DNA of 64,000 nt from Candidatus Levybacteria bacterium RIFCSPHIGHO2_01_FULL_37_17 (GCA_001782035.1 MFNL01000002.1:60865-124864); one strand, 5' to 3'; shown: positions 1-64,000, counted from the stretch's first letter. Numbers and translations are program-made. Notes: a model not told the origin generated them from the sequence alone.

Positions 1-1795
1 AAGTTTTTTTGTCGTCAAAAGAAATTTTAGAAAAATCTATTTCTAATTTTTTATTAGTGCTAATAAAAAAGAGAGCTTCCTGAATAATCGTTAAATTTCT
101 CAAGCCCAAAAAGTCCATCTTTAAAAGTCCGACTCCGTTATAATCAGCTCCAATTGAATACATATCGTATTGGGTAATTATTTTTTCTCCATTGGTTTCA
201 CGCTGTAGCGGGCTGTATTCGGTTATATCTTTGTCGGCTATTACTACCCCTGCAGCATGAACTGAGGCGTGTCTTGCCACACCCTCAACTTTTCTTGCCA
301 AAGTCAAAATTTTTCTTGTATCTTCTTCCATGTTATAAGCAATTGAAAGCTCAGGACTTTGCTCCAAAGCTTTATCTATTGTCATTGCATGTCCCTGCCA
401 GCCAGGTGGAATCATTTTGGATATTCTGTCAGGAATTGAATATGGATACCCCAATACTCTTCCAATGTCTCGTACGGACCCTCTTGCTTCCATAGTTCCA
501 AAGGTTATTATTTGCGCAACCTTATCGCGTCCATATTTTTGCCTAACGTACTCTATAACCTCATCTCTTCTGTTATCTGCAAAATCTAAATCTATATCCG
601 GAGGCGAAGGACGCATGGGGTTGAGAAATCGTTCAAAGGGGAGTTTAAAAAACAGAGGGTCAATATCTGATATACCCAGCGCATATGATACTATAGAGCC
701 CGCATTAGACCCTCGGCCTGGGCCAACTGTTATACCTTTATCTTTGGCCCAGTTTACAAAGTCAGCGACTATAAGAATATAAGTTTCGTATCCTTTTTTT
801 AATATCACGGACAATTCGTACTGCGCTCTTTCTTTCATTTCTGCAGTAACTTTCCCGTATCTTCTTAGTAGGCCTTCGTCAACTTTTTCAACAATAAAGT
901 CCTTTGTAGTTTTGCCTTCGGGAACCTCAAAATTTGGGAGTATCCATTTATCCATTGGTATTTCAACATTACACATCTGTTCAATTTTTATTGTATTTTC
1001 TAATGCTTCCGGGTTTTGTATGAATAGGCCGGTCATTTCATCTGGAGATTTAATGTAAAAATCTGGAGAATCTATCATTGTAAGTTTTCTACCTCTTGTA
1101 TCTAACAGTGTTTGGGTTTGGATACACAAGAGTGCCTCTTGTGCTTGGGCGTCATCTGCTCTTATATAATGGTTGTCGTTTGTTGCAACCAATGGAATCC
1201 CTAACTCATCTGAAAGAGAAATTAATTTAGCATTAAGTATCTCTTGGTCAGGTATATTTGTATGTTTCTGAAGTTCCAAATAAAAATTATCTTCTCCAAA
1301 TATTTCTTCAAGCTTTAGCGCTCTTTCTTTAGCAGTTTTATTCTCATTCTTCATCAAGGGTTCCGAAACAAAACCATTCAAACAAGCACTTAGACATATC
1401 AGTCCTTGGGAGTATTTCTTTAAGAGGTCTAGGTCAGTTCTTGGTCTGTAGTAGTATCCCTCTAAATTCGCAATTGATATTATTTTCATTAAATTTTTAT
1501 ATCCTATTAAATCTTTTGCCAAAAGTATTAAATGGTTTGCGTCTGCGTCAATCCCTGCTTCTTTATCCAATCTTGTACGTTTTGCTACATAGATTTCCGC
1601 ACCAATTATCGGCTTTACCCCTTCGGCAATACATGCCTTATAAAATTGTATAGTCCCATACATGTTCCCATGATCTGTGATGGCAATTGCTTTCATGTTA
1701 AGCTCTTTAACTCTTTTTACCATCTCGGGAATTTTTGAGAGTCCGTCTAGAAGGGAATACTCACTGTGATTATGAAGGTGTACAAACTCAGCCAT
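1..1795 (-). CDS. dnaE: DNA polymerase III alpha subunit, N-terminal portion (PHP domain); the gene continues beyond the window start
   Basis: Reverse translation from ATG (rc of 1793-1795) reads MAEFVHLHNHSEYSLLDGLSKIPEMVKRVKELNMKAIAITDHGNMYG..., the classic PHP HxH / DnaE N-terminus. The frame stays open to position 1. It is absent from the ORF track because it is truncated by the window edge. Confidence 0.85.
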   Translation of the reverse strand, partial: MAEFVHLHNHSEYSLLDGLSKIPEMVKRVKELNMKAIAITDHGNMYGTIQFYKACIAEGVKPIIGAEIYVAKRTRLDKEAGIDADANHLILLAKDLIGYKNLMKIISIANLEGYYYRPRTDLDLLKKYSQGLICLSACLNGFVSEPLMKNENKTAKERALKLEEIFGEDNFYLELQKHTNIPDQEILNAKLISLSDELGIPLVATNDNHYIRADDAQAQEALLCIQTQTLLDTRGRKLTMIDSPDFYIKSPDEMTGLFIQNPEALENTIKIEQMCNVEIPMDKWILPNFEVPEGKTTKDFIVEKVDEGLLRRYGKVTAEMKERAQYELSVILKKGYETYILIVADFVNWAKDKGITVGPGRGSNAGSIVSYALGISDIDPLFFKLPFERFLNPMRPSPPDIDLDFADNRRDEVIEYVRQKYGRDKVAQIITFGTMEARGSVRDIGRVLGYPYSIPDRISKMIPPGWQGHAMTIDKALEQSPELSIAYNMEEDTRKILTLARKVEGVARHASVHAAGVVIADKDITEYSPLQRETNGEKIITQYDMYSIGADYNGVGLLKMDFLGLRNLTIIQEALFFISTNKKLEIDFSKISFDDKKT

Positions 1796-2498
1796 TTATT
1801 GCCTTCTTCCTTTCTTTTTTTTGTTCATACATTTCTCTGTCTGCTTGTTTTAGGGTTGCTTGAGGATTTATTAAGTCTACATCTTTAATTCCAGCCGACA
1901 TTCCAAGTTTTAGCCCTCGATTAGAGAGTCTCTTACTGAACGGTATTTTTCTAATTCCTTCGACAATGCGCTCAATAACTAATTTTGCCCCCTCATCCGT
2001 TGTATCTGGAAGTAGCAATACAAATTCATCTCCCCCATATCTTCCTGCAATGTCTGTTGGTCTTATACTAGCTCCAATCACTTTTCCTATCTGTGCTAAA
2101 ACTTCATTTCCGCTTTCGTGACCGAACATATCGTTTACTGATTTGAACCCATCCAAATCAGTAAAAATAAGTTTTAAATTACCTTTTTTCTCTCTGGATA
2201 TTCTTGCTTCAACTTTTAGTATTTCTTCGAATGTCCTTAAGGTATTAAGGCCCGTTAGTGGATCTTTCTTATATTCTTCGATTATGGGGTCTGTCTCTTG
2301 TTTAAGGCTGTCAGCTGCAATAAAAGCTGCATTTCTTTTCAGTTTTTTCTGTTCTGGATCAGTTACGCCAAACAAAGCTCTTCTTACATGATTTCGAACA
2401 GCAGCATATCTTTTTCTTAGTTCTCCAAAACTTAACCTTTCTTGAGGAGTAGCGGCTTCTGCTTGACCCCTTGTTTTTTCTACTGCATCTATCGCCAT
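1788..2498 (-). CDS. GGDEF-domain diguanylate cyclase with a short N-terminus and no obvious sensor domain
   Basis: RYGGDEFVLLLP motif with flanking GGDEF-domain conservation (FTDLDGFKSVNDMFGHESGNEVL). Its stop overlaps the dnaE start by 8 nt. Confidence 0.8.
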   Translation of the reverse strand: MAIDAVEKTRGQAEAATPQERLSFGELRKRYAAVRNHVRRALFGVTDPEQKKLKRNAAFIAADSLKQETDPIIEEYKKDPLTGLNTLRTFEEILKVEARISREKKGNLKLIFTDLDGFKSVNDMFGHESGNEVLAQIGKVIGASIRPTDIAGRYGGDEFVLLLPDTTDEGAKLVIERIVEGIRKIPFSKRLSNRGLKLGMSAGIKDVDLINPQATLKQADREMYEQKKERKKAING

Positions 2499-2499
2499 G

Positions 2500-3861
2500 T
2501 TATTTTATTTTCGCGAGTAAACTCGCCTTAACTTTTGATGCATCAATTTTTTGTGGGAAATTATGCATCACTTGTCCCACTAAAAACATTATAGCGTTTT
2601 CTTTCCCCCTTTTGTAGTCCGAAACCGCGGTTTCGTTTTCTCTTAGGACTAATTCTATGGCTTTATCCAACTCTTTGTCATCGATGTCGGCAGTTGTTGT
2701 AGAGCTTTTGAACTGGTTAATTAATTGCTTAGTAAGATTTGGAACAAGGTTTTGGTCAATTTTCTCTTCTGGCTTATTAGCAAGGAAGTTTCCGAATTTA
2801 CCCAATTGTTCTTTGGGTAGTATATTTTCTTTAATCACGGCCTCAAATACCTGGGTTCTGTACTTTGAAGCCGAAATAGACGCACCGGATGCATTTGATA
2901 CCCCTAGACCTACGTAAAAATTAGCTTTTTCTTTAGGAGAATTTTTTCTAGCCTCCTCCAATAAATTCTTGACTTCAGTTTTCCAATTATTTCTTTGTTC
3001 ATCAGTCCATCTAAATGGAGGAATATCTGGTTCTGGAAAATATCTGTAGTCAGATGCTTCTTCTTTTATTCTTTGAGAAACTGTTGATTGAGTTTTCTCG
3101 ATAAAACCCCTTGTTTCCTGCACAGGCGTTTCTCCTTTATCTAGTATTTCCCTCTGTCTTGCTAACTCAAATTCAATTGCCCTTTCAACAAATTTAAATG
3201 AATTAATATTCTTTACTTCGACTTTATAACTGGGCCGTTTTTCTCCTTCTTTCCTCAAGGATATGTTTGGTTCAAGTCTCATTTCACCTTTCTCCATATC
3301 TGCGTTTGAAATTCCCAGATATCGAACTATTTGCTTAAGAGACTTTAGGTACTCTGTTACTTCGAAGGGATTTACAAAATCTGGTTCAGTTACTATTTCA
3401 ACTAACGGAACCCCGGAGCGGTTAAAGTCAATGAGCGTTAAGTCACCTTCATGAATTAATTTTCCTGTATCCTCTTCCATATGAACTCTTCGAACATCTA
3501 TTTTTTTCTCCTTGTTTTGGCTATTTGGTTCTTGCTTGATAAAAACTTCACCATCAACTGCAAAGGGTTGGTCGTATTGGCTTATTTGATAGCCTTTGGG
3601 TAAATCTGGATAAAAGTAGTTTTTTCGATCAAACCTAGAGAATGGAGGAATCTCGCAATTCAATGCGTACCCGAGCATTATGCACCATTCGATAGCTTTT
3701 TTATTTGGAACAGGAAGTGCACCTGGAAGCCCTAAACATACTGGGCATGTATGCGTATTTGGTTTTTTACCAAAGTAGTCTGCAGAGCATCTGCAAAACA
3801 TCTTTGATTTTGTTTTCAGCTCTACGTGAACTTCTAAGCCGATAACAGGGGTATATTTCAT
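2500..3861 (-). CDS. gatB: Asp/Glu-tRNA(Asn/Gln) amidotransferase subunit B
   Basis: N-terminus VIGLEVHVELKTKSKMFCRC...CPVCLGLPGALPV is the GatB signature. Confidence 0.9.
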   Translation of the reverse strand: MKYTPVIGLEVHVELKTKSKMFCRCSADYFGKKPNTHTCPVCLGLPGALPVPNKKAIEWCIMLGYALNCEIPPFSRFDRKNYFYPDLPKGYQISQYDQPFAVDGEVFIKQEPNSQNKEKKIDVRRVHMEEDTGKLIHEGDLTLIDFNRSGVPLVEIVTEPDFVNPFEVTEYLKSLKQIVRYLGISNADMEKGEMRLEPNISLRKEGEKRPSYKVEVKNINSFKFVERAIEFELARQREILDKGETPVQETRGFIEKTQSTVSQRIKEEASDYRYFPEPDIPPFRWTDEQRNNWKTEVKNLLEEARKNSPKEKANFYVGLGVSNASGASISASKYRTQVFEAVIKENILPKEQLGKFGNFLANKPEEKIDQNLVPNLTKQLINQFKSSTTTADIDDKELDKAIELVLRENETAVSDYKRGKENAIMFLVGQVMHNFPQKIDASKVKASLLAKIK

Positions 3862-5294
3862 AAATTTGGTCTTTTCTTCCTCCAGTTCTCATTTGCAGTT
3901 GCCATTTCATATTGATGTGCGACTTGTAAAACCAAGTCTTCTGCAAATTGACGGCCTATTATTTGCATGCCAATAGGTAGCATGCTTTTAGAGAATCCTA
4001 TGGGAATATTTATTCCAGGCAATCCTGCGATAGATGAGGGTTCGACTAGTATGTCGGCTATTTCCCCAAACATTGCAGCATTTTCGCTAGCTCCTGCGTG
4101 AAGTGGAAGAGATGGGGAAGTTGGACCTAGTATCACATTAACTTTTTCAAATGCTTTTTCAAAGTCGTTTACTATTAAAGATCTTGCCTTAGCCGCTCTA
4201 TTGTAATACTGGTTATAATATCCGGATGACAACGAATAGGTTCCGAGCACAATTCTTCTTTTTGCTTCCTCACCGAACAATTTTCTGTCCTTTCCAAAGC
4301 GTACTCCATCGTAACGGGCAAGATTTGAAGATACCTCACTCCTTTGAATTATTGTATAGACAGAAGTGGCATATTTTGGTTTGACTAGATTAATTTTTAC
4401 AATCTTCGCACCCATTTTTTCGAGTTTTTCAATTGAGAGCCGAACAGCCGACTCAACTTCCTTGTCAATTCCATCAATAAAGTACTCGTCTGATATCCCT
4501 ATCTTGAGATTTTTTATTTTGTTATCTACTACAGGCAATGTATAATCCCCTACCGGTGGTAGGGAAGTAGTAGCATCAAATTCATCAGTTCCTGCTAAGA
4601 CCCGTAGCAATAAAGCAGAATCCTCAACTGTTTTTGTAATCGGCCCTGGGGAGTCCAACGAAGATGCCATTGCAATAACACCATACCTTGAAACTCTTCC
4701 ATAGGTTGGCTTAAGTCCAACAACTCCGCACCATGATGCAGGCTGTCTTATAGAACCGGCTGTCTCGCTTCCAATAGCTGCTATCGCCTCGTCGGCAGCC
4801 ACAGCCGCAGCAGAGCCCCCGGAAGAACCTCCGGGCAAATGTTTTGTATTCCAAGGGTTTTTTGTTGAACCGTAATCGGAAGTTTCAGTAGACGAACCAT
4901 GTGCCCATGCATCCATATTTGTTTTGCCAATTAGCACAGCTCCTGCGTCTTTCAGTTTCTTAACAACAGTTGCATCATACGGAGGGATATAATCGTCCAA
5001 AACTTTACTAGAAGCAGTAGTTCTAATACCCATAGTAGAGAAATTATCTTTCACCGCAATAGGTATTCCTAAAAGAGGCAAATCTTGATTACTGGAAAGA
5101 AGTTTATCTGCTTTTCTAGCTGCAGAGACTACATCATCGTAAGTTGGTGCAATTGGTTTTATAAATGCATTTATTTTTTTATCAACTTTTTCTATCTGAG
5201 CTAAACAGGCCTCGGTAAGGTCAAATGAGCTAAATTCTCTTTTTATTAATCCCTCTTTTGCTTGCTTAATGGTCAACGAGTTTAATTCAGTCAT
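3858..5294 (-). CDS. gatA: Glu-tRNA(Gln) amidotransferase subunit A (amidase signature family)
   Basis: GGSSGGSAAAVAA amidase signature. The start is probably the internal Met (MTELNSLTIKQ); the ORF could extend to 5327. Confidence 0.88.
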   Translation of the reverse strand: MTELNSLTIKQAKEGLIKREFSSFDLTEACLAQIEKVDKKINAFIKPIAPTYDDVVSAARKADKLLSSNQDLPLLGIPIAVKDNFSTMGIRTTASSKVLDDYIPPYDATVVKKLKDAGAVLIGKTNMDAWAHGSSTETSDYGSTKNPWNTKHLPGGSSGGSAAAVAADEAIAAIGSETAGSIRQPASWCGVVGLKPTYGRVSRYGVIAMASSLDSPGPITKTVEDSALLLRVLAGTDEFDATTSLPPVGDYTLPVVDNKIKNLKIGISDEYFIDGIDKEVESAVRLSIEKLEKMGAKIVKINLVKPKYATSVYTIIQRSEVSSNLARYDGVRFGKDRKLFGEEAKRRIVLGTYSLSSGYYNQYYNRAAKARSLIVNDFEKAFEKVNVILGPTSPSLPLHAGASENAAMFGEIADILVEPSSIAGLPGINIPIGFSKSMLPIGMQIIGRQFAEDLVLQVAHQYEMATANENWRKKRPNL

Positions 5295-5685
5295 TATTAA
5301 GAACTCCTTTAACTTTAAATAATCCATTTTGAGTAGCCTTAGCGTTTTTTAAAGCTTCATCTTGGGATAGCGATGGAGAGGGTTCATCTTCTCTCGAGAT
5401 ATTTTCAAGGCCAGTTATTTGAGAGCTTGGTTCAAGTTGGCTTACAAGATTGTCTAAGTCTTTGAGGTTATTAATATAAGCAAGGGTTTCGTCTAGCTGT
5501 TGAGAAAGTTTAACCCCTTCATCTTGCGTTATATCCAAAGCAGCTAATTCAGCTATGTGTTTGATACGTGTCTTGTCGTCCGAGAAATATGTAACGCTTG
5601 CGGAACTGATTTCAGATCTTGCTGTTGTACCAGTTGAGCTAATAATTAGGTCCTTAGACTTAGAGATTTCATGTTTTTTGACCAT
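5287..5685 (-). CDS. gatC: Asp/Glu-tRNA amidotransferase subunit C with an N-terminal extension
   Basis: C-terminal 90 aa (IKHIAELAALDITQDEGVKLSQQLDETLAYINNLKDLD) match the GatC pattern. It sits directly upstream of gatA-gatB. Confidence 0.6.
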   Translation of the reverse strand: MVKKHEISKSKDLIISSTGTTARSEISSASVTYFSDDKTRIKHIAELAALDITQDEGVKLSQQLDETLAYINNLKDLDNLVSQLEPSSQITGLENISREDEPSPSLSQDEALKNAKATQNGLFKVKGVLNND

Positions 5686-5688
5686 GTA

Positions 5689-6099
5689 TTAATTTGAAGG
5701 CTTATCAACAAAGAACGAGGCGGATGCCAAGTCCTTACCATTTACCTTAACAGCAATCTTATGCTCCCCATAGTTACTTAATTTAACTGAGTTCAATTGG
5801 TAAATAATGTTAAAGTTCCTTTTCCTATCGTTATATTTTGGCAAACTTACTTTTAAGGTAGGTATCTTATTCTCAACGATTGAATTCCCCTTACTATCTA
5901 AGATGTCCAAATCAACATTGGCTGATTGGATATCTTTATCGTCAACCATAACACTTCCTACTAGATAAAGAGTTTGATGCAATGCTGGGACAGATTGCGC
6001 GTAAATTGTTTCAAAAACACCGTTAATCATTAATTTTCCATCCCTATCGGTACTTGCGTAATCTGCTAGGAGGAAAAAGTTTTTATCAAATTTACTCAT
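5689..6099 (-). CDS. hypothetical protein
   Basis: 136-aa ORF in operon position; no recognisable motif. Confidence 0.4.
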   Translation of the reverse strand: MSKFDKNFFLLADYASTDRDGKLMINGVFETIYAQSVPALHQTLYLVGSVMVDDKDIQSANVDLDILDSKGNSIVENKIPTLKVSLPKYNDRKRNFNIIYQLNSVKLSNYGEHKIAVKVNGKDLASASFFVDKPSN

Positions 6100-6117
6100 A
6101 AAAGTATTATATCATTA

Positions 6118-6876
6118 TTATAAATTTACTCCGAGTCTTTTAGCAATTGCGATTCTGGCTTTTTCTTCCAAAGATTCGTCTAAGGGTTTTAACTCGATTT
6201 TAGAATTATATTTCCTTTCCAAGGCTTTTGTTATTAAATAATCTGCAAATTCAGGATTTTTAGGTAGAATAGGTCCATGAGCATATGTTCCAAAACTTTC
6301 TTTATAAATAGCGCCTTCAGTTTTATCCTCACCATTGTTTCCGAAACCAACAATTACCTCACCAAAAGGCTGAATGTTTTTCCCAAGATATGTTCTACCT
6401 CCATGATTTTCAAAGCCTACAACTGGTAGAGTTAATCCTTTCACCTTAGGTTTAAAAATCATGTTCCCAATTAGTCTTTCAGATTTCCCCCCCGGGTTTT
6501 CGGTATATAAATCAAATATTCCAATCCCATCAACAATTGTCCCATCGGATTCTTTATAATAATTGCCTAAAAACTGAAATCCGCCACAAACATATAAGCC
6601 CGGTGTTCCATCATCTATTTTGTTTTTAAGATATTTTTTAACTCTTTTTAGGTCGTTATTAACTATTGTTTGTTGTCTATCCTGGGCTCCTCCCATCAAC
6701 AATAAGTCACAATCATCAAGCTGTTTATAGTCAAAATCAGGGTTAAGCATTTTAACTTCAGCCCTAACATCTCTCCACTGACATCTTTTAACCAAAGCAA
6801 CGATATTACCTATATCCCCGTAAATATTCATGAGTTCCGGATATAGCCATCCAATAATTAAGGTTTTAATTTTCAT
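6118..6876 (-). CDS. gatD: lipid II isoglutaminyl synthase, glutaminase subunit GatD (CobQ-type GATase)
   Basis: CobB/CobQ-like GATase with the catalytic Cys in LYVCGGFQFLG. It is translationally coupled to the upstream MurT-like gene. Confidence 0.7.
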   Translation of the reverse strand: MKIKTLIIGWLYPELMNIYGDIGNIVALVKRCQWRDVRAEVKMLNPDFDYKQLDDCDLLLMGGAQDRQQTIVNNDLKRVKKYLKNKIDDGTPGLYVCGGFQFLGNYYKESDGTIVDGIGIFDLYTENPGGKSERLIGNMIFKPKVKGLTLPVVGFENHGGRTYLGKNIQPFGEVIVGFGNNGEDKTEGAIYKESFGTYAHGPILPKNPEFADYLITKALERKYNSKIELKPLDESLEEKARIAIAKRLGVNL

Positions 6877-8147
6877 AGTAATTTTCTTCCTAGTAAGATT
6901 TTTCTTACATCAAGCATTGCAGAGTAGTTTGGTAAAACATAAAGTTTTTCATCGCTATCCAGATTATCGACCATTGAATTAATTGCATTTTCCAGATTTT
7001 CTTCCGAATGGAAAAAAATTCCTGCATATTTTAGTCTTAGCGCCATATCATAGGTTCTATCCCCCGAGACCATAATATTTATATCTGAATCTAAAATTCT
7101 TTCAATTCCTATATCCCAGATCCAGGAAACGTCAAGTCCGTCTGGGATTCTGTCATTTAAAACAATTAAAATATTTTCTGCCCTAAGATCCATTATAGTT
7201 GCCAATGATTCGTTAAAACTGGTTGGATTTTTCGCAAGAAATAAATTAATTGCTTTCCCTTTATAGCTTATTTTTTCTTGTCTGCCAAAGGCAGGCTTGA
7301 ATTTTTTTAATCCCTCGACTATTTGGTCATTATTAAATCTCAATTTATTTAAAAGAAGGTTTGCCGCAATAGTATTGTATTTATTATAAATTCCATCGAG
7401 TGGATAAAAAGAGGCTCTTATGATAGTTGGCTTTGGTCTTTCAAATTGGCAGTTACCACATCTCCATATTCCCAAGTGAGAGAAATAAACTTTTTCAAAA
7501 GTAAGTCTTGTTGAACATTTTGGGCAAAAGATAGAATCAGCACCGTGTTTTAACCTTTTAAGGTTTTCTTTTCCATCCAGCCCAAAATAAAACTTATTCT
7601 TCCTGTTTTCTCCTAAGTAAGTGATTAACGGATCGTCTGCGTTAAGAATTAAAGTTATTGAGTCGTGTTTATCGATGGAATTCTTCCATCTTTTTGCAAT
7701 TGAGTCTAATTCTCCATATCTATCTAGTTGGTCTCTAAAAAGATTTAAACAGATTAAATAATCTGGATTGACATTTTCAAGGATCTGGGGTAAAGCAAAC
7801 TCGTCTGATTCAAAAATTAGATAATCTTTATCAATTCTACCGAAAAGGGTTGAGTTTTGAATTAGCTCAGACGCTAATCCGTTAAGCAAGTTTGCGCCTG
7901 CAACATTATGCGCATAGGTCTTCTGACTCGCTTTTAATACTGATGCGATTAATTTACCAGTCGTTGTCTTGCCATTGGTTCCAGCAACTACAATTTTTAT
8001 AGCCTTTGATTTTGACAGTATATTTCTGCAAAAATTTTGGTTTAGCTTTAAGGCAATGTGACCAGGCCAGGTCGATCCCGAGCCTAAATTGAAGGTTCTA
8101 CTGAACAATATTATTGTTTTACCAATAAGAATAGAGAGAAAGTCCAT
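6873..8147 (-). CDS. murT: lipid II isoglutaminyl synthase, Mur-ligase subunit MurT
   Basis: Mur ligase P-loop (VAGTNGKTTTGKLIASVL) plus a Cys4 ribbon (CPKCSTRL...CGNCQFERP). The domain order is typical of MurT. Confidence 0.7.
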   Translation of the reverse strand: MDFLSILIGKTIILFSRTFNLGSGSTWPGHIALKLNQNFCRNILSKSKAIKIVVAGTNGKTTTGKLIASVLKASQKTYAHNVAGANLLNGLASELIQNSTLFGRIDKDYLIFESDEFALPQILENVNPDYLICLNLFRDQLDRYGELDSIAKRWKNSIDKHDSITLILNADDPLITYLGENRKNKFYFGLDGKENLKRLKHGADSIFCPKCSTRLTFEKVYFSHLGIWRCGNCQFERPKPTIIRASFYPLDGIYNKYNTIAANLLLNKLRFNNDQIVEGLKKFKPAFGRQEKISYKGKAINLFLAKNPTSFNESLATIMDLRAENILIVLNDRIPDGLDVSWIWDIGIERILDSDINIMVSGDRTYDMALRLKYAGIFFHSEENLENAINSMVDNLDSDEKLYVLPNYSAMLDVRKILLGRKLL

Positions 8148-8153
8148 AATGAC

Positions 8154-9041
8154 CTACATTGAGCGCAAAATCTTTATCCTTTCCTCAAGAGGCGGATGTG
8201 TATTGAAAAGCCCGGTGAAAAAATTTTTTACTTTTTTATTATCAAATGGATTCTCAATAAACAAATGGGCAGTTGCGTTGCTTGCAACCCTTGGGGCCGT
8301 ATGGTCCTTGGCAAGCTTTTCCAATGCCTGTGCCAAGCCCTCCGGGTATCTTGTTAAAAGCACACCTGAAGCATCAGCTAAAAACTCTCTTTTTCGTGAA
8401 ACTGCAAGTTGAATTAACGTAGCTGCAATTGGAGATAGAATGGCAAAAATTATTGCGAGTACCAAAAATATCTGGCTTCCTCTGTTATCCCTGTCTCCTG
8501 AAAAAAAAGTCATTCTAATAAAGATATCTGAAAGTATTGCAACAAAACCAACAAGAATCGCCACTATTCCCATAAGCCTAATATCAAAATTTTTGATATG
8601 GGAAAGCTCATGGGCTATTACGCCTTCAAGCTCGGCCTCACTCATAATTGAAAGCAAGCCGGTTGTTGCACAAACTACAGCATGCTTAGGGTCTCTTCCG
8701 GTTGCGAAGGCATTAGGGGATGGGTCATCCATTATATATACATTCGGCATTGGCAGGCCAGATGCAATCGATAAGTTTTCAACTATTCGAAAATACTGTG
8801 GATAGTCTTGTTTTTTTATTTGCTTTGCGCCTGTTGTAGCTAGTACTAATTTATCGGAATAATAATAACTTCCTATACTCATTAATCCTGCTAAAACTAG
8901 TGCTAAGCCAGACATTCCAAGAGCGCTAAAACCAAGAGCTTTTGAAAATACATAAACCAAAGTTGAGACAACCAAAACAAACAATATCATAACTAACCAG
9001 GTTTTGGTTTTGTTGGAAGAAATAGCCGAATAAATGTTCAT
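8154..9041 (-). CDS. htpX: M48 zinc metalloprotease HtpX
   Basis: HELSHIKNFD HExxH motif, multiple TM helices, and the conserved LemA-HtpX pairing. Confidence 0.8.
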   Translation of the reverse strand: MNIYSAISSNKTKTWLVMILFVLVVSTLVYVFSKALGFSALGMSGLALVLAGLMSIGSYYYSDKLVLATTGAKQIKKQDYPQYFRIVENLSIASGLPMPNVYIMDDPSPNAFATGRDPKHAVVCATTGLLSIMSEAELEGVIAHELSHIKNFDIRLMGIVAILVGFVAILSDIFIRMTFFSGDRDNRGSQIFLVLAIIFAILSPIAATLIQLAVSRKREFLADASGVLLTRYPEGLAQALEKLAKDHTAPRVASNATAHLFIENPFDNKKVKNFFTGLFNTHPPLEERIKILRSM

Positions 9042-9043
9042 AA

Positions 9044-9592
9044 CTAAAACTTAACCTTAACTTCTTTTTTCTCTTGCTCTGTAGCAGCGAAGAATTCTTC
9101 TTCTTTAAAGTTAAATAAGTTAGCAATTATCATGTTTGGGAAAACTCTTAGCTTAGTGTTGTAATCCAAAACGTTTGAATTATAAAATTGCCTTGCATAT
9201 GCAATCTTGTTTTCTGTATCTGAAACCTCTTCTTGGAGTTCCAAAAAATTCTGGCTCGCCTTTAAGTCAGGATAAGCTTCAGCGACTGCGAAAATGGACT
9301 TTAAAGTATCCGAAAGCATGTTATTTGCTTCTGCTTTATCATGTGGGGTTTTGGCTGATACCAAGTTGGCCCTCTCCTTAGTTACTTTTTCAAAAAGTTC
9401 TTTCTCGTGTTTTGCATAACCTTTAACTGCTTCAACAAGGTTAGGAATTAAATCTGCTCTTCTTTTGAGTTGGACATCTATTTGGGAAAAGGCTTCAGAA
9501 ATCCTTATCTTTGCAACAATTATACTGTTATACAGCCACCAAACAAAACCTGCTAAAACAACTGCCGTTATCAATATTATCCAAATATTCAT
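9044..9592 (-). CDS. lemA: LemA family protein
   Basis: N-terminal TM then a LemA-like helical domain ([27 protein letters not shown]). Confidence 0.75.
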
Positions 9593-9604
9593 TCTCTCAC
9601 CTCC

Positions 9605-11374
9605 TTATTTTTTAAACCAATCTTCTATCTGATTATACGACATCGTGTTTATAATGTCACTGCTCTTACCCCACCCGCGTCTTGCTACAAATACTCCATA
9701 CTTTTGTAAATCCATTTGACTTGCTGCATGACTGTCACTATCAATCACAAGTTTTACCCCTCGTTGAACCGCTCGTTTAACTAATGCGTCAGATAAGTCA
9801 AGTCTTTGTGGCTGGCTGTTTATTTCAAGTGCAATGTTTTTTTCCTTGCAAAAACTGAATATTTTCTCAAAGTCCAAATCATAACCGCTCCTATTATTTA
9901 ACAGCCTTCCAGTGGGATGACCAAGAATTTTGACTTTCTTATGCGATAATCCCTTTAGTACTCTTTCTGTCATTGCATCTCTAGTCATATTAAAAACGCT
10001 ATGAATCGAGACTATTACAGCATCAAGTAACTCTAATGACTTATCATCAACTGCTAAGTCACCATTAGGCAAAATGTCAATTTCGAGCATTTTAAATATT
10101 CGAACACCAATTTTATTAGATTTAAGTTGTTCGATATATTTATCTCTTTTAGTAAGTATTTTGAAGATTTGGTCATTGGTATGTTTTGAAATACTCGGAT
10201 TATGTTCCGAAAATCCCAGATATTCATATCCTAGTGACTTTGCTCTTTTTAACATATCCTCCATTGTGTCTTTCCCTAAATCGTGGCTTGGCTCAATAGG
10301 GAAATTTGAATGTATATGAAAGTCGCCTTTTATCTCATCAAGCTCTAAGAGCTTCGGAAGTTTGTTTGCAATTGAAAGTTCTATCTCCCCATTGTCCTCC
10401 CTCATTTCAGGTGGAATCCATTGCATTCCAAGCGCTTTATAAAATTCTTCCTCACTTGAATATTTTTGTAGTCTTTTATCTTTTGTTTTTAACTTCTTTA
10501 TTCCATACTCTGATAAGGATAAGCCCTTGCTTAGCGCATACTCACGTAAATGAACGTTGTGGTTTTTGCTGCCCGTAAAATGCTGCAAAAGTGAACCAAA
10601 AGCGTCTTTTGGCTGAATTAATAAGTCAATTTGCTTTCCGCCAGAGACCAAAATTGAGGAGGAAACATCACCTTTTTCTATTACTCGTTCTTTAAATGGA
10701 TAATTTACAAAATGATCAATTACTGCTTTAGGATTTGAGGTTGAGACCGCAAAATCTATGTCTCCAATAGTTGAAGTTCTTCTTCTAAGGCTTCCTAAGG
10801 CCTCAACTCTTTCAACGTTCTTTGTTTTAAGTAAATAGTTTTTAATCTTCTCCGCAATTTCAAAGGCATATGGCAACACCATTCTTGACGTCTTTCCCTT
10901 TCCAGCTCTAAATTCATCAATTGCTCTGAGTATATCTTTTTCACTCTTTTCGCCAAAGCCCTCAAGATGTGCTATTTTACCTCGTTTTGCAATTTTTTCG
11001 AGCTGGTCTATCACAGTTTTCTCGTTATTCAACTTAAATTCCATTACAAGCCTAAAAGCTTTTTTAGGTCCGAAGGTGGGAATATCGGTTAACACAAAAA
11101 CTGATTTAGGGATTCCATTTAAGACCCAATCAAAATGTTTAACTTTGCCCTTTTTAAACAGTTCTTCTAAGTGAGATTTAATAGTGGGACCCACTCCGGG
11201 TAAAAGTTCCAGTGAGTCTTCTTTAATGTATTCAGACAATTCACCGTTTAAATTAGCAATGGACTCAGACGCTTTTTGATACGCAATAATTTGGAATCTG
11301 AATTTTTTCTCGTTTTTTATGGTATAAGCAGTTGCAATATTTTGAAGAAGTTTTGCTACTTCTATGTTGCTCAT
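9605..11374 (-). CDS. polX: DNA polymerase X family protein with a C-terminal PHP phosphoesterase domain
   Basis: N-terminal HhH/Pol-beta-like region and C-terminal PHP motifs (GDFHIHSNFP..., HPTGRLL, DSDSH). Confidence 0.8.
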   Translation of the reverse strand: MSNIEVAKLLQNIATAYTIKNEKKFRFQIIAYQKASESIANLNGELSEYIKEDSLELLPGVGPTIKSHLEELFKKGKVKHFDWVLNGIPKSVFVLTDIPTFGPKKAFRLVMEFKLNNEKTVIDQLEKIAKRGKIAHLEGFGEKSEKDILRAIDEFRAGKGKTSRMVLPYAFEIAEKIKNYLLKTKNVERVEALGSLRRRTSTIGDIDFAVSTSNPKAVIDHFVNYPFKERVIEKGDVSSSILVSGGKQIDLLIQPKDAFGSLLQHFTGSKNHNVHLREYALSKGLSLSEYGIKKLKTKDKRLQKYSSEEEFYKALGMQWIPPEMREDNGEIELSIANKLPKLLELDEIKGDFHIHSNFPIEPSHDLGKDTMEDMLKRAKSLGYEYLGFSEHNPSISKHTNDQIFKILTKRDKYIEQLKSNKIGVRIFKMLEIDILPNGDLAVDDKSLELLDAVIVSIHSVFNMTRDAMTERVLKGLSHKKVKILGHPTGRLLNNRSGYDLDFEKIFSFCKEKNIALEINSQPQRLDLSDALVKRAVQRGVKLVIDSDSHAASQMDLQKYGVFVARRGWGKSSDIINTMSYNQIEDWFKK

Positions 11375-11445
11375 ACAATCGAAATCTTATCACACAGATT
11401 GATAATTCGACAAGCTCATTATCAAGCTTAAGCCTGTAGGATGGA

Positions 11446-11473
11446 TTGACGTAAGTTCAATTACTGATATAAT
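11446..11473 (+). promoter_or_regulatory. sigma70-like promoter for tRNA-Asp (TTGACG-N16-TATAAT)
   Basis: TTGACG at 11446-11451 and TATAAT at 11468-11473; the tRNA starts at 11483. Confidence 0.55.
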
Positions 11474-11482
11474 AGACTCCAC

Positions 11483-11558
11483 GGGCTCGTAGTGAAGAGG
11501 CCTATCACGCCTCCCTGTCACGGAGGAGATCACCGGTTCGAATCCGGCCGAGCCCGCA
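11483..11558 (+). tRNA. tRNA-Asp (GTC)
   Basis: Cloverleaf folded by eye: acceptor GGGCTCG/CGAGCCC, anticodon loop CTGTCAC, T-arm ACCGG-TTCGAAT-CCGGC. Confidence 0.85.
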
Positions 11559-11595
11559 ACTGCCCCATATCTTTCTGTCCGAAAGGAGGGAATAA

Positions 11596-12126
11596 ATGGC
11601 AAAATCAAATAACAACTTCTTATCGCAAATTAAGTGGGGAGAATCCTACACAAGTCTTATCTTAGGAGTAGTCGTAGTGCTTGTTGCCGTTGCTTTGCTT
11701 TTTTTAATTTTTAAAAACAGTACAAATCAAAAGAAAGAAACAGGTTCTGCTTCAACAAATGAAGAAAAAACTTATACCGTAAAAGAAGGAGATGATTTGT
11801 GGCACATATCAGAAGGATTATACGGCTCCGGATATAACTGGCAAGATTTAGCAAAAGCAAATAAAATCTCTAACCCAAACATAATAGTGCCTGGCACTAA
11901 ATTATCGGTTCCAAAAGTTGAAGTTAAAGAAAGAACCATTACAGAGGCAGTAAGAGATAATACAATTACCGGCAACTCCTATAGCGTGATTGAAGGAGAT
12001 AATCTTTGGAGCATATCTATCAGAGCTTATGGGGATGGATATAAATGGCCGGAGGTTGCAAAAGCTAATAACTTACAGAATCCTGATAGGATATATGTTG
12101 GGATAGTGCTAAAGCTTCCTAGGTAG
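11596..12126 (+). CDS. LysM-domain protein with an N-terminal TM helix and two LysM repeats
   Basis: Two copies of the ...EGDDLWHISEGLYGSGYNWQDLAKAN...LSVP pattern. Confidence 0.7.
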   Translation: MAKSNNNFLSQIKWGESYTSLILGVVVVLVAVALLFLIFKNSTNQKKETGSASTNEEKTYTVKEGDDLWHISEGLYGSGYNWQDLAKANKISNPNIIVPGTKLSVPKVEVKERTITEAVRDNTITGNSYSVIEGDNLWSISIRAYGDGYKWPEVAKANNLQNPDRIYVGIVLKLPR

Positions 12127-12157
12127 AGTATTTTTTTGTATAATTGTTTTGTCACTA

Positions 12158-12228
12158 GCGGGATTGGTTCAGTGGCAGAATATTTCCTTCCCAAGGAAGA
12201 GACGCGAGTCCGATTCTCGTATCCCGCT
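12158..12228 (+). tRNA. tRNA-Gly (CCC)
   Basis: Acceptor GCGGGAT/ATCCCGC; anticodon stem TTTCC/GGAAG with loop TTCCCAA; T-loop reads TCCGATT (C at position 55). Confidence 0.8.
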
Positions 12229-12283
12229 CAGAGTAATGGGAAACAATTGTTGACGATCGTTTTATCTTTTGATATAGTAAATT

Positions 12284-13951
12284 GTGCCCGGCAGAATTAG
12301 CACTAAATACATTTTTGTTTCAGGTGGCGTAATATCAGGGATAGGAAAAGGTACCACCGCGTCCTCTATCGCACTGCTTTTGAAATCCTCTGGTTACAAA
12401 GTTTCGCCCATAAAATTTGAAAACTATTTAAACGTTGACGCGGGAACTATTAACCCCATAGAACACGGTGACCCTTTTTTGTGCGAAGACGGAACCGAAG
12501 GAGATATGGATCTAGGTAGTTATGAGAAATATCTTGATGAAAACATGAGCGCCGATAACTTTGTAACAATGGGAAGAATATATAAAACTGTAATAGATAA
12601 AGAAAGAAGATTTGAGTATAACGGCGAGGATGTTGAGGCTATTCCAAATATAACAGATGAGATTTTAAGAAGGTTAAGTGTCTTAGAACAAAAAGATAAA
12701 CCCGATATTATAATCATAGAGCTTGGAGGAACAGCAGGCGAATATCAAAACGTACTTTTCTATGAAGCCTCTAGAATGCTAACGCTTAAAAAGCCCAAAG
12801 ATGTTATACATATTCATGTAAGTTATGTTCCTACTCCGGGGCATCTTGGAGAGCCTAAAACTAAGCCCACCCAGTTGTCCGTTAGAACCCTAAACACAAT
12901 GGGTATACAGCCCGATTTCCTTGTTACAAGGGGAGAGAAGTATTTAGATCAACGAAGAAAGGATAGGCTCGCTTTATTTTGCAATATGCACAAAGAAGAT
13001 GTTATATCCAGTCCCGATCTTGATTCTGTTTATGAGATTCCATTTGTTCTGCATTTGCAGAATTTGGATATTCGAATACAAAAAAGATTAGGACTTATAG
13101 TAAGACAACCAAAGTTAAAATTATGGAAAGAGTTTGTTAAGAGTACGAAAAAATTCAGTAAAAATATAAAAATTGCCATTGTAGGAAAGTATTTTGCTGC
13201 TGGTGATTATCAGCTAAAAGACTCGTACGCAGCGTTATTTGATGCAATTGATCATGCTAGCTATAAGCTTGGTGTAAAACCTGAAACCGAATGGATAGAC
13301 GCAGAAAGAATAGAGAAACATGGAACCAAGGCTGTATTTAACGAGATTGGAACAATAAATGGAATTATAGTTCCCATCGGCTGGGGAGAGCGAGGTGCGG
13401 AAGGCATGATTAGTACCGCTGGTTATGCACGGGATAATAAAATTCCCTACCTTGGCCTTTGTTACGGAATGCAACTTGCATCAATTTCCTTTGCGAGAGA
13501 TATCTTAGGTATAAAAGATGCAAACTCCCAAGAAAATAGTAAAACAAAAAATCCAATCATCTGTTTTATCCCAACCCAGCAAGATATTATAAGAAAAAAG
13601 GAGTACGGAGGGACTATGAGGCTTGGGGGCTGGAATGCTATTGTTAAAAAAGGGACTGTAGCCTACGAAATCTATGACAAATATAATGGTTTTATAAATA
13701 AATCTAAAGGTTTAACCAGCGAAAGACATAGACACAGATATGAGTTTAATAATAAGTATGCTAAAGATTTTGAAAGAAACGGTATGGTGATTTCGGCAAG
13801 AAGTGTGAAAGAAAACTTAGTTGAAATAATTGAGCTTCCTAAAAAAACACACCCTTTTTATCTCGGTACTCAAGGGCATCCTGAATATAAAAGCAGACCC
13901 TTAAAACCACATCCGATTTTTCTTGAATTTATAGCTGCGTGTTCTTCTTGA
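12284..13951 (+). CDS. pyrG: CTP synthase (GTG start)
   Basis: YIFVSGGVISGIGKGTTASSIALLL N-terminus and a GATase C-domain (GLCYGMQ). TTGACG-N17-TATAGT promoter at 12257-12284. Confidence 0.9.
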   Translation: MPGRISTKYIFVSGGVISGIGKGTTASSIALLLKSSGYKVSPIKFENYLNVDAGTINPIEHGDPFLCEDGTEGDMDLGSYEKYLDENMSADNFVTMGRIYKTVIDKERRFEYNGEDVEAIPNITDEILRRLSVLEQKDKPDIIIIELGGTAGEYQNVLFYEASRMLTLKKPKDVIHIHVSYVPTPGHLGEPKTKPTQLSVRTLNTMGIQPDFLVTRGEKYLDQRRKDRLALFCNMHKEDVISSPDLDSVYEIPFVLHLQNLDIRIQKRLGLIVRQPKLKLWKEFVKSTKKFSKNIKIAIVGKYFAAGDYQLKDSYAALFDAIDHASYKLGVKPETEWIDAERIEKHGTKAVFNEIGTINGIIVPIGWGERGAEGMISTAGYARDNKIPYLGLCYGMQLASISFARDILGIKDANSQENSKTKNPIICFIPTQQDIIRKKEYGGTMRLGGWNAIVKKGTVAYEIYDKYNGFINKSKGLTSERHRHRYEFNNKYAKDFERNGMVISARSVKENLVEIIELPKKTHPFYLGTQGHPEYKSRPLKPHPIFLEFIAACSS

Positions 13952-13982
13952 GCTTATTTTGTAACTATTGTATAATTAGCGC

Positions 13983-14267
13983 ATGAATAGAGAGCTAAAT
14001 TTTAAAGTGGGGGACATAATTAAAGTTCACCAGAGAATTTCCGAAGGGGATAAAACAAGAATTCAGATTTTTGAAGGCGCTGTTTTATCAATTCGCGGAA
14101 GAGGCGAAAACAAAATGTTTACCGTTAGAAAATTGGTTGGAGACATTGCAGTCGAGCGAATATTTCCTCTTAATTCTCCAAATATTGAAAAGATTTTAAT
14201 TAAAGGACAGATTAAGCAAAAAGTTACAAGATCAAAATTATACTTTTTAAGGCATTCCCTGCAATAG
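13983..14267 (+). CDS. rplS: 50S ribosomal protein L19
   Basis: KVGDIIKVHQRISEGDKTRIQIFEGAVLSIRGRGENKMFTVRK matches the L19 consensus. Confidence 0.85.
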   Translation: MNRELNFKVGDIIKVHQRISEGDKTRIQIFEGAVLSIRGRGENKMFTVRKLVGDIAVERIFPLNSPNIEKILIKGQIKQKVTRSKLYFLRHSLQ

Positions 14268-14627
14268 ATGTATATTCCCAATCCAACTGCCAGGCTTGGA
14301 GAAAAATTGGCTGCTGAATACCTCGAGAAACAAGGGTATAAAATAATTGAGAGAAATTTCCGCAAAGGTTGGGGAGAAATAGATATTATCGCGCTTGATG
14401 ACAAAACCCTTGTTTTTGTAGAGGTAAAAACTAAAACTTCTAATAAATTTGGTACGCCATTTGAAGCAATGACTCCTTTCAAAATAAAAGCCCTAGAAAG
14501 AACTGCAATGTTTTATAAAAAACTTCATCCTGAGCTGCCGGAAGCACTACGAATAGATGCGGTAGGCGTTGTATTAAGTAAAGACAAAAATGCTAAAATA
14601 GATTTAATCAAAAACATTTATGGATAA
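14268..14627 (+). CDS. YraN/UPF0102 family endonuclease
   Basis: RKGWGEIDIIALDDKTLVFVEVKT is the YraN core. Confidence 0.7.
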   Translation: MYIPNPTARLGEKLAAEYLEKQGYKIIERNFRKGWGEIDIIALDDKTLVFVEVKTKTSNKFGTPFEAMTPFKIKALERTAMFYKKLHPELPEALRIDAVGVVLSKDKNAKIDLIKNIYG

Positions 14628-14629
14628 CT

Positions 14630-14863
14630 ATGATTAAAATTGGTGGGGTGTATAAACATTTTAAAGGACATATTGTTAAGGTAATTGCCTTGGGAAGACA
14701 TTCTGAAACTCGCGAGTGGTATGTGGTATATGAAAAGACTGATGATGGCGATGGATACAAAAAGGGTGACGTTTGGATAAGAACAAAAGAAATGTTTTTG
14801 GAAATTGTCGAACGTGATGGCAAAAAGTTTCCTCGTTTTGAGCTTATTTCTTCAGAAACTTGA
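14630..14863 (+). CDS. DUF1653-like small protein
   Basis: GVYKHFKGHIVKV...REWYVVYEK pattern. Confidence 0.45.
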   Translation: MIKIGGVYKHFKGHIVKVIALGRHSETREWYVVYEKTDDGDGYKKGDVWIRTKEMFLEIVERDGKKFPRFELISSET

Positions 14864-16832
14864 TTTGATCGCGCAAGATTGCTGCGGTTTCAAAGTCCAA
14901 CTCTTTTGCAGCGTTTCGCATCTCAATAGATAATCTTTTTATTAACTTTTCTTTTTCATCGGGAAGCAATACTTCTTTCTTTTGCAAAGTTAAAAGGTAA
15001 TTTGCTTGTTTTTCATCATCTATTGTTTCTTCAACCAATTTTGCCCTTATTGCTTTTTCAATAGATTTAGGGGTAATTTTATGCTTTTTATTATATTCAA
15101 GCTGGATATCTCTTCTTCTACCAACTTCTTTGATAGCCTCGCGCATAGAACCAGTAATTTCATCTGCATACATAATTACTAGGCTGTCTACGTTTCTTGC
15201 TGCTCTCCCCATTGTTTGGATTAAAGAAGTCTTACTTCTCAAAAAACCTTCTTTATCCGCGTCCAAGATTGCAACCAAAGCGACTTCCGGAAGATCCAAG
15301 CCTTCTCTTAGCAGGTTAATTCCGACTAGCACATCATATTCACCACCTCTTAGTCTGTCTAAAACATCTTGCCGTTGTAGGGTCTCAATATCTGCATGGA
15401 GATAGGATACCTTAATATCTCTTTCCTGAAGGTATGATGAAAGATCTTCAGCCATCCTTTTAGTTAGAGTTGTAACTAAAACTCGCTGTTTACTGGATAT
15501 TCTTTTCTCAATCTCCTTAATTAAGTCTTCAATCTGTCCTTTTGTTTTTTTTACGACTACTTCTGGATCTACAAGTCCCGTCGGCCTAATTAACTGTTCA
15601 GTGACATCACCACTTCCTTTAGCTAAGGAGATTTCGTAGTCATTTGGAGTAGCGCTTACATAAACTGCTTCATTTATTCTTCTTGCAAATTCCTCATACC
15701 TTAAAGGCCTGTTGTCTAATGCAGAAGGCAGCCTGAATCCGTAATCGATTAAAGTTTCTTTTCTTGCCCTATCTCCGTTGTACATTCCTCTAAGCTGGGG
15801 AAGTGTCATGTGCGATTCATCAATTATGGTAAGAAAGTCATCACTACATGCACTCATATAATCAAGTAGCGTAAATGGTGGCTCTCCCGGTTTTCTTCCA
15901 TCAAAATATCTTGAGTAATTTTCGATTCCATTTACGTAACCAAGCTCCTGTATCATGTCTAAGTCAAAATTAGTTCGTTGCTCAATTCTTTGTGCTTCCA
16001 AAAGCTTTTCTTTGCTTCTGAAAAACTTAACTCTTTCCTGCATCTCGGCTCGAATCTTAGGAAAAACATCTCTATAAACACTGGGGTCAGTCATATAATG
16101 TTTTGCGGGGTAAATTACATATTTTTCAAGCTTTCGGATAATGTCACCAGTTAAGGGGCTAAACTCATATAATTTTTTAAGAATCGAATTTTTCATCTCA
16201 ATTCGCAATGCTTGATCCGAGTATGCCGGAAACAGATCTATATCTTCTCCTCTTACCCTAAAAGTTCCTCTTTTAAAACCGTAGTCATTTCTTTCATATT
16301 GAAGGTCAGTTAGCTTCGATAAAACATCATTTTGGTCAATCATTGTACCAGCAGATAAATCCATTACAAATTTTCCATATTCTGTAGGGGATCCAAGATT
16401 ATATATGCATGAGACAGATGCAACAACTATTACGTCTTTACGTGTAAGTAAATTTGCAGTCGCGGAAAGTCTTAACTTATCTATTTCCTCATTAATTTCT
16501 ACCTCTTTTTCAATATAGGTATCGCTCTGTGGAACATATGCTTCGGGCTGATAAAAATCATAGTATGAGACAAAATAGGAGACAGCATTATCTGGAAAAA
16601 AATCCCTAAATTCTTGATATAGCTGTCCTGCAAGTGTTTTATTATGAGAAACAACAAGCGTTGGCCTTTGAATGTTTTGAATAACATTAGCCATGGTAAA
16701 AGTTTTACCGCTTCCTGTAACACCTAAGAGTACTTGATGTTTAGCGCTTTTTTGAAGCCCGTGAGAGATTTTTTTAATGGCATCTGGTTGATCTCCCGTT
16801 GGCTTAAAGCCGGATTTTAATTTAAATTCCAT
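14844..16832 (-). CDS. uvrB: excinuclease ABC subunit B; the true start is probably the internal Met MEFKLKSGFKPTGDQP
   Basis: UvrB N-terminus (F.L.S.FKP.GDQP.AI), Walker A VTGSGKTFT, helicase motifs, and a C-terminal UvrB/UvrC interaction helix. Confidence 0.9.
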   Translation of the reverse strand: MEFKLKSGFKPTGDQPDAIKKISHGLQKSAKHQVLLGVTGSGKTFTMANVIQNIQRPTLVVSHNKTLAGQLYQEFRDFFPDNAVSYFVSYYDFYQPEAYVPQSDTYIEKEVEINEEIDKLRLSATANLLTRKDVIVVASVSCIYNLGSPTEYGKFVMDLSAGTMIDQNDVLSKLTDLQYERNDYGFKRGTFRVRGEDIDLFPAYSDQALRIEMKNSILKKLYEFSPLTGDIIRKLEKYVIYPAKHYMTDPSVYRDVFPKIRAEMQERVKFFRSKEKLLEAQRIEQRTNFDLDMIQELGYVNGIENYSRYFDGRKPGEPPFTLLDYMSACSDDFLTIIDESHMTLPQLRGMYNGDRARKETLIDYGFRLPSALDNRPLRYEEFARRINEAVYVSATPNDYEISLAKGSGDVTEQLIRPTGLVDPEVVVKKTKGQIEDLIKEIEKRISSKQRVLVTTLTKRMAEDLSSYLQERDIKVSYLHADIETLQRQDVLDRLRGGEYDVLVGINLLREGLDLPEVALVAILDADKEGFLRSKTSLIQTMGRAARNVDSLVIMYADEITGSMREAIKEVGRRRDIQLEYNKKHKITPKSIEKAIRAKLVEETIDDEKQANYLLTLQKKEVLLPDEKEKLIKRLSIEMRNAAKELDFETAAILRDQIKFLKK

Positions 16833-16911
16833 AAAACACTTTATTTTAACACAGTTTGACTGTATTTGACTTCTTGACAAAGTTCTACTTTTTTTCGTAT
16901 ATTTTATTCAT
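16833..16911. promoter_or_regulatory. divergent uvrB/lexA control region with candidate LexA operator(s)
   Basis: TTGAC occurs three times at about 10-11 nt spacing. There is an imperfect palindrome ACACAG-N5-CTGTAT. TTGACA-N18-TATATT precedes lexA. Confidence 0.35.
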
Positions 16912-17541
16912 ATGCCAGGAGTCCTATACAGAAAAGAAAGAGAAGTATTAGAGTTTCTTGCCCAATTCCAGAGGCAATATGGATATTCACCTACGCTGTC
17001 TGAAATTGCCCAAGGAACAGGACACAGAAGCAATTCTACTGTACATACTTTGATACGCTCCTTGGTTGAGAAGGGATACGTACAAAAAGTAGATGGAAAT
17101 ACCAGGGTTTTAAAGATAGTTGATGAGAAAGTTCAATTTTCCCTATTAGGAAGCAAGCCAGCAATAGAGCTTCCACTAATGGGTTTTATTGCAGCCGGTG
17201 CGCCTCTTGAGCCCTACACAGATCCCAATGCTACATTTTATGTATCAGCATCGCTTCTTTCAGGCAAAAATACCGCGTATGTTTTACAAGTCAAGGGAAG
17301 ATCCATGATTGAAGAAGGTATTTTGGAAGGTGATTTTGTTGTAATAGAAAAAGTCAGTGAAGCTATTAACGGAGATATAGTTGTTGCAATAGTAGATGAT
17401 AATCTGGCTACTCTCAAAAAATTTTACAAAGAGGATGGTAGAGTAGTCCTGCGACCGGCAAACTCTGAAATGGCTCCAATTTATCCTACAAAATTAACCA
17501 TTCAAGGGAAGGTTGTAGGCCTAGTACGTAGATTCGATTAA
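16912..17541 (+). CDS. lexA: LexA repressor (wHTH plus S24 peptidase)
   Basis: C-terminal VKGRSMIEEGILEGDFVVIEK ... VVLRPANSEM with the Ser/Lys dyad context. Divergent from uvrB. Confidence 0.8.
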   Translation: MPGVLYRKEREVLEFLAQFQRQYGYSPTLSEIAQGTGHRSNSTVHTLIRSLVEKGYVQKVDGNTRVLKIVDEKVQFSLLGSKPAIELPLMGFIAAGAPLEPYTDPNATFYVSASLLSGKNTAYVLQVKGRSMIEEGILEGDFVVIEKVSEAINGDIVVAIVDDNLATLKKFYKEDGRVVLRPANSEMAPIYPTKLTIQGKVVGLVRRFD

Positions 17542-18173
17542 CTCCTAAGTTTAATAATCTTTAGCTTGTGATTGATGTACCAAATTCCCCCGAGAACTAA
17601 AACAACGGCGATTACTATTTCAAATTTCCTAAAATAGGGTTCTAAAACGTGCCATTCTTTGCCAAAAGTAACACCCACATAGGTTAAAAAAGCGGACCAT
17701 ATAAACGATCCTAAAAATGTTAGAATAGAAAATTTCCAAATGTTCATTTCCGCTAGTCCCGCAGGAAGAGAAATGAATGTACGGATTGCGGGAATAATTC
17801 TTGAGAAAAACGCAACAAAATCCCCATACTTATTAAGCCACTTTACGCTGCGCAAATATTCGTGCTCTGTTATAAGAAAAAACTTTCCGTATTTCTTAAC
17901 TAGCTTTAGAATAACGTGTTCTTCTAAATAGAACCCAATTCCATAAGCAATTAATGAGCCGACCAAATTTGCAAAAGCACCTACTAAAACCACTAGCCAG
18001 AAATCGAGCTTTCCTTGACTAACCAAAAATCCTGCGAATGGCATTGTAACTTCGGATGGAATAGGTATTAGCGCTGACTCAAGTGTCATTAAAATAAAAA
18101 TTCCCAAGTAGCCTGTGGTTTCAATTGTCTGTATAATAGTGGCTGTTAGTGTATGAAGGATGGTTTCAATCAT
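17538..18173 (-). CDS. DedA/SNARE-associated family membrane protein
   Basis: DedA signature region (AGFLVSQGKLDFWLVVLVGAFANLVGSLIAYGIGF) and several TM helices. Confidence 0.7.
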   Translation of the reverse strand: MIETILHTLTATIIQTIETTGYLGIFILMTLESALIPIPSEVTMPFAGFLVSQGKLDFWLVVLVGAFANLVGSLIAYGIGFYLEEHVILKLVKKYGKFFLITEHEYLRSVKWLNKYGDFVAFFSRIIPAIRTFISLPAGLAEMNIWKFSILTFLGSFIWSAFLTYVGVTFGKEWHVLEPYFRKFEIVIAVVLVLGGIWYINHKLKIIKLRS

Positions 18174-18878
18174 AATAAAGTGGGCACGTTATTTATTGTA
18201 GCAACACCTATCGGAAATTTACAAGATATAACATTTAGGGCTTTAAAAACTCTTGAGAGTGTCGACTTTATTGCAGCCGAAGACACTAGGATAACTTCAA
18301 TTTTACTTAAGAAATACTTTCCTGAAAACTATAAGCAAATGAATTTAAAGTTATTCCCGTTTTTTGAAAAAAACGAACAGCTTAAGGCAGAACAAATATT
18401 AAATATACTAAAAAACGGTAAAAACGTTGCTTTGGTATCTGACGCAGGAACACCAACTGTTTCGGATCCAGGGTTTAAGCTAGTTAGGGAATGTAAGGCC
18501 CAAGGGATTGATGTAGTTTCAATCCCTGGCCCAACAGGCGTGATATCAGCCTTAGTCTCGAGCGGTTTGCCAACTGATAAGTTTACATTTTTGGGTTTCC
18601 CCCCTTTAAAACCCGGGCATAGGCTCGAATTGTTCAAAAAGGTACAAGAAAGCCATAAATATGTAGAGGCGACGATCATTTTCTATGAATCGCCGCATAA
18701 GATTTTAAAAACGTTGCAGGATCTGAAAAGTGTTTTTGGAAATATTCAAATTGTCGTAGCAAGAGAACTAACAAAGATACATGAAAAGGTAGAAAGGGGT
18801 AGTATTCAGCAATTTATAGATTCTTATTCTAAAAAGGGCGTAAGAGGGGAATTAACTGTGCTTTTTAGCCTAAAGTGA
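18153..18878 (+). CDS. rsmI: 16S rRNA (cytidine1402-2'-O)-methyltransferase
   Basis: FIVATPIGNLQDITFRALKTL...AAEDTR tetrapyrrole-methylase-like N-terminus. Confidence 0.8.
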   Translation: MKDGFNHNKVGTLFIVATPIGNLQDITFRALKTLESVDFIAAEDTRITSILLKKYFPENYKQMNLKLFPFFEKNEQLKAEQILNILKNGKNVALVSDAGTPTVSDPGFKLVRECKAQGIDVVSIPGPTGVISALVSSGLPTDKFTFLGFPPLKPGHRLELFKKVQESHKYVEATIIFYESPHKILKTLQDLKSVFGNIQIVVARELTKIHEKVERGSIQQFIDSYSKKGVRGELTVLFSLK

Positions 18879-20126
18879 AGCGAGTTGAGATTCAATTGAC
18901 AAGAGCCTATTATACTTAGAAACTCTTTCTCCCCGCACAGGAGCCCCAAATTTTACATAGTCAGCTCCTACGGCAACGGCAAAATCAGCTATAAAATCAT
19001 CTGTTGTTTCTCCGCTTCGGTGTGATACTGCAATTTTTAATCCAGCTTGTTTTGCCATTTCCGCAACCGCAATAGATTCAATTACAGTCCCTATTTGATT
19101 TGGCTTTACAATAATTCCCCCAACTGCGCTCTTTTGCAGCGCTTCCTGAAGCCTAAAAGGGTTGGAGGATATTAAATCATCTCCGACAATCAACGTAACC
19201 TTGGATAGCGTAGTATATAACTCTTGCCAACCATTCCAATCGTCCTCTGCCATACCATCTTCCAAATACAAAAGATGATATTGAGAGTTAAGCATTGTAT
19301 AAAAATCTATCAACTCCCTTGAGGTAAGTCCAGTTGCTTTATCTTTAATGCGGTAATTTCCTTCGTTATAAAAATCATTTGAAGCTGGGTCAAGGCCAAT
19401 AAAAATATCAAATCCAAGCCTTAAATTGATAGCTTCGATTGCCTGCTTAATTAAAAGAAGTCCGTCTTGATTTGAACCAAGCTTTGGTGAAAATCCTCCC
19501 TCAAGACCAGTTAGGGTAGATAAATTATTTGTTTGCAAAACTTTTTTAAGCGAGGTGTAAACATTTGTTCCTAACATTAAATCTTCGGAATATGTTTTAG
19601 AAGATGCTGGTATAACTAAAAATTCCTGGAAATCTATGTTTCCGTCGCCATGTTTTCCGCCGTTTAAGATATTGAAAGATGGGGTAGGGATTCTTAAAGA
19701 AGCTTCTTTTTTTGTAAACTCTCTTAAATAAAGAAACGTTGGGAGGACAGCGCTTTTAGCAGCCGCTTTTGCAACGGCGATTGATACTGCAAGAATTGCA
19801 TTTGCTCCCAGTCTTTGTTTATTTGGAGTACCATCAAGCTCAATCATTTTCTTGTCCACTGCGGAAATATTACTTGCTTCCATTCCAGAAATCGCTGGAA
19901 ATAATTGTTTTGTTATATTATTTACTGCAGTAAGAACTCCTAAACCGTTATACCTTTTCTCATCATTATCTCGTAGTTCTAGCGCTTCGTATTTTCCTAT
20001 GGATGTACCACTTGGTACAGAAGAAATTCCAATTGCTCCATCTGAAAGTATCACAGTTGCTTCAATAGTAGGTTCTCCTTTTGAATTTAAAATTTCTCTA
20101 GCCGAAATATTTTTAATTTTGGCCAT
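18870..20126 (-). CDS. eno: enolase
   Basis: MAKIKNISAREILNSKGEPTIEATVILSDGAIG N-terminus and overall enolase conservation. Confidence 0.9.
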   Translation of the reverse strand: MAKIKNISAREILNSKGEPTIEATVILSDGAIGISSVPSGTSIGKYEALELRDNDEKRYNGLGVLTAVNNITKQLFPAISGMEASNISAVDKKMIELDGTPNKQRLGANAILAVSIAVAKAAAKSAVLPTFLYLREFTKKEASLRIPTPSFNILNGGKHGDGNIDFQEFLVIPASSKTYSEDLMLGTNVYTSLKKVLQTNNLSTLTGLEGGFSPKLGSNQDGLLLIKQAIEAINLRLGFDIFIGLDPASNDFYNEGNYRIKDKATGLTSRELIDFYTMLNSQYHLLYLEDGMAEDDWNGWQELYTTLSKVTLIVGDDLISSNPFRLQEALQKSAVGGIIVKPNQIGTVIESIAVAEMAKQAGLKIAVSHRSGETTDDFIADFAVAVGADYVKFGAPVRGERVSKYNRLLSIESQLASL

Positions 20127-22380
20127 TTCTTAATACCTCTTTCTCAAGCTGTAATATTAACTTTCTTGTGGAATCAATAACATCAGGAGATACAGAAACA
20201 CTTGTAATGCCTAATTTTATTAATCTTTTAACAAGTTCTGAATAAGATGATACCGCTTGCCCGCAAATAGATGATGTAATGCCTCTTTTATGAGCAGTTC
20301 GTACAACGTGTTCAAACGCCCATAAAACTGCCGGGTTCATCTCATTAAATTCATGAGCCAATTCCGAATTGTCTCTATCGGTTCCTAGAATTAACATGGT
20401 CAAGTCGTTTGAGCCAATAGAAACGCCATCTATTCCAACGTCGATAAACCTATCAAGCATTATTACATTCGAAGGAATTTCAACCATCATCCAAAGTTTA
20501 AAGTTGTGAGATCGCTTAAGCCCTGTGTTATCAATTATTTTTTTAACTTTTATCATCTCCTCAACTGTTCTTACAAATGGTAGCATTACCCACAAATTGG
20601 TAAATCCCTTTTCTCTAACTTTCTTTATCGCTTTTAACTCTAGCTCAAACACTTCTTTATCTTGAATATATCTATAAACTCCCCTAAACCCAAGCATTGG
20701 GTTTTCTTCGATTGGCTCATAATCTCTTCCGCCTACAAGATTTCGGTATTCATTTGTTTTAAAATCCGAAGTCCTATAAACAACTGGCCTTGTGTCAAAT
20801 GCTTGACAAAATTTGGTAAGCCCTTCCGATAACTTTTCTACAAATAAATGTGATTTTCCGTCCTTTATCATTTTCTTTGGATGAGTACCAATTTCTGCCA
20901 TCATAAATTCTGCTCGAAGTAAGCCAACGCCATCAACATTTAAATTTGAGATTCTATCAACAGCCTCAGGCTCTGCCAGGTTTACATAAACTTTTGTTGC
21001 AGTTTTAATTTGAGTAAACTCAGTTATGTCTTTGTGTTGTTGAGTAAATCCACCTCTAAATATTTCCCCACTGCCTCCGTTAACTGTGATTATTTTTTCA
21101 TGCCTTAGAAGAGAAGTAGCATTCTCAGCGCCAACGACTGCTGGGATTCCTAGCTCTCTTGATACAATAGCCGCATGCGATGTCCTTCCTCCCGAGTCGG
21201 TTACTATTGCGCTTGCTCGCTTCATTGCCGGAACAAAGTCCGGGTTTGTCTGCGGAGCAACTAATATATCGCCTGATTGAATTTTATCCATTTCAGATGC
21301 AGCATGAATTACTTTTGCAAGACCTGATGATATACCGGGGCTTGCTGGATCTCCAATAAGTATCAATTTTCCTAATTTGTTATTCTGTGAATTTATGTTC
21401 TGAACTTTTACGTTGTTAACTGTTGTTACAGCCCTTGTTTGAACTATATAAGTCTTTCCTTTTTCAATAGCCCATTCAATATCTTGTGGAAAGTAATAAT
21501 GTTTTTCTATCAACTTTCCAACTCTTGCCAACCCAACAATTTCATTTTCGGATAACTTCTGGCTTTGACCTTTTGATTTGCTCACTTTGATTTTCTTATT
21601 CGTACTGCCTTTTCTCTCCAAAAGAAAGTTTTGCAGCGAAACATTTTTGCTTAAGACTTGCAGGGTTTCCTTGTTAACCTCGTATCTATCTGGCTTTTCC
21701 TCGCCTTGAACAATCATTTCACCAAGCCCTAGTATTGCCTCTATAACAATCATTTTCTTGTCATTAGTTAGCGGATCAATAGTAAACATAACACCCGACT
21801 TTTCTGATTCAATCATTTTCTGCACAACTAATGCAATTCCAATTGTTTTATTTTCAAAGCCTTGGCTGTGTCTGTAAAATATTGCTCTTGCCCCGTAAAG
21901 TGACGCCCATGCTTCTTTCACCTTTTCAATTAACACAGCGTCTCCTTGTACATTTAAAAACGTCTCCTGTTGCCCAGCAAAGGACGCGGATTTTAAGTCC
22001 TCTGTTGTGGCTGAAGACCTAACAGCAACTAAAGGTTCATTAATCGAACCGCCGAGCTTTCTATAATTTTTTACTATCTCAGAAGCTAATTCTTGGGGCA
22101 CGGGTGAGTCAGAAATTATTTTTTTAATATTTTTGGATACCTGCTCAAGAGATTTTTGATTATCAAAGTTAACGGTAGAGAGAAGATGTTTAATTTTTGC
22201 TTCTAAATTATTTTCTTTGACTAATTTAAAATAAGCTTTTGAGGTAATTATAAAACCCGGAGGAACATTGAAACCGGCATTTGATATTTCTCCTAAATTC
22301 GCTCCTTTTCCTCCGACAAGCGGGATATCTTCTTTGCCAACTTGCTTAAACCATACTAAAAACTGGGCAGCGTTCGCCAT
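20113..22380 (-). CDS. ppsA: phosphoenolpyruvate synthase / pyruvate, water dikinase
   Basis: ATP-grasp N-terminus (VGGKGANLGE), phosphohistidine domain GGRTSHAAIVSRELGIPAVVG, and a PEP-utilising C-domain. Confidence 0.8.
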   Translation of the reverse strand: MANAAQFLVWFKQVGKEDIPLVGGKGANLGEISNAGFNVPPGFIITSKAYFKLVKENNLEAKIKHLLSTVNFDNQKSLEQVSKNIKKIISDSPVPQELASEIVKNYRKLGGSINEPLVAVRSSATTEDLKSASFAGQQETFLNVQGDAVLIEKVKEAWASLYGARAIFYRHSQGFENKTIGIALVVQKMIESEKSGVMFTIDPLTNDKKMIVIEAILGLGEMIVQGEEKPDRYEVNKETLQVLSKNVSLQNFLLERKGSTNKKIKVSKSKGQSQKLSENEIVGLARVGKLIEKHYYFPQDIEWAIEKGKTYIVQTRAVTTVNNVKVQNINSQNNKLGKLILIGDPASPGISSGLAKVIHAASEMDKIQSGDILVAPQTNPDFVPAMKRASAIVTDSGGRTSHAAIVSRELGIPAVVGAENATSLLRHEKIITVNGGSGEIFRGGFTQQHKDITEFTQIKTATKVYVNLAEPEAVDRISNLNVDGVGLLRAEFMMAEIGTHPKKMIKDGKSHLFVEKLSEGLTKFCQAFDTRPVVYRTSDFKTNEYRNLVGGRDYEPIEENPMLGFRGVYRYIQDKEVFELELKAIKKVREKGFTNLWVMLPFVRTVEEMIKVKKIIDNTGLKRSHNFKLWMMVEIPSNVIMLDRFIDVGIDGVSIGSNDLTMLILGTDRDNSELAHEFNEMNPAVLWAFEHVVRTAHKRGITSSICGQAVSSYSELVKRLIKLGITSVSVSPDVIDSTRKLILQLEKEVLRNGQN

Positions 22381-22419
22381 AGCTTAATTATGAGTAGAAT
22401 TGGTTAAATTTTCAAGGAG

Positions 22420-23463
22420 TCAACTTTTGAGCTTTTCCTTAAAATAATCTACCCAAGGGATAGGAGACGGATCGATTCCGTACAATATTGCAAGGTAAAA
22501 CGATAAAAGTCCTCCAAAAGACACGGTTTCCAACGCCTGCGAAATATTGCTTGTTGATCTTGGAGCATAAGAAACATATAAGATTTTGTTTTTATTTACT
22601 ACATCTTTTGTAATGTTCATTCTCTTGGTATTTTTCTCCGAATATAAGTTAGATTCTATAAAAATAAATTTTAATTTTTTATCTTGAGGGTTCTTAAGCC
22701 CTTCCATAAGATGGTGATTTAATTCCGGGATAGGGAAATTAAAAGCAAGAGACTTTGAGCACTCATTTATTTGGTTTCTCATTACATGAGAACAACCATT
22801 TAAAAATTCTGAGGCAACTATTACAGGAACATAGCCAACAATATTTTTTGCAATTTCTATAGCATTGCTTCTTGAGTTGTCAAAATTATTTTTTGCAGCA
22901 TATATGTCTTCTAAAACTTCACTCGGGTCTAATTTTAATAACCCTGAAGCGGAGAGAATAATTAACGTTCCAAGAATAGTGTATCCGGATCCAAGACGCG
23001 GTTGATTGCTTGGATTGTTTCTTGGGTCAAACTGGATAAATGGTTTATTATTTTTGCTCATTACCTCTGCAAGAGCTCCACTTGTTGTTAATGCCGTTAC
23101 TTTGCAACCCCTTTTAAGAGCATCTTGTGCAGATGCCAATATTTCTTCAGTTGTGCCTGAATAGCTAGAAAGAATGACTAAAGTATTTTCGTTAGCAAAA
23201 TTAGGCAGGGTATAGTCGTTGTTGACATAAAAGGGTAAGCTTAGTGTATTCTTATACAAGTGGTATACAATCTGCGCGCCTAAAGCTGATCCTCCCATTC
23301 CTGAGAAGACTATATTTTCAACTTCAGAATATTCGGCAGGCAAGGTAAAGTCTTTGAAGTCTTCTAGTACTTGAATTCCTTGATCCAGGAAAAGCTCTGT
23401 AGACCTCAAAACGTTTTTAGGGTCCAGATGTTTAAATGTAGACGAATCGTTTAAATCAATCAT
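22420..23463 (-). CDS. bifunctional phosphoglucose/phosphomannose isomerase (SIS domains)
   Basis: SGMGGSALGAQIV and SYSGTTEE SIS motifs. Confidence 0.65.
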   Translation of the reverse strand: MIDLNDSSTFKHLDPKNVLRSTELFLDQGIQVLEDFKDFTLPAEYSEVENIVFSGMGGSALGAQIVYHLYKNTLSLPFYVNNDYTLPNFANENTLVILSSYSGTTEEILASAQDALKRGCKVTALTTSGALAEVMSKNNKPFIQFDPRNNPSNQPRLGSGYTILGTLIILSASGLLKLDPSEVLEDIYAAKNNFDNSRSNAIEIAKNIVGYVPVIVASEFLNGCSHVMRNQINECSKSLAFNFPIPELNHHLMEGLKNPQDKKLKFIFIESNLYSEKNTKRMNITKDVVNKNKILYVSYAPRSTSNISQALETVSFGGLLSFYLAILYGIDPSPIPWVDYFKEKLKS

Positions 23464-24836
23464 TTTGCAACACTTTCTATAAAAGATTTTAGTTCACTAT
23501 ATTTTTGCAGAACTTCATCCTTATTATACCCTTCAACGTTGAGTCTTAACAAAGGTTCGGTGTTAGATGTGCGAACATTAAATCTCCAACCGTCGTAAGA
23601 AATAGAGACTCCATCAATATCCCAAAATTTTCCATCCTTATATTTTTCTTTTAAAGCTGCAAGGATTTCTTTAGCATTACTTACCTCAAAATTTAATTCA
23701 GGAACTTCGAAACTTCTTCTAACTTCTTCAATTATTTCTGAAAGAGGCTTATTTTCGTCAGATAATACTTTTAAAATGATCAAAATTACTGGTAGGTTCC
23801 ATTCCGCGTTTCCATTAGTCCTAAAGAACATGTGGCCTGATGATTCACCAGCGAAAATGCCCCCTGTTTTATTCATTGCTTCGGTGATATATGCGTGACC
23901 GACTCTTACAATTTCTGATTTCCCTCCATACTCCTCTATAAGCTTTAGTGGACCTAAGATATCCCGAATATCAAAATAAATTAACTCTCCAGGATATTTT
24001 TTAAGAAGTTCTCGTGCAACTATGGCTGTGATGCTTGTTGAGGGAACAATTTCACCTTTTTCGTCTATGAAAAATAATCTGTCCGCATCTCCGTCTGTGG
24101 CAATTCCTAAATCTGCTTTTTCTTCAACAACTTTCTTCTGTAAGTCAACAAGCGTTTCAAATTTTAATGGATTTGGTTCATGAGCTGGGAAGTTTCCATC
24201 CAACTCGAAATTTATTTTAATTAAATATGCAGGTACCTTATTAAACAGAGCCTGGATATATTGAGCTCCCATCGCGTTAGCAGGGTCTGCAACTATTTTT
24301 AATTTTTTAAACAAAGATGAATTAAATGTTTTTTGTGCTTCAATAACTTCCTCCTCAAGTATTCCAGTCTTTTCAGTAGTTGCACCTTTTAAGCCAGTTG
24401 GTTTTAGCTCTTGGGTAGATAGTTTTTGTACCTCCTCCATTCCAGTTGGTTTTCCTATCTTTATAAGTCCGGTTGGGCCATTCATTACAAATTTCATACC
24501 GTTCCATTCTTTTGGGTTATGGGAAGCAGTGACTTGTATTCCAGCGTCATATTTGTAATGAAAAACTGCAAAATAAAATGATGGGGTAGATAGTTGTCCT
24601 GCGTCTACTACGCTTGCGCCCATTTCAACTAAAGCTTCTTTTACTGATTTAAAAAGTGACGGACCTGATAATCGCATATCGTATGCAAGAAGAATTGTAG
24701 GCTGGTCTTTATCTAGCTTATTTTGAAAAAAAACAAAGATTGCTTTAGCTATTTGGGAAATTTTTTCTTCATCTATTTGCGTTGGGTATATTCCTCGTAT
24801 GTCGTAGGATTTAAAGATTGAAGGATCAATCGCCAT
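23460..24836 (-). CDS. phosphoglucomutase/phosphomannomutase
   Basis: Active-site TASHNPKEWNGMKF; metal loop DGDADR. Confidence 0.8.
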   Translation of the reverse strand: MAIDPSIFKSYDIRGIYPTQIDEEKISQIAKAIFVFFQNKLDKDQPTILLAYDMRLSGPSLFKSVKEALVEMGASVVDAGQLSTPSFYFAVFHYKYDAGIQVTASHNPKEWNGMKFVMNGPTGLIKIGKPTGMEEVQKLSTQELKPTGLKGATTEKTGILEEEVIEAQKTFNSSLFKKLKIVADPANAMGAQYIQALFNKVPAYLIKINFELDGNFPAHEPNPLKFETLVDLQKKVVEEKADLGIATDGDADRLFFIDEKGEIVPSTSITAIVARELLKKYPGELIYFDIRDILGPLKLIEEYGGKSEIVRVGHAYITEAMNKTGGIFAGESSGHMFFRTNGNAEWNLPVILIILKVLSDENKPLSEIIEEVRRSFEVPELNFEVSNAKEILAALKEKYKDGKFWDIDGVSISYDGWRFNVRTSNTEPLLRLNVEGYNKDEVLQKYSELKSFIESVAK

Positions 24837-24845
24837 TAGATTATC

Positions 24846-25526
24846 TTATAAATCCGCAAGGAAAATGTCAATTGAGGCAGACAGTTTAAAAGGAGTTAGG
24901 CCAAACTTTGTTTGATAATCAATCTCATATAATTTCTTGTGTAAATTTTTTAGCTTCTCGCTTCCAAATATATTAGCTTGTCGTTGTAGTTTTAATTTTT
25001 GCCATGCTTGCAACCTTTTTGCCTCATCAATTAAAGAACTTGAATCCTGGGTTGATAAAAGTAATCTAAATTGTCGTACTAACATATAAAAAATTAACTC
25101 TGTCTCCATATTTTTTTCAAGCTGCTTAAATAAATAGAGAGAATTAGAATTCCTAGGCTTTAGTGAATCGAGAAAAGTAAATAGGCTCGCGGGGTAGTTA
25201 AATGTCTTAAGCTGTGCATTCTTGAAAGCGTATTGTTGTGGCTTGGAAAGCTCCTTTTCCTCCCATAGAAAGAAATCGTTTTTATTATTTGAGCTTATAT
25301 ACTCAACAATTTTTTTATATTCATTTGAATTTCCTTTTACATTTGAAAAGAAATTTTCAATAAAAATTATTTCACTTTCATTAAAAAGGGAATCACCTTC
25401 AGCCGACTGAAATATTGTATCGTAGTTTGCGTTTTCAATTAAAACGTACGAGGGAAAGCTTTCTTTCTGTTCTATGTAGTATTTTCTAGACGATGCAGTA
25501 TCGCTACCATGAATTATCGTAATCAT
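24846..25526 (-). CDS. DNA polymerase III delta subunit-like (HolA-like)
   Basis: Size, position and an N-terminal ITIIHGSDTASSRKYYIE pattern resembling short delta subunits. Weak. Confidence 0.4.
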   Translation of the reverse strand: MITIIHGSDTASSRKYYIEQKESFPSYVLIENANYDTIFQSAEGDSLFNESEIIFIENFFSNVKGNSNEYKKIVEYISSNNKNDFFLWEEKELSKPQQYAFKNAQLKTFNYPASLFTFLDSLKPRNSNSLYLFKQLEKNMETELIFYMLVRQFRLLLSTQDSSSLIDEAKRLQAWQKLKLQRQANIFGSEKLKNLHKKLYEIDYQTKFGLTPFKLSASIDIFLADL

Positions 25527-25915
25527 TTTATTTTAGCCTTAAATTCGTCAAACAATCTGTTAGCAGTTTGTCCCAAGTGTCGCGAGCGATTTCTATGTGG
25601 AACCAAGGCTCCTGAAAAATTTTGAGGGATATGTAAAAGTTCATGTATTAAAACTTTGGATTTTTCATCTTCGTTTAATCTGTCGTAATACTTAGACAAG
25701 ACTTCTATAACATAATTCGGTTCTAGGTTAAGCGCATGCTGAAAAATTTTTGGCATCGACCATATTCTTGCATAGGCTCTTGATTTGGACCCTTGCGTTC
25801 TGTAGCTGTGTATATTAGATAGTTTAATATGGGGCATATCGAGCACAGCAAGAATGTTCTTTATTTTTTTCTTTACGTCGGGGGCGTTCTCCCATTCCAA
25901 CTTCTGACTTTTCAT
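25523..25915 (-). CDS. HExxH metallopeptidase-like small protein (SprT/DUF45-like)
   Basis: HELLH motif near the C-terminus. Confidence 0.35.
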   Translation of the reverse strand: MKSQKLEWENAPDVKKKIKNILAVLDMPHIKLSNIHSYRTQGSKSRAYARIWSMPKIFQHALNLEPNYVIEVLSKYYDRLNEDEKSKVLIHELLHIPQNFSGALVPHRNRSRHLGQTANRLFDEFKAKIK

Positions 25916-26434
25916 CTAGGTATGTTTATCAGCAACGTATGAAGCAGCGTAGGCATCGGGCTTTGTTTTTGCCACATAGCCATTTCCTGTTACCATACCT
26001 ACTACTTCTTTGATCATTTCTCTTGTATCACCATGTTCACCAACGTCAACATGAATTTCAAGATTGTATTTCGGAGCAGAACCGTTTAGAGTTTTTTTAA
26101 ATAATGGGACAAAAATAGAAGCAAAAGTCAGGGAGGTAAGTGTTTCTCTATAAATCTTATCTCTTAAAGTATGAATATTTTTTTGCTGCTCTTTCCTCCA
26201 GAAATATTTTCCACCAAATCCTTTTCGATGTATTAGAATTGCAGTAACCAAATTAATACTGCTTCCTCCGTTTCCTAGTATTTTCTTTTCATGGGAATCC
26301 GTACCTATAACAAGGCTGTATTCAGCATCTGGATTTTCTTCTAAAAAGGACTTTATTCTGTCGATGATCCCTGATATTGAAAGAAGTCCGTGGGTTTTAC
26401 TTTGGAAAATCTCGTCTGTTAGCTCGCCATTCAT
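25916..26434 (-). CDS. DUF458/YkuK-like RNase H-fold protein
   Basis: YSLVIGTDSH core typical of YkuK-like proteins. Confidence 0.45.
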   Translation of the reverse strand: MNGELTDEIFQSKTHGLLSISGIIDRIKSFLEENPDAEYSLVIGTDSHEKKILGNGGSSINLVTAILIHRKGFGGKYFWRKEQQKNIHTLRDKIYRETLTSLTFASIFVPLFKKTLNGSAPKYNLEIHVDVGEHGDTREMIKEVVGMVTGNGYVAKTKPDAYAASYVADKHT

Positions 26435-26460
26435 TTATGGTCTAAATTATACCATATGAG

Positions 26461-27600
26461 CTAAAGGTTAAGCAGCCATTTGAAGAAAATTTTTGCATTA
26501 TTATCCAAAATTCTAATTGAGTTTCTAAAACTTTCGGAAAAATCTTTTATTTTGAAAATATCAACACTTGATGTTGAGTAGTGTTTGCTCATTTCTAATT
26601 TGGGCTCTCCTTTTGTTTTGGAAAAGTTTTGGTACGCTTGATACAATTCTGCTTTATTTCCATTTCTAATAAAAGAAAATTGATCAAATGGCACAGAGTT
26701 TGCTCGAAGCAAAAAAGGGGTAACTGCTACAATATTTGGGTCACTCCAAGCATTTTCAAATGCAGTTTTATAATAAAGCGCCTGTGTAGGCTCTAGGGTA
26801 GAATGAATTGTCCATCCTGTTTCGGTAATAAAAATTGGTATTTTCTTACCCGTAATCGCGCTAAATTCTTCTTCCAAGTAATAATGGGAGTAAATGCCGT
26901 TTTGACCCCTGTAGCTTGGCGGAGAAGAAAATGCCGGATTTGGATAAGAATGAGCCGCTAAGCCATCTATCTTTGATAAAACACCGGGAATCGCTTCCTC
27001 TGTTTGTCTTAGATAATTAAGCTGACTAATATATTCACCGGCAACGTTTGGAGCAGCGTTGTCCAAGCCCCCAAATATTATAAAAAACTTATCGCTTCTT
27101 GTTTTAAATATATTCACCGCGTAATTTAATATATCCGCATATGCTACTGGATCAGGTACTCCTCCCCACTCATCTCCTCTGTTTTGTTCGTTAAAAATGA
27201 CAACATATCTATTTTCCGTTGGCCAGATTAAGGAATTAAGAAAATTTGCAAAATCTATAACGTAATATTTATTAGGAATCTCCCACGATCCTTCAACAAA
27301 GTAGTCACCCTCTGTAGCTATGCGTAAAATTGGAATCAGATGAAGTCTTCTACATTCATCCATAAATTTTTGCCACTTTTCCAGATCTTTATCGGACGCT
27401 CTTATTGGAATCGTTACATAACCCCAATCGCCTCCCGATGAGTTAACTAAGGCTGCTGCTTCTGAGACTTCCTCTGGAAATAAAATGTGAATTCCATATT
27501 TATTATTAGGTAAAGAAGTAGGATCATAGGTAGCGTAAGATGCACTAGTCGATGCAATTAATAGCATTAACAGCAAAATTAAAAAGAAAAATTTTTTCAT
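26461..27600 (-). CDS. secreted glycoside hydrolase-like protein (clan GH-A-like)
   Basis: Signal peptide; FNEQN and FITETGW motifs resemble the acid/base and nucleophile strands of GH-A enzymes. Confidence 0.4.
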   Translation of the reverse strand: MKKFFFLILLLMLLIASTSASYATYDPTSLPNNKYGIHILFPEEVSEAAALVNSSGGDWGYVTIPIRASDKDLEKWQKFMDECRRLHLIPILRIATEGDYFVEGSWEIPNKYYVIDFANFLNSLIWPTENRYVVIFNEQNRGDEWGGVPDPVAYADILNYAVNIFKTRSDKFFIIFGGLDNAAPNVAGEYISQLNYLRQTEEAIPGVLSKIDGLAAHSYPNPAFSSPPSYRGQNGIYSHYYLEEEFSAITGKKIPIFITETGWTIHSTLEPTQALYYKTAFENAWSDPNIVAVTPFLLRANSVPFDQFSFIRNGNKAELYQAYQNFSKTKGEPKLEMSKHYSTSSVDIFKIKDFSESFRNSIRILDNNAKIFFKWLLNL

Positions 27601-27646
27601 GGGTATTATTTTACATCAAAGACATGCAAAATGGTAAAATTAGACT

Positions 27647-28606
27647 ATGTTAATAGACGAAGTAGTAGTAACAATTAAAGCCGGTAATGGCGGAAACGGC
27701 GCAATTAGTTTTAAACGGAATGCCCAAACTGCAAAAGGAGGTCCAGATGGTGGAAATGGAGGCAAAGGGGGAGATGTTTACATTGTTGGCGCACGTGATA
27801 TAGATACTCTTACTACTTTTAGATATCAAAAAGTAGTAAGGGCAGAAGACGGAATAAATGGAGGGAAATATAACCTGTACGGCAAAAATGCAGAAGACAA
27901 GATTATTAAGGTTCCACTTGGAACGATTACTACTAATCTAGAAAGCGGTAACTCTTTCGAAATCAATAGTGAAGAAGATAAATTCCTTATCGCAAAAGGT
28001 GGTAAGGGTGGAAGGGGTAATAATGAATTTAAATCATCAACTACGCAAGCTCCAAGATATAGAGAGTTAGGGGGGATTGGTGAAGAAAAGAAAATTAAGT
28101 TAGAACTTAAAATAATTGCCGACATAGGATTAATAGGGCTTCCCAATGCCGGAAAAAGCAGCTTGCTCTCAGTTCTTACAAATGCTCACCCTAAAATAGC
28201 AGATTATCCCTTCACGACCCTTGAACCAAATTTAGGAGTTTTTGATTCGAAAATAATCGCCGATATTCCAGGTCTTATAGAAGGAGCCTCTCGCGGTAAG
28301 GGATTGGGAGATAAATTTTTAAAACACATAGAAAGAACAAGACTTTTAGTCCATTGCATAGACTCTAGCTCTCAGACTCCAACAGCCGATTATAAAACAA
28401 TTAGAAAAGAATTGGAGGAGTTTAATTCAGAATTACTAGATAAAAAAGAGATGGTTGTTTTGACAAAGCAAGATTTAATTGATGAAAAAAAACAAAAAGA
28501 ATTGGAAGCTACCTTTAAAAGAATGAAAAAGGAGATTGTTTTTTTATCTTTATATAATGACAATAGTTTAGACGAGCTAAAAAAAGTACTTCATGAAGCA
28601 ATTTAG
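27647..28606 (+). CDS. obg: GTPase Obg/CgtA
   Basis: Gly-rich Obg fold (GGNGGNGAISF...GGPDGGNGGKGGDVY) and G-domain GLIGLPNAGKSSLL. Confidence 0.9.
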   Translation: MLIDEVVVTIKAGNGGNGAISFKRNAQTAKGGPDGGNGGKGGDVYIVGARDIDTLTTFRYQKVVRAEDGINGGKYNLYGKNAEDKIIKVPLGTITTNLESGNSFEINSEEDKFLIAKGGKGGRGNNEFKSSTTQAPRYRELGGIGEEKKIKLELKIIADIGLIGLPNAGKSSLLSVLTNAHPKIADYPFTTLEPNLGVFDSKIIADIPGLIEGASRGKGLGDKFLKHIERTRLLVHCIDSSSQTPTADYKTIRKELEEFNSELLDKKEMVVLTKQDLIDEKKQKELEATFKRMKKEIVFLSLYNDNSLDELKKVLHEAI

Positions 28607-28612
28607 CCGCAA

Positions 28613-28640
28613 AAAAACCCCTTGCGGGGTCTTTTCGGGG
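28613..28640 (+). terminator. rho-independent terminator after obg
   Basis: aaaaaaCCCCttgcGGGGtcttttcgg: a GC stem followed by a T-tract. Confidence 0.6.
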
Positions 28641-28759
28641 CGATTAATATTGCTATTAATCTCCTGCCTTTTTATACTTACGTATTGAAGGTAAAAAACA
28701 TTATATATAGCAATTTATGCATTGTCAATAGGGTAAAAATAGGTCAAACTAGACCAATA

Positions 28760-29104
28760 TTAGAATACATCAACCTTTGGACTCCTTGGATATACTTCTC
28801 TTACTTCTGCAAGTGTCTTTTTGCCAATTCCATGTACCTGTCCGTTTCCCGTTACCCTCCACATCACCTCCGTATCGGATAACTCACTTATCTGCTCGGG
28901 AGTTGTAAGTCGTTCATCTCTAATAGCAAGCCTAATACATCTTCTTGCTCTTGATGATAAATCAGAAAAACGTTCGTACATAACCGCATTGTACTCCAAA
29001 TGTTTCAGAATTGGGATTATTGAAGATCTCTCGGAAGAAACGAATCGGGCATTGGCTCCGTGTAGGATACGGTTGCTTGAGATAGTATTTTCCACTTCAT
29101 ACAA
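28760..29104 (-). CDS. RNA polymerase alpha-CTD-like HhH domain protein (possibly the 3' half of a frameshifted gene)
   Basis: LSSRARRCIRLAIRDERLTTPEQISELSDTEVMWRVTGNGQVHGIGKKTLAEVREV resembles the alphaCTD HhH. The frame is only open from a TTG. It overlaps ORF 29017..29421 by 88 nt in another frame. Confidence 0.35.
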   Translation of the reverse strand: MYEVENTISSNRILHGANARFVSSERSSIIPILKHLEYNAVMYERFSDLSSRARRCIRLAIRDERLTTPEQISELSDTEVMWRVTGNGQVHGIGKKTLAEVREVYPRSPKVDVF

Positions 29105-29421
29105 TTGTCTCGTACTACTGACCTTGCTCTATTTTTTGCCATCTCTATAGCATCGTCAGACGTTTCTCCTCTGCCCGACAAATGTTCCCTTAGTGGACAT
29201 GAATCGCAATTTAATAGCCCGACAGCATTATAAAGATATAAGAGATTATTTGTTGTTGGCTTGCTGGCGACTGTTACTTCTGCCTCACAAATAACATCTG
29301 GCTGTAATTCGGGCTTGTGCGGCTCCCTTTCTGGACTATGTCTACTTTCAAATGATTCAAAACTTGGTCCTCTTTCTCCCATAATGTAGGGGATAATACC
29401 AAATACAAGATAGAATGTCAA
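29017..29421 (-). CDS. hypothetical protein (possibly the 5' half of a frameshifted gene), Arg/Glu/Pro-rich
   Basis: ORF in a GC-rich island; contains the NCDSCP motif; no confident family. Confidence 0.3.
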   Translation of the reverse strand: MTFYLVFGIIPYIMGERGPSFESFESRHSPEREPHKPELQPDVICEAEVTVASKPTTNNLLYLYNAVGLLNCDSCPLREHLSGRGETSDDAIEMAKNRARSVVRDNCMKWKILSQATVSYTEPMPDSFLPRDLQ

Positions 29422-29621
29422 ACTATGGGATTACGAGTACCCCAAGTGTTTAAGAATTGTCATGATCCTGAGTTTTTTCGGAGGAGAACCAGATTCGTGG
29501 CTCTTTAGAGAAGTGGAAAAACATACTTCAACCTGAGGCTAATCCTGCTCTGTTTATTAACCGTCATTAGAGAGTGGAATTAATAAGCAACTCAACCTAT
29601 AGTTGATATATTTATTTTCAT

Positions 29622-30566
29622 TTGCTATACTCCACCATTATGAATGAACGATCAAATGCAGAAAGGGCTGAAGCAGTAACAAAATATACCGTAGAAATTC
29701 GTTCCATAAATGAGGATGGTGCTATTAGATTAAGAGACGAAGGATTGGCAGTTGCCCGAGAAATGGGTGTTCCAGGCTTTTTAGCAGTTTATAGTAGAAC
29801 TGGCATGGAAGAGACTACGCAAGTTCAAGGTGCAGCAACACTTCTTAACGTTGAAGTTGCAAGGGCAAAAATAAAAACAGTTTTAGCAGTTAGGCGATCT
29901 TCAAGACTTCAACGGGAAAGAATGGCAGAAAAAGGTCAAACAAGAGAAGACTTCGGTGGTCAGTTGGGAAGTCTTTTTGGTGGAGGGATTGCTTTGTTCG
30001 CCGATGAAGCAAGAACACAATTTATTGGAGCCATGGCATTTAGTGGAGGGACTCAAGAAGAAGACGAGGAAATTTGTAGAAGAGCTGTGGAGAGAATAGG
30101 TCTATATACAGATGTAGATCCAGTCTTAACCCAAAGCGTCAATGAAGAACAAGCTAATGACCGACTACAAACTTTTACATTTGATGGAGAACCTCTCAGG
30201 GTATCATACCAGGATACTGAGCACGTTGCTGAAGGTGTAGAATGTGACGTCTACCGATTTGAGGGAGACGATACCAAGGACTTAGGAATAATTAAGGTTA
30301 AGCCAGGTTTTAGTACACCACGACAAAGAGTTTTAGATGGAGATAGAACAATTGAGGGATACATGTCGGGCAAGGGTAAGCTTATTATTACCAAACCCGA
30401 TGGGACAATTGATAGTTATTCGTTTGATCAAGACACGCTAAATTTTACATTAAATGTGAGGATTGGCGAAATAATGCAGTGGCAAGCAGATACAGAATTT
30501 CCCTTAGTTGCATCTGAAGTGTGTTTTCCTCCCTACAATAATGATAGATACGAGAGAGTTGCTTAG
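29622..30566 (+). CDS. two-domain protein: N-terminal GlcG/HbpS-like (DUF336) domain plus an unknown C-terminal domain
   Basis: N-terminal 150 aa carry GlcG hallmarks (GVPGFLAVY..., FGGGIALF, FIGAMAFSGGTQEEDEEICRRAVERIG). The C-terminal 160 aa have no recognisable motif. Confidence 0.55.
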   Translation: MLYSTIMNERSNAERAEAVTKYTVEIRSINEDGAIRLRDEGLAVAREMGVPGFLAVYSRTGMEETTQVQGAATLLNVEVARAKIKTVLAVRRSSRLQRERMAEKGQTREDFGGQLGSLFGGGIALFADEARTQFIGAMAFSGGTQEEDEEICRRAVERIGLYTDVDPVLTQSVNEEQANDRLQTFTFDGEPLRVSYQDTEHVAEGVECDVYRFEGDDTKDLGIIKVKPGFSTPRQRVLDGDRTIEGYMSGKGKLIITKPDGTIDSYSFDQDTLNFTLNVRIGEIMQWQADTEFPLVASEVCFPPYNNDRYERVA

Positions 30567-30729
30567 CTTGTTGTATTAATCTAACTTCACAAGATCTATG
30601 TACTCCAAATGTTTAGGAATTGGAACCAGATACGAGCTTCAATCAGACATGGGATCGTATATTGAATCCTAGCCTCAGTTCAGCATTACAGCTTAGCTAC
30701 CAATAGGGAGTGGAAATAGTTGATTAGAT

Positions 30730-31035
30730 TTACCTTCTTCCGTCTAACATTGGAGTTGGTGCAATTTTTTCAACCATTCTTTCAATAGCTTCTGTAGGAA
30801 TATCACCCGTATCGTATGTAACAAAAGCTGCACCTTTCGGAACTCTGGCATTTCCATCAGGATATGGAGCTCCTTCATCAGCAACTATTCTAAATGGAAG
30901 ATCAAAACGACCAAGTACTTCTCTAAGAGCGAAAGCTCTTTCAAGACTTACAGTACTTGTATGTGGCAAAATTTCATTTGGATTTCTTTCAGGCAATCTT
31001 TCTGGCATGATTGAGGAATTATAATACTTGAACAA
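30730..31035 (-). CDS. hypothetical small Arg/Pro-rich protein
   Basis: 101-aa ORF in the GC-rich island; no family recognised. Confidence 0.3.
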   Translation of the reverse strand: MFKYYNSSIMPERLPERNPNEILPHTSTVSLERAFALREVLGRFDLPFRIVADEGAPYPDGNARVPKGAAFVTYDTGDIPTEAIERMVEKIAPTPMLDGRR

Positions 31036-31061
31036 GCGAATGTCAATACTATGAGCTCTTG

Positions 31062-31134
31062 TACCGCGTAGGGGAGTCGAACCCCTGATTCCCTGGCTGA
31101 AAACCAGGTGTCCTAGGCCACTAGACGAACGCGG
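31062..31134 (-). tRNA. tRNA-Glu (TTC)
   Basis: rc reads GCCGCGTTCGTCTAGTGGCCTAGGACACCTGGTTTTCAGCCAGGGAATCAGGGGTTCGACTCCCCTACGCGGTA; anticodon loop TTTTCAG. Confidence 0.85.
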
Positions 31135-31179
31135 CAGGACAGATATTATACCTTAAAATTAACTTTTAAGGCAAACTAT

Positions 31180-31833
31180 CTATTTTAACCTTCGCCTAAG
31201 ACCCTCTACTACGTCTTTTGCGCTATCTTGTCCGCCGAGTCCAAATGCGATACCTCCTGCAATTGCAAACATTGCAACCAGACCAGTAAACAATATTCTT
31301 ATTAAATCTGTTGCAACTCCAAGTTGGCTTAACACAGCCAAAATGACAAATATGTTTATTGCCCATTTTGTTACAGAGGCAACGGTGTTTGCTGCTTGAG
31401 CATCTACTCCTTTAACAGACGCCAAAACTAAATCGTGGGCTATTCTTGCAAATACAAACCCTACTATTGCAATAACAGCAGCCACAAATACATTTGGCAT
31501 GTAAAGTAAAAACTGGTTTAAAACCGTAATTATCCTTGGCATATTCCATACTTCTGCAGTTGGAATAAGAAAAACGACTATTACAAACCACCTTACAATT
31601 TCAGCCAAAATATTCGTCCAGCTATATTCGCCCAATTCGGGTACTCCATACCTTCGAAGGTAAGCCTCTACTTTTAAAGATTTAGAAACACTTACAATAA
31701 CCTGTTTAACTAATGATCCAATAATGACACCAATAAGTAAGATTATTGCTCCTGTTAGAAATCTTGGAATGAAGTTTACCGTGGCATAGAAGGCGCTGTT
31801 GAACGAGGCAGATAATGTTGCTCCAATATCCAT
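31180..31833 (-). CDS. membrane protein with repeated conserved TM helices (MscS N-terminal-like TM_helix repeats)
   Basis: Five or six hydrophobic helices with repeated IxxAxxIIxGxxIxR-like segments. Confidence 0.5.
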   Translation of the reverse strand: MDIGATLSASFNSAFYATVNFIPRFLTGAIILLIGVIIGSLVKQVIVSVSKSLKVEAYLRRYGVPELGEYSWTNILAEIVRWFVIVVFLIPTAEVWNMPRIITVLNQFLLYMPNVFVAAVIAIVGFVFARIAHDLVLASVKGVDAQAANTVASVTKWAINIFVILAVLSQLGVATDLIRILFTGLVAMFAIAGGIAFGLGGQDSAKDVVEGLRRRLK

Positions 31834-31887
31834 TATGTTTTCACCTCCTTTCGCGATTTTAATCAGTCTATATTCTTTTAAGCTGGC

Positions 31888-31917
31888 TTGTCAAGTGCTA
31901 AGGTTGCTTGATATAAT
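31888..31917 (+). promoter_or_regulatory. promoter for tRNA-Lys(TTT): TTGTCA-N18-TATAAT
   Basis: Consensus hexamers 9 nt upstream of the tRNA 5' end. Confidence 0.5.
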
Positions 31918-31925
31918 TTGCGGGC

Positions 31926-31997
31926 GGGCCGTTAGCTCAGCGGTAGAGCAGGAGCCTTTTAAGCTCTTGGTCGCAGGTTCGAATCCTGCACGGCTCA
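31926..31997 (+). tRNA. tRNA-Lys (TTT)
   Basis: GGGCCGTTAGCTCAGCGGTAGAGCAGGAGCCTTTTAAGCTCTTGGTCGCAGGTTCGAATCCTGCACGGCTCA. Confidence 0.85.
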
Positions 31998-32990
31998 CTT
32001 TTCAAAATAGTTGTAGACTTCTTGGGAGATATTCGCAATCGTTTCATCTGCGTTATTTTTAGAATTCGTCTCGCTTAACACGACAATTATATAAGGGCCA
32101 TTATTTGCATAAACAATACCAGCGTCATGACTAAACTTACCTAACTCTCCTGTCTTATGAGAAATATCCAACGAATCCGGTAGATATTTGGGGAGTTTTT
32201 GATTTATAACTTGTTTTTTTAAAATAGATAACATTTCGTCTGTGTATTCTTGATTTGCAAGCTCGCCGTAATACAATTTGTATAAAAATTGAAAAGTATC
32301 GTAAACGGTTGTTGTCGGATTAGAATCTTTAGTTCCGATATTAGAATTACTTAGACCATACTCGTTTAAGTATATTTTCACATTAGAAAGCCCAAGCTTA
32401 GAGGATAAAAGAAGAGCTGAATAATTGTCGGACCTTGAAATCATTTGGTCTAAAGCATTTTTCACAGTTAAAGATATGCCGCCTATGTTTTTTTCTGCAG
32501 ATTCAGAAGCAATGTTAAATATTCTATTTAAATTTTCAATGCTATCGGAGATAAGTAAATTTTTGTCCAACAAACCGTTTTCGATTTTTTTGTATGCGTA
32601 ACCCATTATCCAGAGTTTATACAAACTGGCGCTATCGAAAACCCGATGTTTATTTAAATAATATTCTTCTCCTGTTTTTAAATTTAGTACTGCGACAGCA
32701 TAAGTTCCATTTTTTCCTTTTACGCTTTCCGCAACTATTGCAGTAAGTTGCTGATTTTCTCTTGGTTCTGTATTTACACTTACAACTTCAAAGTTAACAT
32801 TTTCTGCCAAAGGAGAAATAATACTCAAACTTTTGCTATTGCTAGGAATAAACAAGTTAAGAATAAATAATGCAATTAAGGAAACAATAATTAAAGCCGC
32901 TGCCCAAAAAATAAATTTCTTAAAAGTAGTCTTTCTTGTAGATCTATATCCAACATGATAATTGGAATAATAATTTGCTTCTCCAAGCAT
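31995..32990 (-). CDS. membrane-anchored class A beta-lactamase-like serine hydrolase
   Basis: SxxK (SASLYK), SxN (SRSDN) and KTG-like (HKTGE) motifs in class A order; N-terminal TM. Confidence 0.6.
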   Translation of the reverse strand: MLGEANYYSNYHVGYRSTRKTTFKKFIFWAAALIIVSLIALFILNLFIPSNSKSLSIISPLAENVNFEVVSVNTEPRENQQLTAIVAESVKGKNGTYAVAVLNLKTGEEYYLNKHRVFDSASLYKLWIMGYAYKKIENGLLDKNLLISDSIENLNRIFNIASESAEKNIGGISLTVKNALDQMISRSDNYSALLLSSKLGLSNVKIYLNEYGLSNSNIGTKDSNPTTTVYDTFQFLYKLYYGELANQEYTDEMLSILKKQVINQKLPKYLPDSLDISHKTGELGKFSHDAGIVYANNGPYIIVVLSETNSKNNADETIANISQEVYNYFEK

Positions 32991-33060
32991 TGTAAAAAGA
33001 CTATATCATACTAACTCTTTTATTTGAAGCTAAATTAGACTATAATTTTAGTTTAGCAAA

Positions 33061-35937
33061 ATGGATAAAATTATCGTAAAAGGGGCGCGGGAAAATAATT
33101 TAAAGAACATAGATTTAGAAATTCCGAAGGGAAAACTAGTTGTTTTCACCGGACTTTCTGGTAGCGGCAAGTCTTCGCTTGCTTTCGACACCATATACGC
33201 AGAGGGTCAAAGAAGGTATGTTGAAAGCCTTTCATCATATGCCAGGCAATTTCTTGGAGTTATGAAAAAACCGGACGCAGACTTAATTGAAGGCTTATCT
33301 CCGGCAATATCAATAGACCAAAAATCCACTACACATAATCCTAGGTCTACTGTTGGAACTGTCACCGAAATTTATGACTATCTAAGATTACTTTTTGCAA
33401 GAATAGGACACCCTCACTGCCCAAAGTGCGGGAGAGAAATAACGAGAATGAGTAAAGAGCAGATTACAACAGCAGTAATGGAATTGTTGCAAAAGAAAAA
33501 CTCAAAAAATTTAAAACTATTAATTCTTGCACCAATTGTTAAAGACAGAAAAGGAGAATATAGTCAGCTTTTTTCAGATTTAAAAAAAAGAGGATACAAA
33601 AAGGTCAGGGTTGATGGACAAATTTTTAGTATTGACGATGATTTTGTATTAATTAAAACAAACAAGCATACAATAGAAGCAGTTATTGACTCTGTTGTAT
33701 TAACAAAAGATTCAGATAAAAGCAGAATTTATTCAGATATTGAACAAGGGTTAAAGCTTGGTAATGGGGAAATAATTGTATCCGAGATAAAAGATGCGGG
33801 TTTTTCAATCCCTGATAAGCCAAAGAAAATGAATGACGAACTTTTCTCGGAAAAATTTGCATGTCCGGTTGATAATATATTTATTCCAGAAGTTGAACCA
33901 AGAATTTTTTCATTCAATACTCCACATGGGGCTTGCCCCGTGTGCAACGGGTTAGGGACTATTTTAAACGTAGATAGAGACCTCGTATTTAATTTAAATC
34001 TAACAATTGCAGAGGGGGGAATAACTCCATTTTTTAATCTATTATCACACGATACCTGGTTTTCTCGAACATTTAAAACATTTTGTGAAGACAACGAAAT
34101 ACCCCTTAATATAAAAATGTCAGATTTAAACAAGCAAAAAAAAGAGCTACTCCTTTATGGGACCGGAGAAAAATTATATGAAGTTTATGGAGAAAATAGA
34201 TGGGGCAGAAATACATTGATTGAGGAGCCATTTGAGGGAATAATTCATGAGCTAAAGAAAAGATACTCATCTACAGAATCAATGTTTGTCAGAGCACAAA
34301 TTGAAAAATTTATGAGGTATGAAATATGTAATGAGTGCAACGGGGCAAGATTAAAAAAGGAAGCATTATCCGTTACTATTCAGGGAAAGTCTATAGTTGA
34401 TATCAGTGAAATGTCAATTGAGGATTCGATTGATTTTGTTTTGGAACTTTTTGGCAATCCAAATTCAAGAGAGCTTCAGATTTCAAAAATGATTTTAAAA
34501 GAGATAAAACAAAGGCTTTCTTTTTTAATGGATGTAGGACTTGAATATTTAACGCTTTCAAGAAGTGCGCAAACTCTTGCGGGAGGGGAGGCTCAAAGAA
34601 TTAGGTTAGCGTCTCAAATTGGCAGTGGTTTAACAGGTGTTTTATATGTTTTGGATGAGCCATCAATTGGATTGCACCAGCGTGATAATCAAAAGCTAAT
34701 AGATACTCTTAAGGCTCTTAAAAGCCTAGGGAATACGGTTTTGGTCGTTGAACATGATGAGGAAATGATGAAACAGGCGGATTATATATTTGATTTCGGC
34801 CCAGCAGCCGGAGAACACGGTGGCAACATTATCTCTTATGGAACGCCAAAGGAAATAATGAATGACCCAAATTCATTAACCGGGCAATATTTATCGGGTA
34901 AGAAAAAAATTAAATCGGTTCAGGCTACAGAACCATCCGGAGAAACAAAAAAACTTATTATAGAGGAAGCTAGTGAACACAATTTAAAAAACATAACCGT
35001 AGAGTTTCCGTTAAATAAGCTAATCGTTGTAACCGGAGTTTCAGGGAGCGGAAAATCTACTTTAATAAATGACATTTTATATCATGCACTAATGCAAAAA
35101 AACAATCCATATCACAGACAAAAAGCGGGAAAATACAAAAGCATGTCTGGACATGAAAATATTAAAAACGTATTTATGATTGATCAATCTCCAATTGGAA
35201 GGACTCCACGAAGTAATCCTGCTACATACATAGGGGCGTTTAATTACATAAGAGATTTATTTGCAAAAACAAAAGAATCCAAAATTAGAGGCTATGGGCC
35301 AGGAAGATTCTCATTTAACGTAAAAGGTGGACGTTGCGAGGCATGTGAGGGTGAAGGGAAAATAAAGATCGAAATGCAATTTTTACCCGATGTGTATGTC
35401 ACTTGCGAGGTTTGCAATGGACTACAGTATAACGAAGAAGCTTTAAAGGTACAATTTAATGGAAAAAATATTGCAGAGATCTTACGAATGAGCGTTGAAC
35501 AAGCATTGGATTTTTTCAAGAATGTATCAGGGCTTTCACATAAGCTCCAGACTTTAAATGATGTAGGACTTTCGTACATTAAAATGGGACAAAGTGCTCC
35601 GACTTTATCTGGCGGAGAGGCTCAAAGGGTAAAGCTGGCCGCTGAACTTTCTAAACGGGGCTCCAATGCATTATATTTGTTGGACGAGCCAACAACTGGA
35701 CTCCACTTTGCCGATTTGGAAAAGCTTTTATCAGTACTTAGAAAGCTTGTAAATATAGGAAATACTGTAATTGTAATAGAGCATAATATCGAAGTTATAA
35801 AAAACGCAGACTACATTATTGATTTGGGACCGGAAGGCGGTGAAAAGGGCGGCTTGGTGGTTGCAACAGGAACGCCACAAGACATAACTAACGCTAAAAA
35901 CTCATACACAGGACAGTTTTTAAAGAAAAGCCTCTAG
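33061..35937 (+). CDS. uvrA: excinuclease ABC subunit A
   Basis: Two ABC ATPase modules ([10 protein letters not shown]; [10 protein letters not shown]), zinc fingers ([13 protein letters not shown]) and LSGGE signature motifs. Confidence 0.9.
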
Positions 35938-35956
35938 GATAATATATAATAAGCTA

Positions 35957-37843
35957 ATGAAGAAAATTTTGCTTTTTTTAGTTTTAACTATTATATTCTT
36001 CATTTTTACACCAAGCACTTTTGCGTCTGATAACTTCAGCACCGATTACAAAGTCAAATACGATATTGGCTCAAACGCAGATACCCTTACTACAATTGAA
36101 GTAACGCTCACAAACTTATCGGACAATTATTATGCATCCTCATATGATATTGAAGTTGGGTTTAACGACTTAAGAAATTTAAGCGCAACAGAGTCAAATG
36201 GAAAAATAGAACCCCAAATAACTAAAACTGAAAAAGGTTCCAAAATACATATCCCCTTTAATGAAAGAGTCGTTGGGAGAGGAAATAAGCTCAATTTTGC
36301 TGTTACTTTTTATACCAACCAAATAGCACAGAATCTTCAAAATGTTTGGGATGTTAATATTCCGGGGATTTCAAAAAAAGCAGACCTTGATAATTTTAGC
36401 GTCTCACTTAGTTATCCTTCATTTTTAGGAAATCCTGTTTATATAAAACCATCTCCATCAAGGAAACTAGATATAAATGGTAGTTCTATAAATTTTACAG
36501 GAGCGGATTTAGGAGAATCAGGAATTTCTCTTGCTTTCGGAGAATTTCAAGTTTACAACTTTAACCTCACATATCATTTAAGGAATGAGAATTTATATAA
36601 AGCAAGAACAGAGATAGCCCTACCACCAACTACCAACTATCAAGATGTAAGGCTGGATAAAATAATTCCCAATCCCCAAAATGTATACATTGACAAAGAT
36701 GGTAATTGGCTTGCTGAATTTACATTAAATCCGTCACAGAAAATCGACGTAACAGTAATAGGTGGCGCGAAGGTGTACATTACTCCTAAAAAAGAGCAGC
36801 AAAGCAAATCCGAACTAGAGCCCTATCTAAAAGAGACGACTTACTGGGAGGTAAATAATGCCAAGATAAAAGATCTGGCTAAGGTTTTAAAGACTCCTAG
36901 GCAGATATACGATTATGTTGTTAAAACTTTAAGTTATGATTTTTCAAGAGTTGAATCGCAAAGTCCAAGGCTGGGTGCCTTAGGATCCGTAAACAAGCCG
37001 GATTCTGCGGTATGTCTTGAGTTTGCAGACTTATTCATTGCAATAGCAAGAGCAGCGGGGATTCCTGCAAGATCAGTAAATGGGTACGCTTATACAGAAA
37101 ATAGTAATCAGAGACCTTTATCTTTTGTTCAAGATATATTACATGCTTGGCCGGAATATTATGACTACGAAAAATCTTCATGGATAATGGTAGATCCAAC
37201 GTGGGGAAATACTACAAACGGCGTTGATTACTTCGACACTTTAGATTTTGACCACTTCACATTCGTAAAAAATGGAATCAAGAGCTCATACCCTGTACCT
37301 GCAGGTGGATATAAGTTTTCGGATAACATAAACGCTAAAGATGTAAAAGTCTCAATAGGAGAAAAATTCACTCAATCAAATAGTGATTTAAATGTCAAAA
37401 TTGATATTATGCAAAACCATATAAGCGGGTTTCCAATAACCGGCGGTGTTGAAATTAAAAACGCATCAGGCGTGCTTTCAAGCTCTGAAAAACTTTATAT
37501 ATTCTCAGAAAAACTAAAGCCAAGCTATCAGGAGCTATTAGTCTCCCCTATTCCTCCGTTTGGAAAAAACACAATTTCTTTCAAATTCACGTCGACTGAT
37601 ATTTTGACAAATGAGTCAGATGTAATTAGAATAAGCCTTGACAAAAAATCGTCATATAAAAATATTTACATTTCTCCATTTTTCTTTAATAAATGGTTTT
37701 TGACTGGAGGTGTTTTAGTTGTCATATTCATTGTCCTCATACCAGTCGCTTTCATCGGATTGCGGCGTTTATATATTCGAAGACTCAAAAGGCAAGATAA
37801 TATACGTGGGGAAAGCAATAAACCTACGCAAGAGAGTTTCTAG
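35957..37843 (+). CDS. secreted transglutaminase-like cysteine protease-fold protein with a C-terminal TM anchor
   Basis: Signal peptide; transglutaminase-like core (CLEFADLFIAIARAAGIPARSVNGYAY ... HAWPEYYD ... WIMVDPTW) consistent with a Cys-His-Asp triad. Confidence 0.7.
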   Translation: MKKILLFLVLTIIFFIFTPSTFASDNFSTDYKVKYDIGSNADTLTTIEVTLTNLSDNYYASSYDIEVGFNDLRNLSATESNGKIEPQITKTEKGSKIHIPFNERVVGRGNKLNFAVTFYTNQIAQNLQNVWDVNIPGISKKADLDNFSVSLSYPSFLGNPVYIKPSPSRKLDINGSSINFTGADLGESGISLAFGEFQVYNFNLTYHLRNENLYKARTEIALPPTTNYQDVRLDKIIPNPQNVYIDKDGNWLAEFTLNPSQKIDVTVIGGAKVYITPKKEQQSKSELEPYLKETTYWEVNNAKIKDLAKVLKTPRQIYDYVVKTLSYDFSRVESQSPRLGALGSVNKPDSAVCLEFADLFIAIARAAGIPARSVNGYAYTENSNQRPLSFVQDILHAWPEYYDYEKSSWIMVDPTWGNTTNGVDYFDTLDFDHFTFVKNGIKSSYPVPAGGYKFSDNINAKDVKVSIGEKFTQSNSDLNVKIDIMQNHISGFPITGGVEIKNASGVLSSSEKLYIFSEKLKPSYQELLVSPIPPFGKNTISFKFTSTDILTNESDVIRISLDKKSSYKNIYISPFFFNKWFLTGGVLVVIFIVLIPVAFIGLRRLYIRRLKRQDNIRGESNKPTQESF

Positions 37844-38987
37844 TTATTTTCAAGATAAAAACCTCGGAGAAAAAACAAGGCAACTAGTTTCTAAAATTGC
37901 AGATATAAAGACAATTAGAGTTAGGTCTGAAGTTGAAGCATTTCTTTTAGAAGAAAGATTAATAAAAAAACACAGTCCCAAATTTAACATTAGCTTAAAA
38001 GATGCTAAAACTTATCCTTTTGTTAAAATTAATATAAAAGATAAATACCCGTCTGTTATTTTAACAAGAAAAATTGAAGACAACTCTTTATATTTCGGTC
38101 CTTATATAAGTATTAATTCATTAAGGTCTGTTCTTAAAATGCTCCGAAGAATATTTCCATATGTTTCGGTTAGAAATCATCCCAATTATTTATGTCTCTA
38201 TTACCATTTAGGCCTTTGCCCTTGTCCAAATGTTACCAAAGATCCAAATTATAAAAAAACAGTAAAACATATAGTAGATTTTTTAAGTGGAAAAACTAAA
38301 AAGGTAGTAAGGGATCTTGAAAAGGAAAGAAACAGTTATAGCAGAATAGAAATCTTCGAAAAAGCCGAAAATGCACAAAAACAGATTGAATATATAAAGC
38401 TTATAACCAGTCCTTTTTATAAACCATTCGAATATGAGACAAATCCTAATTTAAGATTGGATATAGTAGAAAATGAAATCCAGCAGCTTAAGGATATCTT
38501 AAATAGCAACAACGTGGCAGTTATAAAACTAGACAGAATAGAGTGTTATGATATTTCAAATACTTCGGGCAAGAATTCCACCGCTTCTATGGTGGTCTTT
38601 GCTAATGGTGAGAAGGATTCAGGTGCTTATAGAAGGTTTAGAATCAAGGGCCTCTATAATAACAAGGCAAACGATTTTGAAATGCTAAAAGAAGTATTAA
38701 AAAGAAGATTTAACCATGCTGATTGGCCGAATCCAGATTTGGTGATTGTGGATGGAGGAAAAGGACAAGTTTCTTCAGCATCAATAGCTCTTTCGGATAT
38801 AAATATATCAATCCCACTTATCGGTCTTGCAAAAAGGGAGGAAGTAATTATAAATCAAGGTTTAAAAGAAATTGTACTTCCAAAAGACTCTAAGGCTTTG
38901 CAGCTTGTTATGAGAATCAGAGATGAAGCACACAGATTTGCTATAGCCTATCACAGAAAGCTTAGGGAAAAGTTTATTTTCGACTGA
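37719..38987 (+). CDS. uvrC: excinuclease ABC subunit C, short form lacking the C-terminal HhH
   Basis: GIY-YIG N-domain (GVYIFEDSKGKIIYVGKAINLRKRVSSYF ... EAFLLEERLIKKHSPKFNI), UvrBC-interaction region and RNase H-like endonuclease domain. It overlaps the upstream gene by about 125 nt. Confidence 0.7.
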   Translation: MSYSLSSYQSLSSDCGVYIFEDSKGKIIYVGKAINLRKRVSSYFQDKNLGEKTRQLVSKIADIKTIRVRSEVEAFLLEERLIKKHSPKFNISLKDAKTYPFVKINIKDKYPSVILTRKIEDNSLYFGPYISINSLRSVLKMLRRIFPYVSVRNHPNYLCLYYHLGLCPCPNVTKDPNYKKTVKHIVDFLSGKTKKVVRDLEKERNSYSRIEIFEKAENAQKQIEYIKLITSPFYKPFEYETNPNLRLDIVENEIQQLKDILNSNNVAVIKLDRIECYDISNTSGKNSTASMVVFANGEKDSGAYRRFRIKGLYNNKANDFEMLKEVLKRRFNHADWPNPDLVIVDGGKGQVSSASIALSDINISIPLIGLAKREEVIINQGLKEIVLPKDSKALQLVMRIRDEAHRFAIAYHRKLREKFIFD

Positions 38988-40335
38988 TTGTAAATTGGTA
39001 AGGGAAATATAAGAATATTGCCGGTGGATCATCAAGTAGATATTTCTGAAAATCTGCATAAATTTTTTTCCTCTCGCTGACGCTTAATTCTTGTCTTCCA
39101 TCTTCCAAAAGCTTGTCTATTCTTAAATTTCTATAATTTGAAATATTGTTTGATTGCTCGGAATGCCACAGGATATATTGATCTGGATCCTTGGATACGC
39201 TGTAGTCTCCAAGAAACATCTGAAATTCAGTTGGAAAAGACTCAACAGACTTAATATTAATTTTAATTCCTATTTTTCCCCATTCTTTTTGCAACTTTTG
39301 AGCAGTATCTTCGTATTTTTGTAGGGTTTTTAATTCTAATACTATATTCTTACTACTCTTGTAAGAATCGGACTCTTTTAAGAGTAAATTAGCATGCTCA
39401 AAATCTTGGTTATAGTTTGTTAAGTTTGTTTCATTTACCCATAGATTTGGAGAAAATGGGCCATAATTCCTTTTTCCTTCAGAAAAAACATCCGGGGTGG
39501 CATAGGATAATGCTTCACGAAGTCTTTTGTCCGAAAGCACTTTATCTTTAGTATTTAAAAAGACAGTTACCAAAAGTCTATCATTTAAATTTTTATCAAT
39601 TTTTATATTATTAAAGCTTCCAAAATTTTTATCTTGAAAATTTGTTTCATTTACGCCGATTGCCTTATCAACCTCACCCAAAACGAAAGCGCTTTTTAAA
39701 GCATCTTGCGTTGGGTAAAAATAATAACTTATTATGTTTTTTTCTTGACTTAAAGAGCGAAGACTTATTGACTGAACAAAGTTTCCGTTTAGGCTTATAG
39801 ACTGAACTTTATACGCTCCAAGTCCAGTCAAACCATTTTTAAAAATTGGCCTAGATACGGTAACTAAAAAAGGAGAGTACTTATTTTTTAACCTAAACAC
39901 AATTACGTTTTTATTTGGAGTCTGTGCTTTAACGTCAATAAAATTATAATTTATGTCCGATGAGGTAAGTAGTGTTGTATCGCTAAATTTAACATTATCT
40001 TTTAAGTAAAATATATAGGTTTTACCATCGTCTTTAATTTCCCACTTGTTAGCTGCTCCGGGTTTTACATTATAATTTGCATCAAGCGTGGTTAATCCGG
40101 TAGATATTTTGGAAGTAATAAAGCTTGGAAGTTCCGAAACAGTGTAGGCGCCTTCGACTCCAATTTTTTCTTCTTGAGTAAAAGGAAGCAGGGGAATGAA
40201 GTAATTCAGTCCATATCTAAGTAGAAAAAAGCCTAAAATTCCAATAATAAAAGACGCGAGTATCGTGCGTCTCCATCTTTTTACATATGCCCGCAAAAGC
40301 CAGAAAATTAATCTTTTTCGCTTCAAAAAAATCAT
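38974..40335 (-). CDS. extracellular solute-binding protein family 5 (Opp/Dpp-like), membrane-anchored
   Basis: N-terminal TM then an SBP_bac_5-like fold (NVKPGAANKWEIKDDGKTYIFYLKDNVKFSD). Confidence 0.5.
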   Translation of the reverse strand: MIFLKRKRLIFWLLRAYVKRWRRTILASFIIGILGFFLLRYGLNYFIPLLPFTQEEKIGVEGAYTVSELPSFITSKISTGLTTLDANYNVKPGAANKWEIKDDGKTYIFYLKDNVKFSDTTLLTSSDINYNFIDVKAQTPNKNVIVFRLKNKYSPFLVTVSRPIFKNGLTGLGAYKVQSISLNGNFVQSISLRSLSQEKNIISYYFYPTQDALKSAFVLGEVDKAIGVNETNFQDKNFGSFNNIKIDKNLNDRLLVTVFLNTKDKVLSDKRLREALSYATPDVFSEGKRNYGPFSPNLWVNETNLTNYNQDFEHANLLLKESDSYKSSKNIVLELKTLQKYEDTAQKLQKEWGKIGIKINIKSVESFPTEFQMFLGDYSVSKDPDQYILWHSEQSNNISNYRNLRIDKLLEDGRQELSVSERKKIYADFQKYLLDDPPAIFLYFPYQFTISRK

Positions 40336-40339
40336 AAAT

Positions 40340-40552
40340 TCAGGGGACTAGAAGAAGCAATGAAATAGTAGCAAAAGCAATAGTTGTTACAACCGTTGCC
40401 CCGATCAGAAACTTTTCAATGCTTCTTTTGCTTCTATAAAACTCTCCAACGCCTCCGAAAGCAGATGAGAGCCCACTCCCTTGCATTTGCAGGAGAATTA
40501 AAATAATAAGAAGTGAGGCAACAACTACTTCCAGGATTGTGAGAATAGGCAT
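40340..40552 (-). CDS. secG: preprotein translocase subunit SecG
   Basis: 70 aa with two TM helices and LLQMQGSGLSSAFGG, the SecG hallmark. Confidence 0.75.
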   Translation of the reverse strand: MPILTILEVVVASLLIILILLQMQGSGLSSAFGGVGEFYRSKRSIEKFLIGATVVTTIAFATISLLLLVP

Positions 40553-40587
40553 GGAACAATTATATATTTATAGAGGACTCATTTCAA

Positions 40588-40989
40588 CTATTCAATTAAC
40601 CAGTTAAGAAAGGAAACGCAAAGAGATTGAAGGAATGAAACCAAAACAAAAGCAAATAAGGTGTTAAAATAGATGGAAGGTATTACAAAGCCCGAGTAGG
40701 ACACTCCTGAAAAAGTAAAAGAGGTTATGCTTATCCCTATAACTAAAACTGTAAGAAGGTAAAAAATAATTACGTTGGTAAGAAAGGAGAAAAAACCAAG
40801 TGTAATAAGGTTAAGCGGCATGGAGAGAATATTTAAAACCGGCTTAAGCAATATAAATAGTATCGTAAGTGCAAATCCGCCGAATAAATAAGTAGCGATT
40901 CCACCATCTACCTTCACACCAGGAAGTATTTGTGACAAGAAAAAAATAGAAAATGCGTTAAACAAACTATTTCTTACAAAAGGTTTCAC
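40588..40989 (-). CDS. Phage_holin_4_2 / YvlD-family 4-TM membrane protein
   Basis: LPGVKVDGGIATYLFGGFALTILFILLKPVLNILSMPLNLITLGFFSFLTNVIIFYL matches the YvlD/holin-4 core (PG..VDG ... LP....TLG). Confidence 0.55.
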   Translation of the reverse strand: MKPFVRNSLFNAFSIFFLSQILPGVKVDGGIATYLFGGFALTILFILLKPVLNILSMPLNLITLGFFSFLTNVIIFYLLTVLVIGISITSFTFSGVSYSGFVIPSIYFNTLFAFVLVSFLQSLCVSFLNWLIE

Positions 40990-41029
40990 TAATTTATGCT
41001 AACAAGAAACGTTTTCTTCGTCAACCAAG

Positions 41030-42148
41030 TTGAAAAAAAAGCCTTTACACAGTATCATAAATTGGATGAATAATATTGTATGTCCCCATTGCGGCAAAAA
41101 CGTAGAATTAAACGAGGCTATTATCCACCAGTTATCCGCTCAGGTTCGAGAAGAAGAGGGACAAAAACTGAAAGCGGAGTTTGAGAAAGAAAGAGCAGAG
41201 TACATTGCAATGCAGGAAAAAAAATTAAGAGAAGAATTTGAAAAAGAAAGTAAGGCAAAAGAAAAAGAACTTTTAGAACTAGAAAAATTGCTTCAGAAAA
41301 AGGAGGAAGAAGCAGAAAATACTGCAGCAAAAATAAAGACTGAAGCAATTGAACAAGCCCAAAAGCAGACAAGACTTGAAAAATTGGAGCTTGAAAAAAA
41401 ACTTAATGATACCCAAAAAGCTTTAGAAAATGCTCAAAGAAAAGCAAAACAAGGCTCTCAGCAACTACAGGGTGAGGTATTAGAACTTGACTTAGAAGAA
41501 AAACTCAAAACAACTTTCACAGCCGATGAATTCTTGCCGGTTCCTAAGGGCGTTGAAGGTGGAGATTTGTGGCAAAAAATTATTCTAAAAGGCGAACTTG
41601 TCGGCTCGATTTTATGGGAAACAAAAAGAACAAAACAGTGGAGTAATTTATGGACAAGTAAGCTTAAAGAAGACGCGGGGAAAATAAACGCTTCTGAAGC
41701 TATTATTGTTTCCATAAGTTTACCCAACGGAGTAGGAAGCTTTGATAGGAAAGACGGTGTATGGATTACCACCTTCGAACATGCAATAAACATTGCAAGA
41801 TATGTAAGATTCTTAATAAGTACAGTCCATTCTGTTAAATCCTCTACTTCTCAAACAGATGAGGAATGGGGACAAATTAGGGATTACATGCTAAGTGATT
41901 CATTTAAGCACCGAATGCAAGCACATTTTGATGGAATAAAATCATTAAAGGATAGTTTGGATGCGGAAAAAAGAGCAACGATTTTACGATGGAAAAAACA
42001 GGAATCTCAAATTCAAAAATTAGACACTAACACTCTAAACTTTTATGGGGAACTAAAGGCAATAGCGCCTGATTTACCGGAGCTAAAGGGAGTTTCCACT
42101 CCACTTTTAGACAATGAGGCAGATGAAAACACAGAAACCCTCTTTTGA
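41030..42148 (+). CDS. DUF2130-family protein: N-terminal zinc ribbon, long Lys/Glu coiled coil, C-terminal DUF2130 core
   Basis: CPHCGKNVEL; coiled coil; QGEVLELDLEEKLKTTF...VPKGVEGGDLWQKI...GSILWETKRTKQWSNLWTSKLKED matches DUF2130. Confidence 0.55.
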   Translation: MKKKPLHSIINWMNNIVCPHCGKNVELNEAIIHQLSAQVREEEGQKLKAEFEKERAEYIAMQEKKLREEFEKESKAKEKELLELEKLLQKKEEEAENTAAKIKTEAIEQAQKQTRLEKLELEKKLNDTQKALENAQRKAKQGSQQLQGEVLELDLEEKLKTTFTADEFLPVPKGVEGGDLWQKIILKGELVGSILWETKRTKQWSNLWTSKLKEDAGKINASEAIIVSISLPNGVGSFDRKDGVWITTFEHAINIARYVRFLISTVHSVKSSTSQTDEEWGQIRDYMLSDSFKHRMQAHFDGIKSLKDSLDAEKRATILRWKKQESQIQKLDTNTLNFYGELKAIAPDLPELKGVSTPLLDNEADENTETLF

Positions 42149-42773
42149 GTTTGAGAAAAAGTATTGGGGTAACCACATAGATTATGTTATTGGAATTGAC
42201 GAGGTAGGACGTGGGGCCTTTGCGGGTCCAATTGTAGCAGCCGCAGTTGTTTTCTCTTCAAATATAAAAATAGGAGCTCTTGCTGAAATCAACGATTCAA
42301 AGCTTTTAAATTTCACTCAAAGAGCAAAATTAGCAAAACTCATTAAAGAATATGCATTATTTTGGGCAGTTGAGCAAATTGATATTGCCTATATAAATAA
42401 ATACGGGATAGGAAAAGCAAACTCGGCTGTATTTAGAAAGGTTTTGAAAAAATTACTAAAAAATATCAAAAGTTCAAATTACTCTATTTTAATTGACGGA
42501 TTTCATAGAAAATATTTACCGGGAGGACTAAGCAAGCAGCAAGGAATAGTAAAAGGTGACCAAAAAAGTTTATCAATCGCAGCAGCATCAATTCTTGCAA
42601 AAGTTTATAGAGATAACTTAATGAAAAAAGAGTCTAAACTATTTCCTAACTATAAATTTGCTAAAAACAAAGGTTATGGAACAAAGGAACACCGAGCGGC
42701 AATAATAAACTTCGGTACAACTCAAATTCATAGATCTTCCTACATTACTACCTGGCAAAATAATACAACCTAA
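42114..42773 (+). CDS. rnhB: ribonuclease HII
   Basis: VIGIDEVGRGAFAGPIVAAAVVF catalytic N-terminus. Confidence 0.85.
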   Translation: MRQMKTQKPSFEFEKKYWGNHIDYVIGIDEVGRGAFAGPIVAAAVVFSSNIKIGALAEINDSKLLNFTQRAKLAKLIKEYALFWAVEQIDIAYINKYGIGKANSAVFRKVLKKLLKNIKSSNYSILIDGFHRKYLPGGLSKQQGIVKGDQKSLSIAAASILAKVYRDNLMKKESKLFPNYKFAKNKGYGTKEHRAAIINFGTTQIHRSSYITTWQNNTT

Positions 42774-43528
42774 TGAGAGAAAATAAAGTAAAAATAAAAA
42801 ACAAAATGGGGGAAGAATTGGTAGGGATTGAAGTTCTACCTAATGAAGAAAGTAAATTCCCAGTCGTTATCCTAGTTCATGGATTTCACTATTTTAAGGA
42901 GGAAGATGGAATGTTTATTGAGATTAGTAAAAGACTGACAGATATTGGAATAGGATCGTATCTATTTGATTTTTCTGGTTGTGGAGAAAGCGAAGGGGAC
43001 TATTCAAATACAAGTCTTAGCAAACTGAGAAACGATCTAGAATCGATCATGGAATTTGTGAAAAGCAAAAGGTCAACGGACATTTTAAGACTTGGTATTC
43101 TTGCTCAATCTTTTGGGACGACAGTAACCGTAGCGCTTTCTCCACATATAAAATCCTTAGTACTAATGGGGGCTTTCATAAACCCAAAGCAAGTCTTTAA
43201 AAAATACTTCGGCACTAAATACAATCCGGACGGAATAACAATTAAACATCACGATGATGGCAGGATAACAACTATAAATGCCCAATTTTGGCAAGATTTT
43301 AAAAATTACGATATGGTTTCTTTACTAAAAAATATGCATTCCCCATTACTTTTAATTTACGGTTCGAATGATGAAACTGTTCCAATATCTTCTATTGAAG
43401 ACGTATACAAGAATGCTAACGACCCGAAAGAAAAAATCATAATAGGGGGAGCGGATCACGGCCTGCAACCTAAAAGAGATGAGGTTTACACTATCGTAAC
43501 AAAGTGGTTTAAAAAAACTCTTTTCTAG
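42773..43528 (+). CDS. alpha/beta-fold hydrolase
   Basis: VVILVHGF...; nucleophile elbow AQSFG; C-terminal GADHG. Confidence 0.6.
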   Translation: MRENKVKIKNKMGEELVGIEVLPNEESKFPVVILVHGFHYFKEEDGMFIEISKRLTDIGIGSYLFDFSGCGESEGDYSNTSLSKLRNDLESIMEFVKSKRSTDILRLGILAQSFGTTVTVALSPHIKSLVLMGAFINPKQVFKKYFGTKYNPDGITIKHHDDGRITTINAQFWQDFKNYDMVSLLKNMHSPLLLIYGSNDETVPISSIEDVYKNANDPKEKIIIGGADHGLQPKRDEVYTIVTKWFKKTLF

Positions 43529-43592
43529 GCTTCAACCACATACCTCGAGAAATGTTTTATTAAGTACGCTTATCTGATAAAATATCACTTAG

Positions 43593-43665
43593 GCGCCTGT
43601 AGCTCAATGGATAGAGCACTTCGCTTCGGACGAAGGGGTTGGGGGTTCGACTCCCTTCAGGCGCG
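43593..43665 (+). tRNA. tRNA-Arg (TCG)
   Basis: GCGCCTGTAGCTCAATGGATAGAGCACTTCGCTTCGGACGAAGGGGTTGGGGGTTCGACTCCCTTCAGGCGCG. Confidence 0.8.
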
Positions 43666-43689
43666 CTTCGCTTCGCTCAGCGTAAACGC

Positions 43690-43968
43690 ATGAAATGGTA
43701 TGTTTATATTCTCAAATGTAAAGATAGTAGTTTATATACCGGTATAACTACCAATGTAAATAGAAGAATAAATGAGCACAACTCAAAAAAGGGAGCGAAG
43801 TCTTTATTGGGAAAATTACCGGTAAAATTATTGTATAATGAGGTGTTCGACAATCAAATTAAAGCAGCTAAACGTGAAAGAGAAATCAAAGGATGGCGAA
43901 GGGAAAGAAAATTGGAATTAGTTAAACGGGTTTACCCTGAAAAGGTAAAACCTTTGAAGGGCCGCTAG
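43690..43968 (+). CDS. GIY-YIG nuclease superfamily protein (UPF0213/YhbQ-like)
   Basis: MKWYVYILKCKDSSLYTGITTNVNRRINEHNS..GAK...REREIKGW. Its stop TAG lies inside the 5' end of the downstream tRNA-Lys. Confidence 0.7.
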   Translation: MKWYVYILKCKDSSLYTGITTNVNRRINEHNSKKGAKSLLGKLPVKLLYNEVFDNQIKAAKREREIKGWRRERKLELVKRVYPEKVKPLKGR

Positions 43969-44031
43969 CTCAACTGGCAGAGCATCTCCCTCTTAAGGAG
44001 ACGGTTCGGCGTTCGACTCGCCGGCGGCTCA
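43959..44031 (+). tRNA. tRNA-Lys (CTT)
   Basis: GGGCCGCTAGCTCAACTGGCAGAGCATCTCCCTCTTAAGGAGACGGTTCGGCGTTCGACTCGCCGGCGGCTCA. Confidence 0.85.
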
Positions 44032-44051
44032 CAATTTCGCTTTGTAGAAAT

Positions 44052-45089
44052 ATGTTTAAAAAAATTCGTAAATTTGCACTTGCCCACAAGAGATTACTGG
44101 TGCCAGTAATAATTGTAATACTTGTTACAACCTTTCTACTTTTACCTAAAAACGGACAAGAAATTTTAACCGAACAGGTTTCAAAAAAAGATATTGCTAA
44201 AACAGTGTCTGTGACAGGCGATGTTGATGCTGATACAAGTGTAAACCTCACTTTTAAAACTGCCGGGAAATTAGTTTATTTGGGAGCCAAGGAAGGTGAT
44301 TTTATCGAGGCCTATCAAACAATTGCCACATTAGACCAACAAACTGCACTAAAAAGCTTAAAAGGATCACTGCTCGACTATTCAATTCAGAGAAATACAT
44401 TTGAATCGACACAAGATACATACCAAGACAGGAAGCCATATCAAGCTCTTAATGATGAGATGAAAAGAATTCTTGAAAATAATCAATACAATTTAGATAA
44501 AGCTATAAATTCCGTGGAATTACAAGAGCTCTCAAGAAGGGAGTCGATATTGACAACTCCTATTGCCGGAATCGTAACTAGAGCGGATGTAAAAGTTGCC
44601 GGAGTAAACATAACAACAGCCACCACTTATACTGTTACCGATCCATCTTCTCTTAATTTCAAAATGGAAGTTGACGAAGCAGATATTGGAAAAGTGGTAG
44701 ATGGACAAGAGGTTAAGATAACTTTTGACTCCTTTCCGGATTCTGAAATTAACTTAGCTATAGATAGCATTGATTTCGTAAGCCACAAGACCTTATCAGG
44801 TGGCAACGCATTTTACGTAAAAGCTCAAATCCAAGATCCATCTAAATATCGAGTCGGAATGAGCGGAAATGCCGACATTATCATAGATAAAAGAAGTAGC
44901 GTCTTAACGGTTAATATTTCAAGTATATTCGATGATAACTTTGTGTATGTAGAAAAAAATGGAAAATTTGAAAAAAGAAAAATAAAACTAGGACTGGAAA
45001 GCGACATAGACGCAGAAGTTTTATCTGGGCTGAGCTTAGGTGAGAAAGTAGCGCTTGATCCAAATACTGTTCCTCAAAATGCCAAATAA
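44052..45089 (+). CDS. efflux transporter periplasmic adaptor subunit (HlyD/MacA-like)
   Basis: N-terminal TM, coiled coil, and a beta-barrel region (TPIAGIVTRADVKVAGVNI). Confidence 0.7.
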   Translation: MFKKIRKFALAHKRLLVPVIIVILVTTFLLLPKNGQEILTEQVSKKDIAKTVSVTGDVDADTSVNLTFKTAGKLVYLGAKEGDFIEAYQTIATLDQQTALKSLKGSLLDYSIQRNTFESTQDTYQDRKPYQALNDEMKRILENNQYNLDKAINSVELQELSRRESILTTPIAGIVTRADVKVAGVNITTATTYTVTDPSSLNFKMEVDEADIGKVVDGQEVKITFDSFPDSEINLAIDSIDFVSHKTLSGGNAFYVKAQIQDPSKYRVGMSGNADIIIDKRSSVLTVNISSIFDDNFVYVEKNGKFEKRKIKLGLESDIDAEVLSGLSLGEKVALDPNTVPQNAK

Positions 45090-45756
45090 CGACTACATTA
45101 TAGAAATTAAAGACGTTACTAAGATATATAAAGCCGATGGGGTAGAAACAATTGCTTTAAATGGTATAAATCTTAAATTAAAAAGGGGTGATTTTTTGGC
45201 TATAACCGGAAGATCGGGTAGTGGAAAATCAACTCTAATGCATATTATTGGACTCCTAGATAAACCGACTTCAGGCGTATATTTTTTAAATGGAACAGAC
45301 GTTTCTAAATTTGATGAAGATAAGCTGGCTCTTTTAAGAAACAAATCATTAGGCTTTGTATTTCAATCTTTTAATTTACTCCAAAGAACAACTGCTGTTG
45401 AAAACGTTTGTCTTCCGGCGGTATATGCTGGAATACCCGAAAATGAAAGAATGCAAAAGGCAAGAGTACTTTTAGACGAATTAGGGCTTTTGGAACAATC
45501 AAACAAAAAGCCAAATCAAATGTCTGGAGGGCAGCAACAAAGAGTTGCCATTGCAAGAGCTTTAATAAATGATCCATCAATAATTCTTGCAGATGAGCCT
45601 ACTGGAAATTTGGACACAAAATCAGGTAAAGATGTAATGAAGATTTTAAAAAGTTTGAATAAAAACGGAAAGACAATAATTCTTATAACTCACGAACAAG
45701 ATATAGCTATGCAAGCAAAAAAAATCCTCCATCTTGAGGATGGAAAAATAAACTAA
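45055..45756 (+). CDS. ABC transporter ATP-binding protein (MacB/LolD type)
   Basis: Walker [11 protein letters not shown], signature [15 protein letters not shown], Walker [12 protein letters not shown]. Confidence 0.85.
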
Positions 45757-46946
45757 TGGATATAAAAGAACTATTAAAACTTTCACTTCGAGCTATAACG
45801 GCGAATAAGCTAAGAAGTTTTTTAACTACTCTTGGAATTGTTATTGGAGTTTTCTCCATAATTGTTTTGGTCTCAATAGGCTCGGGAATTAACAGCTATG
45901 TTACAACTCAAATATCATCACTTGGTTCAAATATATTTGAAGTTCTACCAGGTGGTGAGGGAAACGTATTTGGTGGTATTCTTTCTGCTAATTTAAAACT
46001 CCAGGACTCCGAGAATGTGCAAAGGAACTTAACTGGAATTGGAAAAGTAACGCCTCTTCTGCAACAAGCAGCAATTATTAAATATAAAAATATAAAAATA
46101 AAGGATGCTTTTGTTGGAGGAGTCAGTTATCAATACCCGGAGGTTGTGACCAGTTTAAAAATGAAATACGGAATTTTTTTTACAAAAAGCCAACAGCTTT
46201 CTGGAGCCCCAACTGTTGTGCTGGGATATAAAATTAATGAGAAATTTTTTAAAAATCAAAATTCGGTAGGTAATAAAATATATGTGGGAGAAAAACAGTA
46301 CAGAATTGTTGGCGTAGCAGATAAAACCGGTACTGCTTTAGGCACTTTTGATAGGGATAATATTGTTTATATACCTGTTGAACAAGCCCAATCCCAGTTT
46401 GGTACTTCATACATTAGACAAATAGTGGTGTCTGCAAACAGCAAGGAATTAATGCCACTTGCTATTAAAAGAGTGGAGGCTACTCTTTTAAAAAGACTTA
46501 CTAAAGACGATTTTTCTATAGAAACTGCAGAATCTATTTCGGAGACTATTACAAACGTTACAAATGTTTTATCTTTAGCTTTGGGCGGAATTGCTGCGAT
46601 ATCGCTTCTGGTCGGAGGAATAGGGGTTGCAAATATAATGCTCGTATCAGTAACCGAAAGAACTCGAGAAATTGGATTACGCAAAGCTTTGGGAGCAAAA
46701 AGGTCAGATATACTTAAACAATTTTTGTTGGAATCAGTACTAATATCTGTAACGGGTGGATTAATAGGTATAGCTTTAGGAATAGCTGCGTCGTTAATAA
46801 TTGCGCGCTTGCTGGTTTCAACCGTAACTCCATGGTCGGTATTTATCGCTTTTGGATTCTCTGTACTTGTTGGAGTAATTTTTGGAATGGCACCTGCAAT
46901 AAGAGCATCAAAGCTAAATCCAATAGAAGCTTTAAGATATGAATAA
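45756..46946 (+). CDS. ABC transporter permease, FtsX-like (MacB type)
   Basis: MacB periplasmic domain plus four-TM FtsX C-terminus (ERTREIGLRKALGA). Confidence 0.8.
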   Translation: MDIKELLKLSLRAITANKLRSFLTTLGIVIGVFSIIVLVSIGSGINSYVTTQISSLGSNIFEVLPGGEGNVFGGILSANLKLQDSENVQRNLTGIGKVTPLLQQAAIIKYKNIKIKDAFVGGVSYQYPEVVTSLKMKYGIFFTKSQQLSGAPTVVLGYKINEKFFKNQNSVGNKIYVGEKQYRIVGVADKTGTALGTFDRDNIVYIPVEQAQSQFGTSYIRQIVVSANSKELMPLAIKRVEATLLKRLTKDDFSIETAESISETITNVTNVLSLALGGIAAISLLVGGIGVANIMLVSVTERTREIGLRKALGAKRSDILKQFLLESVLISVTGGLIGIALGIAASLIIARLLVSTVTPWSVFIAFGFSVLVGVIFGMAPAIRASKLNPIEALRYE

Positions 46947-47853
46947 ATATTACTCTCTAGTTAAATATCTAATCGGCTGGCCGTTATCTCTGGTTGCCCT
47001 TGTTTTTGTCGCAAGAATTATTTATTCAAATTCAAGCGTAGCTTTTAAATCAATTGAACAAGTAAATTATTTTTTACTGGCAATAGGCATACTTTTATTC
47101 GTATTCTTTTTCTTTTTAAAAGCTTATACATGGAAGCTTTTACTTGGGGAGAAGGGGAAAACTTTGTCCTTTAGGAAAAATGCTTTTTACTTGGCTACCG
47201 CAGAGTTAAAAAGGTATATTCCCGGAAACATTTGGGGTTTTGCAGCAAGAGCTACAATTTTTGAAAATAATAATTTATCAAAAAGAGAAGTTTTCTCTTA
47301 TATTATTAAGGAATCTGTGCTTTTTTCTTTATCCTCTCTTATCATATCTTTAGTTTATATATTAAGCTCCGAGTCTACTCCGGGCATTAAGTTAACGGTT
47401 CTTTCCTTTACTACAATAGCTACTATTCTTTTTTTGTTAGGGAAGCATATTTACTATGCGCTGAACTTTAATTTACTCAAGAAAATAATTCATCTTCTGA
47501 TCCCTACTTATTCATTTTTAGAAAACTTTAAAATTCTATCTTGGAGTATTTTATCCTTCATTTTATTCGGAATTGGAACTTATTTTTCTATTATTTCTAT
47601 TTTCTCTCTAGATTTTAGTAAAATTTTAATCTTTGTTGGTATTTTTAACTTGTCTTTTTTTATCGGATATATTAGCTTAATCACCCCTATGGGTCTTGGG
47701 GTAAGAGAGGGAGCTATGACACTTTTACTTTCTTCTTTCTTAAGTGCTACTTCGGCTGCGGTGGCGTCTATTTTTTCAAGAGTTATTTTTATCGTTTCCG
47801 AATTATTAACTCTTTTTATTATTTATATTTGGAATAAAGTAAGTCCTAAATAA
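46939..47853 (+). CDS. flippase-like / LPG_synthase_TM (UPF0104) membrane protein
   Basis: Multi-TM protein with ITPMGLGVREGAMTLLL motif. Confidence 0.55.
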   Translation: MNKYYSLVKYLIGWPLSLVALVFVARIIYSNSSVAFKSIEQVNYFLLAIGILLFVFFFFLKAYTWKLLLGEKGKTLSFRKNAFYLATAELKRYIPGNIWGFAARATIFENNNLSKREVFSYIIKESVLFSLSSLIISLVYILSSESTPGIKLTVLSFTTIATILFLLGKHIYYALNFNLLKKIIHLLIPTYSFLENFKILSWSILSFILFGIGTYFSIISIFSLDFSKILIFVGIFNLSFFIGYISLITPMGLGVREGAMTLLLSSFLSATSAAVASIFSRVIFIVSELLTLFIIYIWNKVSPK

Positions 47854-49108
47854 AACTAGACCTCGTAGTATCGGCAAGTTTTGTGCGCTCGAACTTGTCA
47901 GCCATGTATCCATTGGGAACAGTTGTAAGCTTATCTGCATATAGAAGAAAACCATTTCTTATAGTATGATCTCCAAATTTATCATTAAGCCTATCAATTG
48001 CTTTTAATAGATTATGGGTTTTCTTTTCATTCTCAAAGAGAGTTAGAGTTGTATTTGAAGAATTTATTAAGCTTGACGCCCCTATGCTTATTCTTCTTAT
48101 ATAATCTTCTGAGTCTAAAATAAAATTGTGTTCGGAAAGAATAAGATTGCAGATATTAAATAAGTCTTTTCCGCTTTCAAAATACTCCGTAACTGTTTTG
48201 CGGGCGTGTACATTTTTTGTCCCTCCAAGATAAATAAATGCGGTTTTGGCTTGTTTGTTTAGCCTTCTGAGCTTTAGGGCTATTTCTTCACAAAGTTCAT
48301 AAACGTTTTGAAAAATAACTCGCTTGTCGTATTCGTTATGAGGCAGGCAATAATTCCTTCCAATAGATTTAACTTCTTCCTCAAGAAAGTATGGAATAAC
48401 GCTTCTTTCATCAATTCCAAAAGCTAACATTTGCAAAAAGTCTGCTTCAACATTTCCAAACTCCTTTTTAAGTGTGTTCGTTGGCATGTCTCGAAGCTGT
48501 AGAAAATTATATATACCTAATTTATTAAGCCTTATTGCTATTCGATCTCCTATCCCACAAACATCTGTGAGTTTTATTTTACTGTAAACCTCATCTAGGT
48601 TTTCTTTTTCAATTTCAAAAACTCCATTTGGCTTATTTATTCCAGATCCAAGTTTTGCCAAAAGTTTATTGTAAGAAATTCCAATAGAAACGGTTATATA
48701 TTCTCCGATTTCATTTTTTATTCTTTCTTTAATTGCTTTAACAATTCCTTCTTTTCCTCCAAATAAATGCTCTGAATTGGTAATGTCGATAAAAACCTCA
48801 TCCAGTGAAAAAAGCTCAACATATGGGGAATAATCTTTGCATATATTTAAAAATTTTTGGGTTATTTCCCAGTATTTTGTAAAATGGGCTGGGACGAAAG
48901 TCATATTGGGAACAATTTGCAATGCTTCCCATGTAACGCTAGGGGATTTGATGCCTAGTTTTTTAGCCTCTTTTGAAGCTGCAATTATGCAGGTACGACC
49001 ATTTGTTGCAGTAACGCCAATAGGAATTCCACGCAAATTTGGATTAAATTGCTGTTCGCAGGATGCAAAGTATGAATCAAAATCGATATGAAGGATTAAA
49101 CGGTTCAT
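47846..49108 (-). CDS. dinB: DNA polymerase IV (Y-family); the start is probably the Met of MNRLILHIDFDSYFASCEQ
   Basis: Y-family N-terminus (ILHIDFDSYFASCE) and palm/fingers conservation (SIGISYNKLLAKL). Confidence 0.8.
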   Translation of the reverse strand: MNRLILHIDFDSYFASCEQQFNPNLRGIPIGVTATNGRTCIIAASKEAKKLGIKSPSVTWEALQIVPNMTFVPAHFTKYWEITQKFLNICKDYSPYVELFSLDEVFIDITNSEHLFGGKEGIVKAIKERIKNEIGEYITVSIGISYNKLLAKLGSGINKPNGVFEIEKENLDEVYSKIKLTDVCGIGDRIAIRLNKLGIYNFLQLRDMPTNTLKKEFGNVEADFLQMLAFGIDERSVIPYFLEEEVKSIGRNYCLPHNEYDKRVIFQNVYELCEEIALKLRRLNKQAKTAFIYLGGTKNVHARKTVTEYFESGKDLFNICNLILSEHNFILDSEDYIRRISIGASSLINSSNTTLTLFENEKKTHNLLKAIDRLNDKFGDHTIRNGFLLYADKLTTVPNGYMADKFERTKLADTTRSSFI

Positions 49109-49246
49109 AATTATAAAAGTAACCAATAAATATAAGTTCTGAGGATCTTTCTTAGAATTCTAACGGGCAGCATAAGTTAAGAATAGTAGAACTTTATACG
49201 AAAATCAATAGAATTAAATACAACAATCTAGGTCAATATTTAAATC

Positions 49247-51223
49247 GTGTATAATGGTGACATGGAAAGTGCGGAAAGACAAAAAATTAATCAACAAGCG
49301 GAATTTGTAACAGATACTTTTGAAATTAAATTTCTTTCCCGGAGCGCAGATGGGCTAGAGATAGTAACGGACCAAAAACTTTTAAGACACGCACCAAATA
49401 CTCCTTTGCCTTTTGCCGAAAGGATTGCAAAAGAAAGAGCTAGGGAGAAAAAACAATTCAGAACAGGTACTGATTTTGCTCCAAAAGTGGGAATAAGAAA
49501 CCCAAGATTAGAAGGAAACCAACTTATTGTTGATGTAATGCCTGTAACCTTCCCTACTTTTAAGGCGATAAGTGAGGCAGATATATCAACAAACGAAAGA
49601 GAAATTGCTAATCCATCAGCCACTTCATTAATTTTAGTTACTACAGAACCAGACGGATCGCATAAATTTATACTTCAACACAGGAGCCCTAAAAACTTCT
49701 TCTACGGAGACATTCCAGGGGCAAGTGCTGCAGGATACCTTGATGCAAAATTACATACTACCGGAAATGATAAGGGGAAAATAGACGCTGTTACAACAGA
49801 TTCCATCAAAGCAAATGGGGCAAAAGAAATGAGAGAAGAAATTGGACTTTACCCAAGAGATATAGAAGATCTAAAAATTACGGGGCTTGCATCAGATAAG
49901 GTTAGGGTCCACGATGAATTCCTACTTTCTGCCAAAACTAAACTCAGTGCACGGGAGATTTTATTTAGATCAGGGTTAGGCGACACACATAGATTTGTCG
50001 AACAAGCACTTATAATTGATGCTGATAAGGAAACAGTAAATAAATTGTTGACCGAAGTTAAATGTCCATTGCCTCCTACGCATTTAGCTGCTTTTATTGC
50101 TGCCGAATACGCAATTATTCTCGAGGAAGAAGGGTTAGAAGTTGCTGAAGAATGGAAAAGGGAAATACAAGGAGGCGTAAAAAGAAATTATAGAGAAATA
50201 GATGAAATGGTCCAAAGATTCTACTTATATAATTTCCAGGTGGTAGATGATGTTCCAGAAGGGAAACCAGCTAGGAATACTCGTGGTTATGATCCGGCTT
50301 ATTTACCATCGCAACAAGGTCTTCCAGATATTGATTCAGAATTAGAGCGAGTGGGAATAAAAACAAAAGAGTTACAGAGAACAGTTGATGAAGTTATGGT
50401 TTTTGATGTCGATGGAGTCTTAACCATACCGGATGAAAGATTGTTCGATAGAGAAGTAATGGAGCACATTGCCCAAGTTTTAAAAAGAGGCGAGCCTGTA
50501 ATCCTTAATACGGGCAGGTCAATTTCCTGGCTCCAAGAAAAGATAGTAGCAAGGCTATACCACGCGCACAACCTTACAGATGTCACAGCCTTGCAAAACC
50601 TGTTTATGATTGCAGAAAAAGGTGGAGCTTGGATGGGTTTTAACGAACGGGGGCTTATGGATCCAGTACCGCATAGAGATGCAAGCGTATCGGTTCCCGA
50701 AAGTTTACAAAAAAAAGTAAGAGAAATTGTATCTGATGAATTTGCAAATACTATGTTTTTTGATGAAACCAAAGTATCGATGATTTCTGTTGAAATGAAC
50801 GAGGGAATTGATCTGAAAAATCCAGAACAAGAAGAAATGTTTAGAGAAGGTCAAAAAAGATTGGTGGAAAGATTAAAGCAGCTCTTAAAAAGTGAAGGGT
50901 TGGATACAGATTTAAAAATTGATCCAACAACAATCGCAACCGATATACAAAACAAGCATGTGGGCAAAGACTTTGCTATGCAAAGAGCTGTCGCTTGGTT
51001 AAAACAAAGACATATTTTTCCAAAAAAATATATTACGTTCGGCGATAGCGAGTCGGATTTTGCTATGGCCCAGCACTTGCATCAAGCAGGCTCAGATGTT
51101 GAGCATGTTCATGTAGGAAAATCTGCCATTCCAGAAGGAGTTTCTTTTCCTGTGGTTATAACAGAAGGAAAGTATAACAAGGGCACGAACGAGTACTTGA
51201 AAAGTAAGGAACCAATCAGTTAA
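49247..51223 (+). CDS. fusion protein: N-terminal NUDIX-like domain plus C-terminal HAD-IIB phosphatase-like domain
   Basis: Nudix-box-like GAKEMREEIGLYP preceded by ILVTTEPDGSHKFILQHR...YGDIPGASAAGYLD. HAD motif I MVFDVDGVLT and motif IV FGDSESD in the C-terminal half. Confidence 0.5.
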   Translation: MYNGDMESAERQKINQQAEFVTDTFEIKFLSRSADGLEIVTDQKLLRHAPNTPLPFAERIAKERAREKKQFRTGTDFAPKVGIRNPRLEGNQLIVDVMPVTFPTFKAISEADISTNEREIANPSATSLILVTTEPDGSHKFILQHRSPKNFFYGDIPGASAAGYLDAKLHTTGNDKGKIDAVTTDSIKANGAKEMREEIGLYPRDIEDLKITGLASDKVRVHDEFLLSAKTKLSAREILFRSGLGDTHRFVEQALIIDADKETVNKLLTEVKCPLPPTHLAAFIAAEYAIILEEEGLEVAEEWKREIQGGVKRNYREIDEMVQRFYLYNFQVVDDVPEGKPARNTRGYDPAYLPSQQGLPDIDSELERVGIKTKELQRTVDEVMVFDVDGVLTIPDERLFDREVMEHIAQVLKRGEPVILNTGRSISWLQEKIVARLYHAHNLTDVTALQNLFMIAEKGGAWMGFNERGLMDPVPHRDASVSVPESLQKKVREIVSDEFANTMFFDETKVSMISVEMNEGIDLKNPEQEEMFREGQKRLVERLKQLLKSEGLDTDLKIDPTTIATDIQNKHVGKDFAMQRAVAWLKQRHIFPKKYITFGDSESDFAMAQHLHQAGSDVEHVHVGKSAIPEGVSFPVVITEGKYNKGTNEYLKSKEPIS

Positions 51224-51770
51224 TTTGGGGCTCAAGCAGTGTCCAATTATGAGATACATAAGGCTCACTGCATAGGTTACGATTAAAACAGCATGGCCTT
51301 CTCTCTCCAGAATTGAGCTTAGAAAGGGCAACTTCTATATGTTTTTGGCGAGTTTCAGATGTTTTGACAGCTCGTATCCAACGAACCCAATCCCAACGTG
51401 CATTTGGAGTAATATCTTTCCATAAAGCCTCGGCTTTGGGTGAAGACAACAACGCTTTCTTTAAATCGTCTGGGACTTCCGGCTCAATCCATTCTTTAGT
51501 CGGTTCAAGCGTAACCTGTACTGTATCGCCAGCAGCTGCACTAGCATCATCAAGCAACTTTTTGTCAAGCCTAAACCAGTGGCTTGGTTGTTTTCCTACT
51601 CCATACTTTCCATCCGGCTCAAGCAAGGTTTTAAAAAGAACCCCGTTGATAGTTCCCGAAACCATGGTCATACCTCTTGAGGGAAGTTTCGCGCTTGCAT
51701 CCTCAGGAAGTCTTAAAATGGTCCATGTGTTGATCTTAAACAACTTAGCTTCAAAACTTATTGCGGACAT
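51216..51770 (-). CDS. DUF1905 plus YdeI/OmdA (bacteriocin-protection-like) two-domain protein
   Basis: N-terminus LPEDASAKLPSRGMTMVSGTINGVLFKTLLEPDG (DUF1905-like). C-terminus ARWDWVRWIRAVKTSETRQKHIEV (OmdA-like). The ATG lies 2 nt downstream of the tRNA-His CCA on the same strand. Confidence 0.55.
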   Translation of the reverse strand: MSAISFEAKLFKINTWTILRLPEDASAKLPSRGMTMVSGTINGVLFKTLLEPDGKYGVGKQPSHWFRLDKKLLDDASAAAGDTVQVTLEPTKEWIEPEVPDDLKKALLSSPKAEALWKDITPNARWDWVRWIRAVKTSETRQKHIEVALSKLNSGERRPCCFNRNLCSEPYVSHNWTLLEPQIN

Positions 51771-51772
51771 CG

Positions 51773-51847
51773 TGGGTGGATGACGGGTAACGCTCCCGCT
51801 GCCTCCTGGACCACAACCAGGCGTTCTGCTTTTGAACTACATCCACC
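51773..51847 (-). tRNA. tRNA-His (GTG) with encoded G-1 and CCA; non-canonical D- and T-loops
   Basis: rc reads G-GTGGATG TA GTTC AAAAGCA GAAC G CCTGG TTGTGGT CCAGG AGGCA GCGGG AGCGTTA CCCGT CATCCAC C CCA. The D-loop lacks GG and the T-loop lacks the TTC. Confidence 0.6.
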
Positions 51848-51873
51848 ATGCTTACACTGAGTAAATCGAAGTG

Positions 51874-51946
51874 CGACCCTGGAGGGAATCGAACCCCCAA
51901 CCTGGTGCTTAGAACGCACTCGCTCTATCCGTTGAGCTACAGGGCC
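51874..51946 (-). tRNA. tRNA-Arg (TCT)
   Basis: rc reads GGCCCTGTAGCTCAACGGATAGAGCGAGTGCGTTCTAAGCACCAGGTTGGGGGTTCGATTCCCTCCAGGGTCG. Confidence 0.8.
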
Positions 51947-52005
51947 ATGCTCATATTTTATCAAAAATACCCTCGAAACAAAAGACTCGCTAGTGTATAA
52001 TCGAG

Positions 52006-52860
52006 TTGAATTTATTGATGAAAAAAATATTTATTCAACAAATCGTTCCCGTTGCTCTCACAATTTTAACTTTCCTCGTACTTTCTACATGTCTTTATGG
52101 TTTGCTTCTTTTATTAAATTTATTGCCATTATCTGAAAAAATTCTACTAGATTTTAATAAACGGGACGTATTAATCGGAATAGCTATTTATTTAAAAACA
52201 GCGATTGACTTCGCAATATTTATAGGTAACTTAATGCACACAAACCCCGGATGGAAGAAGCGTATTGCAATAGAGCTGGGAACGGCTGTGGGTAATGCAT
52301 TTGGTACATTTGCAGTCCTTATTGTGTGGGTTTTATTTAAGGAAGTGCCAATCTTAATGATGCTTATGATATTTGTAGCATCGATTGTGTTATTAAGAAT
52401 GGCTCAAGAAAGTCTTGAGGAATTTCTAAAACAGAAAAAAAGTTTTATCGATATAAAAATGCCCGTTTATCTTCTTCAGTCTCAACTGAATTTCGTAAAT
52501 AAATTATTTCGTCCAATTCTTAAATTTGTAGTGCCGCATTTGAACTTAACGAGGGTTAAAAAACTGTCATTTGTTAATTTAGCAGTTTTTTCATTTACGA
52601 TACCTTTTATTTTGGGTTTGGACGATTTTGCTGGTTATGTTCCGTTATTCAATGTGATTAATCTATTTGGATTTGCCCTTGGAGTAATGCTTGGGCACAT
52701 GATTTTAAATATAGGATTATTTATCTGGCCAACTAAAACTGTACAAATAGTAAGGCACCCATTTGTACTAATAATAGGTGGATTGGCTTTTGTCGGTCTT
52801 GCTTTGTGGGGTTTTTACGAAGTCTTCAAGCTATTTACATTTAATATAATGAGCGGGTGA
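52006..52860 (+). CDS. hypothetical multi-pass membrane protein
   Basis: 284 aa with about 7 hydrophobic helices. Its 3' end overlaps the convergent tRNA-Gly(TCC) by about 8 nt. Confidence 0.4.
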   Translation: MNLLMKKIFIQQIVPVALTILTFLVLSTCLYGLLLLLNLLPLSEKILLDFNKRDVLIGIAIYLKTAIDFAIFIGNLMHTNPGWKKRIAIELGTAVGNAFGTFAVLIVWVLFKEVPILMMLMIFVASIVLLRMAQESLEEFLKQKKSFIDIKMPVYLLQSQLNFVNKLFRPILKFVVPHLNLTRVKKLSFVNLAVFSFTIPFILGLDDFAGYVPLFNVINLFGFALGVMLGHMILNIGLFIWPTKTVQIVRHPFVLIIGGLAFVGLALWGFYEVFKLFTFNIMSG

Positions 52861-52922
52861 AGGGAATCGAACCCTCGTATCAACTTTGGAAAAGTTGTGT
52901 TCTGCCATTGAACTACACCCGC
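52852..52922 (-). tRNA. tRNA-Gly (TCC)
   Basis: rc reads GCGGGTGTAGTTCAATGGCAGAACACAACTTTTCCAAAGTTGATACGAGGGTTCGATTCCCTTCACCCGCT. Confidence 0.85.
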
Positions 52923-53071
52923 CAAATGGGACAAACCTCGCGGTTTTCCCCAACGATTTCCATTTAAGGATAGCAAAATCGGAACTCTTAATCCAGCGAT
53001 TTTGCTTAATCGTAGATAAATTATTATACAAAACATTTGAAGTTTGCTCAAGAATTCGCTACGATATTTTT

Positions 53072-53377
53072 ATGTCACAAGGGATTAATCATTTTCACGG
53101 ACATAAAAAACCAGTTACTCCTTTTGATCATTTAATGTATGCTGTAGCTTTAATAGCACCACTTCTTACTGTTCCTCAATTCCTAGATGTGTGGATAAGA
53201 AAGGATGCATCGGGCCTTTCACTTTTTACATGGAGCGCCTATACAGTTATGTCTTTTCTTTGGCTCTTATATTGGAAAGAGCACCATAAAACGTGGATCC
53301 TTCTTGGGCATATTATTATTCTTTTACTTAATGCTGGGATTGTACTTGGAATCTTGATTTACGGTAAGTCGGGGTGA
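53072..53377 (+). CDS. SemiSWEET/PQ-loop-like small 3-TM membrane protein
   Basis: About 100 aa with three TM helices and a PQ motif in TM1 (TVPQFLDVW). The start is placed at the Met downstream of the overlapping tRNA. Confidence 0.4.
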   Translation: MSQGINHFHGHKKPVTPFDHLMYAVALIAPLLTVPQFLDVWIRKDASGLSLFTWSAYTVMSFLWLLYWKEHHKTWILLGHIIILLLNAGIVLGILIYGKSG

Positions 53378-53440
53378 GAGGAATTGGACCTCTTACTTCT
53401 CGGTCCCAAACCGAGCGTTCTACCGATGAACTACACCCCG
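53369..53440 (-). tRNA. tRNA-Pro (TGG)
   Basis: rc reads CGGGGTGTAGTTCATCGGTAGAACGCTCGGTTTGGGACCGAGAAGTAAGAGGTCCAATTCCTCTCACCCCGA. C1-G72 is typical of bacterial tRNA-Pro. The T-loop reads TCCAATT. Confidence 0.8.
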
Positions 53441-53442
53441 TG

Positions 53443-53513
53443 CTGCCGAGCTTGGATTCGAACCAAAATAAACGGATCCAAAGTCCGTTGTCCTACCATT
53501 AGACGACTCGGCA
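53443..53513 (-). tRNA. tRNA-Gln (TTG)
   Basis: rc reads TGCCGAGTCGTCTAATGGTAGGACAACGGACTTTGGATCCGTTTATTTTGGTTCGAATCCAAGCTCGGCAG. U1-A72 is typical of bacterial tRNA-Gln. Confidence 0.8.
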
Positions 53514-53627
53514 ATGCTTCAATTCTATCAATTTTTTGCTCAGTTGAAAAGCGAAGCACATTGCCGTAAAATTGTTTTACGTCATATTTTGTCCGCTTGC
53601 CTCGCTTTGCGGGACAAGAACTGACGA

Positions 53628-53712
53628 GCCGTGGTGGTGGAATGGCAGACACGAGGGCCTTAAGAGCCTTTGTCCCTAAACGGACGTGAGAGTTCGACTC
53701 TCTCCCGCGGCA
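53628..53712 (+). tRNA. tRNA-Leu (TAA), class II with a long variable arm
   Basis: GCCGTGGTGGTGGAATGGCAGACACGAGGGCCTTAAGAGCCTTTGTCCCTAAACGGACGTGAGAGTTCGACTCTCTCCCGCGGCA. Confidence 0.85.
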
Positions 53713-53715
53713 CAA

Positions 53716-54822
53716 TTAAAGCATGTCGGGATTAATTTTAATGATTTTATCATCTCCTGATTTCGAAACCCCTCTTCCATCCAAATTACTTGTAGTTATA
53801 TATAGAAAATTATCCGGCCCCAAAACTACATCTCTTAATCTTCCATATTCATTCTTAAAATACTCCGTTAATTGTTGCGTTGAAATATTATACTTGTAGA
53901 AAGCCTCTCCTTTTAGACCGCCAAAATATAATGAGCCATTGTGATATGCAAGACCGGCAGGTGCCCAAACATTTCTATCTGATTGCAATACGGGCCCCAC
54001 AGTTCCTGATCTAACGCTCTGGCCGACGCTTTCCGGCCAGCCGTAGTTTTTGCCTTCTTCTATTTTATTTATTTCGTCTTGGCAACAATTAGGCCAAATT
54101 CCAGAAGGACCATGCTCTGTTTCCCAAAGTTGTCCTGACTCATCCCAAGCAATTCCTTGTGGATTCCTGTGTCCGTATGAATAAATCGCAACTTTTCCAT
54201 CTCTTTCAACCCGCAATATTTTTCCAGCAAATGAATCCCTATCTTGTGCCAAAGAGGACTGCGTCGCATCACCGGTTGTAATATAAAGCAGGCCATCTGG
54301 CCCAAACTTAATTCTGCCTCCGTTGTGATAAATTCCGCCAGGAATTTCGTCAACTATGATTTTTTCTTCAGATAAAGAGCCATTCTTATAAGTTAATCTA
54401 ACCACTCGATTAAGAGTATTATTTCCGTTTCCGCTATATGTGTAGTAAAAATAAATAAAATTGTTTGAAGAAAAATTTGGGTCCAAGGCCATTCCCATAA
54501 GACCGCCTTCTCCGTATTCTTTTACATTTCCAAGCTTCGTAATCTCACTTTTTTCTTTTTTTCTTATCAGAGCAACTGTTCCATTTCTCTCGGTAATAAG
54601 CATTGAGTTATCAGGAAGAAAAGCAATTGACCAAGGAGTGTCTAATTGTTCCGCGATTACCGTTATATTCTTAGAAGGAGTTTCACTTTTAGGTTTTAAC
54701 GTGTTAAGACTTGGGAATACGGAGTCTTTATTAATAAATATGACAAAGAATGCTAATCCGACCAAAATCAAGATTATTAATAAAACTATTCTCATAACAA
54801 TAATATAACGTATTTTAAACAA
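53716..54822 (-). CDS. PQQ-dependent soluble sugar (glucose/sorbosone) dehydrogenase-like beta-propeller, membrane-anchored
   Basis: GSDH-family motifs (HNGGRIKFGPDGLLYITTGDATQSSLAQD...GKILRV, YSYGHRNPQGIAWD). Confidence 0.7.
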   Translation of the reverse strand: MFKIRYIIVMRIVLLIILILVGLAFFVIFINKDSVFPSLNTLKPKSETPSKNITVIAEQLDTPWSIAFLPDNSMLITERNGTVALIRKKEKSEITKLGNVKEYGEGGLMGMALDPNFSSNNFIYFYYTYSGNGNNTLNRVVRLTYKNGSLSEEKIIVDEIPGGIYHNGGRIKFGPDGLLYITTGDATQSSLAQDRDSFAGKILRVERDGKVAIYSYGHRNPQGIAWDESGQLWETEHGPSGIWPNCCQDEINKIEEGKNYGWPESVGQSVRSGTVGPVLQSDRNVWAPAGLAYHNGSLYFGGLKGEAFYKYNISTQQLTEYFKNEYGRLRDVVLGPDNFLYITTSNLDGRGVSKSGDDKIIKINPDML

Positions 54823-54847
54823 AATATCTTACAGAGCTATAAATTTT

Positions 54848-55816
54848 TTGTATAATATTCGAATTATGCGTGAAACTGTCCTAAAGTTTTTTAGCCTTCT
54901 TATTAGCAAATTTGCTTTCGCTTTTATAATCACCACTCTACTTACAGGAATAATTTTAATACCATTTGTTATTAAAAACACTTATAAAATAAACCAAGCA
55001 CCTAAGCCTCTGCTCGATATAGTCCCCACTAAAATTATTACCAAAACGCCTACCGCAACACCTAGCCCTACATTAAAACCTATTCCGTCCAATATCATTG
55101 CGCCAACGAGTCCTCCTGTTGTAATAAATAATGTAGCTCCAGGATCTGGCTACAACAGGCAAACTGTTGCAATATCAGAAGGAAATTTTATCGTGGATAT
55201 TATAGCTGCGGATTTAAATACAACCAGAGTAATCGTTGACACTGCATCTGATTCTGATTGCTTCGATAATTGCCCAGTACTTCCGCTTTCAGATTATGTA
55301 TCAAGGAGTGGAGGATTTGCGGGTATCAATGGTACGTATTTCTGTCCGGCTTCATATCCATCATGTGCCGGCAAAGTTAATTCGTTCGATTTATTGGTTA
55401 TGAATAAAAACAAATATTATTTTAATTCCTCCAATAATGTTTACAGCACAAACCCTGCAGTAATCTTTTATGGCAACTCTGTAAGGTTTGTCGGGCAAGC
55501 GCTTGAATGGGGAAGGGACACTGGTGTAGATGCTGTAATCTCAAACTTTCCATTATACGTAAGCGGCGGAAATGCTGTAGCACAAGGGGGAGTGAGGGGA
55601 TTTAAATCATTTATCGGAAATAAAGGGAGCACGGTTTATATTGGATTCGTACGAAATGCAACCGCAGGAGAAACTGCAAAGGTTTTGCAAGCCTTAGGTT
55701 TGGAAAATGCGATGGGCTTGGACCAAGGAGGTTCCACTGCTTTAATGTATAACAGCTCCTATATTCTTGGCCCTGGTCGCGGGATACCAAATGCTGTCCT
55801 ATTTGTGCGTAAATAG
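54848..55816 (+). CDS. phosphodiester glycosidase (NAGPA/DUF2233) family protein, N-terminal TM
   Basis: GGFAGINGTYF... and LDQGGSTALMYN motifs typical of DUF2233. Confidence 0.6.
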   Translation: MYNIRIMRETVLKFFSLLISKFAFAFIITTLLTGIILIPFVIKNTYKINQAPKPLLDIVPTKIITKTPTATPSPTLKPIPSNIIAPTSPPVVINNVAPGSGYNRQTVAISEGNFIVDIIAADLNTTRVIVDTASDSDCFDNCPVLPLSDYVSRSGGFAGINGTYFCPASYPSCAGKVNSFDLLVMNKNKYYFNSSNNVYSTNPAVIFYGNSVRFVGQALEWGRDTGVDAVISNFPLYVSGGNAVAQGGVRGFKSFIGNKGSTVYIGFVRNATAGETAKVLQALGLENAMGLDQGGSTALMYNSSYILGPGRGIPNAVLFVRK

Positions 55817-55900
55817 TGCCCAAGGGGAGATTCGAACTCCCAAGTCCTTGCGGACACAGCGTTCTGAACGCTGCGCGTCTGCCAGTTTCGCCACCTGGGC
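55817..55900 (-). tRNA. tRNA-Leu (CAG), class II
   Basis: rc reads GCCCAGGTGGCGAAACTGGCAGACGCGCAGCGTTCAGAACGCTGTGTCCGCAAGGACTTGGGAGTTCGAATCTCCCCTTGGGCA. Confidence 0.85.
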
Positions 55901-55905
55901 ATTTG

Positions 55906-55977
55906 TGGGCCCTGAGGGACTTGAACCCCCGACACCTGCGATGTAAACGCAGTGCTCTACCACTGAGCTAAGAGCCC
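55906..55977 (-). tRNA. tRNA-Val (TAC)
   Basis: rc reads GGGCTCTTAGCTCAGTGGTAGAGCACTGCGTTTACATCGCAGGTGTCGGGGGTTCAAGTCCCTCAGGGCCCA. Confidence 0.85.
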
Positions 55978-55980
55978 TGG

Positions 55981-56064
55981 TGCGGATGAGAGGACTCGAA
56001 CCTCCACGCTTTTTACGGCACAGCCACCTCAAGGCTGCGTGTATACCAGTTTCACCACATCCGC
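55981..56064 (-). tRNA. tRNA-Leu (GAG), class II
   Basis: rc reads GCGGATGTGGTGAAACTGGTATACACGCAGCCTTGAGGTGGCTGTGCCGTAAAAAGCGTGGAGGTTCGAGTCCTCTCATCCGCA. Confidence 0.8.
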
Positions 56065-56067
56065 GTG

Positions 56068-56140
56068 TGCTGAGGGCGTGAGTCGAACACGCATAGCCTG
56101 TTCTTCAGACAGGTGCCTTGACCACCTTGGCTACCTCAGC
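56068..56140 (-). tRNA. tRNA-Phe (GAA)
   Basis: rc reads GCTGAGGTAGCCAAGGTGGTCAAGGCACCTGTCTGAAGAACAGGCTATGCGTGTTCGACTCACGCCCTCAGCA. The D-stem is 3 bp with a long D-loop. Confidence 0.7.
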
Positions 56141-56165
56141 TTGGATTAATATTATACAAGAGCTC

Positions 56166-56193
56166 TTGACTCTTGACAAATTTAGTGTAGAAT
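56166..56193 (+). promoter_or_regulatory. promoter TTGACT-N16-TAGAAT driving a near-leaderless ORF at 56208
   Basis: Consensus hexamers; the ATG lies about 8 nt after the predicted TSS. Confidence 0.45.
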
Positions 56194-56207
56194 ATCATCC
56201 TTATATT

Positions 56208-56495
56208 ATGCCAGTATCGCAATTCGAGAGAGAAAGAACAACTAGAGTAAACTTTGATGAGCTTGCCGGCAAAGTCGGAGGGGAAGTTGTTAGAACAAAG
56301 AGCGGGGAGAAAACAAGCGAGAAATTACTCGTAGGTGATAAAAGAGGAGTCTTTAACTGGAGCTTAATAAGAGAGATTATCCCGCAAAGACTTTCTCGAG
56401 TGTTTTTTCAAGATGAATTCGGCAGAGCAGATGTTACCGACTTAAGTATTTCAGTTAATGGAAGTAGAATAGTATTCGAAGTTTCTGAAGCCTAA
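56208..56495 (+). CDS. hypothetical protein
   Basis: ORF trimmed to the first Met downstream of tRNA-Phe and the promoter. No family recognised. Confidence 0.4.
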   Translation: MPVSQFERERTTRVNFDELAGKVGGEVVRTKSGEKTSEKLLVGDKRGVFNWSLIREIIPQRLSRVFFQDEFGRADVTDLSISVNGSRIVFEVSEA

Positions 56496-56686
56496 CTTTT
56501 CTTCTTTGGTACTTTTGCCCCTGCTTTTCTAGCTTCAGATAGTCCAATTGCGATAGCCTGTTTTCTACTCTTAACCTTTCCACCCCTTCCACTCTTTAAC
56601 GCACCACGTTTATACTCGTGGATAGCTTTTTCAACTTTTTGCTGAGCTTTCTTACCATATCTAACCATATTTATACTCCTCACCAA
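56492..56686 (-). CDS. small basic hypothetical protein
   Basis: 64 aa, Lys/Arg-rich with the segment SRKQAIAIGLSEARKAG. Convergent with the 56208 gene. Confidence 0.4.
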   Translation of the reverse strand: MVRSINMVRYGKKAQQKVEKAIHEYKRGALKSGRGGKVKSRKQAIAIGLSEARKAGAKVPKKKS

Positions 56687-56714
56687 TAAAACGCGTAAAT
56701 GCCCTTGTTGTTAT

Positions 56715-56743
56715 CTTGAGCCTGGGGTACATTTTTGCTATAC
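56715..56743 (+). promoter_or_regulatory. promoter for tRNA-Gly(GCC): TTGAGC-N17-TATACT
   Basis: Hexamers at 56715-56720 and 56738-56743; the tRNA starts at 56755. Confidence 0.5.
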
Positions 56744-56754
56744 TCCAATAGTTC

Positions 56755-56826
56755 GCGGGAGTAGTTCATCGGTAGAATGTTTCCTTGCCAAGGAAAAGGC
56801 AGCGGGTTCGATTCCCGTCTCCCGCT
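56755..56826 (+). tRNA. tRNA-Gly (GCC)
   Basis: GCGGGAGTAGTTCATCGGTAGAATGTTTCCTTGCCAAGGAAAAGGCAGCGGGTTCGATTCCCGTCTCCCGCT. Confidence 0.85.
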
Positions 56827-56880
56827 CATAGCCCCAAATTTCTTGACAAAAACATCTGAATTTGTCATTCTAAGGGATAC

Positions 56881-57456
56881 ATGAGAAAGATACTTATTTC
56901 TGCCTGCTTCTTCTTTCTTACTCCGGCACTTTTAATAGTTTCCATTCTATTTTTCGGCTATCTCAGCTCATATTCAGAACGCTCTTTTCTATCATTCCAA
57001 AAATCGCCCAAAGTAGCATACGCTGCTGTTCCAAATTCAAATCAAGCCTACTTATTAGATAATGCAGAAAAAGATGCCCGGGTAGAAAGAATAAGAGATT
57101 TTCTGACAAAATACGACTCTGACCTTGCTCCATATGCAGAATTTATTGTTGAAACAGCAGATAAATATAGCCTGGACTGGAGACTGGTCCCTGTAATTGC
57201 GATGCAGGAATCAACTCTTTGTAAAAAGGCGCCCAAAGATTCTTTTAACTGCTGGGGATTTGGGATTTACGGCAAGAAAGTTACAAAATTCTCAAACTAT
57301 AAAGAAGCAATTGAAACTGTTACAAAGACCCTTGCCAAGAATTACATAGACCAAGGACTAGTTGAGCCTGACGAAATAATGAGTAAGTATACGCCTTCAA
57401 ACGACGGAACTTGGGCCAAAAACGTAGCAAGTCTTATGAATGGTCTACAAATCTAG
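56881..57456 (+). CDS. secreted glucosaminidase-like (GH73/FlgJ-like) peptidoglycan hydrolase, paralogue 1
   Basis: Signal peptide; LDWRLVPVIAMQEST...NCWGFGIYG resembles the GH73 catalytic region. Confidence 0.45.
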   Translation: MRKILISACFFFLTPALLIVSILFFGYLSSYSERSFLSFQKSPKVAYAAVPNSNQAYLLDNAEKDARVERIRDFLTKYDSDLAPYAEFIVETADKYSLDWRLVPVIAMQESTLCKKAPKDSFNCWGFGIYGKKVTKFSNYKEAIETVTKTLAKNYIDQGLVEPDEIMSKYTPSNDGTWAKNVASLMNGLQI

Positions 57457-57471
57457 CCCATAGTACACCCC

Positions 57472-57500
57472 TTGACAAACCTATAGTTGTGTGATACAAT
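57472..57500 (+). promoter_or_regulatory. extended -10 promoter: TTGACA-N17-(TGa)TACAAT
   Basis: TTGACA at 57472-57477, TG at 57492-57493, TACAAT at 57495-57500. Confidence 0.5.
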
Positions 57501-57510
57501 GCCTCCTAGA

Positions 57511-57554
57511 TCCTAAGGTATGTCCTTCCAAATACATACGTTAGGATTTTTTTT
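57511..57554 (+). terminator. intrinsic terminator-like hairpin plus U-tract at the 5' end of the leader
   Basis: tcctaaggtatgt-ccttccaaat-acatacgttagga (13-bp stem with one G.G mismatch) followed by tttttttt. Confidence 0.5.
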
Positions 57555-57576
57555 GGGCAAAAACGCCCTCATTAAT

Positions 57577-58128
57577 ATGAAAAGAATACTGCTCGCATTT
57601 CTTGCGGCAATAATCTTAACATTTCCAAATACAACCTTTGCGCAGGAAAAGGCTTCTGCCTCATCTGCAAAGATTGTTTCAAAAATTGAAGTAAGCTCCG
57701 TATTTGATAACCGTGTTCAAATACTTAGAGCATATCTTTTACAAAGAAATTCTCCGCTTGCCTATAACGCTTCTGATTTTATAAATTACGCAGACGAACA
57801 CAGCCTGGACTGGAGATTAGTTGCCGCAATTGCAGGAGTAGAATCTTCTTATGGTCTGGCTATTCCATACAATTCCTATAATGCATGGGGATGGGGAGTT
57901 TATGGAGATAATGTAATTAGATTTGCTTCTTGGAAAGAAGGAATATACACCATTTCCGAAGGTCTTAGAAATAAGTACATGAATAAATGGGGCGCTTCAA
58001 ATGTATACGAGATTGGAAGAATGTACGCTTCTTCGGCAGCGTGGCCAAACAGCGTAAATATACACTTAAATGAGATACAAAAATTTACACTTAGGGACAC
58101 CAAAAGCTCACTTCCGCTTTCTTTCTAA
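57577..58128 (+). CDS. secreted glucosaminidase-like (GH73/FlgJ-like) peptidoglycan hydrolase, paralogue 2
   Basis: Signal peptide MKRILLAFLAAIILTF; LDWRLVAAIAGVESSYG...NAWGWGVYG is paralogous to 56881..57456. Confidence 0.45.
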   Translation: MKRILLAFLAAIILTFPNTTFAQEKASASSAKIVSKIEVSSVFDNRVQILRAYLLQRNSPLAYNASDFINYADEHSLDWRLVAAIAGVESSYGLAIPYNSYNAWGWGVYGDNVIRFASWKEGIYTISEGLRNKYMNKWGASNVYEIGRMYASSAAWPNSVNIHLNEIQKFTLRDTKSSLPLSF

Positions 58129-58161
58129 TTGAGCTATAATGTACGCATCTCTTCGCGATGC

Positions 58162-58247
58162 GCGGACGTGGTGAAACGGCAGACACGCAAGGTTTAGGAC
58201 CTTGTGCCCGCAAGGGCGTGGGGGTTCAACTCCCTTCGTCCGCACCA
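58162..58247 (+). tRNA. tRNA-Leu (TAG), class II, CCA encoded
   Basis: GCGGACGTGGTGAAACGGCAGACACGCAAGGTTTAGGACCTTGTGCCCGCAAGGGCGTGGGGGTTCAACTCCCTTCGTCCGCACCA. Confidence 0.85.
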
Positions 58248-58252
58248 AAACT

Positions 58253-59086
58253 ATGAAGACAACATCACAAATAAAAAGAGAGCAAGATGGAACAATTGAA
58301 CTTACAATAGTTGTCCCTTGGCTTGGAATAAAACAAACAAAAGATGAAGTTATTGCTGATCACGCAAAGGAAGCTGATCTTGCAGGCTTTAGGAAAGGCA
58401 TGGCGCCATTGGATTTAGTTGAAAAAAGTCTAGACAAAGGACACATTAGAGAAGACATTCTTCGCAAAATCCTTCCTGCCGCATATGCTGATGCAGTAAA
58501 GACAAACGCAATTAATCCGATAGTTTCTCCAAGAGTCCGTGTCCAAAAAATCGAAGACGAGAAGGACTGGGAAATCGTAGCTCTTACTTGTGAGATGCCT
58601 AAAATTGAGTTGGGCAACTACAAAGAAGAAGTTGAAAAAGTTACCGCTAAATCAAAAATTTTAATCCCAGGAAAGGAAAGAGAAACAGTTAGTTTTGATG
58701 AAATATCAAAAGCACTTCTTGAAAGCGTAAGGCTTACTGTGCCAAAAGTAATTCTTGAGCAAGAAACAGAGAGACTTCTTGCTCAAACCTTAGATGAGAT
58801 AAAAAGACTGGGTCTAACCCTTGATCAATACCTTGCTTCAACCGGAAAAAACATAGAGGCACTAAAAGCAGACTATGCTAAAAAAGCTGAATCGGATATA
58901 AAAATAGAGTTTACTTTGCAACAAATCGCAAGCGAGCAAAACATTAAAGTCGAGGAAAGCGAAATTGAGGAAGCAATTAAGGCTGCAAAAACAGATGAAG
59001 AAAGAAAAAATCTTACAAATAATAAATATCTCGTAGCAAGTATTATAAGGCAACAAAAAACGCTTGATTTCCTACGTAACTTGTGA
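58253..59086 (+). CDS. tig: trigger factor, short form (N-terminal ribosome-binding plus C-terminal arm domains; no PPIase domain evident)
   Basis: GFRKGMAPLDLVEKSL matches the TF N-domain hallmark (GFRKGK.P). About 278 aa. The ATG lies 5 nt after the tRNA-Leu CCA. Confidence 0.6.
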   Translation: MKTTSQIKREQDGTIELTIVVPWLGIKQTKDEVIADHAKEADLAGFRKGMAPLDLVEKSLDKGHIREDILRKILPAAYADAVKTNAINPIVSPRVRVQKIEDEKDWEIVALTCEMPKIELGNYKEEVEKVTAKSKILIPGKERETVSFDEISKALLESVRLTVPKVILEQETERLLAQTLDEIKRLGLTLDQYLASTGKNIEALKADYAKKAESDIKIEFTLQQIASEQNIKVEESEIEEAIKAAKTDEERKNLTNNKYLVASIIRQQKTLDFLRNL

Positions 59087-59096
59087 TATATAAGAC

Positions 59097-59756
59097 TTGC
59101 ATATGGCATTAAAAAATCCTTTAAAAACAGTCAGAGAAAAAAACCTAGATGAAATCGGCACAGAGCTGTTGACAAGTGCTGCTAAAACTACAACCAACGA
59201 GTTAAATGAAGAATGGAAGACATTTATGAGGCAGGCTTTAGGACAAGCTGAGCAGGCTCAAAAACAAGCTCATGATGCGGAAAAACTGACCGGGGAACTA
59301 CAAGAGGGAGAAGAAATCTCTTTTGCTTCAAAGAAGGTCGAAATAAAAGAAATGAGAGTTGAGGGCGATCCGGATATGAAATACGTGGATAAAATTCTCC
59401 ATGCGGAAACAATAAGAGTAAATGCAGACAATCAGGAAATTAAGCAAAGACTTACAGAAATTCAGGTAGAACTCAAAAAAATCACCGAAAAATCCAAAGA
59501 ACTGGAAGTTCAATTTAGACAGGTTGCAGCTGAAACTATTCAAGAAAACATTAAACCAGGAAACTATCACCTGAATTTTGTAGAGTGGATGTTGTCTACT
59601 ATTCAGGCTGCACGAGTTAGAATCGAAAGTTCTGCAAACTGGATGTCAGCTTTGGCTGGAAAAAAATCAAAGAAAGACTTTTGGAGCCTTGCTAAAAAAC
59701 ACGGAACTAGCTTTAGTCTTTCTGCCGAGCGCTACATGGTTCAACAAACAGGCTAA
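59097..59756 (+). CDS. hypothetical coiled-coil protein
   Basis: 219-aa ORF, Gln/Glu/Lys-rich helical; no motif recognised. Confidence 0.35.
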   Translation: MHMALKNPLKTVREKNLDEIGTELLTSAAKTTTNELNEEWKTFMRQALGQAEQAQKQAHDAEKLTGELQEGEEISFASKKVEIKEMRVEGDPDMKYVDKILHAETIRVNADNQEIKQRLTEIQVELKKITEKSKELEVQFRQVAAETIQENIKPGNYHLNFVEWMLSTIQAARVRIESSANWMSALAGKKSKKDFWSLAKKHGTSFSLSAERYMVQQTG

Positions 59757-59826
59757 TTTACCTCTTGATATAAAATACAAACGTTGTTGTTTGAACACAC
59801 TTATTTTGCTAAAATAAACGAGTCGC

Positions 59827-59900
59827 GGGCTCGTAGCTCAGTTGGTTAGAGCGTTGCATTGACATTGCAAAGGTCAGAAGTTCGACTCTTCTCGGGCCCA
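59827..59900 (+). tRNA. tRNA-Val (GAC)
   Basis: GGGCTCGTAGCTCAGTTGGTTAGAGCGTTGCATTGACATTGCAAAGGTCAGAAGTTCGACTCTTCTCGGGCCCA. Confidence 0.85.
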
Positions 59901-59905
59901 CACAA

Positions 59906-60133
59906 ATGAAAAAAATATTTTTGACCTGGAATCTACCTGAATATAAAGAATGGGCCACTCCTACAGATGGTGGTTATGAACTTTACATTATCCGAAAAGA
60001 ACCAGATAATTTCCTCGTGGTAAAAGCAAAACTAATAATTGAAGCGAGGGGCTTACCAGGTTTTAAAGTTTTAGAAGAACACAATCTTTCTGATGAAAAA
60101 TCCGCTTTAAGAAAAGTGCAGGAATGGAGATAG
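59906..60133 (+). CDS. hypothetical small protein
   Basis: 75-aa ORF whose ATG lies 5 nt after the tRNA-Val 3' end. Confidence 0.3.
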   Translation: MKKIFLTWNLPEYKEWATPTDGGYELYIIRKEPDNFLVVKAKLIIEARGLPGFKVLEEHNLSDEKSALRKVQEWR

Positions 60134-60168
60134 TTGTAACCCTTACTAAAGTAGGGTAATGTGATTAT

Positions 60169-60786
60169 ATGGCAATTGAAACGATTAATGCAGAAGAAGA
60201 AAAAAGGAAACTGCTTTGGCTCAAGGATTTAAGCGAGTTTATTGTCGAAGCTAACCTGGCGACATGGGCGGGAGAAGGAAAAGAAGTTGAGCAACCCCAA
60301 AGACCAGGTTATAAAGAGCTTGAATATCCTCCCCAAAAAGAACCTGGAATAATTCCGCAAAAGGGATTTTACCTTAGAGACAGTTATACAAAATACTTCA
60401 GAGCTCCAGGTATGACGACCATTTACTATAATGGAGAACCTGCATGGGCAATGTCATATGGGGGAACCGGAATGGTGCCTGGATATGAGCTTAGGGCACA
60501 AGAAGTTTTTACTTTTCTAAAACACGCCTTGAAAGCCGTTTCTCCTCAGCTTCCATTCAGAGGACCTACTGAGTTTGGAGAAGGACGTTTAATTTACAGG
60601 TTTAATCTACTACCGAATACTGATGGAAATCTAGGTAATCTCGAAGATGCTTTATGGCAGGAAAAAATATTTGAACAAGGAATAGGAGATCGTCCTGACA
60701 TCCTTTTATTTACACAAACGGGAATTGCGGGAGTTGCAATAGGCAAGGGCGAGCATACAACAGCAATAAAACCTTGGAATTTATGA
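60169..60786 (+). CDS. hypothetical protein (possibly DUF5680-like)
   Basis: WAGEGKEV...YFRAPGMTTIYYNGEPAWAMSYGGTGM segment; family assignment from memory only. Confidence 0.3.
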   Translation: MAIETINAEEEKRKLLWLKDLSEFIVEANLATWAGEGKEVEQPQRPGYKELEYPPQKEPGIIPQKGFYLRDSYTKYFRAPGMTTIYYNGEPAWAMSYGGTGMVPGYELRAQEVFTFLKHALKAVSPQLPFRGPTEFGEGRLIYRFNLLPNTDGNLGNLEDALWQEKIFEQGIGDRPDILLFTQTGIAGVAIGKGEHTTAIKPWNL

Positions 60787-61352
60787 CAAGAGACGAGGCC
60801 TACAATTTGCTTTCGCAGCACATAGTCAATCAAAATTTAATAAAGCATATGCTTGCTACGGAGGCTGTCATGCGGGCGCTTTGCAAAAGGCTGCTGCAAA
60901 ATCCCAGCGTACAAGTTTTGGATAATTGGGGATTAGTTGGGTTACTGCATGACTTGGATTATGAAATGGCTAAGGAAGCTCCGGAAAAACACGGACTAAT
61001 TTCTAAAGATTTATTAACTGGTAAAATTAGCGAACCACAAATTTATGCGATTATGGCTCACAATTCAAAGTATACAAAAGTGGAGCCTAAATCAGCACTT
61101 GATTGGAGCATCGCATGTTGTGACGAGCTCACTGGCTTAATCGTTGCATCTGCTCTTATTCATCCAGATAAAAAACTTTCTTCCATAAATGCGGAATTCG
61201 TTATGAAAAGATTTAGAGAAAAAAATTTTGCAAAAGGGGCAAACAGAAAATCTATCGAGAGATGCAAAGAAAAACTCGGAATTGAGCTTGAGGAATTTAT
61301 TGAAATTAACCTTGAGGCGATGCAGGAAATTGCACCAATTCTTGGACTCTGA
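60774..61352 (+). CDS. HD-domain phosphohydrolase
   Basis: H...HD motif (VGLLHDLDYE) and later metal-binding His (IMAHNSKY). Confidence 0.6.
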   Translation: MEFMTRDEAYNLLSQHIVNQNLIKHMLATEAVMRALCKRLLQNPSVQVLDNWGLVGLLHDLDYEMAKEAPEKHGLISKDLLTGKISEPQIYAIMAHNSKYTKVEPKSALDWSIACCDELTGLIVASALIHPDKKLSSINAEFVMKRFREKNFAKGANRKSIERCKEKLGIELEEFIEINLEAMQEIAPILGL

Positions 61353-61364
61353 TAAGCTTAATAT

Positions 61365-61586
61365 ATGGAAAAACACGAAGGACTTCATAAAAACAAAAAA
61401 GAAATTTTTATAAATAATTTTATCGGCGGAATATCCTGGGGACTGGGAGCAACAGTCGGACTTGCAGTTGTTTTGACTACCTTAGGAATAATTATAAAAA
61501 ATGTTAATCTAGTGCCGTTTGTTGGAAGTTTTGTTGCAGATGTAATAAAATTCGTTCTTTCTAAAAACCCCGAGCTTCTCAGATAA
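61365..61586 (+). CDS. small membrane protein, hypothetical
   Basis: 73 aa with one or two TM helices (GGISWGLGATVGLAVVLTTLGII). Confidence 0.3.
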   Translation: MEKHEGLHKNKKEIFINNFIGGISWGLGATVGLAVVLTTLGIIIKNVNLVPFVGSFVADVIKFVLSKNPELLR

Positions 61587-61607
61587 ATTTTGTGATAAAA
61601 TACGCTC

Positions 61608-62804
61608 ATGCCTAACTTAAAAGATCATAGACAAATAGGAGCTGAACTTGATTTATACTCATTCCACGATACTGCCCCGGGAGCAGTTTTTTGGCACCAC
61701 AAAGGATATTTAATCTACCGCAGCCTTCAGGATTATCTTCGCAGTGAACTTTTGTCCAACGGCTATGATGAAGTATTCACTCCCGTTATGGTAAAAAGCG
61801 ATTTATTTAAAAAGTCTGGTCACTGGGATTTTTACAGTGAGAATATATTTAAGCTGGAGCAAGAGAAAGAAATATATGCACTCAAGCCCATGAATTGCCC
61901 AGAGGCTTGTTTGATTTATGGCTCTAAAGTTAGAAGCTATCAAGAGCTCCCTATAAGGCTTGCCGACTTTGGCATTCTTCATAGAAACGAACTTTCCGGA
62001 GTATTGGGAGGCCTATTTAGAGTCAGACAATTTACAATTGATGATGCACATCACTTTGTCAGACCGGACCAAATACAAAAAGAGATAGAGGATCTTTTGG
62101 TTTTTGTAGAAAAATTTTATAAGTTATTTGGCTTTAGGTCTGAATTCATGTTGGCTACAAAACCTGATAAAGCAATGGGTGATTCAAAGCTTTGGGAAGA
62201 GGCTGAAAAGGATTTGGAGCAAGCGCTTAAAGCAGCAAAAGTAAAATATGGCATTAAAGAAAAAGACGGCGCTTTCTATGGACCTAAAATAGATATTCAT
62301 ATAAAAGATTCACAAGAAAGAGATTGGCAGCTAGCTACTATTCAGCTCGATTTCCAGATTCCTGAAAAAATGGAGCTTGAATACATAGGTAAAGATGGTA
62401 GACCAAAAAGACCGGTTATTATACATAGGGCAATTACAGGCTCTCTCGAGCGGTTTATGGGAATTTTAGTCGAGCATTATCAGGGAGGTTTTCCTTTGTG
62501 GCTTTCTCCGGTTCAGGTTGCGATACTTCCAATCACAGACGAACAATTAGGATACGCCAAAGTTGTCAAGGAAAAGCTGGAGGCGGAGAACATTAGGGCT
62601 GAAGTGGACGAACGGTCGGAAAGGCTTCAAGCTAAAATAAGAGACGCTGCTTTGCAAAAAATTCCGTATTTGGCTATAATAGGCAAGTCTGAATTTGAGT
62701 CAAAGAGTGTTTCGATAAGAACACGCGAGGGAAAAGACTTGGGTAAGCTTGAATTGACTAAATTTATTCAAAAAATAAAAGAGGAAATTGATAAAAAGGT
62801 ATAA
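61608..62804 (+). CDS. thrS: threonine--tRNA ligase, catalytic core plus anticodon-binding domain only (no TGS/N2 editing domains)
   Basis: Begins at the position equivalent to E. coli ThrRS residue ~240 (KDHRQIGAELDLY). Class II motifs (FRVRQFTIDDAHHF, GPKIDI, HRAITGSLERF) and a C-terminal anticodon-binding domain. Confidence 0.85.
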   Translation: MPNLKDHRQIGAELDLYSFHDTAPGAVFWHHKGYLIYRSLQDYLRSELLSNGYDEVFTPVMVKSDLFKKSGHWDFYSENIFKLEQEKEIYALKPMNCPEACLIYGSKVRSYQELPIRLADFGILHRNELSGVLGGLFRVRQFTIDDAHHFVRPDQIQKEIEDLLVFVEKFYKLFGFRSEFMLATKPDKAMGDSKLWEEAEKDLEQALKAAKVKYGIKEKDGAFYGPKIDIHIKDSQERDWQLATIQLDFQIPEKMELEYIGKDGRPKRPVIIHRAITGSLERFMGILVEHYQGGFPLWLSPVQVAILPITDEQLGYAKVVKEKLEAENIRAEVDERSERLQAKIRDAALQKIPYLAIIGKSEFESKSVSIRTREGKDLGKLELTKFIQKIKEEIDKKV

Positions 62805-63363
62805 TCAAAAGAAGGATAGTAAGTTCTATAGAGTTAACGAGCGTATATTTGCCAATTCCTTAAGGGTGATTGACGCGCAAGGAAAGCAAATCGGCGTAAT
62901 GACAAAAGTCGCCGCGCTTGCACTCGCAAAGCAAAATTTATCGGACTTAGTTGAAATCGCACCAAGGGCTAATCCTCCGGTTGCAAAAATAATAAATTAT
63001 AAAAAGTTTTTGTATCAGGAGGAAAAGAAAAAACGGGAGGAAAAACGAAAGACAAAGTCAACTGAAACTAAAGAGGTCCGCTTAGGCCCGTTTATGAGCG
63101 AGAACGACCTTGCGGTGATGACAAAAAGAACCCGAGACTTTTTACAAGATGGTAACAAGGTGAGGCTGGTGGTCTATTTCAGCGGTCGTCAAATTACGCA
63201 TCCTGAATTTGGACACAAAGTTTTGGACGGGGTAATTGAAAAATTAAGCGATACATCAAAAGTGGACAGAGAGAAAAGACTTGAAGGAAGAAAGTTGATT
63301 ACAGTACTTTCCCCTGAAAAGCAAAAATCAAATGAAAAAGAAAATAAAAAAATCAGTAGCTAG
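62788..63363 (+). CDS. infC: translation initiation factor IF-3
   Basis: INERIFANSLRVIDAQGKQIGVM...EVRLGPFMSENDL...VRLVVYFSGRQITHPEFG; conserved thrS-infC-rpmI-rplT order. Confidence 0.8.
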   Translation: MIKRYNQKKDSKFYRVNERIFANSLRVIDAQGKQIGVMTKVAALALAKQNLSDLVEIAPRANPPVAKIINYKKFLYQEEKKKREEKRKTKSTETKEVRLGPFMSENDLAVMTKRTRDFLQDGNKVRLVVYFSGRQITHPEFGHKVLDGVIEKLSDTSKVDREKRLEGRKLITVLSPEKQKSNEKENKKISS

Positions 63364-63526
63364 AAGATTTAAGGTCACCAAAACAGGTAAGGTTTTGTTC
63401 GGTCACCAATACGGAAGTCATAAGAAACTTAACAAAAGAAAATCGCGAATTAGAAGACAAAAAGAACCGGGAGTTTTAAAAGGAACGTTTGCAAAAAAAA
63501 TTAAAAAAATGTTAGGAGAAGCATGA
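63332..63526 (+). CDS. rpmI: 50S ribosomal protein L35
   Basis: MKKKIKKSVARRFKVTKTGKVLFGHQYGSHKKLNKRKSRIRRQ. Confidence 0.85.
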   Translation: MKKKIKKSVARRFKVTKTGKVLFGHQYGSHKKLNKRKSRIRRQKEPGVLKGTFAKKIKKMLGEA

Positions 63527-63864
63527 GAGTTAAAAGAGGAATAGTTTCGAGAAGAAAACACAATAAACTAGCTGAACAAACCCGCGGGTATAGGGGCACC
63601 AAACACAGACTTGTTAAAACAGCCAAGGAGGCTCTTTTGCATGCAGGTGCATATGCGTATCATGGACGAAAGATTAAAAAGCGGGACATTAGAGCTTTGT
63701 GGATTACAAGAATCGGAGAAGCGGCAAAATTGCAAGGGATTTCTTACAGTGCTCTAATAAACAAGCTTAAAAATGACAAGATTGAGCTCGACAGAAAAAT
63801 TTTGGCAGATTTAGTAGTTAATGATCCGGAAACTTTCAAAAAAATAGTCACCTCTGTAAAATAG
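63523..63864 (+). CDS. rplT: 50S ribosomal protein L20
   Basis: MRVKRGIVSRRKHNKLAEQTRGYRGTKHRLVKTAKEALLHAGAYAYHGRKIKKRDIRALWITRI. Confidence 0.9.
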   Translation: MRVKRGIVSRRKHNKLAEQTRGYRGTKHRLVKTAKEALLHAGAYAYHGRKIKKRDIRALWITRIGEAAKLQGISYSALINKLKNDKIELDRKILADLVVNDPETFKKIVTSVK

Positions 63865-63924
63865 CTCTCCCATGAGTAAAAGTTAGTAATGAAATATAGC
63901 CTCTAATTTGATATCCTTATCTAA

Positions 63925-64000
63925 TGGAAGAAGAACTAATAGGAATTAAGAATGCCGCGCTGTCCTTTATCCTAGAGGCTGAGTCGCTTGAGAGCATTGA
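63925..64000 (+). CDS. possible 5' end of the phenylalanine--tRNA ligase alpha subunit (partial)
   Basis: MEEELIGIKNAALSFILEAESLESI is helical like the PheS N-terminus; pheS classically follows rplT. Only 25 codons lie in the window. Confidence 0.3.

Follow-up and report, generated by a model that had tools for sequence, protein, structure and literature searches.

The closest described counterpart of the arrangement reported here is the tRNA punctuation model of mitochondria, which Ojala, Montoya and Attardi are said to have put forward in 1981, and under which mitochondrial mRNAs are reportedly leaderless. Structures that only resemble tRNAs are also known at RNA ends: in plant mitochondria, t-elements (tRNA-like structures) define mRNA ends, and in Haloferax, a tRNA-like element is processed by tRNase Z. 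Among mixed tRNA-protein operons is thrU-tyrU-glyT-thrT-tufB of E. coli, in which tufB follows the final tRNA at about 100 nt and is preceded by a Shine-Dalgarno site of its own. Promoter-defined leaderless genes have been described in Actinobacteria and Deinococcus, where about 6-7 nt separate the -10 box from the start codon (PMC4633059, PMC3848588, PMC4681348).

In this work, we analysed a 64,000-nt stretch of DNA (the window) from Candidatus Levybacteria bacterium RIFCSPHIGHO2_01_FULL_37_17 (GCA_001782035.1 MFNL01000002.1:60865-124864), a CPR genome, together with 80 related Levybacteria loci. Candidatus Levybacteria is an ultra-small groundwater bacterium. Positions of tRNAs were taken from ARAGORN and Rfam, and the tRNA structures of the window score 49-71 bits in Rfam. 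Spacer length is measured from the discriminator base of the tRNA, and a gene is called abutted when its spacer is 0-12 nt. A search of the literature found no report of mRNA 5' ends made by tRNAs in CPR.

Three tRNA-gene junctions in the window

Three genes of the window start with an ATG directly after a tRNA on the same strand. The features of these units, and of a fourth locus in which a gene ends inside a tRNA, are as follows.

51955..51963, minus strand: extended -10 promoter TGATAAAAT, 8 nt 5' of tRNA-Arg(TCT) +1 (from the sequence and the lineage-wide TGnTAnAAT peak)
51874..51946, minus strand: tRNA-Arg(TCT), first gene of the unit (ARAGORN, Rfam)
51775..51847, minus strand: tRNA-His(GTG) including the encoded G-1 at 51847 (ARAGORN, 51775-51846; Rfam); discriminator C73 at 51775
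51771..51774, minus strand: spacer CACG, 4 nt (sequence)
51216..51770, minus strand: DUF1905/OmdA (YdeI-like) gene, 184 aa; ATG 51770-51768 is the conserved Met1
58135..58140, plus strand: TATAAT -10 box, 21 nt 5' of tRNA-Leu(TAG)
58162..58247, plus strand: tRNA-Leu(TAG) (ARAGORN, Rfam); discriminator at 58244, encoded CCA at 58245-58247
58248..58252, plus strand: spacer AAACT, 5 nt after CCA and 8 nt from the discriminator (sequence)
58253..59086, plus strand: tig, short trigger factor of 277 aa with Trigger_N and Trigger_C; N-terminal Met conserved
59807..59815, plus strand: extended -10 promoter TGCTAAAAT, 11 nt 5' of tRNA-Val(GAC)
59827..59900, plus strand: tRNA-Val(GAC) without encoded CCA (ARAGORN, Rfam); discriminator A at 59900
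59901..59905, plus strand: spacer CACAA, 5 nt (sequence)
59906..60133, plus strand: conserved 75-aa gene (homologues)
43690..43968, plus strand: GIY-YIG gene (ORF), starting 24 nt past tRNA-Arg(TCG) (43593-43665)

A preliminary description of this DNA had pointed out all four loci, and its positions agree with ours for tRNA-Leu and tig, for tRNA-Val and the following ATG, and for the GIY-YIG stop codon within tRNA-Lys(CTT). At tRNA-His, the abutment holds, but the CCA end placed at 51773 and the resulting 2-nt spacer do not. Base 51775 is the discriminator C73 paired to G-1, so the apparent CCA is C73 followed by C and A; no true CCA is encoded in this tRNA. In the same unit, tRNA-Arg(TCT) and tRNA-His are separated by a gap of 27 nt that contains a TTCG..CTCAG.GTAA motif.

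In homologue alignments, which the preliminary description had proposed as a check, all three ATGs coincide with conserved N-termini. For DUF1905, Met1 is the start in 10 of 12 homologues (79-85% identity); the two others, called at 198 and 234 aa, extend further and match Met1 at an internal position. All 23 tig homologues, of 275-277 aa, align from the window Met, and the 75-aa ORF, whose product has no Pfam match, aligns to within 2 residues of its Met in two homologues (57-66% identity). The pairing of the latter gene with tRNA-Val exceeds chance, since this locus is found on 24 contigs from independent assemblies. The 75-aa gene is followed by a DUF5680 gene (60169-60786) and an HD-like gene (60783-61352), and the three apparently form one operon.

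The annotated starts might instead be wrong and the true ones lie downstream behind normal signals; DUF1905, for example, could begin at Met36 (51665), where AAGAGG stands 8 nt before the ATG and which matches a public 149-aa call of this gene (P0154). This we regard as extremely improbable, because residues 1-35 are aligned throughout in all 12 homologues, the Pfam DUF1905 domain begins at residue 6, and the N-termini of tig and the 75-aa gene are conserved as well.

Signals upstream of the genes and junction statistics

In each of the three units, promoters are found upstream of the tRNAs, with neither a promoter nor a terminator between tRNA and gene. TGATAAAAT is the presumed promoter of the tRNA-Arg, tRNA-His and DUF1905 transcript, and the layout of the -10 box before tRNA-Leu(TAG) is common to the closest relative (L001). 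Across the lineage, TGnTAnAAT peaks 8-13 nt before tRNA 5' ends, and 165 of 344 first-in-cluster tRNAs are preceded by a -10 box at this distance.

The absence of a promoter or Shine-Dalgarno sequence at the junctions, claimed in the preliminary description, is borne out by wider counts. The three spacers CACG, CCAAAACT and CACAA contain no Shine-Dalgarno motif, and the AAACT before tig contains no -10 box either. Among 48 tRNA-abutted genes in the window and the 80 loci, none has a Shine-Dalgarno-like 4-mer and none has a -10 box 6-8 nt upstream. Similarly, a promoter scan (-35 plus -10) of the 15 nt upstream of the three window ATGs returned no site.

These absences should be read against the lineage as a whole. 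In particular, -10-like hexamers show a sharp peak at a distance of exactly 6 nt from the ATG, with 115 of 1115 genes versus 12.6 +/- 4.8 at control positions, and a -10 box at 6-8 nt is found in 27% of genes needing their own promoter, versus a background of 3%. Many other genes of the window are of this type, among them those at 6099, 27647, 35957, 49262 and 61608. Shine-Dalgarno-like motifs are found in 7-21% of genes, versus a background of 8%, with operon-internal genes at 21%. To judge from these upstream signals, the Levybacteria lineage relies on leaderless expression as one of its main modes. Note that, since Shine-Dalgarno motifs are scarce throughout, their absence at tRNA-abutted genes is not special in itself.

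Because leaderless promoters are so frequent here, a cryptic promoter within the tRNA gene could be imagined to start transcription at or near the ATG and so to give a leaderless mRNA of the usual, promoter-defined kind. Weak -10-like strings (CTAATA, TATAAT; L003, L042) do span the tRNA end and the spacer in a few relatives whose spacers measure 10-14 nt. In the window, however, the hexamers at -12 to -7 relative to the three ATGs are CGCACC, CATCCA and GGGCCC, which are not -10-like, and no sigma-70-type -10 box in the tRNAs or spacers is placed to start transcription there. Together with the negative count and scan above, this makes a cryptic promoter very unlikely.

In other species, orthologues of two of the genes have a leaderless-type promoter in place of an abutting tRNA. 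Upstream of the DUF1905 ATG, we find TGGTATAAT plus 6 nt, TGATATAAT plus 8 nt or TGGTATACT plus 10 nt (the gap is 6 nt in one locus, 8 nt in three near-identical loci and 10 nt in one), and tRNA-His is still 5' of the gene in four of six loci examined. In 12 other species, TATAAT, TATACT, TACAAT or TAAAAT, in most cases with an upstream TG, lies 6-9 nt before the same tig ATG; a Shine-Dalgarno-like motif precedes tig in only four species. These boxes (TGnTATAAT, 6-8 nt before the same ATG) suggest that the 5' end can be brought to the ATG by a leaderless promoter as well as by the 3' end of a tRNA, and that the two are interchangeable.

Abutment also depends on orientation. Using the first ATG past the tRNA as the gene start, spacers of 0-12 nt are found at 47 of 226 co-directional tRNA-to-CDS junctions and at none of 93 divergent ones (Fisher p = 3e-8; orthologous junctions are not independent, and the starts in junction families seen once are provisional), and at nine of 174 CDS-to-tRNA junctions. 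The abutted cases span at least 14 distinct junction families. Such a tie to orientation is expected under co-transcription. In general, the tRNAs themselves are closely packed, with 2-5 nt between one tRNA and the next, and the 3' ends of tRNAs are overlapped by the stop codons of convergent genes.

It is conceivable that abutment is a passive by-product of extreme genome compaction and of gene insertion beside tRNAs, with incidental or weak expression and no selected function. Spacing is compact at all junction types; in relatives, the HD-like gene comes directly after tRNA-Val, so that the 75-aa gene and DUF5680 have the look of an insertion; and the DUF1905 protein is 80-85% identical to proteins of several phyla. 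On the other hand, the core gene tig follows tRNA-Leu(TAG) at 61 junctions in the window and the 80 loci, with a spacer of at most 12 nt in 25 of them. It stays abutted in at least 25 species, with trigger factor identity down to about 50%, or else gains a precisely placed leaderless promoter. The complete lack of abutment at divergent junctions and the conserved N-termini of abutted ORFs also argue against this account, which would explain the origin of the arrangement and not the expression of the genes. We consider it improbable.

Proposed expression from processed tRNA transcripts

We propose that the three tRNA-abutted genes are expressed by co-transcription from a tRNA promoter, 3' processing of the tRNA, and 5'-end-dependent initiation, and we give this explanation, which is drawn from sequence comparison, a probability of roughly 0.6. 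First, each gene would be transcribed from the promoter of the adjoining upstream tRNA or tRNA pair, as one precursor. Second, an endonuclease would cut at or just past the discriminator base; a cut of this kind is needed because the tRNA must be freed as a functional molecule. The product would be an mRNA with a 5' monophosphate and no more than 1-12 nt ahead of its AUG (4, 5 and 5-8 nt in the window). Finally, ribosomes would initiate by the 5'-end-dependent, Shine-Dalgarno-independent route that is already used for promoter-defined leaderless mRNAs.

For tRNA-His and tRNA-Val, which have no encoded CCA, the obvious candidate nuclease is RNase Z. In Bacillus subtilis, it is the CCA-less tRNAs that RNase Z matures by endonucleolytic cleavage, and an encoded CCA blocks the enzyme. 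Since tRNA-Leu(TAG) encodes CCA, another cut would be needed there, either after CCA or within the A-rich spacer. An encoded CCA is missing from 84% of the tRNAs. No match to RNase Z was found in the 1.3 Mb sampled, a sample that is uninformative on its presence in the genome.

The idea of leaderless mRNAs made by tRNA punctuation, put forward in the preliminary description, is thus supported in substance, but the predicted mRNAs, with leaders of 1-12 nt and a 5' monophosphate, would not be strictly leaderless. Of the two outcomes that it named as refuting, neither was observed in the sequence: the alignments put the starts at the proposed ATGs, and no promoter is predicted inside the tRNAs. 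In E. coli, initiation of the leaderless type becomes less efficient when the leader measures 5-9 nt, which counts against the proposal to some extent. The predicted mRNA 5' ends are weakly structured (-0.3 to -4.7 kcal/mol). In the precursors, the predicted folds of the Leu and His junctions form a tRNA multiloop closed by the acceptor stem, which ends 4-8 nt before the AUG; the MFE fold of the Val junction has no canonical cloverleaf.

Alternatively, ribosomes might initiate internally, without a Shine-Dalgarno sequence, on the unprocessed or 5'-processed precursor, finding the start through the unstructured, A-rich sequence of the spacer and the first codons, so that each transcript molecule gives a tRNA or a protein template, not both. 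Most genes, operon-internal ones included, have no Shine-Dalgarno motif, so some Shine-Dalgarno-independent internal initiation must exist, and the spacers are A/T-rich. The GIY-YIG gene already implies such an either/or fate of its transcript: its 3' end overlaps tRNA-Lys(CTT) (43959-44031) by 10 nt, with the TAG stop (43966-43968) in the acceptor stem, and RNase P cleavage would remove this stop rather than complete it. At the tRNA-gene junctions, however, a stable acceptor stem is predicted to close 1-8 nt before the AUG, whereas an initiating 30S subunit must hold the mRNA stretch around the AUG single-stranded; given the 30S footprint on mRNA, a precursor that has not been cut would put a steric obstacle in the way of canonical internal initiation. 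In addition, there is no upstream ORF for translational coupling, and relatives are predicted, from promoter position, to use 5'-terminal AUGs for the same genes. Internal initiation therefore seems to us an unlikely explanation.

Comparison with mitochondrial and other tRNA-linked systems

Like mitochondrial punctuation, the window sets a tRNA immediately before a co-directional coding sequence, at spacers of 4, 8 (5 after CCA) and 5 nt, and tRNA excision is predicted to set the mRNA 5' end near the AUG, with translation that does not use a Shine-Dalgarno sequence. However, the Levybacteria genes are punctuated on their 5' side only. Mitochondrial 3' ends are set by the next tRNA, and stops there are often incomplete and are completed by polyadenylation, whereas the window genes have complete stops and further genes downstream; the mitochondrial analogy of the preliminary description accordingly fits one side of the genes and fails on the other. 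Moreover, the Levybacteria tRNAs have their own promoters, whereas mitochondria make a genome-length transcript; mitochondrial leaders are 0-3 nt, whereas 1-12 nt is predicted here; and the Levybacteria host is a bacterium in which promoters and a number of Shine-Dalgarno sites are in use as well.

As in the leaderless genes of Actinobacteria and Deinococcus, the -10 hexamer has its peak at exactly 6 nt from the ATG across the Levybacteria, and comparable boxes precede tig and DUF1905 orthologues in other species; the three window genes differ in having no -10 box and in a predicted 5' monophosphate instead of a triphosphate. The tufB operon shares a protein gene that depends on a tRNA promoter and is split from the tRNAs by processing (predicted here), whereas the window genes lack a Shine-Dalgarno leader of their own and their spacers are just 4-8 nt.

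By analogy, we regard the arrangement as a new, bacterial form of the tRNA punctuation seen in mitochondria. A broader reading, to which we give somewhat less than even odds, is that Levybacteria tRNA genes serve as general expression platforms, a mitochondria-like punctuation having arisen independently through genome reduction. If so, a strong extended -10 promoter and obligatory tRNA 3' processing would hand a 5'-proximal AUG to ribosomes tuned to leaderless mRNAs, any ORF landing directly 3' of a tRNA would need neither promoter nor ribosome-binding site for its expression, leaderless promoters and the 3' ends of tRNAs would repeatedly take each other's place in evolution, and such platforms would perhaps be wider in CPR bacteria.

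In the t-elements and the Haloferax element, RNase P or RNase Z reads a tRNA shape and sets the end of a neighbouring RNA, as is predicted here, although the window structures are bona fide, needed tRNAs. Degenerate tRNA 3' fragments adjoin tig in three of the related loci (L040, L049 and L071), and these may parallel the t-elements.

Junctions and start codons

At three places in the window (37% G+C, 19 tRNA genes), a protein-coding gene begins within a few nucleotides of a tRNA 3' end on the same strand, and at a fourth place a coding sequence runs into a tRNA gene. The features are as follows.

tRNA-gene junctions in the window
51847 (G-1) to 51775 (discriminator C73), minus strand: tRNA-His(GTG), followed by CACG and the ATG of the DUF1905/OmdA gene at 51770
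58244 (discriminator A) and 58245-58247 (encoded CCA), plus strand: end of tRNA-Leu(TAG), followed by AAACT and the ATG of tig, the trigger factor gene, at 58253
59900 (discriminator A), plus strand: end of tRNA-Val(GAC), followed by CACAA and the ATG of a gene for a 75-aa protein at 59906
43690-43968, plus strand: GIY-YIG ORF, whose last 10 nt, with the stop codon, lie within tRNA-Lys(CTT) (from 43959)

The sequence agrees with the preliminary description on the Leu and Val junctions, each with a 5-nt spacer and the former with a genuine encoded CCA, and on the GIY-YIG stop codon lying inside tRNA-Lys(CTT). At the tRNA-His junction the ATG is real, but what had been read as a CCA end is C73 plus CA, and no true CCA is encoded.

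The three ATGs had been proposed as start codons, and homologue alignments agree in placing the conserved N-termini there for all three genes and rule out downstream starts; judged by these alignments, all three are the true starts. Among the best 120 homologues of the tig product, most have 275-277 aa, and 23 align from the window's Met. The longer entries in the database (288-304 aa) have extensions at the N-terminus, for example 'MPFKGVGVQVPSSA...', that correspond to the translated upstream tRNA; by this correspondence the entries are gene-caller artefacts, and the extensions imply that tRNA-Leu(TAG) precedes tig in those genomes too. For the DUF1905/OmdA protein, Met1 is the start in 10 of 12 homologues (79-85% identity), the other two, with longer calls of 198 and 234 aa, align internally to Met1, and the Pfam DUF1905 domain begins at residue 6. 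The public call of this gene has only 149 aa, from Met36 with an AAGAGG motif upstream, a start that would cut into the conserved domain. For the 75-aa ORF, the N-termini of two homologues (57-66% identity, 39 invariant residues) align within two residues, and 24 contigs of independent assemblies share the gene order DUF5660, 75-aa gene, DUF5680. Wrong start codons, as an explanation of the abutment, would find some backing in the discordant database calls and are extremely unlikely in view of the alignments. For annotation, the consequence is that gene callers have stretched tig into the tRNA (288-304 aa) or shortened the DUF1905 gene (149 aa).

Some features of the proteins themselves may be added. 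The window trigger factor (58253-59086) has only 277 aa, with Pfam Trigger_N and Trigger_C domains and without a PPIase/FKBP domain, and this short form is kept at 275-277 aa across Levybacteria. It is 100% identical to a protein of a Candidatus Levybacteria bacterium (RIFCSPHIGHO2_01_FULL_3...), which places the window in Levybacteria (Microgenomates, CPR). The DUF1905/OmdA protein (51216-51770, minus strand) shares 79-85% identity with over 100 proteins that carry the labels Methylomirabilota, Anaerolineae, Roizmanbacteria and Levybacteria, which suggests either unusually high cross-phylum conservation or recent transfer. The neighbouring domain families DUF5660, DUF5680 and DUF5665 are without known function.

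Promoters and translation initiation

For comparison we used 80 related Levybacteria loci around tig (1.23 Mb), found with a trigger-factor alignment as query against the species-representative genomes of GTDB. For the initiation statistics, genes were called with a 3-periodic Markov score and the first ATG was taken, which gave 1115 genes. The distance between a -10-like hexamer and the ATG is 6 nt in 115 of these, 7 nt in 50 and 8 nt in 32, against 12.6 +/- 4.8 genes at control distances. In particular, 27% of genes with a divergent upstream neighbour, for which an own promoter is obligatory, carry a -10 box 6-8 nt from the ATG, versus a background of 3%. Shine-Dalgarno-like 4-mers at -4 to -12 are found in 7-21% of genes versus a background of 8%. 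The position of the peak, at exactly 6 nt, marks promoter-defined leaderless mRNAs; from this peak and the few Shine-Dalgarno motifs, we infer that initiation in Levybacteria depends strongly on 5'-terminal AUGs and only a little on Shine-Dalgarno pairing. The 16S rRNA 3' end, the anti-Shine-Dalgarno readout, is absent from the sampled DNA (window and 80 loci).

Initiation layouts in the window
Leaderless layout (-10 hexamer 6 nt upstream, often TG-extended): ATGs at 6099 (minus), 22380 (minus), 27647 (plus), 35957 (plus), 49262 (plus) and 61608 (plus, thrS)
Strong GGAGG site: genes at 9592, 11596 and 31833

The tRNAs have promoter-like sequences of their own: TGATAAAAT lies 8 nt upstream of tRNA-Arg(TCT), which itself precedes tRNA-His, TATAAT lies 21 nt upstream of tRNA-Leu(TAG), and TGCTAAAAT lies 11 nt upstream of tRNA-Val(GAC). 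In the window and the 80 loci, a -10 hexamer, mostly TG-extended, ends 8-13 nt before 165 of 344 first-in-cluster tRNAs. Such promoters imply predicted tRNA 5' leaders of about 1-6 nt, unusually short for RNase P substrates.

The spacers had been described as too short for a promoter or a Shine-Dalgarno sequence, and none is found there. Positions -12 to -7 of the three ATGs read CGCACC, CATCCA and GGGCCC, none of which is a -10 element, and all 48 tRNA-abutted genes in the window and the 80 loci lack a -10 box at 6-8 nt. On these sequences a promoter inside the tRNA or spacer was ruled out. A generic scan requiring both -35 and -10 elements reported nothing in the 15 nt that precede each of the three ATGs; with 32 sites versus 25.2 +/- 5.7 in shuffles it shows no enrichment, and it is ill-suited to the extended -10 promoters of this lineage. 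A cryptic promoter within the tRNA, which would give the genes transcripts of their own, is thus very unlikely. Since there is no -10 element between the tRNAs and the ATGs, the sequence offers no evident source of the three mRNAs other than co-transcription from the tRNA promoter. The nearest GGAGG or GGGAG strings lie more than 20 nt from the three ATGs, within tRNA arms, and a Shine-Dalgarno site hidden in the 3' part of the tRNA was ruled out for this reason.

Two further genes, an HlyD-like gene 20 nt after tRNA-Lys(CTT) (44032-44052) and the GIY-YIG gene 24 nt after tRNA-Arg(TCG) (43666-43690), also have neither a Shine-Dalgarno motif nor a -10 box. Expression driven by tRNA promoters may extend past the three tight junctions.

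Junctions in related genomes

The tight spacing reported for the window recurs in the statistics over the window and the 80 loci: spacers of 0-12 nt are found at 47 of 226 co-directional tRNA-to-CDS junctions, versus 0 of 93 divergent junctions and 9 of 174 CDS-to-tRNA junctions (including 5 overlaps). The contrasts give Fisher p = 3e-8 and 4e-6, values that overstate independence because many junctions are orthologous. Protein clustering divides the tight junctions into at least 14 families, including the following.

Families of tight tRNA-to-CDS junctions
Leu(TAG)-tig: tight junction
Val(GAC)-HD-like gene: tight in 5 of 30 loci
Gly(GCC)-189-aa protein: tight in 5 of 8 loci, spacers of 3-4 nt
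Several single-occurrence families: spacers down to 1 nt

Operon-internal CDS-CDS junctions are 12 nt or shorter at a similar frequency (136 of 633); unlike these, tRNA-to-CDS junctions have no upstream ORF for translational coupling. The abutment could also be a passive by-product of compaction or insertion, without a selected role. We regard this alternative, which concerns the origin of the arrangement more than its mechanism, as unlikely.

The tRNA-Leu(TAG)-tig order is found at 61 junctions in the window and the 80 loci, and in 25 of these the ATG lies 2-12 nt from the discriminator, most often 8-9 nt. Several further loci have a tRNA 3' end, or a degenerate 3' fragment of one, equally close to the tig ATG, either at a contig edge (L036 and L037) or after an insertion of about 80-110 nt (L040, L049 and L071). 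Where the tRNA is distant or absent, 12 loci (including L048, L055, L058, L067, L069, L075, L077 and L080) have a -10 box (TATAAT, TATACT, TACAAT or TAAAAT, mostly with TG upstream) 6-9 nt before the conserved ATG, and further loci have one at 10-19 nt. Only 4 tig loci have a Shine-Dalgarno-like motif. The DUF1905 gene behaves in a similar way: in a Roizmanbacteria genome, where tRNA-His lies 72 nt upstream, TGGTATAAT is found 6 nt before the ATG, three near-identical Patescibacteria contigs have TGATATAAT at 8 nt, and another Levybacteria contig has TGGTATACT at 10 nt. Across these loci, one and the same start codon is thus preceded either by the 3' end of a tRNA or by a leaderless promoter, the two replacing each other, as would be expected if both place the mRNA 5' end at the AUG.

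The insertion (L040, 9837-9995; L049, 9797-9989; L071, 3660-3850; also L043 and L070) lies between tRNA-Leu(TAG), which is intact, and a degenerate duplicate of its 3' part that still abuts the tig ATG, and resembles the footprint of an element integrated at a tRNA 3' end. No orthologues of the 75-aa, DUF1905 and DUF5680 genes were found near tig in the 80 loci, and these genes are therefore not syntenic in the relatives. There, tRNA-Val(GAC) is followed directly, in many loci at 2-40 nt, by an HD-like gene that corresponds to 60783-61352 in the window; the 75-aa and DUF5680 genes (59906-60786) appear to have been inserted between the two, again abutting the tRNA.

Proposed processing at the tRNA 3' end

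The window tRNAs score 49-71 bits against Rfam, and must be matured. Most lack an encoded CCA, that is, 84% of 432 tRNAs (68 encode it) and 17 of the 19 in the window (2 encode it). Bacillus subtilis RNase Z cuts this class right after the discriminator and is blocked by an encoded CCA, which bears on tRNA-Leu(TAG), and Thermotoga RNase Z cuts after the CCA. In the favoured scheme, the three genes would be co-transcribed with the upstream tRNA from the tRNA promoter, and an endonucleolytic cut at the tRNA 3' end would release mRNAs beginning CACG-AUG (DUF1905) and CACAA-AUG (75-aa gene), and for tig would fall either after CCA or inside the AAACU spacer; all three mRNAs would have a 5' monophosphate and be translated by 5'-end-dependent initiation at the AUG. 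We give this scheme as a whole a probability of about 0.62. A tblastn search with a B. subtilis RNase Z query gave no match in the window and the 80 loci (about 1.3 Mb around tig), a result that is uninformative. MazF-type cutting at ACA, which is present in the Val spacer, was set aside because tRNA processing is simpler.

Alternatively, ribosomes could initiate internally on uncut tRNA-mRNA precursors. Minimum free energy folds of the Leu and His precursors contain the tRNA multiloop closed by the acceptor stem, closing 4-8 nt before the AUG, and the Val junction gives no canonical cloverleaf. Since the mRNA bound by an initiating 30S subunit must be single-stranded for a good distance upstream of the start codon, such initiation is improbable. 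The mRNA 5' ends are weakly structured, but with folding energies no different from those of shuffles this adds little.

The closest analogue of the proposed processing is mitochondrial tRNA punctuation with leaderless mRNAs, which is alike on the 5' side and differs on the 3' side, where the Levybacteria genes have complete stop codons and stand in operons. The E. coli tufB-type mixed tRNA-protein operon shares the co-transcription, but its protein gene retains a Shine-Dalgarno site within a long leader. In Actinobacteria and Deinococcus, promoter-defined leaderless genes are an established class (PMC4633059, PMC3848588). Levybacteria fit that group by their lineage-wide -10 box at 6 nt, whereas the three window genes lack this box. 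A transcriptome study counts leaders of <10 nt as leaderless (PMC4681348). The predicted 4-9-nt leaders would be leaderless only in this operational sense. In E. coli, leader extensions of such length reduce leaderless initiation. In a full-text search of one collection, which is no proof of novelty, no paper turned up that connects CPR/Patescibacteria with leaderless expression or tRNA punctuation.

The comparative evidence, although entirely computational and for a concept with a famous precedent, is coherent across several independent junctions. If the scheme is true, tRNA punctuation feeding leaderless translation is not confined to organelles, and reduced bacterial genomes arrive at it independently. 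It would also explain the expression of CPR genes without a detectable promoter or ribosome-binding site, and would tie trigger factor and other genes to tRNA promoters, and hence to the regulation of the translation apparatus. In addition, the natural tRNA-abutted and -10-box variants of one gene offer a system for studying 5'-monophosphate short-leader mRNAs, their translation and their protection from 5' exonucleases.

Some minor features of the tRNA flanks were also seen. The last 10 nt of the GIY-YIG gene (43959-43968), with its TAG stop, lie in the 5' acceptor stem of tRNA-Lys(CTT); an RNase P cut there would leave a non-stop mRNA, so that one transcript could give either the tRNA or the complete protein. 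tRNA-tRNA spacers in the window, from discriminator to the next +1, are 2-5 nt (53440-53443, 55900-55905, 55977-55978 and 56064-56067), and CA directly follows the discriminator in 12 of the 19 tRNAs. A motif, TTCG-N4-8-CTCA[AG]-N-G[TC]AA, recurs directly after tRNA 3' ends. Possible readings of it are a small repeat, a mobile element and a processing signal. The motif follows a detected tRNA in 7 of 15 matches and tRNA remnants in others, and L041 and L064 have related copies (TTCGACAAGCTCAGGGCAAG) downstream of the tig start.

Occurrences of the TTCG...CTCA motif
43667-43689, plus strand
51872-51850, minus strand, between tRNA-Arg(TCT) and tRNA-His
Related loci: L032, L040, L043, L053, L068, L070 and L071
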